Of a stretch of DNA of 26,173 nt, positions 1 through 26,173 are shown piece after piece. The notes below the pieces were generated by a model. That model made no database searches and was not told where the DNA came from. It was given only the letters and a program-made list of their open reading frames with translations. How positions within the stretch are numbered: position 1 is the stretch's first letter; each line of letters opens with the position of its first letter. This DNA comes from Promethearchaeota archaeon. Lineage in GTDB: Archaea > Asgardarchaeota > Lokiarchaeia > Sigyniarchaeales > SOKP01. Made by a program: the position numbers and the translations under genes. The stretch is taken from the NCBI GenBank assembly GCA_018238625.1, contig JABCSY010000055.1, positions 1 to 26,173 of the forward strand, given 5' to 3'.

Positions 1-2
1 AT

Positions 3-371
3 GTTTATTATATCTATGGCACTTATTTCTGCCTTAACGTTCTCACTGAACCAGAGGGGTTTCCGTGTTCTATATTCATAAGAAATTTGTATCCAATTGA
101 TGGGATTGAATTAATGAAAGATAATCGGAATGTTAAAGTTGGCAAGAATTATAAAAATTTAATGGATGGTCCAAGCAAGCTTTGTATGGCTATGAAAATA
201 ACTAAGGAGAAGTTTAATGGCAAAGATTCTTGCGCTGAAAATTCAGCACTCTTTTTTACCGAAGGAGAGAAAGTCGATGATAACCAAATCTTATTAGGAA
301 AAAGAATCGGAATTGATTATGCTGAAGAAGATAAAGATAGACTTTTGCGTTTTATTTTGAAAGAGGATTAA
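3..371 (+). CDS. mpg: DNA-3-methyladenine glycosylase (MPG/AAG family), 5'-truncated by the window edge
   Basis: The frame is open from base 3 (VYYIYGTYFCLNVLTEPEGFPCSIFIRNLYPIDG...), upstream of the TTG at 87 used by the ORF track. It has the MPG motifs Y-x-IYG..YCLNV-x-TE-x-EG, GP-x-KLC-x-A and RIGI-x-YA. Confidence 0.9.
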   Translation, partial: VYYIYGTYFCLNVLTEPEGFPCSIFIRNLYPIDGIELMKDNRNVKVGKNYKNLMDGPSKLCMAMKITKEKFNGKDSCAENSALFFTEGEKVDDNQILLGKRIGIDYAEEDKDRLLRFILKED

Positions 372-485
372 TACTTACAAACATGCTTAAATTTATATAC
401 AATTTATTTGACATTTAATTTAGTTAAGGATTGTTTGACCACAACTTTAGAAATAAATTAGAAAAAGTCAATTAGGTTGATTTAA

Positions 486-923
486 ATGGTAAAAGATGCT
501 TTAAAATTTTTTCACGCATATGTAAACGAGATGATTGAAGTTGGCGGAGAAAACCTCCCACGGGCCGTTAGCACAAAATTGGGGGCAAAATTAGCTACTT
601 TATATAAAGAAAAAGGTATTACCGATTTAACAACTGCTTTAGAAACTGCTTATAAAGCGTTAGGTGCCTCAACTTCAATTAAAAAAATAGATGAGAACAC
701 ATATCTTATTAAATTAAAACATTCTAAGAAATTTTGTCCAATTGGCGGAAAAAGTAACCCAAAAAACGCCAAAACTATTCAAGATAGCATATGTTTTCCT
801 TATACTAGGAGTTTTCTGACGGGTTTATTTCCTGAGTTTCAATTTGAGACTGAAATTAGGGAGTGTATTGTTGACAATAGTAATTCTCACTGTAAATATT
901 TGCTTAAAGTAAAGAAGAAATAA
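486..923 (+). CDS. Stand-alone V4R/MetOD1-like small-ligand- or Zn-binding domain protein
   Basis: 145 aa with a helical N-half followed by CPIGG...IC...ECI.....HC, the four-Cys spacing typical of V4R-fold proteins. SD-like AGGTTGA lies just upstream. Confidence 0.65.
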   Translation: MVKDALKFFHAYVNEMIEVGGENLPRAVSTKLGAKLATLYKEKGITDLTTALETAYKALGASTSIKKIDENTYLIKLKHSKKFCPIGGKSNPKNAKTIQDSICFPYTRSFLTGLFPEFQFETEIRECIVDNSNSHCKYLLKVKKK

Positions 924-965
924 TACTAATCTTCGATAATTGTTTTTAGGAACGAACAGAATAAA

Positions 966-1270
966 AGACCTGAACCTCGATTCCAATCCTACTACTATGA
1001 CCGGATAATATGCTCCTCCACGACCTTACCATTAAGCGTGAATTCCTAAACTTACGATTGCTCCATCCCTGGCCTGATCGGGTTTGTTATTACGAGCTCG
1101 AGCCTTTCCTACAAAAGACACTACTCTGGTATCCACCTCAAGGGGAATCGCTTCGCCGGGACATAAAATTGGATAATAATTCTCATGAAACCTGAATCCA
1201 GGCAATTTTCCGCTAATGAGGATTTTGCGGTCCGTCCAGCAAAGGGACTTCAGACCACCCCAAACGGTCC
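966..1270 (-). ncRNA. ffs: Archaeal signal recognition particle (7S/SRP) RNA
   Basis: On the minus strand: helix 8 CGAU-CAGG-CCA-GGGA-UGG-AGCA-AUCG (1080-1055; SRP54-binding CAGG/AGCA loop, GNRA tetraloop) and helix 6 GUCUUUU-GUAG-GAAAGGC (GNAR loop at 1112-1109). The 5' GGACC pairs with the 3' GGUCU, and the Alu-like loops GGUCUG/CGGACC are complementary. About 305 nt, GC-richer than its flanks, ending in a U run. Confidence 0.93.
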
Positions 1271-1290
1271 ATAAAAGTATAATGAATGGA

Positions 1291-1307
1291 AAAATAAAAA
1301 TTTATTG
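1291..1307 (-). promoter_or_regulatory. Putative BRE/TATA promoter of the SRP RNA
   Basis: Minus strand CAATAAA-TTTTTATTTT; the TATA-like part is centred about 26 nt upstream of the predicted RNA 5' end at 1270. Confidence 0.5.
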
Positions 1308-1314
1308 AAGTTAT

Positions 1315-1325
1315 AAAAAAAAAAA
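1315..1325 (-). terminator. Oligo-T (T11) archaeal terminator
   Basis: An A11 run on + (T11 on -) 15 nt downstream of the stop of 1341..2036. Confidence 0.6.
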
Positions 1326-1340
1326 TAGATAAATAATTAT

Positions 1341-2036
1341 TTACTGAGATTTTGTGTTTTTTGTTGTGTTTTTTTCCTTTTTAATCTTTGGTGCTTTTTC
1401 TTTTTTAATTTTTGGAACTTTTTCTTTTTTAACCTTAGGAGGGCGTTCCTTCATTTTTCTTACAAAAATACTAAGGAAAAACGATAAAATTATAGTAACC
1501 AATAAAGTAAAGCTCATAACGATGTACGAAGTAATTTGATATTTGAACCAAATAAAAAAGAACTTAAAAACAATGAAAATTAAACCAAAAATGCCTCCCA
1601 ATATTAGTGTGGCTAATAAAAATTGAGGATACTTCTCCTTATCAGTAGTGGTTGTAAAATCGACATCCTCTACTGTAAGAAATTTCCATTTTTGCTTTAA
1701 GAATATCCAAACACACATAAAAACAATAAACATTGCTATAGCAAGCCCCAAATCAAACCAGATAATTTGATATTGTGGCAACCCTATATTAATGGAACCT
1801 AAAGTGAAGACAATAGCGACCATTAGGGGAAATACTACCGCATTTATAAATATCACGTCATCAATTCCAGTATCTTTCTTGACTCTCAAAGTCATATATA
1901 AAGCTCCTAAAAACGCAAAACCTCCTAAAACAACGCCGATTAATATATACAATAAATTTCCTGTAATATTACCCATTAAAGTAAATATAACAGCAGCCAT
2001 CACTAGAATCGATTCCAAAACACTGTAAAGACTCAT
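1341..2036 (-). CDS. Hypothetical polytopic membrane protein (~6 TM) with Lys-rich repetitive C-terminal tail
   Basis: 231 aa with about six hydrophobic segments; the C-terminus contains PKVKKEKV-PKIKKEKA-PKIKKEKN. Confidence 0.8.
   Translation of the reverse strand: MSLYSVLESILVMAAVIFTLMGNITGNLLYILIGVVLGGFAFLGALYMTLRVKKDTGIDDVIFINAVVFPLMVAIVFTLGSINIGLPQYQIIWFDLGLAIAMFIVFMCVWIFLKQKWKFLTVEDVDFTTTTDKEKYPQFLLATLILGGIFGLIFIVFKFFFIWFKYQITSYIVMSFTLLVTIILSFFLSIFVRKMKERPPKVKKEKVPKIKKEKAPKIKKEKNTTKNTKSQ
1368..1439 (-). repeat. 3 x 24-bp imperfect in-frame tandem repeat
   Basis: Minus strand cctaaggttaaaaaagaaaaagtt / ccaaaaattaaaaaagaaaaagca / ccaaagattaaaaaggaaaaaaac, encoding PK[VI]KKEKx three times. 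Confidence 0.85.
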
Positions 2037-2054
2037 TTTAGATCATCCAAATTG

Positions 2055-2074
2055 TAATTTTAAATTTAAAATTA
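2055..2074. promoter_or_regulatory. Perfect 20-bp palindrome over a putative TATA box
   Basis: TAATTTTAAATTTAAAATTA is its own reverse complement and lies 19-38 bp upstream of the ATG at 2036. Confidence 0.4.
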
Positions 2075-2167
2075 TGTAGTTAAACAAATTAATTGATTAT
2101 TTCAATCCTTTATAACTTATTTGTTAAAAAAATAATAATCGATTGATGGATTTATCTTTCAGATTAA

Positions 2168-2311
2168 CTATCTATTTAACTTTCTCCTTAATATCGATAA
2201 AAATTCGCTCGTGTCAGGAAAGACATAAGTTATGTTGTTGCCATCGTCGTCAACAGTTACTTCTTTGAAAAATTTACCTTCTACTTTAACTTTCATGTCA
2301 TTCAATATCAT
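2168..2311 (-). CDS. Small hypothetical protein (47 aa, or 42 aa from the ATG at 2296), absent from the ORF track
   Basis: MILNDMKVKVEGKFFKEVTVDDDGNNITYVFPDTSEFLSILRRKLNR-stop(TAG). It has protein-like beta-hairpin/helix patterning in an otherwise very AT-rich spacer. Confidence 0.55.
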   Translation of the reverse strand: MILNDMKVKVEGKFFKEVTVDDDGNNITYVFPDTSEFLSILRRKLNR

Positions 2312-2446
2312 AGGTAAAATAAATTGAAAAATGGTTCAAAAAATCACATAACATGGAAATAATATTTTATCAAACTTTTTGAAAAATCGAAAATAAGATA
2401 GCTTAGATTTAGTTAAATAAGTGTTAATAAAAGTTTTTAAAAATAA

Positions 2447-3277
2447 TTGATGATTAATATGTCTGGAAACATATTTATAGCTATATTCATAGTTTGTGTC
2501 GCCATATTTGGCATTGCTATGATAGTGGTTTATATAACTAAGTACAGAAGACTTCCCATCAATGATTGGAAACCAAGTGCAGCTTGGACTCGAGCATTAA
2601 TCTATTTTTCTTTTTGTAATATTGTTACAGCTCTTTCTGGCACGCTTGAACAGATACTCAACCAGCCCATATTCACTATGGCGCAAATTTCAAATCCCTT
2701 TTGGATAACCTACTTCTCTTTCTGTGTTATCTATGTTTTCATTGCATATTGGGTTCTATGGTCTCGTATGACGCTCACTTTCAACCGTAAATACAATCTC
2801 GGTTCTGAGATCGTGTTTGGTATTATATGGGGGGTTAGTACTGGAGGTCTTATTCTTTCGTTTTATCACCTTTGGAGCCTAGCCGGCTTACCTAGTTGGG
2901 CTAATTACTTACTTGCCTTCGCCTCCATGGGTTTATGGCAATATCTTATTCAAAATTACTTCTGGGACATTTATGTTAGCCCAGAACACGACACTCCAAG
3001 GTCGATAATCGTCAAAACTGCCGTTTGTCACATACCCAATGTGGCTATTTGTTTGGGTTTTCTCACTATTTGGAACAACTATGCCATCTTCATCGCGATT
3101 CAAATGTTTGCTTTACTTGCATCGACTATTTTTCAAAAGTTCCCCGCTCCTTGGGCTAAAGGTCACTTCCACGCTCCTATGGTCAAACCTGGAATTGGTG
3201 GTTATCCACGCGGTACAGGATATATAGGCGAAATCGACAAAACCAAAAGTAAACTGGTTGAATCCAATCCCACTTAG
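2447..3277 (+). CDS. Hypothetical polytopic membrane protein (~7-8 TM)
   Basis: 276-aa ORF (true start probably ATG 2450 or 2459) with many Trp/Phe-rich TM segments and polar motifs SPEHD and CHIPN. Confidence 0.8.
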   Translation: MMINMSGNIFIAIFIVCVAIFGIAMIVVYITKYRRLPINDWKPSAAWTRALIYFSFCNIVTALSGTLEQILNQPIFTMAQISNPFWITYFSFCVIYVFIAYWVLWSRMTLTFNRKYNLGSEIVFGIIWGVSTGGLILSFYHLWSLAGLPSWANYLLAFASMGLWQYLIQNYFWDIYVSPEHDTPRSIIVKTAVCHIPNVAICLGFLTIWNNYAIFIAIQMFALLASTIFQKFPAPWAKGHFHAPMVKPGIGGYPRGTGYIGEIDKTKSKLVESNPT

Positions 3278-3374
3278 GTTTTTACTTCTCACATCATGAT
3301 GTTCAGAGATTGAAAATGTATTCCAAAGATTGTTTTTGAACTTGACCAGCTCTGTTGCTTTCCTTCGTTACTTT

Positions 3375-4268
3375 CTAATTGATATTCTTGTTGCTATTCG
3401 CAACTAATGCGTTTACAATATTTGGTATGACTTCACGAGGAAAACTATGCCCCATTCCATCCAAAATCAATAATTCTGCGCCATGTATTGCTGTTGCGAT
3501 GTCTTTACCTGCTTCAATATGGTTAAGTGGATCTTCTCTCCCATGAATAACAAGCGTAGGTGCTCGTATTTCAGCAAGTTTGAGTTTTAGATTACCAGGA
3601 ACAGCCATTGCTGCTAATTGGCGCGCTATCCCTTCGGGATAATAATTGCGATCGTACTCTTTTGCCCTATACTCTCTTGATTGATTCTCGTCATAGGTAA
3701 AAGTGCCGTGAATGAGGCGACCGCGCTTGACCATTTCTTCAATAAATCCCTCGCGTTCGGAAGGAACAGGTGCAAAGAATTGCGCCAAGATTTCTGGCTT
3801 CGGTTGTGGTAGATCGGGGTTTCCAGTCGTGCTCATGATTACCGTGAGAGATAGCACCCGAGATGGATGTTCATATGCTAGAACCTGTGCGATCATTCCG
3901 CCCATGGAAGCGCCGCAGATATGTGCCTTATCTATATTCAGAGCATCCAAGACACCAACAGCATCACTAGCCATGTCCTCTAAAGTGTACGGTACTTTGG
4001 GTGTTTCTCCACGAGAATAGGCCGCATTAATCTCCAAAAAGTCCGGCAAACCGGCATCTTCAAATTTTGTTGACAAACCTATATCTCGGTTATCGAATCT
4101 GATGACAAAAAAACCATGATTTGTAAAAATTTCGCACATCTCATCCGACCAAGCATGCATCTGGCTTCCTAGTCCCGCTATCAATAACAACGGTTTTGAA
4201 ATCGGGTCCCCGATCGTCTCATATTCAATCTCTATATTATTTACATTCGCTTTAGGCATTGTAGACAT
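3375..4268 (-). CDS. Alpha/beta hydrolase (Abhydrolase_1; esterase-like)
   Basis: LLLIAGLG oxyanion region, RFDNRDIGLS, nucleophile elbow GASMGG, HGREDPL (Asp) and GMGH (His). Confidence 0.92.
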   Translation of the reverse strand: MSTMPKANVNNIEIEYETIGDPISKPLLLIAGLGSQMHAWSDEMCEIFTNHGFFVIRFDNRDIGLSTKFEDAGLPDFLEINAAYSRGETPKVPYTLEDMASDAVGVLDALNIDKAHICGASMGGMIAQVLAYEHPSRVLSLTVIMSTTGNPDLPQPKPEILAQFFAPVPSEREGFIEEMVKRGRLIHGTFTYDENQSREYRAKEYDRNYYPEGIARQLAAMAVPGNLKLKLAEIRAPTLVIHGREDPLNHIEAGKDIATAIHGAELLILDGMGHSFPREVIPNIVNALVANSNKNIN

Positions 4269-4280
4269 TCCTTAGTTTTA

Positions 4281-4309
4281 TCACTAATCATATTTAATAT
4301 GAAATGTGA
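4281..4309. promoter_or_regulatory. Interrupted palindrome, candidate operator
   Basis: TCAC-taa-TCATATT-t-AATATGA-aat-GTGA, with 11 of 14 positions paired, in the divergent hydrolase/Ldh_2 spacer. Confidence 0.45.
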
Positions 4310-4412
4310 CTAATAATTAAAAAATATAAACTTTATGTAAAACCAAAAATAAGCTAGACTATAGTTCAATTATCGTAAAATAATGAAATATATTAAATTT
4401 TAAGGGATTACT

Positions 4413-5516
4413 ATGTCTGAAAATATTATTTATCTCGACGCAAAAACACTTGAAAGTTTCATGAGAGATGTTTTTATTGGGCTTGGTGTACCTAAAGACG
4501 ATGCCCACATTATCGCTGAAGTATTAATTGCTTCTGATATTAGAGGAATTGATACCCATGGAATACAACGCTGTAAAATGTATTTCGATCGTATCAAAGC
4601 TGGAATGTACGAAGTAATTACAAAGATTGACATCGTTAAGGACGGTCCAACTACGGCTCTTTGGGACGGAAATTGTGGAATGGGTCACGTTATTGCTTAT
4701 AAGGCTATGAAAACTGCGATTGAAAAAGCGAAAAAGTATGGGCTTGGTTCTGTTGCTGTTCGAAATTCGACCCACTTTGGAATTGCTGGTTATTATTCTC
4801 TCATGGCTACAAAAGAAGGAATGATTGGTTTCGCAGTCACTAACGCTCGACCCTCTATGCCACCTACTTTTGGAGTTGAGCCAATGTTAGGAACCAATCC
4901 GCTAACAGTAGGTGCTCCAACAGACGAAGAATTCCCATTCCTAATTGACTGTGCCACTACAATCGTTCAAAGGGGTAAAGTAGAATTATACAATAGAATA
5001 AATAAACCTTTACCGGATGGGGTGGTAATAACAGATGATGGAAAAACAGAAACTGATCCTGCCAAAATATTAGAGGGGATGGCTAAAGGGAAAGCCGCGT
5101 TATTACCTTTAGGCGGTAAAGGAGAAGGGACTTCAGGTTATAAAGGCTATGGTTACGCAACATTAGTTGAAATTTTATCTGCGGCTTTACAAGATGGAAT
5201 ATATCTTAAAGATACAATAGGTATCGTTGAAAACGGCCAAAAACGGTTAAAAGTAGGACATTTCTTTCTAGCAATTAATGTTGAAAGCTTCCTACCAATT
5301 GGTTCTTTTAATAAAACAGCAGGGAATATCATGAGGGGTTTGAGAGATTCAAAAAAGGCTCCAGGCGAGGAAAAGATTTTCACGGCGGGAGAGAAGGAAT
5401 TTATTGCCGAACAAGAAAGGTTAAAAACGGGAATTCCGATTAACAAAAGTTTACAGGAAGATATCAAAATTATGCGAAAGGAACTTCATCTGGATAAATA
5501 CGAATTTAATTTTTAA
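4413..5516 (+). CDS. Ldh_2-family (type 2 malate/L-lactate dehydrogenase-like) oxidoreductase, copy 1
   Basis: Motifs RGIDTHG, NSTHFGIAGYY, GTNP, DCAT, LLPLGG...GYKGYG, GHFFLAI, TAGEKE. Confidence 0.92.
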   Translation: MSENIIYLDAKTLESFMRDVFIGLGVPKDDAHIIAEVLIASDIRGIDTHGIQRCKMYFDRIKAGMYEVITKIDIVKDGPTTALWDGNCGMGHVIAYKAMKTAIEKAKKYGLGSVAVRNSTHFGIAGYYSLMATKEGMIGFAVTNARPSMPPTFGVEPMLGTNPLTVGAPTDEEFPFLIDCATTIVQRGKVELYNRINKPLPDGVVITDDGKTETDPAKILEGMAKGKAALLPLGGKGEGTSGYKGYGYATLVEILSAALQDGIYLKDTIGIVENGQKRLKVGHFFLAINVESFLPIGSFNKTAGNIMRGLRDSKKAPGEEKIFTAGEKEFIAEQERLKTGIPINKSLQEDIKIMRKELHLDKYEFNF

Positions 5517-5690
5517 AAAATTTTCTTTTATTTTTCCATAAATATCTAACACTTTTTCTATAAAATTATCAAAAAAAACGCTAAAAATTATTAAAATTAG
5601 AGTTACACGAACTTTCAACTTATATTCAATATGATTTTGATTAAATAGAAGTAATTCTAGTTAAATTCTATTGCATTCAAGGTAGTCTTT

Positions 5691-6824
5691 ATGACAAGTA
5701 CAAAGAGTGAAGTAGTACCCTTATATAGTGATATTATTTACATAGATTTTAAGACTCTCAAGAATTTTATTAGAGATGTGTTCATTGGTCTTAATGTAAG
5801 TAAAGCGGATTCTGAAATAATTGCAGATGTATTAATTACATCCGATTTAAGAGGAATAGATTCGCACGGTATTCAGAGATGTAAGATGTATTACGATAGG
5901 ATTAAAAAAGGAATTTATAACACAAAAACAAAGATAAAGATCGTTAAAAAAGGTCCTACAACTGCGGTTATTGATGGTGGATGTGGATTAGGGCCAGTTA
6001 TAGGTTATAAAGCTATGAAATTAGCGATTCAAAAAGCCAAAAAGTATGGACTCGGAGCTGTTGCAGTTAGGAATTCTACGCATTTTGGAATTGCGGGATA
6101 TTTCTCTCTCATGGCTACAAAAGAAGGAATGATAGGGATTACAACCACTAACGCTAGACCCGCTGTCCCCCCCACATTTGGTATAGAACCGATGCTAGGT
6201 ACGAATCCATTGACTGCGGGGGCACCAACAGACGAAGAGTTCCCTTTTATGATTGATTGTGCTACCTCAATTATTCAAAGGGGTAAGATAGAAGTTTATA
6301 GTAGAGAACAAAAACAGCTTCCTGAAGGAGTAATCATAACCAAGAATGGAAGAACGCAAAACGATCCTCAAGAAACATTAAAAAATTTAGAAGATAGTAC
6401 TGCAGCTCTTTTACCACTCGGGGGTGAAGGCGAAAATATGTCAGGGTATAAGGGTTTTGGATATGCCACGCTTGTAGAAATTTTATCATCAGCATTACAA
6501 AATGGAGTATTCCTTAAAGATACAGCTGGAGTTATCGAAGAAGACCAAAAACGCTTAAAAGTTGGGCACTTCTTTTTAGCAATAAATGTAAACCACTTTA
6601 CTCCCTTGAAAATGTTTGAACGAACTACTGGGACAATTATGAGAACTCTTAGAAACTCTAAGAAAGCACCTGGTAAAAATCGGATATATACCGCTGGAGA
6701 AAAAGAATATTATTCTGAAAAAGTAAGAAAAAAACAAGGCATTCCAATTAACAAAAGTTTGCAAGAAGATATTAAAACAATGCAAAAAGAACTGGGTTTA
6801 TTTAGCTATAATTTTCCATTTTAA
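5691..6824 (+). CDS. Ldh_2-family oxidoreductase, copy 2 (tandem paralog)
   Basis: Same motifs (RGIDSHG, NSTHFG, GTNP, GYKGFG) and collinear with copy 1 over its full length. Confidence 0.92.
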   Translation: MTSTKSEVVPLYSDIIYIDFKTLKNFIRDVFIGLNVSKADSEIIADVLITSDLRGIDSHGIQRCKMYYDRIKKGIYNTKTKIKIVKKGPTTAVIDGGCGLGPVIGYKAMKLAIQKAKKYGLGAVAVRNSTHFGIAGYFSLMATKEGMIGITTTNARPAVPPTFGIEPMLGTNPLTAGAPTDEEFPFMIDCATSIIQRGKIEVYSREQKQLPEGVIITKNGRTQNDPQETLKNLEDSTAALLPLGGEGENMSGYKGFGYATLVEILSSALQNGVFLKDTAGVIEEDQKRLKVGHFFLAINVNHFTPLKMFERTTGTIMRTLRNSKKAPGKNRIYTAGEKEYYSEKVRKKQGIPINKSLQEDIKTMQKELGLFSYNFPF

Positions 6825-6825
6825 A

Positions 6826-8268
6826 TTAAAAAAAAATTCCATCTATCCGACCTTCTAAAGGTTCAGAATGGATTATAACTTCTGTTAGATTTTCAATCTT
6901 TAGAGTTTCTTTTATTTGTTGTTCTAAATTAGAAACTATATTATGAACTTTCGATATGTTTAAGGATCCATCAAAGAAAACATGGAGTTCGAGTGCACAA
7001 AAATCAACTGTTTCCCAAAATTCTAAACCATGATATCCTTTAACTTCTGGATTACTTTTTAATAAACTTTCTAAAGTAATCTGGATTTCTCTTTTCTTTT
7101 GAGGGTCAATAAGAGTACAGACTAAGTTATCAGTTACTAATTTTCGTATCGTAGCATCTGATTCTATATGAGTAATTATTCGTGATATAGACGGAGCTTG
7201 TTCCTTTAGTTGATTTTCAAACAGAATACTTAATTCGTGAGCTTCTTCAAGCGATAATCCTTCGTCAACTACTATTGCTACAGATAAAAAGTATTTATTT
7301 TCTATTCTAAAAATGTTTAAATTCCTGAAATCTGAAATTTCATTAAATTCGCTTTTCATTGAATGAAGCAAGTTAATTATCTCTTCACCTATAGAAGATT
7401 CACCACTTAGAGGATTCATCTCAACTATACATTCAACGTCATAAGATGAAAAATACTTTTTGCTCAATGTATGAATTGCTTTTGTAATTTCATTTGCATG
7501 AATAACAGATATGTGATCTTCAACAGATAAACGAACGTCTAAAAATAACGTATTTCCACCAATTCTAACTTTTAATTCTTCAACACCATTAACATGATCG
7601 AGGTTATAAACCCTTTCTTTGATCTCTTCTAAAATAAGATAACTTATGGGGTTTTCATCGATTAATTCTTTAATTCCTTCTTTTGAAAGCTTAAATGCGG
7701 TGAATATAATCCATAAAGAGAGACCAATACTAAAAAACGGGTCTAAAAATTGGATACTGAAAAAGAGAGCTAAAATGAAATTAATCATAACTACAATCGC
7801 TCTAAGAGAATCCTGAAATAAATTCAAACCTAGAACTTTAAGAGATAAGCTACTCCGTTTCTTTCCTTGCCAGATTAAAATCCTAGAAAAAGTTAAATTA
7901 ATAACGAACGAAATAATTAACAGTTGAAACCCTAAATCAGGATTCAAAATACCATACGCGTTGGTTAATATTGTTTGAACTGCGAAATAAATAAGAATAC
8001 AATAAAGATTTATCAATATAATTCCTTGAATTAATCCTCCTATTGAATCAACCTTGGAGTGCCCGTACATATGTTGAAAATCTGGGGGTTTTTGACTTAC
8101 ATACAGAGAATAAATTGTGATGAAAATAAAAAAAATATCAGTAAGGGTATCGACAGTTTCAGATAAAAAACTAAGACTTCCCGTCAGGACAACCCCTAGT
8201 AGTTTTAAACCTGACTGAATTAGGATTATGAAAAAAGCAATAATTCCCAATTTAATTTTTATGTCCAT
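6826..8268 (-). CDS. Cation diffusion facilitator (CDF) transporter with three tandem C-terminal ZT_dimer-like domains
   Basis: TGSLSFLSE, KPPD-x2-H-x-YGH-x-K loop and six TM segments, then three repeats of 'L..V..xS(V/L/I)..(A/V)H.I....' (ISVIHAN, LSLEEAHE...THIE, LNISKVHN...IHSEP). Confidence 0.9.
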   Translation of the reverse strand: MDIKIKLGIIAFFIILIQSGLKLLGVVLTGSLSFLSETVDTLTDIFFIFITIYSLYVSQKPPDFQHMYGHSKVDSIGGLIQGIILINLYCILIYFAVQTILTNAYGILNPDLGFQLLIISFVINLTFSRILIWQGKKRSSLSLKVLGLNLFQDSLRAIVVMINFILALFFSIQFLDPFFSIGLSLWIIFTAFKLSKEGIKELIDENPISYLILEEIKERVYNLDHVNGVEELKVRIGGNTLFLDVRLSVEDHISVIHANEITKAIHTLSKKYFSSYDVECIVEMNPLSGESSIGEEIINLLHSMKSEFNEISDFRNLNIFRIENKYFLSVAIVVDEGLSLEEAHELSILFENQLKEQAPSISRIITHIESDATIRKLVTDNLVCTLIDPQKKREIQITLESLLKSNPEVKGYHGLEFWETVDFCALELHVFFDGSLNISKVHNIVSNLEQQIKETLKIENLTEVIIHSEPLEGRIDGIFF

Positions 8269-8346
8269 TACTCTCTTTATTTCTTTAGATAAAAATTTTT
8301 ATTTATTAATATATATTTTCGTAAATGACATAAGACTTTAATTAAA

Positions 8347-9819
8347 CTATTTTTTATCTTGTTTCGTAAGTCTTTTGGTAACTGGTGTACAACCTAACAA
8401 ATCCTTGAATTTTCGCATGAATTCCATATCAATTGGCTCTCGTGCATCCCCCCAACAAAGCTTTAATAGTTCTTTTGCCTTATCGGGAGCCTGTAAAATG
8501 ATATTCTCAGTTAATCTGGGGTCTTTATTGACATCAAATAGACTTCCTCCTTCCGTGTCCCACACATACCCATTATACCAAAAATCTCCATCGTAAACTG
8601 CTACAGAGCCACCCCAAGCTATGGAAATGTGATCGTAATATGTCAATCCATCATCTTGAACCAATTTCAATAGGTTCTTGCCGTCCATATTGTTCGCAGA
8701 AACGCCGCAGACTTCACAGATAGTGGTGGCGATGTCATGATGATAACAAAATTTGTCACAAGTTTTACCACTACCTTCCCCTTCTGGAAATCGGATCATA
8801 GCGACAAGATCAGCTACTTCACGTCCTAAAGGGTTGGCGGCTTTTGCTATAAGTCCGTGCTCTCCCAGCATGTGGCCGTGATCGGAAACTACCACGATAA
8901 TCGAATCATCCCAGATACCGATCCGTTTGATATAGTCTATGAAATAACCGAACCATGTGTCCACGAGCGACACTTCCGCGGCATACCTAGTCCTTAAATT
9001 TTTGAGTTCTTTTTCAGAAAGTATACTCGCAGGTCCATAGATAGAGTGTGATACTTTTCGGCATCCTTTTTCCCAATCAGGGTCTTTTTCGTATAGCCGA
9101 ATGTATTGAAGAGGTGGATTCCAAGGTTCGTGTGGATCGAACGATTCAACAGTTATAAATCCTTTCCCTTTTATTAGAGCATCATAATTCATATCCAACC
9201 ATTCACCAGCTGCGCGAAATACTTGGGCTGTAAAAGTATCAGTTTCGGAGCGCCACCAGCGTACATTTTGAAGGAATCGACGCATCATGTATTGTCCAAA
9301 TATCGTACCTGCCGATATCCCATCCTCTTTGGAAGTGAGGTATTCTTTAAGGACATCATCAGAGATTCGTGGTCCGGATAGATATGCGTCCTCTTCTTGC
9401 CCACGAATCCATTTCCATTGATCAAACCCACGATTAAAATTATAACCTGGCTTAAATTGATGATAAACATCGGAAAATAAAGCTGTAACATATTTTTTAC
9501 GATTAAATCGCTCTGCTAGAGTGTCTTGAGAATCTGAAATACAGCTCCAACCAGGAGCGCCAAGAGCATCGGCGATGATATCTCCCCGCGCAGATTTTGT
9601 CTTTCCAAGCTTATCATCCGTAAAAGGAAAAACACGTTTCCCAGTATAGATAGCTTTTCGTGCCGGGAGTGTCGGTAATGACTCCGGGTACATTCGTGTA
9701 AATTTCACGGATTCTTTGGCAAACTTGTCTAAATGTGGTGTTTTTATCCACGTATTGCCATAACATCCCACATGGTCTTGTCTTAAAGTGTCAAGCACAA
9801 TTAATATCGCATTTACCAT
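8347..9819 (-). CDS. Sulfatase-like alkaline-phosphatase-superfamily hydrolase with Thr at the nucleophile position
   Basis: N-terminal ILIVLDTLRQD, TPHLD, TLPARKAIYTG (aligns with C/S-x-P-x-R-x4-TG), FDPHEPW, Y-x-AEV-x2-VD and VVSDHG. Confidence 0.88.
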   Translation of the reverse strand: MVNAILIVLDTLRQDHVGCYGNTWIKTPHLDKFAKESVKFTRMYPESLPTLPARKAIYTGKRVFPFTDDKLGKTKSARGDIIADALGAPGWSCISDSQDTLAERFNRKKYVTALFSDVYHQFKPGYNFNRGFDQWKWIRGQEEDAYLSGPRISDDVLKEYLTSKEDGISAGTIFGQYMMRRFLQNVRWWRSETDTFTAQVFRAAGEWLDMNYDALIKGKGFITVESFDPHEPWNPPLQYIRLYEKDPDWEKGCRKVSHSIYGPASILSEKELKNLRTRYAAEVSLVDTWFGYFIDYIKRIGIWDDSIIVVVSDHGHMLGEHGLIAKAANPLGREVADLVAMIRFPEGEGSGKTCDKFCYHHDIATTICEVCGVSANNMDGKNLLKLVQDDGLTYYDHISIAWGGSVAVYDGDFWYNGYVWDTEGGSLFDVNKDPRLTENIILQAPDKAKELLKLCWGDAREPIDMEFMRKFKDLLGCTPVTKRLTKQDKK

Positions 9820-9853
9820 AAAAATTCACTATGATTAATTATTGTTATAAAAT

Positions 9854-9861
9854 AAAAAAAA
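9854..9861 (-). terminator. Oligo-T terminator after the FNR-ferredoxin gene
   Basis: T8 on the minus strand 6 nt after the stop at 9868, followed by ATTTT. Confidence 0.5.
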
Positions 9862-9867
9862 GGTTAT

Positions 9868-11097
9868 TTATAATGTTCTTGGAATTTTAATTTCGAGATC
9901 TGTAATTGGGTAGGATGCGCATGGATGGAAATAGTTAAATTTCTTATCTCCAGCTTTCCTCCAATCAGAAACAGGACTTATATACACATCACCTGAAATA
10001 AGAAGCGAGCGACAGAACCCACATTCGCCAGAGCGGCATTTTGATGGTGGATTTAAGTTTGCCCGTTCTAGAGCAACAAGGACGGATTCGGTTGCTTTTG
10101 CTGGTATTTCTTTAATCAAACTTCCAATGTGAGTCTTAATCTTAAATACCTTATCGGCTACATCTTGAGGGAAGTCTGGATTACTTAGAATCTCTTTAAT
10201 TTCACCAAAAGCCTCTCTACGAATTCGTTTAACGGGCAAGTTAAATTTTTTGAGCTCTTCTTCAACGAAATTATACATGATTTGTGGTCCACATATAAAA
10301 AAAGTACTTGAATTTGCATCACAGTATTTTTCAATTATCTCTTTAGTTATAAAACCCTTTTCACATCCTTCTAATGAAACAATATCGCTACTTAAAATAT
10401 GCACGACTTTAATTTTATTCGGGTACTTCTTTTCAAGCTCTTTAAATTCGTCGTAATAAATGATATCGTCTTCTTCGCTACTTCCATAAAGCAAAGTTAA
10501 TTTTGCATCTAATTTGTCCTCAACAATTTCTTTAGCGATGGAACGGAATGGCGTAATTCCTGATCCTCCCGCGAGACCAACTATTTGTTTTAAGTCCCTA
10601 AGAGGCTCGTAAAAAAAGAACCCTTCTGGTCCAGAACTTTCAATCTTAGTTCCTACTTTCCAGTTATCCCATATATATCCAGTTAAAAATCCAGGTTCTT
10701 CTTTTCTAATTGTGATTTCATAGAAACCTTTTAAAGCGTCCGAAGGAGAAGAAGCTATTGAATAAGGTCTTGTGATAGCAACTCCATTCACTTGAACCTT
10801 CAAGCTTAAATATTGACCCGCTCTAAAATAGGCCAATTCTTTTGTGTTTGAATCGGGATCGGGTTTGAGCTTAAATGTTTTAGTGGATTTTGTTTCGTCT
10901 TTGATATCACTGATAACTAAGTATAGTCTTATGGGATGAAGTCGCACAGCAAGTTCATTCATTGGATCCTTTGTTATTGGCTCACTAGACGCCTTTTCGA
11001 ACATCTTTTTTCGTTTTGGGACTAATTTTGTAAACGCAAATAAATCTCTTGTGTTGCTTTTAATAATAATATCAAATTTCTTTTTCTCTTCGCTCAT
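9868..11097 (-). CDS. FNR-like FAD/NAD(P)H oxidoreductase with C-terminal [2Fe-2S] ferredoxin domain (PaaE/Hcr/KshB-type architecture)
   Basis: FRAGQY, RPYSIAS, GPEGFF, AGGSGITPF, FFICGP, EAFG, then CRSGECGFC...C-x-SYP. SD GGTGA, and an ATGA overlap with the upstream gene. Confidence 0.92.
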   Translation of the reverse strand: MSEEKKKFDIIIKSNTRDLFAFTKLVPKRKKMFEKASSEPITKDPMNELAVRLHPIRLYLVISDIKDETKSTKTFKLKPDPDSNTKELAYFRAGQYLSLKVQVNGVAITRPYSIASSPSDALKGFYEITIRKEEPGFLTGYIWDNWKVGTKIESSGPEGFFFYEPLRDLKQIVGLAGGSGITPFRSIAKEIVEDKLDAKLTLLYGSSEEDDIIYYDEFKELEKKYPNKIKVVHILSSDIVSLEGCEKGFITKEIIEKYCDANSSTFFICGPQIMYNFVEEELKKFNLPVKRIRREAFGEIKEILSNPDFPQDVADKVFKIKTHIGSLIKEIPAKATESVLVALERANLNPPSKCRSGECGFCRSLLISGDVYISPVSDWRKAGDKKFNYFHPCASYPITDLEIKIPRTL

Positions 11098-12659
11098 TTT
11101 AGCTCACCTTTTTTATGTAAGTCTTGTAAAGTTAGTAACGCAGCAGTCTCTCCATCCTTTAAAGCACTACTATATCCGTGACATCTTTTGCCAAAACCTC
11201 CACAAAATTCAAGACCATCAATATGTTTTTCGTCATTCATCGTCATCAAGCGTGGGACAAAAGAATCCCAAGAGTCGGGTTCGTATCCATATACTACTCC
11301 ATTATAACTTCTAGTAAATCTTGAAATGGTTTGAGGCGTAGCAACTTCAATTTCCTCAATATGTTCCTTTATTGGAGCACCAGTGGTTTTTTCCAAAGTG
11401 TTAATAAGGTCTTCCGCGATTTTATTTTTTAATGTAAAGTAATCTTCGGGTTTTACATCGTCCCATACTCCCGGTAGATAAGCAGTTGTAATTGAAATAA
11501 TACATGTACCTGGAGGTGAGCAGTCTGGGATTGCATTATTTAAACAAATTGTTGCTTGAACCCCAGGTGTTTCAAGCTTATTCAAAGATTCGTAAAGGAC
11601 ATCTGTATTCTTATTGTTATAAATAAAGTAACTATAATCTTTGAGTCCTAATTCATCGGCCGTTGCGTCTAAACCCAAATAAACAACAAATGTAGAAACT
11701 CCATGCCGTCTAGCATTTATTTCCTTATAAGCAATTTCTGGAACTTCTGATTTAGGATGTATTAATTTGTTATAAGTAAGCGTAGGTGAAGCGTTGCAAA
11801 CTACATGATTCGTTTTAATCTTATCTCCTTTAGAAGTTTCAACTCCAACAACTTTACCGCTTTCAACCAAAATCTTCTCTACTGTCGTGTTATATTCGAT
11901 TTTGCCTCCTAACTCTCTGATCCTTGTATCTAAAGCGGTAGTGTAATCGTGAGATCGAAATTTTGGAATATAAGCACCTTTCAAAATATAACCATAAACC
12001 ATTGAAGCGAAGATCGTAAAATTTACTCTATTTGTTGGAACTCCTAAATAAACCCAATACGCGTTAAGAATGCTCCTTGCTTTTTCTGGCATATTAAGGG
12101 CATTTTGAATATCCTCCACGGAATAAGCTGTAGTTTTAAGAAAATTTGAATGCTCCTTTAGTAAAACATTCTGATCGGGATTTCCTTTTGACTGACCTAT
12201 ATAGGCAGTTGCTCTATTAATGTCTTGTGCGAGGTCAAAAAATTTACTTACAGAATCTCTACTTCCCGGGACCTCTTTTTCCATAATATCAAGATAAGAA
12301 TCGACACCAAAAGGCATTACTACATTAATCTCTTCATCTGGGTCCGTTAAAATTAACCTATACGCCTCAGGAACTTCTACGAACTCTGAATCTAGTTTAT
12401 ATTTTTCTAATAGTCTTCTAGTACCTCCCTTATCTGATGAAGGCCCATAATCATAAAGTTCGTGAAGTGAAGTTTCAAACTCAAACCTACCCCTTACAAA
12501 ACTAGAGGCAAAACCCCCAGGTAAGTTATGTTGTTCTAAAAGCAGTATTTTAGCGCCTCTCATTGCTAATTCTGCCGTAGCTATTAAACCACCGTTACCC
12601 GCCCCAATAACTACTACATCATATGAATCCTCAATTCCTTGTTCTTTTATCTCACTCAT
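11094..12659 (-). CDS. Phytoene-desaturase/retinol-saturase-like (CrtI/RetSat family) FAD-dependent oxidoreductase
   Basis: DVVVIGAGNGGL, LLEQHNLPGG...RGRFEFE, S-x-FVVYLG, EVATPQT...GVVYG and GLEFCG. Confidence 0.88.
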   Translation of the reverse strand: MSEIKEQGIEDSYDVVVIGAGNGGLIATAELAMRGAKILLLEQHNLPGGFASSFVRGRFEFETSLHELYDYGPSSDKGGTRRLLEKYKLDSEFVEVPEAYRLILTDPDEEINVVMPFGVDSYLDIMEKEVPGSRDSVSKFFDLAQDINRATAYIGQSKGNPDQNVLLKEHSNFLKTTAYSVEDIQNALNMPEKARSILNAYWVYLGVPTNRVNFTIFASMVYGYILKGAYIPKFRSHDYTTALDTRIRELGGKIEYNTTVEKILVESGKVVGVETSKGDKIKTNHVVCNASPTLTYNKLIHPKSEVPEIAYKEINARRHGVSTFVVYLGLDATADELGLKDYSYFIYNNKNTDVLYESLNKLETPGVQATICLNNAIPDCSPPGTCIISITTAYLPGVWDDVKPEDYFTLKNKIAEDLINTLEKTTGAPIKEHIEEIEVATPQTISRFTRSYNGVVYGYEPDSWDSFVPRLMTMNDEKHIDGLEFCGGFGKRCHGYSSALKDGETAALLTLQDLHKKGELK

Positions 12660-12736
12660 AATCTTCTTCTTTTTTTTATTTAGTGTATAATATTAATTCA
12701 TAATTCTTGATTAATTTTAAAGAATTTAATAATTTC

Positions 12737-14119
12737 TTATAATTCATTTAGAATTACCTTGAATACATAAACGGGAGATTCTATCAAATTTTCAGGAATA
12801 CTGATAACCAAATCTTCTTGATCCTGCTCCCATTTTAGTTGATTATCATAACCAAGCAACCTAATTTTTGAATTCTGAGGAATTTTTAATGCCAATATCT
12901 TTAAAGATTTTCCTTTTGGATTATTTAAGAGATGGATGTACAGTATTTCATTTTTATGCGTAAATCTAATCTCGAGATTATCCAAAGTGTTGCCCTCAGC
13001 TCTTTCCCAAGGACGAGTGCCATAAATTCCCTCTCCGTTAATCTCCAACCACTGACCCATCCCTATTAATACTTTCTTCTGAATTTCAGGTATTGTTCCA
13101 TCTGGCAAAGGTCCAACATTCAATAATAAATTACCATTTTTACTTACGATATCTACGAGCATCCTAATAATTTCATTGGATGCTAAGTAATCCTCTTCTT
13201 TTTCCATTTTATTAAATCCATAAGAATTTCCAATCCCGCGACTTGATTCCCATTTCTTTTTCTTAATGATGTTATAAGTCTCGTATTCAGGAGTAGTAAA
13301 ATCATAAAAAGGTGTCCTTTTTACTTTGATTAACTTACCGTCTTCATGGTACATTTTATCCCAACGATCATTAATTACACCTTCAGGAAATTTATTATAA
13401 TAGTATGCAAAAAGTTCGAAGAGATCAAAAAGTGGAGGTGCTCCTATATCACCCCATAATATTGAAGGTTCAAATTCATCAATTAATTCATACAAATGAT
13501 TTTTAACATATTCTGTATATTCTGGAGTTATAACTCCATTTATCATGAAGCTTAAACGATCTTTAATTGGATCGGGGTTGAAAGACCAATCGTAAGAACT
13601 TGAGTAATAAAAACCCATTTTCAATCCTTTACTTTTTACCGATTTTGTGAGTTCGCCCACTAAATTTCTACTAGCTATATAATTTTCTTTCATAGGGTTT
13701 GGGTACTTGCTTGGCCATAAGAGAAATCCATCATGATGCTTTGTTACAAGCACTACATATTTGGCACCTGCATTTTTGAAAATTCCAGCCCATTCCTGTG
13801 GGTCCCACTTTTCTAATTCTTCGTTGAAGATAGGTACGAAATCGTTGTAAGAACTATCTTCTCCATATTCTTTATGATGATATTTTTGTGTTGGGCTTTC
13901 AGAAATCCTTAATGTATTGAGATACCACTCAGCATATGGATTGTTCTTAAAGTGGTATTCTTCCCCCTCTTTTGATGATTCTATGATACTCAAGCCAGTA
14001 ACTGCAAATGCTGGTACGGAAAACAATCCCCAATGAATGAAAATACCAAACTTTGCGTCGTGAAACCAGTCAGGGACTTCGTGTTTTTTAATTGATGCTT
14101 TTGTGGGTTCAAATTTCAT
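12737..14119 (-). CDS. Alpha-L-fucosidase, glycoside hydrolase family 29
   Basis: PDWFHDAKFGIFIHWG, YAEWY, AGAKYVVLVTKHHDGF, LWGD (nucleophile), INDRW, TPEY and VDIVSKNGNLLLNVGP. No obvious signal peptide. Confidence 0.95.
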   Translation of the reverse strand: MKFEPTKASIKKHEVPDWFHDAKFGIFIHWGLFSVPAFAVTGLSIIESSKEGEEYHFKNNPYAEWYLNTLRISESPTQKYHHKEYGEDSSYNDFVPIFNEELEKWDPQEWAGIFKNAGAKYVVLVTKHHDGFLLWPSKYPNPMKENYIASRNLVGELTKSVKSKGLKMGFYYSSSYDWSFNPDPIKDRLSFMINGVITPEYTEYVKNHLYELIDEFEPSILWGDIGAPPLFDLFELFAYYYNKFPEGVINDRWDKMYHEDGKLIKVKRTPFYDFTTPEYETYNIIKKKKWESSRGIGNSYGFNKMEKEEDYLASNEIIRMLVDIVSKNGNLLLNVGPLPDGTIPEIQKKVLIGMGQWLEINGEGIYGTRPWERAEGNTLDNLEIRFTHKNEILYIHLLNNPKGKSLKILALKIPQNSKIRLLGYDNQLKWEQDQEDLVISIPENLIESPVYVFKVILNEL

Positions 14120-14141
14120 TGTTAAACTCTCTTGGTTTGTG

Positions 14142-14169
14142 ATTACTTATTTATATATTTATAAGTAAT
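14142..14169. promoter_or_regulatory. Inverted repeat flanking a TATA-like core in the fucosidase/GRE divergent promoter
   Basis: ATTACTTAT-ttatatattt-ATAAGTAAT (9-bp perfect arms, 10-nt spacer). Confidence 0.45.
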
Positions 14170-14227
14170 TGCAGATCATATCTAATTAAGAAAAATGGAA
14201 AGTCTAAAAATTTAATTTTTTTTAGAT

Positions 14228-17200
14228 TTGGATAAAATAAGACATTCTAAAGAGATAATTAACATGAATGAATTAGAAATTGATAAAAAGGTTGAGAATT
14301 TTAAAGAGCAGTTAAATTTACTTGCTATGATATTCGATACACGTAGAAAAATGCGTAAAGAGATATATAACGAAAAAACAGGATTTGTCTTTAATGCTAA
14401 ATATCAGTTTACTACAAAAGATGATAAAGTTAATGTTATCGTAATATTTAAAGATGGAAAAATGACAGTCAGCGAGGGAAAAATTGAAGATCCTAACATA
14501 ACAATTTATTATAAAGATAAAGAGACTTTGGCTAATCTCTATAATAAAAGCGCCGAGGAATCTCTTGATTATCTTTTGACAAATGAAATGGGATATATAG
14601 GAAACATGTCTTACCTTACTAAATTCTCTTATCTTACTTCACTTGTTACGGCACCTAAAAAAAGAGACTACAAAGGTCCAGAAAATCGATTAATATATCC
14701 TATCGAAGATATTGATAAGGGAAAAAAGAGCAGAAAACTAAGGAACGAGAGCTTAAATCGTAAGATAGATAACGTTCAAGTTTTAAAAGATCCGTATTTG
14801 TCAAAATATACCCTAGATGATTTTCCACGCTTAAAATATTTGAAGAATAGACGATTTGCCTTAAAGCCAGTGGTATGTATTGAAAGAGCAAAACATTTGA
14901 CAGAGTATCATAGAGAGAATGGATTTGAAGTAGACAATTCAGGAAATCCGATAGATCCCGAATTGCGCCAGGCAAGAGCAGTAAATCATATAATGTCAAA
15001 TAAAAAACCAATAATTCATGATAAACATCTTATAGCAGGTTCAACTACTTCAAAAGAAGTAGGTATCCCCTTGTATCCAGAACTTATCGCGACTGGTATA
15101 TGGCCCGAATTAAAAACTATTGGTGAACGTGAGCTTAATCCTAACGATATTTCAGATAAAGATGCAGATATATTAAGTTTGGAAGTGTTTCCCTATTGGA
15201 TGGAGCGAAACGTAAGAGAATACTGTAGAGCAAAAAACAACGACCCATTCTCGCAACATTTAGAAGAAGGGTGGGTTTTTTATTTCATGATGAAAAATAA
15301 CGCCATTAGCCATACCGTTCCTGGCTTTCCAATGGTGCTCAATGAAGGATTAGAAAGCGTGAAGAATAAAGCCAATAAAATGGAAATAAAAGCGGATACA
15401 ACTGAAAAGCAAAATTTTTATAAGGCAATTCAAATTGCAATCGATGGGGTTCTAGCGTATTCTAAAAATTTAAGTGAAGAAGCCTTCATATCTGCTAATA
15501 ATTTAGAACAAAACGATCCAGATCAGGCTATTCGCATAGAGGAATTGAAGGAGCTCTCTAGAATATGTGCTAAAGTCCCCGCCAAACCTGCAGAAACAAT
15601 ATACGAAGCAATTCAATCAATTTGGACTAGTTTTGTTTGTCTTCACTGCGAAAATGCAAATTCAGCTTTATCAATTGGTCGGCTTGATCAAATGTTACAA
15701 CCTTTCTTTTTAAAAGAAATCGAAAAAGCGGCCAATGATGAAGAAAGGAATCAAATTGTAAAAAAAGCTATAGAACTTGTAGGATCGTTATTTTTGAGGA
15801 TAAACGATCACGATCCGGTAATGCCGAATGTAGGGTGGAAATTATTCGGGGGGAGCTCCTCTGACGACACAGTAACTATTGGAGGCGTAGATAGAGACGG
15901 TAAAAATGCCGTAAACGATATGAGTTTTATTATATTAAAAACAAATGAAATGCTGGGTTTTCAGGATCCTAATATGAATGCCCGGTATTATTCTGGTATT
16001 AATTCAAAGGAGTATCTAAGACGATTGTGTGAAGTAAACATCAATATGGGCGCTTCGCCTAGTATTCATAACGATAGAACTATGATTGAAGCGTTGGTCC
16101 ATGAAGAATTCTCAATTGAAGACGCAAGAGATTGGGCAGCTACAGGTTGTGTAGAGCCCACAATTGTAGGTAAACATTATGGTCATACGAATTGTATGCT
16201 TTTAAATTTAGTCGCACCGTTAGAAATTATGTTAAATAATGGTTTCATACCTTTAACTGGAGAAAAAGTGGGTCCTGAAACGGGCGATGTTCGAACTTCT
16301 TTCCCGACATTTGAGGCCTTTCTTAATGCGTATAAAACTCAACTCAAATATTTAGCAGAAAAATCAATTGAAATTAATAATTATTTAGGGGAAGCCCATA
16401 AGTATATCCATCCTACCCCATTATTATCTGGATTTTTTGAGGGTCCTTTAGAACAAGGCAAAGACCTTATTCAAGGAGGAGCTATTTATAATACGTCGGG
16501 AGTTGCCTTAGTGGCATTGACAGATGTGGTTGATAGCTTATTAGTTGTAAGAGATCTCATCTACAAGAAAAAAGAATTGAACTTTGCTACATTGATGGAT
16601 GCCATTGAAAATAACTTTGAAAATGGTTATGAATCAATTCTACACAATATAGAACAAGTTCCAAAATTTGGGTCTGGTGAAAATGGTACTGTCGAACTTG
16701 CTCAAGATTTAATTGACTTTTGCTACGATGTGTATCATTCTGCTGACAATTATAGAGGGGGTAAATACTTAGTGGGATATTGGTCTATTAGTTACCACGC
16801 GGGATTTGGAATGCTTACTGGTGCTTTGCCCTCAGGTAGAAAGAAAGGTAAATCATTAACACCTGGATTAACTCCTGCCCCGGGTACAACGGACATCCTT
16901 TTACCAAGCATTCAAAGTGTTGCGAGCTTAGATTATTTGAAAATGGCAAACAACGCATCTTATAACGTCAAATTAATACCTCATTCTGGAGATACACATG
17001 AAGAAACATTAGATCTCTTTACAAGTTATGTACAAAGCTTTTTTGATTTGAATGGGATGCAGTGGCAATTTAACGTCGTGTCCACTGATACATTAAGAGA
17101 TGCGATGGCTAATCCAATTGATTATCGTTGGCTTTTAGTTAGAGTTTCAGGGTATAACGCATATTTCACGAAATTAAACAAGAACATGCAATTAGAATTT

Positions 17201-17230
17201 ATTGAGCGGCACGAATATAAATCAAGATAA
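14228..17230 (+). CDS. Glycyl radical enzyme (eliminase-type Cys loop) with N-terminal SCP2-like domain
   Basis: Cys loop TGCVEP (Cys641), glycyl motif VRVSGYN (Gly975), SIGRLDQ, TIGG...VNDMS, GALPSGR. Residues ~25-140 resemble SCP2. The likely start is ATG 14264 rather than TTG 14228. Confidence 0.93.
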   Translation: MDKIRHSKEIINMNELEIDKKVENFKEQLNLLAMIFDTRRKMRKEIYNEKTGFVFNAKYQFTTKDDKVNVIVIFKDGKMTVSEGKIEDPNITIYYKDKETLANLYNKSAEESLDYLLTNEMGYIGNMSYLTKFSYLTSLVTAPKKRDYKGPENRLIYPIEDIDKGKKSRKLRNESLNRKIDNVQVLKDPYLSKYTLDDFPRLKYLKNRRFALKPVVCIERAKHLTEYHRENGFEVDNSGNPIDPELRQARAVNHIMSNKKPIIHDKHLIAGSTTSKEVGIPLYPELIATGIWPELKTIGERELNPNDISDKDADILSLEVFPYWMERNVREYCRAKNNDPFSQHLEEGWVFYFMMKNNAISHTVPGFPMVLNEGLESVKNKANKMEIKADTTEKQNFYKAIQIAIDGVLAYSKNLSEEAFISANNLEQNDPDQAIRIEELKELSRICAKVPAKPAETIYEAIQSIWTSFVCLHCENANSALSIGRLDQMLQPFFLKEIEKAANDEERNQIVKKAIELVGSLFLRINDHDPVMPNVGWKLFGGSSSDDTVTIGGVDRDGKNAVNDMSFIILKTNEMLGFQDPNMNARYYSGINSKEYLRRLCEVNINMGASPSIHNDRTMIEALVHEEFSIEDARDWAATGCVEPTIVGKHYGHTNCMLLNLVAPLEIMLNNGFIPLTGEKVGPETGDVRTSFPTFEAFLNAYKTQLKYLAEKSIEINNYLGEAHKYIHPTPLLSGFFEGPLEQGKDLIQGGAIYNTSGVALVALTDVVDSLLVVRDLIYKKKELNFATLMDAIENNFENGYESILHNIEQVPKFGSGENGTVELAQDLIDFCYDVYHSADNYRGGKYLVGYWSISYHAGFGMLTGALPSGRKKGKSLTPGLTPAPGTTDILLPSIQSVASLDYLKMANNASYNVKLIPHSGDTHEETLDLFTSYVQSFFDLNGMQWQFNVVSTDTLRDAMANPIDYRWLLVRVSGYNAYFTKLNKNMQLEFIERHEYKSR

Positions 17231-17245
17231 ACCTAATGAAAGATA

Positions 17246-17282
17246 TTTTTTTATTCATTTTATCTAACTTTTTAATTTTTTT
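17246..17282 (+). terminator. T-rich terminator-like tract between the GRE and its activase
   Basis: T7 (17246-17252), T4, T5 and T7 (17276-17282) within the 88-bp spacer. Confidence 0.4.
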
Positions 17283-17318
17283 ATCAATACTTCTATTGAC
17301 GATACTATAATCTCAACA

Positions 17319-18218
17319 ATGACAGATAAAACTCTATTAGTAGATATTAAAAGGAACGCTTTAGATGACGGTCCGGGAATAAGAACGTTACTATTTTTTA
17401 AAGGATGCCCACTTTCTTGTGTATGGTGCCAAAATCCTGAAGCTAAATCGCCATTTAAAGAAATTTCTTTTAATAAAGATAGTTGTAGTGAATGTGGAAC
17501 ATGTTTAAAAGTTTGTAATCAAGATGCAATAGATTTTTCAAACAAATATCGAATAGATCGCTCTTTATGTGATCTCTGTGGTAATTGCATTGAAGTATGC
17601 CCAAATTACGCCTTAGAATTTGTAGGACAAGAATATAGCATAAAAGAATTACTTGAAATTATATTAAAAGATAGAATTTTTTATAAAAATTCAGGTGGAG
17701 GTGTTACTTTTTCTGGTGGAGAACCACTTTATCATATAGATTACATAAAGGAATTAGTAAAAGAACTCAAAAAAGAAGATATTCACGTATGCATTGAGAC
17801 ATGTGGATATTATACTCGAGATAAATTTTATGAAATTATTTTACCATATATCGACCTTATTTATTTTGATTTGAAAATTTACAATCCAAAATTACATGCT
17901 AGATATTGTAAAGTTTCAAACGAGAGAATATTAGAAAATTTTGAAGATATCCTTAAAAACAAATCAATAGAATTATTACCAAGGATTCCTCTTATTCCTA
18001 ATATAACTGATACTGAAGAAAATTTGAATAACTTAGCTAATTATTTGAAATCCTTAAAAGTAAAAAAAATAGAATTATTGCCTTATAATCCACTCTGGCT
18101 CTCTAAACCAGAAAGAATAGGAATTAAACCATCCTATAACTATACTGAATGGTTAACTAAAAAGAAAAAAAAAGAGATTAAAGAGATATTTTCAGATTTT
18201 AAATTTAAAGATTTCTAA
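17319..18218 (+). CDS. Glycyl-radical enzyme activating enzyme (radical SAM) with 2x[4Fe-4S] ferredoxin insertion
   Basis: DGPGIRT..FFKGCPLSCVWCQNPE, CSECGTC...C and CDLCGNC...CP, GGGVTFSGGEP, IETCG, FDLK, RIPLIP, ELLPYN. Confidence 0.95.
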   Translation: MTDKTLLVDIKRNALDDGPGIRTLLFFKGCPLSCVWCQNPEAKSPFKEISFNKDSCSECGTCLKVCNQDAIDFSNKYRIDRSLCDLCGNCIEVCPNYALEFVGQEYSIKELLEIILKDRIFYKNSGGGVTFSGGEPLYHIDYIKELVKELKKEDIHVCIETCGYYTRDKFYEIILPYIDLIYFDLKIYNPKLHARYCKVSNERILENFEDILKNKSIELLPRIPLIPNITDTEENLNNLANYLKSLKVKKIELLPYNPLWLSKPERIGIKPSYNYTEWLTKKKKKEIKEIFSDFKFKDF

Positions 18219-19999
18219 ATCGGTTTACCTTGGGCATCCCACTCTCTAATGTGGTAATATTTTTCCAATAATCCTTCTAATGGGGGAATATTTCGTTTAG
18301 ATCCACCTTTTTCAAGGGGGGTATAAAATCTCTTCCCAAAATTATCGTCTGCTTTAGTGATCCCACATTTAACATTAAAAATTCTTTTCATTCTAATGAT
18401 CTTTTGTCCTGCTTTCATGAAATCGTCGACTGTAAATGCCCTTCCAGTAATTCCATTAAGACCATTTATCCAAGGTGTGAGTTTGTGGATGAACCAAAAT
18501 CCAAATATACATCCCCCACACGCAGAAAACGCCTCACTGCCATCCTGAATCTTTATTACAGCTTCAGCAACATCATCCCCCGTTCCAAAACGATCTACTT
18601 GTTCGGTTAAACCGATTTCTTCTTTTTGATTCATATAGGAAGACAAATGCATCGGTTCATAACAATGATATGCACCTCGAGGTGTTGTTGCGTAATCTAA
18701 TGCTGTTAGATTATTTGCTCGTGGTTCATGAGCAGGAACTTCGAGTCCTTTTCCATGCATAGAGAGTTCTTCTGGCAAACCCTTTACTTCACAAAAAGAT
18801 CTCACTCCTTCAGCTAAATCATCACCAATTCCTTCTCGATAAGCAATTTTAGTGAAGAGTTTTTCTATCGGTCCAATAGCACCCCAAATATTTTCTTCAG
18901 TGAACCCAAATTCATCTAAATTAACATCAATTAGCTTTCTTTCAATAGATTCTAGGAAACATCCTATTACTGCCCCAAGACTAATTGAGTCCAGTCCAAG
19001 ATCATTAACTATTAAATTCCATTTGATTAACGCCTCTAAGTCGTTAACCAATAAATTAGAACCTAACATTCCTAGGGTTTCATATTCTGGGCGAGTTACC
19101 CATTCTCCCTCATATTCCACGAATCCCCTGCAAGCCGTTGGACAATTAAAACAGCCATGCATTTTGACCTCTCCTCTTGCGTTTAACGCCTTAGCACCAG
19201 TTTTTTTCATCCCAATCCATCTTCCCATTGTATAATTCTTAATAATAATATCCCCTACACTAGCCATGGAATCTATGTGGACTGGCGTACCTGAATCTGC
19301 AAATACCATTCCTAATGCAGATGTCTTTAATAATTCTCTAAGTTCTTTAGCTGCATCATTTACTTTATCTTTATCTTGAACGGTAACTTTACCCGTGCCA
19401 CGAACTGCAATAGCTTTTAAGTTCTTGCTTCCCATTACAGCTCCCATTCCGCAACGTCCAGCTGCGTGATGCTTATCATTGATTATACACGCGTATTTGA
19501 CTAAATTTTCTCCAGCAGGTCCAATAGTAGCTACTTTTATTTTATCGTTTCCAACCAGCTCTTTTATTTTTTCATCAGTTTCTTGAGTCCCTTTCCCCCA
19601 CAATTCAGAAGCATCCTTTATTTCTGCTACTCCATCATTTATCCATAGATAAACTGGACTTTGACTTTTGCCCTTAATGATTACTAGATCAAAACCTGCA
19701 GATTTAAGCTCCTTACCAAAAAAACCTCCTGAAGATGCTTCCCCGAGAATTTTAGTTAGTGGTGATTTTGCTGTAATAAAGTATCTACCACAGAAAGGAA
19801 TAGCTGTGCCGCAAAATGGTCCAACTGAGAAGATCAAAGGATTATTCCCATCAAACGGATCAATTTCGGGATCTACTTCTCGCGTGAAGATCGCAGTTGC
19901 TAAACCCATTCCTCCGATTAAAGACACTTCATCTTCATCAGTGTAATCTTCATAGTCAATGTTTTTCGTTTCTAAATCTATTCTTAAAATTTTTGCGAT
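18215..19999 (-). CDS. aor: Tungsten-dependent aldehyde:ferredoxin oxidoreductase family protein
   Basis: KSPLT, AGFD, IGPAGE, AAGRCGMGAVMGSKNLKAI, CFNCPTAC, PEYET, DLGLD and a fourth Cys in GGCIF. The frame extends 24 codons upstream of the track's GTG 19927 to ATC-GCA-AAA-ATT-TTA-AGA-ATA-GAT-TTA (xAKILRIDL), the usual AOR N-terminus. Confidence 0.93.
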   Translation of the reverse strand: MAKILRIDLETKNIDYEDYTDEDEVSLIGGMGLATAIFTREVDPEIDPFDGNNPLIFSVGPFCGTAIPFCGRYFITAKSPLTKILGEASSGGFFGKELKSAGFDLVIIKGKSQSPVYLWINDGVAEIKDASELWGKGTQETDEKIKELVGNDKIKVATIGPAGENLVKYACIINDKHHAAGRCGMGAVMGSKNLKAIAVRGTGKVTVQDKDKVNDAAKELRELLKTSALGMVFADSGTPVHIDSMASVGDIIIKNYTMGRWIGMKKTGAKALNARGEVKMHGCFNCPTACRGFVEYEGEWVTRPEYETLGMLGSNLLVNDLEALIKWNLIVNDLGLDSISLGAVIGCFLESIERKLIDVNLDEFGFTEENIWGAIGPIEKLFTKIAYREGIGDDLAEGVRSFCEVKGLPEELSMHGKGLEVPAHEPRANNLTALDYATTPRGAYHCYEPMHLSSYMNQKEEIGLTEQVDRFGTGDDVAEAVIKIQDGSEAFSACGGCIFGFWFIHKLTPWINGLNGITGRAFTVDDFMKAGQKIIRMKRIFNVKCGITKADDNFGKRFYTPLEKGGSKRNIPPLEGLLEKYYHIREWDAQGKPI

Positions 20000-20025
20000 T
20001 TTTTAACACCAATTTTTGCTATAAT

Positions 20026-20045
20026 TGTAAATAATTCTGTTTACA
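20026..20045. promoter_or_regulatory. TGTAAA-N8-TTTACA inverted repeat between the AOR TATA-like box and start
   Basis: Perfect 6-bp arms, directly downstream (on -) of TATAAATA at ~20049-20056. Confidence 0.35.
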
Positions 20046-20191
20046 TGCTATTTATAGATTTTCTTCGTGATTATAATGTTTGTAATAACAGTCATAAAAT
20101 AAATTTTTAATACTTAGAAATAAATAGAATTGAGAACCTTATCTAATAAAGTCAAATTGATAATTAAATTAAATAAAACAGTTTTGTTATC

Positions 20192-21157
20192 ATGTTAAAT
20201 ACACCTAAGTTTTCTGTACTTGATGGTCATATCGATACGATTCGCAAGATTTCAAGAGATAAACGCGACTTCTTAATCCGATCTGATATCGGTCATTATG
20301 ATTTACCTCGTATGGAAGAAGGAAATGTGCAGGCTGCAATTTTTGCAATCTATCCGGCTTCGTCTACGAATCGCATTCTAAAAGGTCTTGACTTATGGTT
20401 TAAATTTGTCTTTAATCCTCTTAATGGATTAATGCAAATTAAAAGAATAGATGATTTTGCTAAAATACAAGCATCGGGTAAAAGGGGAGCTATCCTACAT
20501 TTTGAGGGTGCTGGAGGAATTGATAAAACTTTTCGCCTTTTAAGGATTGCGTATCGTCTTGGGCTGCGAACAATGGGTTTAAGCTGGTCAAATGTAAATA
20601 AATTTGCTACGGGAGTGATGTTTAACGACCCTCAAAAAGAAACTGGTCTAACCAAAGAAGGAATAAAATTAGTAGCTGAAGCACAGGCTCTTGGTATCAC
20701 CATAGATGTTTCTCATTTAAACGAACCTTCTTTTTGGGATGTTTATGAAATCACTGAAAAACCTATTTTTGCCTCACATTCAAATGCTCGCGCAATTGTT
20801 AACCATCCAAGGAATTTAACTGATGAGCAAATCAAAGCAATTCATGAAAAGCATGGAACCATAGGAATTAATTTTGTGATGAGTTTTCTAAATGCTAAAG
20901 AACCAGGAATGTGTAATTATAACCTAAATTTTGATTCAATTAAAAAACATATTGACCATCTCGTTGAAATTGCTAGTATCGATATAGTAGCTATAGGTTC
21001 AGATTTTGATGGGGCAACTACACCAACTTGCGTTAAAGATTGCTCTAGGTTTCCCCGATTATGGGATTATCTTCTTGAAAATGGGTATAGTGAACAAGAT
21101 ATTGAAAAAATATCTCATACAAATTTATTACAAGTTTTTAAAAAAACATGGAAATAG
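20192..21157 (+). CDS. M19 (renal/membrane dipeptidase family) metallo-dipeptidase
   Basis: DGHIDT, DLPRM, HFEG, GLT, IDVSHL, ASHSN, HPRNLTD, IGSDFDG. Confidence 0.93.
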   Translation: MLNTPKFSVLDGHIDTIRKISRDKRDFLIRSDIGHYDLPRMEEGNVQAAIFAIYPASSTNRILKGLDLWFKFVFNPLNGLMQIKRIDDFAKIQASGKRGAILHFEGAGGIDKTFRLLRIAYRLGLRTMGLSWSNVNKFATGVMFNDPQKETGLTKEGIKLVAEAQALGITIDVSHLNEPSFWDVYEITEKPIFASHSNARAIVNHPRNLTDEQIKAIHEKHGTIGINFVMSFLNAKEPGMCNYNLNFDSIKKHIDHLVEIASIDIVAIGSDFDGATTPTCVKDCSRFPRLWDYLLENGYSEQDIEKISHTNLLQVFKKTWK

Positions 21158-21174
21158 GTTTTTATTAATTTAAG

Positions 21175-21184
21175 AAAAAAAAAA
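21175..21184 (-). terminator. Oligo-T (T10) terminator
   Basis: A10 on +, 19 nt downstream of the stop of 21204..21530, in a convergent spacer. Confidence 0.55.
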
Positions 21185-21203
21185 GGATTTGTTTATTTTT
21201 AAT

Positions 21204-21530
21204 TTATTCTGGTGGCTTGAGCCCTACAACATCCATTGCTTCGACAATTGAGGACATAACTTCGATCTGATATTTATAGCCTTCAATACCATTTGCGATA
21301 AAAAGCAAACCTTTATTTTGTAGGGCAAGATATTCTTTAAGTTTCCCTTCTTTGATTTCCTCTGCGCTTACTACTTTGTATCCTTCTTTGGTTGTAGCGA
21401 CAGCATTATTTAGGAGTACTTTAGAAAGGGACCTATCTCCTGGATATTTTTTCAAAGCTTCAATGAACAGTTTCCCTGCCTCAGAGGCTTTAACATGGGG
21501 AATCCATACTGTAGTCATAACTATTACCAT
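21204..21530 (-). CDS. Hypothetical 108-aa alpha/beta protein
   Basis: Strong SD AGGTGA 5 nt before the ATG and a downstream T10 terminator; alternating strand/helix pattern. Confidence 0.85.
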   Translation of the reverse strand: MVIVMTTVWIPHVKASEAGKLFIEALKKYPGDRSLSKVLLNNAVATTKEGYKVVSAEEIKEGKLKEYLALQNKGLLFIANGIEGYKYQIEVMSSIVEAMDVVGLKPPE

Positions 21531-21570
21531 CTATATCACCTTAAATAATCAATATTTTATTAGATTCGCA

Positions 21571-21623
21571 TCATTTTTTGACAAAAATGACAATTTTTAT
21601 ATGTTAACCATTTATATAAAAAT
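21571..21623. promoter_or_regulatory. Two adjacent inverted repeats upstream of the 108-aa gene
   Basis: TCATTTTT-tgac-AAAAATGA (21571-21590) and ATTTTTATAT-N11-ATATAAAAAT (21593-21623); the second overlaps a TTTTTATATAAA box on the minus strand. Confidence 0.4.
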
Positions 21624-21634
21624 ATTACTGAAAT

Positions 21635-22501
21635 CTAATTCTTTGCTGGTGATGCGTAACAATAAGCACAATTGTGTTTGCAACGAAATATTCCAGTATA
21701 TCCACCTATATCTTTAGATTTAAAACACCCGCAGCCTTTTCTCTGTCCTGTATCTTTTAATTTTGAAATCTTCTCCCCTATAATTTGCTCGATTTTATTA
21801 GCGTCAATACAATGAGCTTGTTCAATGCCATTTATTTCGAGTAAATCAGGTTGGCAACAAGCTTTTATTTGTATATCATTCTTATTGCAAACCTCTAATA
21901 ACTTGTTAAGAATCTCTTTCTTTTTATTAAAAGGGGGATCAAGGGGGATAAAATCTCTCTTTTTCATTCGATTACTCACTTTATTGTAGATTGTCGCGAA
22001 GGAAAATATCATTTCTTTTAGCCCAAGAACAGAAACTTTTTCTATTATATATTCAAATTTGTCTAGGTTACTTCTTATTTTATTATCATCCTTCTTTTTG
22101 TAAATGATTATAGGGTCAAATCTAAAACTTACAGCGTTGGAACCAAACTCATCGATCAACCATTCTAGTTGAGTAAATCTCTCTTCTAAGGAGATATCCA
22201 GATTTTGCTCTAATTCAGAAGGTGAGTTAATCGTGAATTGAAAGTAATGTCCCTTATACGATTTAAAGAGTTGTTTATTTTTTTCATAAGTTTTTATCCA
22301 TGCTTTAAAGTTTTTACTCCACCACACCCAACATCTTACATCTTCGGATTTCAACGAAACACGAGACACTTGTTTACGATTAAATGGATTAACCACATCT
22401 ACATAACCGATCTGGATTTTATCGATTACCCAATCCATTAAAAAAGCGGGAATATCTGTTCTGCGAGAGCAAGAAATTACAGGAGATTTTACAATTTTCA
22501 T
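21635..22501 (-). CDS. DUF1848 family protein (C-terminal radical-SAM-like CxxxCxxC)
   Basis: IS-x-SRRTDIPAF, NPFN, WSKN, QFTI, RFDPI, CID, DTGQR..CGC..S-x-DIG and CKHNCAYCYA. Confidence 0.9.
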   Translation of the reverse strand: MKIVKSPVISCSRRTDIPAFLMDWVIDKIQIGYVDVVNPFNRKQVSRVSLKSEDVRCWVWWSKNFKAWIKTYEKNKQLFKSYKGHYFQFTINSPSELEQNLDISLEERFTQLEWLIDEFGSNAVSFRFDPIIIYKKKDDNKIRSNLDKFEYIIEKVSVLGLKEMIFSFATIYNKVSNRMKKRDFIPLDPPFNKKKEILNKLLEVCNKNDIQIKACCQPDLLEINGIEQAHCIDANKIEQIIGEKISKLKDTGQRKGCGCFKSKDIGGYTGIFRCKHNCAYCYASPAKN

Positions 22502-22546
22502 TAAATCATTTGAATTTTTTTGTATAATTTTTTTATATATTAGGTG

Positions 22547-24178
22547 CTATTTTCCCGATAGATATAAAATCATTGCTGAAACGAATAAATCCTTTTTCTC
22601 GTTCATTAGCAATTGCTCATCTATGTTTTGCAAACCATCAAGTGAAACATTGAACTTTCTTAGGAGTAAATTGTCAAAGATCATTAAATGAGGATTTGAA
22701 AATGCCGCGCCGCTTTTTGTTTCTTGTCGTAGAAATTTTCTAAATTTAGGTTCTAACCAGATTTTAAAAGGACCAGGGCTATGTTCTGCTTTATGTTTTA
22801 TGTTGAATTTACTTTGAAGATTAATAATAACATCAAAGACAGTTTCGCATATTAATTTCAAATTCTTTTCGTTTTCTTTGTAGAAATACGGAATTGGGAC
22901 TGGTAAGCGCATATGTAACAGTAATCCTTGACCCTTCCGAAAGTTAATATGGCCATATCCAAAAATTACTTTATGGAACCCATGCTTTACAAATAGTTCA
23001 TTGATAGTCTCAATGATGTCTGGCAAGTTTTTTGGTTCGCTTAAGACATCTTCAAACCCTGGAAATGCGATATAATCGGTAGATTTGTCTTCAGTTTGAA
23101 CTATTAAAGCAAAAGATGAACGTTCTTGAAGATAATCTTGAAATTCTTCTTCGTTTAATATTTTCCAAGAACAATCAGCCTGTTGTTTCATTACATCAAT
23201 AAATTTATCAACATTATTCTTAGATCCCTCAATAAGGGCTGCCCATTTCACAACTTTATTCTTTTTACTTTCGCTCCCAAGTTCGCTAAACTTTCCAGGA
23301 AGGCTTTCATCTGAAATTACAAATTCGCTAACTAAGGGAAAAATCTTAGAATCTAAAATTGATTGCAAACCCTTAAACGCTAAATTCAAATTATATCCAT
23401 ACATAATAGCTTGTTTCAAATTAGTTTCTGGACGATATAATTTAATTGTTGCGCTTAGTATCACACCAAAATAACCATTTCCACCAATTATATTCATGAA
23501 AAGAGCATGATTATTATCAATCTCAACGATCGTTCCGTTTGGCCTCATAACACGAATTCTCTCGACCCAATTTTCCACCGAACCCAATTTTCCTGAAGTT
23601 ATCCCGCTTGCATTCGAAGCAATTAACCCCCCTACTCTTACAGGTAACTTTAAAGCGCTTGCTGGTTGAACGGGGAAGATTAAACTATTATTACTTTTAA
23701 GTAGTGTGTATTTAATTAGATCTGATACCATAACATTTTGATTTACCCGAACAATATCATTTTTAAAATCGTATTGCATTGCTTCTTTATAGGATTGAAA
23801 ATCAACCATATCAACAATAATACCAAAATTCCCATAACTTCCAGAAAGGCCCGTTTTTCCTCCAGCAAAAGTAATGGGAATCTTAAATTTCTGAGAGTTT
23901 TTTACTATAACTCGTAATTGTCTCTCAACCTTAGGTCTAAATAGAATGTAAGGTCTTAAGTGGAGGTGTGACGTATCTCGAATAACACTTGCTTGTATTG
24001 GATCTCCAACAAGCATCACATAACCGGATCGAAAGAGTTTGTAATATTTATTACCCTTTGGTATTTTTGGAGCCTTTATAAAAGTTAATTTAAGAAAACC
24101 TTCCCTTTCCATGTGGTCTAAAAATGGCTCCCAAGGTAGTTTATCTTGAAGGTTTTTGATCAAAGTATTTTTTTCCAT
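22547..24178 (-). CDS. VAO/PCMH-fold FAD-linked oxidoreductase, GlcD/D-2-hydroxyacid-dehydrogenase-like, divergent
   Basis: FAGGKTGLSG, FPVQPAS, VGGLIASNASG, IIGGNGYFGVI; C-terminal GYGH...LLH...AEH. Confidence 0.8.
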   Translation of the reverse strand: MEKNTLIKNLQDKLPWEPFLDHMEREGFLKLTFIKAPKIPKGNKYYKLFRSGYVMLVGDPIQASVIRDTSHLHLRPYILFRPKVERQLRVIVKNSQKFKIPITFAGGKTGLSGSYGNFGIIVDMVDFQSYKEAMQYDFKNDIVRVNQNVMVSDLIKYTLLKSNNSLIFPVQPASALKLPVRVGGLIASNASGITSGKLGSVENWVERIRVMRPNGTIVEIDNNHALFMNIIGGNGYFGVILSATIKLYRPETNLKQAIMYGYNLNLAFKGLQSILDSKIFPLVSEFVISDESLPGKFSELGSESKKNKVVKWAALIEGSKNNVDKFIDVMKQQADCSWKILNEEEFQDYLQERSSFALIVQTEDKSTDYIAFPGFEDVLSEPKNLPDIIETINELFVKHGFHKVIFGYGHINFRKGQGLLLHMRLPVPIPYFYKENEKNLKLICETVFDVIINLQSKFNIKHKAEHSPGPFKIWLEPKFRKFLRQETKSGAAFSNPHLMIFDNLLLRKFNVSLDGLQNIDEQLLMNEKKDLFVSAMILYLSGK

Positions 24179-24306
24179 ACCCAGTTATGTCTCTGTTTAA
24201 TTTCATCTATCTAAGCTTTCAATTATCCTAAAGTAAAGGAACTTATCAAGATTAAAATAATTTCTGCAATAAAAAATTTTTTCTTTAGCGCCATTTTTTT
24301 ATTAAT

Positions 24307-25332
24307 ATGATCCCCAGCATTGAATGGACTCACGATAATAAAGTGAAAATGATCGATCAAACTCTATTACCGCATAAACTTGAGTTTTTAGAGTTTAAGG
24401 ATTATAGAGATGTGGCAAACTCTATTAAAGTTATGAATATTAGAGGTGCTCCTGCAATTGGAGTTGCCGCAGCAATGGGAATGGCGTTAGCTACAATAGA
24501 ATATAAAGCGCTTCCAAAAGAAGAGTTCCTCAAAAGAGTGGAAGGCGCTGCAGATGTAATACGTGGTACAAGACCTACAGCATCTAACCTTTTTTGGGCC
24601 GTAAATAGAATTTGGAAGATTATAAGTTCTTTTCCAGACAACCCTTCAAATATTTCGGAACTGGTCGTTGAAGAAGCCAAATTAATGGCTCAAGAAGACG
24701 TTAATGTTAACAAAAATATTGGTAAAAACGGTGCTACTTTATTAGAAGATGGTGATGTTGTTTTAACTCATTGCAATGCGGGTTCGTTGGCTACGGTTCA
24801 ATATGGTACGGCATTAGCACCTATCAGGACTGCAATTGAAGGTGGTAAAAAAATTAGCGTGATTGCTGATGAAACGAGACCAAGATTACAAGGCGCTAGA
24901 TTAACTGCCTATGAACTTCAATACGATAAAATCCCTGTAAAAGTAATTTCTGATACATCTTCAGGTCTATTAATGAGGCTTGGAAAAGTAGATAAAGTAA
25001 TTGTAGGAACAGATAGAGTAACTTCAGACGCAGTTTTCAACAAAATTGGAACATACTTGGTCGCTTTAGCCGCGTACGACAATAAAGTGCCTTTTTACGT
25101 TGCGGCTCCAACTTCCACATTATCTCTTCATGAGACCGCTGAAGATGTTACTATTGAGCAAAGAGATAGTACTGAAGTAAAAAACGTACTTGGAAAGGTA
25201 CAAATCGTTCCTGACGGTGTAGAGTGCTTGAATTACGCGTTCGACATAACGCCATTTAGGTTGGTAACCGGTATTATTACTGAAGATGGCGTTTTTACAT
25301 CCGAAGAGTTATTAAAAAAATATAAGAGTTAA
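24307..25332 (+). CDS. mtnA: S-methyl-5-thioribose-1-phosphate isomerase (eIF2B-related family)
   Basis: IDQTLLP, IRGAPAIG, RPTASNL, THCNAGSLAT..YGTAL, DETRPRLQGARLT, NKIGT, IEQR, N-x-AFDITP. Confidence 0.9.
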   Translation: MIPSIEWTHDNKVKMIDQTLLPHKLEFLEFKDYRDVANSIKVMNIRGAPAIGVAAAMGMALATIEYKALPKEEFLKRVEGAADVIRGTRPTASNLFWAVNRIWKIISSFPDNPSNISELVVEEAKLMAQEDVNVNKNIGKNGATLLEDGDVVLTHCNAGSLATVQYGTALAPIRTAIEGGKKISVIADETRPRLQGARLTAYELQYDKIPVKVISDTSSGLLMRLGKVDKVIVGTDRVTSDAVFNKIGTYLVALAAYDNKVPFYVAAPTSTLSLHETAEDVTIEQRDSTEVKNVLGKVQIVPDGVECLNYAFDITPFRLVTGIITEDGVFTSEELLKKYKS

Positions 25333-25381
25333 CTTTAAGAACATTATAGAAAAACTAAAGAGTTACAAAAATTTATCAAAA

Positions 25382-25639
25382 TTGTTTAAAATGAGGTTTA
25401 ATGAGAAAGAAAAAGATGCACTTTTTAAGATTTTAATTTTTTCAGTAATTCAAATATATTGTATATATATCCATTTTATCATTTCTGCGCACTCAGGAGA
25501 TTTTAATTGGACAATCGAGAGGTTAATGTCATCTTTTGCAGGTTCGGTTATTCAAATTATCGACCTAATTACACTAATTAATGGAATAATTATCTTTTTG
25601 TATATCGTTATATTGTTAATATTACTGGCAAAAGATTAA
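25382..25639 (+). CDS. Small hypothetical 2-TM membrane protein
   Basis: 85-aa ORF (probable ATG at 25391) with two hydrophobic segments, filling the gap between mtnA and dus. Confidence 0.55.
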   Translation: MFKMRFNEKEKDALFKILIFSVIQIYCIYIHFIISAHSGDFNWTIERLMSSFAGSVIQIIDLITLINGIIIFLYIVILLILLAKD

Positions 25640-25651
25640 TTTTCTCGTCTC

Positions 25652-26173
25652 TTAATTATCAAAAATCTGTTCGAAAATATCTCGTAATTCATCTAAAGTT
25701 TTGGCTCTAGATATTTTTATCCTAATGTCGGTTGAGGGATGAATGTTTTGTGTTAGCCATATCGAATTTCTTTTTAATTCCACAAATTTATATCTTTCAA
25801 TAGGGTATGGAAACTCGATATTCTCATCTAGATAGTTATTTATGCAATGTTCGTAAAGTTCAATATGTTTTTTCAGTTTAGTTAAATTGTTGTTTAAAAC
25901 CTGTTCTACTCCTTCTTTCAAATAAGTATTAATTTGATGAAAGATTTCAGGATTTCCCATAGTTTCTCTCCCAATCATAATAGCATCAACCTTTGTAAAA
26001 TCCAAAAACATTTTTGCAGATTGAGGGCTGTTAATGCTTCCATTTCCAACCACAGGTATCTTTAATAGCTCTTTCAATCTTTTAACGGCTTTTAAATCAA
26101 GAGCAGTATCAACAAATCGATCTTTTACCGTTCTTCCATGAATAGTTATGAAATCAACGCTTGATTTATTAAC
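25652..26173 (-). CDS. dus: tRNA-dihydrouridine synthase family protein, C-terminal part (5' end outside the window)
   Basis: The frame is open to the window end: VNKSSVDFITIHGRT...IPVVGNGSI...VDAIMIGR..MGNPEIF, followed by a helical C-terminal domain. Confidence 0.88.
   Translation of the reverse strand, partial: VNKSSVDFITIHGRTVKDRFVDTALDLKAVKRLKELLKIPVVGNGSINSPQSAKMFLDFTKVDAIMIGRETMGNPEIFHQINTYLKEGVEQVLNNNLTKLKKHIELYEHCINNYLDENIEFPYPIERYKFVELKRNSIWLTQNIHPSTDIRIKISRAKTLDELRDIFEQIFDN

Follow-up and report, generated by a model that had tools for sequence, protein, structure and literature searches.

An Asgard archaeal glycyl radical enzyme with a predicted SCP2-fold domain: a candidate eliminase for amphipathic substrates

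Background

Why would a glycyl radical enzyme (GRE) carry an SCP2-type domain at its N-terminus? The substrates of characterised GRE eliminases are all small and polar, and little is understood of what becomes of ether- or diol-headed lipids in anoxic sediments. The question is raised by a gene in a window of 26,173 nt (the whole stretch of DNA analysed, contig JABCSY010000055.1 of a Promethearchaeota archaeon), for which an earlier note had proposed an uncharacterised GRE class receiving a long hydrophobic substrate. If this is true, a large clade with a fused and docked lipid-carrier domain would extend GRE chemistry to amphipathic or lipid substrates and would point to an anaerobic way of degrading such ether- or diol-headed lipids. 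Such genes have also been used to argue for alkane and aromatic degradation via fumarate addition in Asgard archaea (PMC8163825, available in part).

Gene model and N-terminal domain

The SCP2-GRE gene lies on the plus strand as an ORF at 14228..17230, encoding 1000 aa when read from the TTG at 14228. Since the relatives retrieved by homologue search are mostly 982-991 aa long and cover 94% of query residues 1-200, the ATG at 14264 (Met13 of the 1000-aa ORF), which gives a protein of 988 aa, is likely the true start and the one common to homologues. Cys641, Glu643, Gly975, His362, Asp546 and Asn655 are cited below in 1000-aa numbering, and His350 and Asp534 in 988-aa numbering.

An SCP2 pattern had been read earlier at about nt 14300-14647, which falls within the domain as delimited here (14264..14668, plus strand; residues 1-135 of the 988-aa form) from a fold match and weak sequence signals. 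The fold bore this out, the sequence profiles only in part. Pfam SCP2 (PF02036) remained sub-threshold on the window protein (E=0.013, 16.3 bits against a gathering cutoff of 21.3); among 139 sequence relatives of the domain it was the sole recurring Pfam family, detected in 14 at E≤1e-3 and above the gathering score in 10. The top PDB profile match was an SCP2 chain (4uei, E=0.052), and the nearest Atlas clusters carry the name SCP2, at 0.91. An AlphaFold2 model of residues 1-188 was confident over residues 1-135 (pLDDT ~90 or above), with the topology H3-26 H28-34 E45-51 E57-63 E66-71 E79-83 H86-94 H97-105 E109-113 H115-135 (988-aa form). Foldseek searches of this model against the PDB returned 29 matches at E≤1e-3, and every match listed was SCP2-fold, including UbiJ-SCP2, AF1534, SdsA1/Pisa1, SCP-2L and MFE-2 (target-normalised TM 0.6-0.7, E 1e-5 to 1e-3, identity 12-20%). 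As modelled, the structural match is well beyond chance, and the first ~135 residues form a divergent SCP2-fold domain.

SdsA1/Pisa1, UbiJ-SCP2, the SCP2 domain of MFE-2 and AF1534 thus share the predicted fold of the window domain. In SdsA1 and MFE-2, which act on alkyl or acyl chains, the SCP2 domain is fused to an enzyme as in the window protein, but the fused catalytic partner is never a GRE among the SCP2-domain enzymes compared. Some of the SCP2-fold domains in the Foldseek list come from GNAT/Eis proteins, in which their role is mainly structural, a point against substrate delivery by the domain in the GRE. No solved GRE chain in the PDB matched the profile of the N-terminal domain, and the terms SCP, sterol and Asgard do not occur in the available portion of a 2026 review of the GRE superfamily (PMC13450708), in keeping with the earlier remark that characterised GREs lack such a domain. 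The fusion of a GRE with an SCP2 domain is an architecture undescribed for this superfamily.

Linker and predicted docking on the core

The domain is followed by a linker (14669..14818, plus strand; residues 136-185) that has no regular secondary structure and was modelled with low confidence when the domain was taken alone; in the full-length GRE model (pTM 0.87), 10-residue block means reached 92-94 over residues 161-190. Complex prediction with the SCP2 domain and the catalytic core as partners scored 0.85, against 0.00 for the best of three controls; 58 of 80 solved complexes attain the mark used for this score, as do 2 of 110 mismatched pairs. Between runs, 82% or more of the contacts agreed, and the partner pLDDT was 82 or higher. 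The SCP2 domain is therefore predicted to dock onto the core, at the conserved N-terminal helices (residues 277-338).

This surface may lie near helices that form the dimer interface in other GREs, so that the domain could serve assembly instead of substrate delivery. It could then be a structural or regulatory module that, for example, helps oligomers assemble or gates either the glycyl-radical domain or the substrate channel, a role played by the small subunits in BSS and MASS. The enzyme itself would in that case be an eliminase or dehydratase with a small polar substrate, for instance a diol or a sugar derivative set free by a neighbour such as an alpha-L-fucosidase. We consider this unlikely, though well worth weighing. 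Docking on conserved core helices, as modelled, would fit it, and channel gating by accessory subunits is known for BSS and MASS (PMC13450708, in part). The nearest structural relatives of the domain, however, all bind lipid or alkyl chains, and known small-substrate eliminases function without such a domain.

Catalytic core and active site

The catalytic core (14819..17227, plus strand) comprises a PFL-like barrel (Pfam PF02901, residues 203-861, E 2.8e-152) and a glycyl radical domain (PF01228, residues 878-981, E 1.4e-22), and the protein matched 36 PDB GRE sequences at E≤1e-3. The motifs GCVEP, containing Cys641 (codon 16148-16150, plus strand), and RVSGYNAYF, containing Gly975 (codon 17150-17152, plus strand), were invariant across 35 aligned family members, and the latter agrees with the glycyl radical domain fingerprint RVxG[FWY] (PMC13450708, in part). 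An intact core with these two residues and an adjacent ferredoxin-type activase had been claimed for this locus. Judged from its sequence, the window GRE is indeed an intact glycyl radical enzyme, with barrel, glycyl radical domain, Cys loop Cys and activase all present.

The Cys loop is of the CXE type (TGCVEP; C-V-E) in the window GRE and in five aligned bacterial paralogs. According to the accessible part of the review, CXE is kept by all 1,2-eliminases and GRE isomerases, and in glycerol dehydratase (GD) the base is Glu435 and the acid His164 (PMC13450708). The His of AISHT in the window GRE aligns with GD His164; GCVE and this position (His350) were invariant in the 35 aligned family members, and Glu replaces the His in one paralog (L067). 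CXE and the His164 equivalent support an eliminase/isomerase-type chemistry for SCP2-GREs, as the earlier note had suggested. Other GD positions differ in the window GRE: Ser282 is Ala, Asp447 is Asn (Asn655) and Tyr339 is Asp (Asp546, i.e. Asp534 of the 988-aa form). Because the Asn and Asp positions are polar and invariant, a small polar substrate would also fit, which favours the structural-module explanation.

Most database names present such proteins as pyruvate formate-lyase (formate C-acetyltransferase), with source names such as 'formate acetyltransferase' and 'pyruvate formate lyase family protein' and a Pfam PFL-like match on their side. We regard this function as scarcely credible: TIGR01255 gave 125 bits against a cutoff of 994, E. 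coli PFL structures were matched at 92 bits, and the Cys loop has a single Cys (G-C-V-E), two being confined to PFL and TdcE (PMC13450708, in part).

Comparison with solved glycyl radical enzymes

The best solved-structure match was Archaeoglobus fulgidus PFL2/PflD (2f3o; 368 bits, aligned to query residues 239-994), likewise an archaeal, single-Cys CXE GRE. It differs in being 776 aa long without an N-terminal SCP2 domain, the window alignment beginning at query residue 239, and in keeping Asp at the position of GD Asp447, where the SCP2-GRE family has Asn. The 2026 review describes it as being of unknown function (PMC13450708, in part), and it has also been proposed as an Ass (PMC8163825, in part).

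The C-O eliminases GD (1r8w), propanediol dehydratase (PD, 5i2a) and HypD (6vxc) followed at 338-356 bits and have the barrel, CXE and the His164 equivalent in common with the window GRE; they differ in their small and polar substrates and in having no SCP2 domain. Products of the GD/PD/HypD type (aldehydes or imines) would fit the AFOR encoded next to the window GRE. The E. coli GRE isomerases YbiW and PflD (8id7, 8yjo; 272-301 bits) share CXE, but have sugar phosphate substrates and no SCP2 domain. Both break a ring C-O bond, by H-abstraction at the carbinol carbon followed by ether-type C-O cleavage (PMC13450708, in part), which provides a precedent for beta-hydroxy-ether cleavage.

The X-succinate synthases (MasD, 9o8u; BSS TutD, 4pkc) belong to the same superfamily, have a ferredoxin-type activase, act on hydrophobic substrates and co-occur with SCP2-GREs in one genome. 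Their Cys loop, however, is C-M-S, without Glu or His, and they need small channel-gating subunits. They bear on the published interpretation: Zhang et al. 2021 labelled homologues in Asgard archaea (Hermodarchaeota, Thorarchaeota) Ass/Bss on the strength of their identity to AssA (29-33%), their one Cys and an activase of the ferredoxin type (PMC8163825, in part). The SCP2-GRE would then be an archaeal Ass/Bss adding a hydrocarbon to fumarate, with the SCP2 domain delivering the alkane, which we hold to be very improbable. The label includes Hermodarchaeota, whose proteins P0025 and P0033 fall in the SCP2-GRE clade, and alkane carriage by an SCP2 domain is possible in principle. Most GREs, on the other hand, have just one Cys and an activase of this type (PMC13450708, in part). 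Bit scores of the window GRE were 190 for MasD and 169 for TutD, compared with 338-368 for 2f3o, PD, HypD and GD. Among ORFs of at least 80 aa around the GRE, no gene for a beta or gamma subunit was apparent, and the gap between GRE and activase is only 88 nt. The family also occurs in Desulfatibacillum, which are alkane/alkene degraders, in agreement with the label. One genome (G001) nevertheless encodes MasD and SCP2-GREs as separate genes. Its MasD orthologues (1476 bits to 9o8u) have the Cys loop C-M-S (QACMSPC) in place of C-V-E and lack the His164-equivalent His; since true MasD in a genome bearing SCP2-GREs has C-M-S, the published label is unlikely. For Asgard physiology, this Cys-loop comparison argues against a fumarate-addition reading of the SCP2-GRE clade.

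Family placement and distribution

Membership of eliminase equivalogs was tested for GD, PD, CutC, HypD, HpsG/HpfG and IslA. All NCBIfam equivalogs of characterised GREs scored 125-415 bits on the window GRE against cutoffs of 994-1150, and none was reached: HypD gave 415.5 bits (cutoff 1100), CutC 398 (1050) and HpsG 360 (1000). The subfamily model TIGR01774 gave 525 bits against a cutoff of 678. In a tree with MasD-like rows as outgroup, the 43 GREs with the N-terminal domain were monophyletic (SH-aLRT 100), apart from MasD-like and every other non-SCP2 GRE in the tree. These scores and this clade uphold the proposal of an uncharacterised GRE class, and SCP2-GREs are, by sequence criteria, an uncharacterised GRE subfamily.

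The clade is well defined and comprises at least 119 protein clusters at 90% identity. Its distribution is patchy, with SCP2-GREs in 33 of the 301 Asgard genomes sampled, and paralogs (2-4 copies per genome) occur in three bacterial genomes, including Desulfatibacillum and a Thermodesulfobacteriota. The Asgard genes were probably acquired from bacteria by lateral transfer.

Gene neighbourhoods

The activase gene (17319..18218, plus strand) begins 88 nt downstream of the GRE gene and codes for a radical SAM enzyme of the GRE-activating kind, in which two 4Fe-4S motifs resemble those of ferredoxins; its product exceeded the TIGR02494 cutoff (297.3 bits against 174.35) and has two Fer4 motifs, which agrees with the ferredoxin-type activase first noted. 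Of the 33 loci that extend 1.2 kb or more beyond the GRE on its downstream side, 28 have an activase no further than 500 nt away on that side. A tungsten-type aldehyde:ferredoxin oxidoreductase (AFOR; 18215..20011, minus strand), convergent with the activase, accompanies the GRE-activase pair as a conserved partner. Of the 19 loci flanked by 6 kb or more on each side, which are related so that the counts are not independent, 18 have the activase and 14 the AFOR. What two otherwise different neighbourhoods were seen to have in common is GRE, activase and AFOR, the AFOR occurring there in both orientations; AFOR was not found beside the GRE in Frey/Jord-type loci or in three bacterial orthologue loci.

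Enoyl-CoA hydratase adjoins the GRE in three loci (L030, L032, L040), and a patatin lies upstream of it in another (L042). Genes beside bacterial SCP2-GRE paralogs code for a cholesterol-oxidase-like GMC enzyme (452 bits), SDR, HpnA/OleD/SdmB-like reductase, carboxylesterase, alpha/beta-hydrolase, phospholipase A1 and, in 3 of 6 loci, TetR; these lipid-type neighbours mostly adjoin paralogs at 40-49% identity, not the orthologue. Taken together, the neighbours (AFOR, enoyl-CoA hydratase, cholesterol-oxidase-like and 3beta-HSD-like enzymes, lipases, TetR) fit the conversion of a lipid-like substrate to a carbonyl product. That the domain was kept through paralog diversification amid contexts rich in lipid enzymes speaks against a purely structural or regulatory role. 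A small polar substrate would instead be in line with an alpha-L-fucosidase gene 109 nt upstream of the window GRE on the opposite strand, also adjoining the GRE in two other loci (L001, L023), and with two Ldh_2 genes and a sulfatase nearby, but just 2 of the 19 full-flank loci have a fucosidase.

Proposed function

We favour, at slightly better than even, a CXE-type eliminase/isomerase-like core with a fused and docked lipid-carrier-type domain, acting on an amphipathic substrate and giving a carbonyl product. From family membership, the adjacent radical-SAM activase would place the radical on Gly975, from where it would move to Cys641. The SCP2 domain may hold the hydrophobic tail of the substrate and position the hydroxylated head at the buried active site. 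The conserved residues suggest that the thiyl radical would take H from the carbinol carbon, that Glu643 would deprotonate the hydroxyl, and that His362 would aid the exit of a vicinal O-linked (or N-linked) leaving group, yielding an aldehyde or ketone. In Asgard archaea, conserved adjacency suggests that the AFOR would turn the aldehyde to the acid with ferredoxin as acceptor. An amphipathic or lipid substrate is what we infer from known roles of SCP2 domains and from gene neighbourhoods; the most likely class would be lipids whose head is a vicinal diol or a beta-hydroxy-ether (monoalkyl- or monoacyl-glycerol, long-chain 1,2-diol). An alkylglycerol ether, sphingoid base, long-chain diol or sterol/hopanoid side chain had been put forward as candidates in the earlier note.

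A bolder version, rather improbable in our estimate, would make SCP2-GREs the first lipid-acting GREs: the SCP2 domain would extract an ether or diol lipid, the CXE core would perform O2-independent beta-hydroxy-ether cleavage or dehydration, and Asgard archaea and sulfate reducers would gain a way of breaking down or remodelling ether lipids in sediments without oxygen. The substrate may then be, for example, a monoalkylglycerol ether, as from sulfate reducers, or an archaeal ether-lipid breakdown product. In the literature consulted, the one enzyme named as cleaving alkylglycerols is AGMO (PMC7911779, in part). AGMO is an oxygen-dependent monooxygenase.

Other features of the window

Upstream of the GRE on the opposite strand, a CrtI/carotenoid-isomerase-like FAD enzyme (11094..12659, minus strand) is paired with a PaaE/BenC-type reductase with FAD, NAD and 2Fe-2S domains (9868..11097, minus strand), each being present in 9 of the 19 loci; the CrtI-like enzyme is possibly an accessory, in type-A loci only. 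The AFOR ORF as called spans 18215..19927 and the homologous frame continues to ~20002, one extra base being found in an A-run beside the start codon of the homologues.

Gene structure and family assignment

A 1,000-codon ORF starting with TTG (14228..17230, forward strand) was followed, after a gap of 88 nt, by an ORF of 299 codons (17319..18218, forward strand). In the 1000-aa product of the former, Pfam assigned residues 203-861 to PFL-like (E 2.8e-152) and residues 878-981 to Gly_radical (E 1.4e-22), i.e. a glycyl radical enzyme (GRE). The latter encoded a radical-SAM protein with two Fer4 motifs (Pfam) and, with 297.3 bits, exceeded the cutoff (174.35) of the NCBIfam model TIGR02494, ‘glycyl-radical enzyme activating protein’. 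The intact GRE core and adjacent ferredoxin-type activase read in an earlier note from the sequence alone were thus recovered, and the Cys641 and Gly975 that it had named (1000-aa numbering) lay within GCVEP and RVSGYNAYF, both invariant in a family alignment of 35 sequences. Because relatives were mostly 982-991 aa long and covered 94 % of query residues 1-200, the true start is likely the ATG at 14264 (Met13), giving 988 aa; other residue numbers below refer to this form unless stated.

Every NCBIfam model of a characterised GRE scored under its cutoff (in brackets): TIGR01774 was highest with 525 bits (678), followed by HypD with 415 (1100), CutC with 398 (1050), E. coli PflD-type with 375 (1109), sulfopropanediol dehydratases with 360 and 342 (1000) and PFL with 125 (994). 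Judged by these scores, no characterised GRE family claims the protein, in agreement with its placement outside the characterised GREs in the earlier note. The ranking of solved structures was headed by A. fulgidus PFL2 (368 bits), propanediol dehydratase (356), HpyG (8id1; 346) and HypD (343), then glycerol dehydratase (GD; 338) and CutC (about 327), and, lower, MasD (190), BSS (169) and PFL (92). That the enzyme is a PFL, for all its PFL-like Pfam domain, is extremely improbable given the PFL scores in both rankings.

Fold of the N-terminal domain

Alignments of solved and curated GREs to the window GRE began only at about residues 186-200. On the first 200 residues, Pfam SCP2 was sub-threshold (E=0.013; 16.3 bits vs a gathering score of 21.3), and NCBIfam gave no match for residues 1-200. 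An exhaustive HMMER search with residues 1-188 retrieved 140 representatives at E<=1e-3 (22 at 1e-10 and 7 at 1e-30), many of them stand-alone proteins of about 150 aa matching residues ~17-126. SCP2 was the sole recurring Pfam family on the domain part of the 139 new proteins scanned, being found in 14 of them at E<=1e-3 (10 above the gathering score); 19 of the 139 were GRE fragments or full GREs. A 110-sequence profile of the domain, compared with the PDB, matched best the SCP2 chain 4uei (E=0.052) and matched no GRE chain, and the closest named Atlas clusters were ‘SCP2 domain-containing protein’ (0.91). The case from sequence stayed weak, and a fold search was needed.

In the AlphaFold2 model of the domain, block-averaged pLDDT was roughly 90 or higher across residues 1-135, and the topology was H-H-E-E-E-E-H-H-E-H. 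Searched against the PDB with Foldseek, it gave 29 matches at E<=1e-3, all SCP2-fold among the matches listed, with target-normalised TM-scores of 0.6-0.7. They included UbiJ-SCP2 (1.2e-5), A. fulgidus AF1534, SCP-2L, MFE-2 SCP2 and rabbit SCP2; SCP2-like domains of the alkylsulfatases SdsA1, Pisa1 and SdsAP were also matched. The SCP2 N-terminus proposed in the earlier note thus stayed sub-threshold as a Pfam assignment but held as a fold assignment: it is the modelled structure that argues decisively for an SCP2 fold in the window enzyme (hereafter SCP2-GRE).

As the HMMER matches P0221 (766 aa) and P0230 (517 aa) illustrate, the SCP2-like domain has other partners too: it was found fused to pentapeptide-repeat proteins, and in P0230 it formed the C-terminal end (residues 424-506) of a protein with DUF6765 and a PFL-like fragment.

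Predicted docking of the domain on the core

The full-length model had a mean pLDDT of 82.5 and a pTM of 0.87, with N-domain blocks at 84-91 and 10-residue block means of 92-94 at residues 161-190. When core (186-988) and domain (1-136) were submitted to complex prediction, the median score was 0.85, whereas the best of three controls reached 0.00; in calibration, 58 of 80 solved complexes attained this mark, but just 2 of 110 mismatched pairs did. Contact agreement between runs was at least 82 % and partner pLDDT at least 82. The domain is thus predicted to dock on the GRE core; since both belong to one polypeptide, the prediction shows a defined arrangement rather than an association event.

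To the predicted interface the domain contributes residues 96-130, with its C-terminal SCP2 helix and conserved G113-N114 motif, as well as residues 32-43. The core contributes residues 277-285 and 305-338, rich in family-invariant positions (W280, E282, F309, P310, W312, R315, R318 and E319), plus 522-526, 664-667 and 851. Residues 522-526 directly precede the FGGSSSDD loop, whose counterpart in the GD alignment is the segment containing the active-site residue Tyr339.

Catalytic residues

The Cys loop of the window GRE read C-V-E, and the His of its AISHT motif aligned with GD His164. Elsewhere in the alignment, GD Asp447 is replaced by an Asn and Tyr339 by an Asp, both invariant in the family alignment, and Ser282 by Ala. 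According to a 2026 GRE review (PMC13450708), CXE is kept by all 1,2-eliminases and GRE isomerases, its Glu being bonded to the substrate hydroxyl; in GD, the C1-OH is deprotonated by Glu435 and the leaving C2-OH protonated by His164, and in YbiW and PflD a ring C-O bond is cleaved following H-abstraction at C2. By these rules, the C-V-E loop and the His164 equivalent equip the window enzyme with the acid and base of an eliminase or isomerase that cleaves C-O bonds.

The label alkyl/benzylsuccinate synthase (Ass/Bss) was given to homologues from Hermod- and Thorarchaeota by Zhang et al. 2021 (PMC8163825), who relied on 29-33 % identity to AssA, 33-38 % to A. fulgidus PflD, the presence of one Cys and an activase rich in Cys. 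The SCP2-GRE clade includes Hermodarchaeota proteins (P0025 and P0033), which may or may not be among the five of that paper. A Desulfatibacillum-type genome (G001) offers a direct comparison, as it holds true MasD orthologues (1476 bits to PDB 9o8u), encoded at an Ass-type locus where two GRE and two activase genes occur together with AAA/VWA genes. These orthologues read Q-A-C-M-S-P at the Cys loop and lack the His, whereas T-G-C-V-E-P is found in the window GRE and in all five of the aligned bacterial paralogs. For this reason the published label is not supported by the residues of the SCP2-GRE clade, and we consider an Ass/Bss identity very unlikely.

In this genome L070 (G001:C88:17000-36000), with MasD-like GREs of 838 and 832 aa in tandem, a pair of activases, and PrpD-like and AAA/VWA genes, is a duplicated alkylsuccinate synthase locus.

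Distribution and phylogeny

A word-indexed search with residues 1-200 returned at least 119 clusters among 731 candidates, almost all of them GREs some 987 aa long, whose source names included Loki-, Thor-, Odin-, Hermod-, Frey- and Promethearchaeota, as well as Anaerolineales, Desulfatibacillum and Desulfomonilia. SCP2 was absent from the precomputed Pfam domains of all 119. The genomic loci recovered numbered 44 (41 archaeal and 3 bacterial titles). Of 301 genomes sampled from the window's phylum, 33 had the domain (f1 26/68, f2 2/7, f21 4/6; own genus 15/27).

Elsewhere in the window's genome (4.29 Mb, 97.9 % complete, 7.6 % contamination), six GRE-like matches showed 29-36 % identity; they did not reach residues before 186 and were all without the N-terminal domain (C118:8272-10593, C164:16694-19030, C121:18683-20887, C18:16-2052, C83:3418-5376 and C39:17989-18411), an unusually rich GRE repertoire for one Asgard genome. 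One orthologue each (61-65 % identity) was present in the bacterial genomes of L044 (Desulfatibacillum), L042 (Thermodesulfobacteriota) and L040. Besides many ordinary GREs, the same three genomes carried additional N-domain paralogs of full length with 40-49 % identity (two in G001, three in G002 and one in G003). Five Asgard genomes (G138, G189, G195, G249 and G267) carried a second or alternative N-domain GRE with 35-41 % identity in the domain; paralog diversification is therefore not limited to bacteria.

A tree of 52 rows was inferred with IQ-TREE (quick search, LG+G4) and rooted on MasD-like sequences; the L055 row was excluded, the longest ORFs at the paralogs of L055 and L064 being antisense artefacts. 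The 43 N-domain GREs formed a single clade (SH-aLRT 100). Inside a grade of Desulfatibacillum, Desulfomonilia and other sequences, the Asgard rows fell in an 18-row clade (support 99), in which P0005, P0049 and P0055 are labelled Asgard by assumption and P0073 and P0080 bear no taxon name. In this tree, which contains several long branches, the nested position suggests transfer from bacteria to Asgard archaea.

Gene neighbourhood

ORFs of the 44 loci and the window were clustered; the loci are mutually related, so that the counts below are not independent. Two Asgard contexts were distinguished. Type A comprised two Ldh_2 genes, a CDF transporter, a PaaE/BenC-type reductase, a CrtI/carotenoid-isomerase-like flavoprotein, the GRE, the activase and a tungsten-type aldehyde:ferredoxin oxidoreductase (AFOR; 18215..20011, reverse strand, in the window). 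Type B comprised FtsZ, AlaRS, GRE, activase, AFOR, metallophosphoesterase, NUDIX and DeoC; its 991-aa cluster 11, first taken as a second GRE, is the alanyl-tRNA synthetase. GRE, activase and AFOR were seen in both, AFOR in varying orientation.

Nineteen loci have flanks of 6 kb or more on each side; within that distance, 18 of them had the activase, 14 AFOR, 9 the CrtI-like/FNR-like pair, 2 a fucosidase and 1 an enoyl-CoA hydratase (ECH). In 28 of the 33 loci whose downstream flank measured 1.2 kb or more, an activase lay no farther than 500 nt downstream of the GRE. Neither the Frey/Jord-type loci nor the three bacterial orthologue loci showed an AFOR. A GH29 alpha-L-fucosidase (12737-14119, reverse strand) lies 109 nt upstream of the window GRE on the opposite strand, and one also adjoins the GRE in L001 and L023; a fucose-to-propanediol reading is nevertheless unlikely, because the gene occurred in only 2 of the 19 full-flank loci.

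ECH adjoined the GRE in L030, L032 and bacterial L040; in L042 the gene directly upstream encodes a patatin-like phospholipase. The bacterial paralog loci contained TetR regulators (3 of 6), a GMC enzyme with 452 bits on a cholesterol-oxidase model (cutoff 850), SDRs, a HpnA/OleD/SdmB-like 3beta-HSD-type reductase, an SRPBCC-epimerase fusion and hydrolases (carboxylesterase, alpha/beta-hydrolase and phospholipase A1). Taken together, these neighbours are circumstantial, but are what one would expect if the substrates were hydrophobic alcohols or lipids and the products carbonyl compounds. Apart from ECH, those in bacterial L040 and L044 and Asgard L032 and L033 were mostly housekeeping genes. 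The SCP2 domain might, alternatively, be a structural or regulatory module on a small-substrate eliminase, a reading we regard as less likely than the one proposed below.

The clearest sterol/hopanoid-type context of the subfamily was an apparent operon (L066:6234-12910) of TetR, a HpnA/OleD/SdmB-like reductase, an SCP2-GRE paralog (43 % identical) and a cholesterol-oxidase-like GMC enzyme.

Proposed function

We lean, with modest confidence, towards a joint reading in which the fused, docked SCP2 domain would bind the hydrophobic part of an amphipathic substrate, the CXE-type core would carry out radical 1,2-elimination or ether-type C-O cleavage at its hydroxylated head group, and the carbonyl product would pass, in Asgard archaea, to AFOR. 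The analysis shows the architecture, the fold, the predicted docking, the catalytic motifs, the distinctness of the clade and its conserved neighbours, and from these lipid binding, the reaction and a coupling to AFOR are inferred. What probability the readings weighed here leave over goes to some other explanation.

The superfamily and type of chemistry are known; the domain architecture is new and the substrate class probably so. In the non-subscription literature searched, no GRE fused to SCP2 or a sterol carrier protein was described, and among the papers listed on ether lipids none mentioned GREs; GRE sequence-similarity networks with an N-terminal domain yielded nothing relevant. The terms SCP, sterol and Asgard are absent from PMC13450708.

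Other features of the locus

At the AFOR start (19920-20040, reverse strand), one extra base was present in an A-run just after the TTG-GTG start of the closest homologues, which are 95-96 % identical (L002 and L031). It brings a TAA into the homologous frame before 20002, so that the ORF was called from GTG 19927, 28 codons shorter; either an assembly error in the homopolymer or a genuine frameshift may account for the base.

Metatranscriptome contigs X2 and X4 (one study), from relatives, matched 14231-14532, 15293-16242 and 15836-16189, and AFOR at 19353-19910, with 95-99 % identity; they were not used as evidence, as DNA carry-over is possible and the uncovered parts are uninformative. The window also contains a sulfatase-family gene (8347-9819, reverse strand) and two tandem Ldh_2 genes (4413-5516 and 5691-6824, forward strand), a pair conserved across type-A loci whose best match was L-sulfolactate dehydrogenase (258-272 bits, cutoff 500). 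Downstream of the GRE locus, a DUF1848 gene (cluster 7; 21635-22501, reverse strand) and a GlcD-like FAD_binding_4 gene (cluster 10; 22547-24178, reverse strand) reappear in 7-9 related loci.
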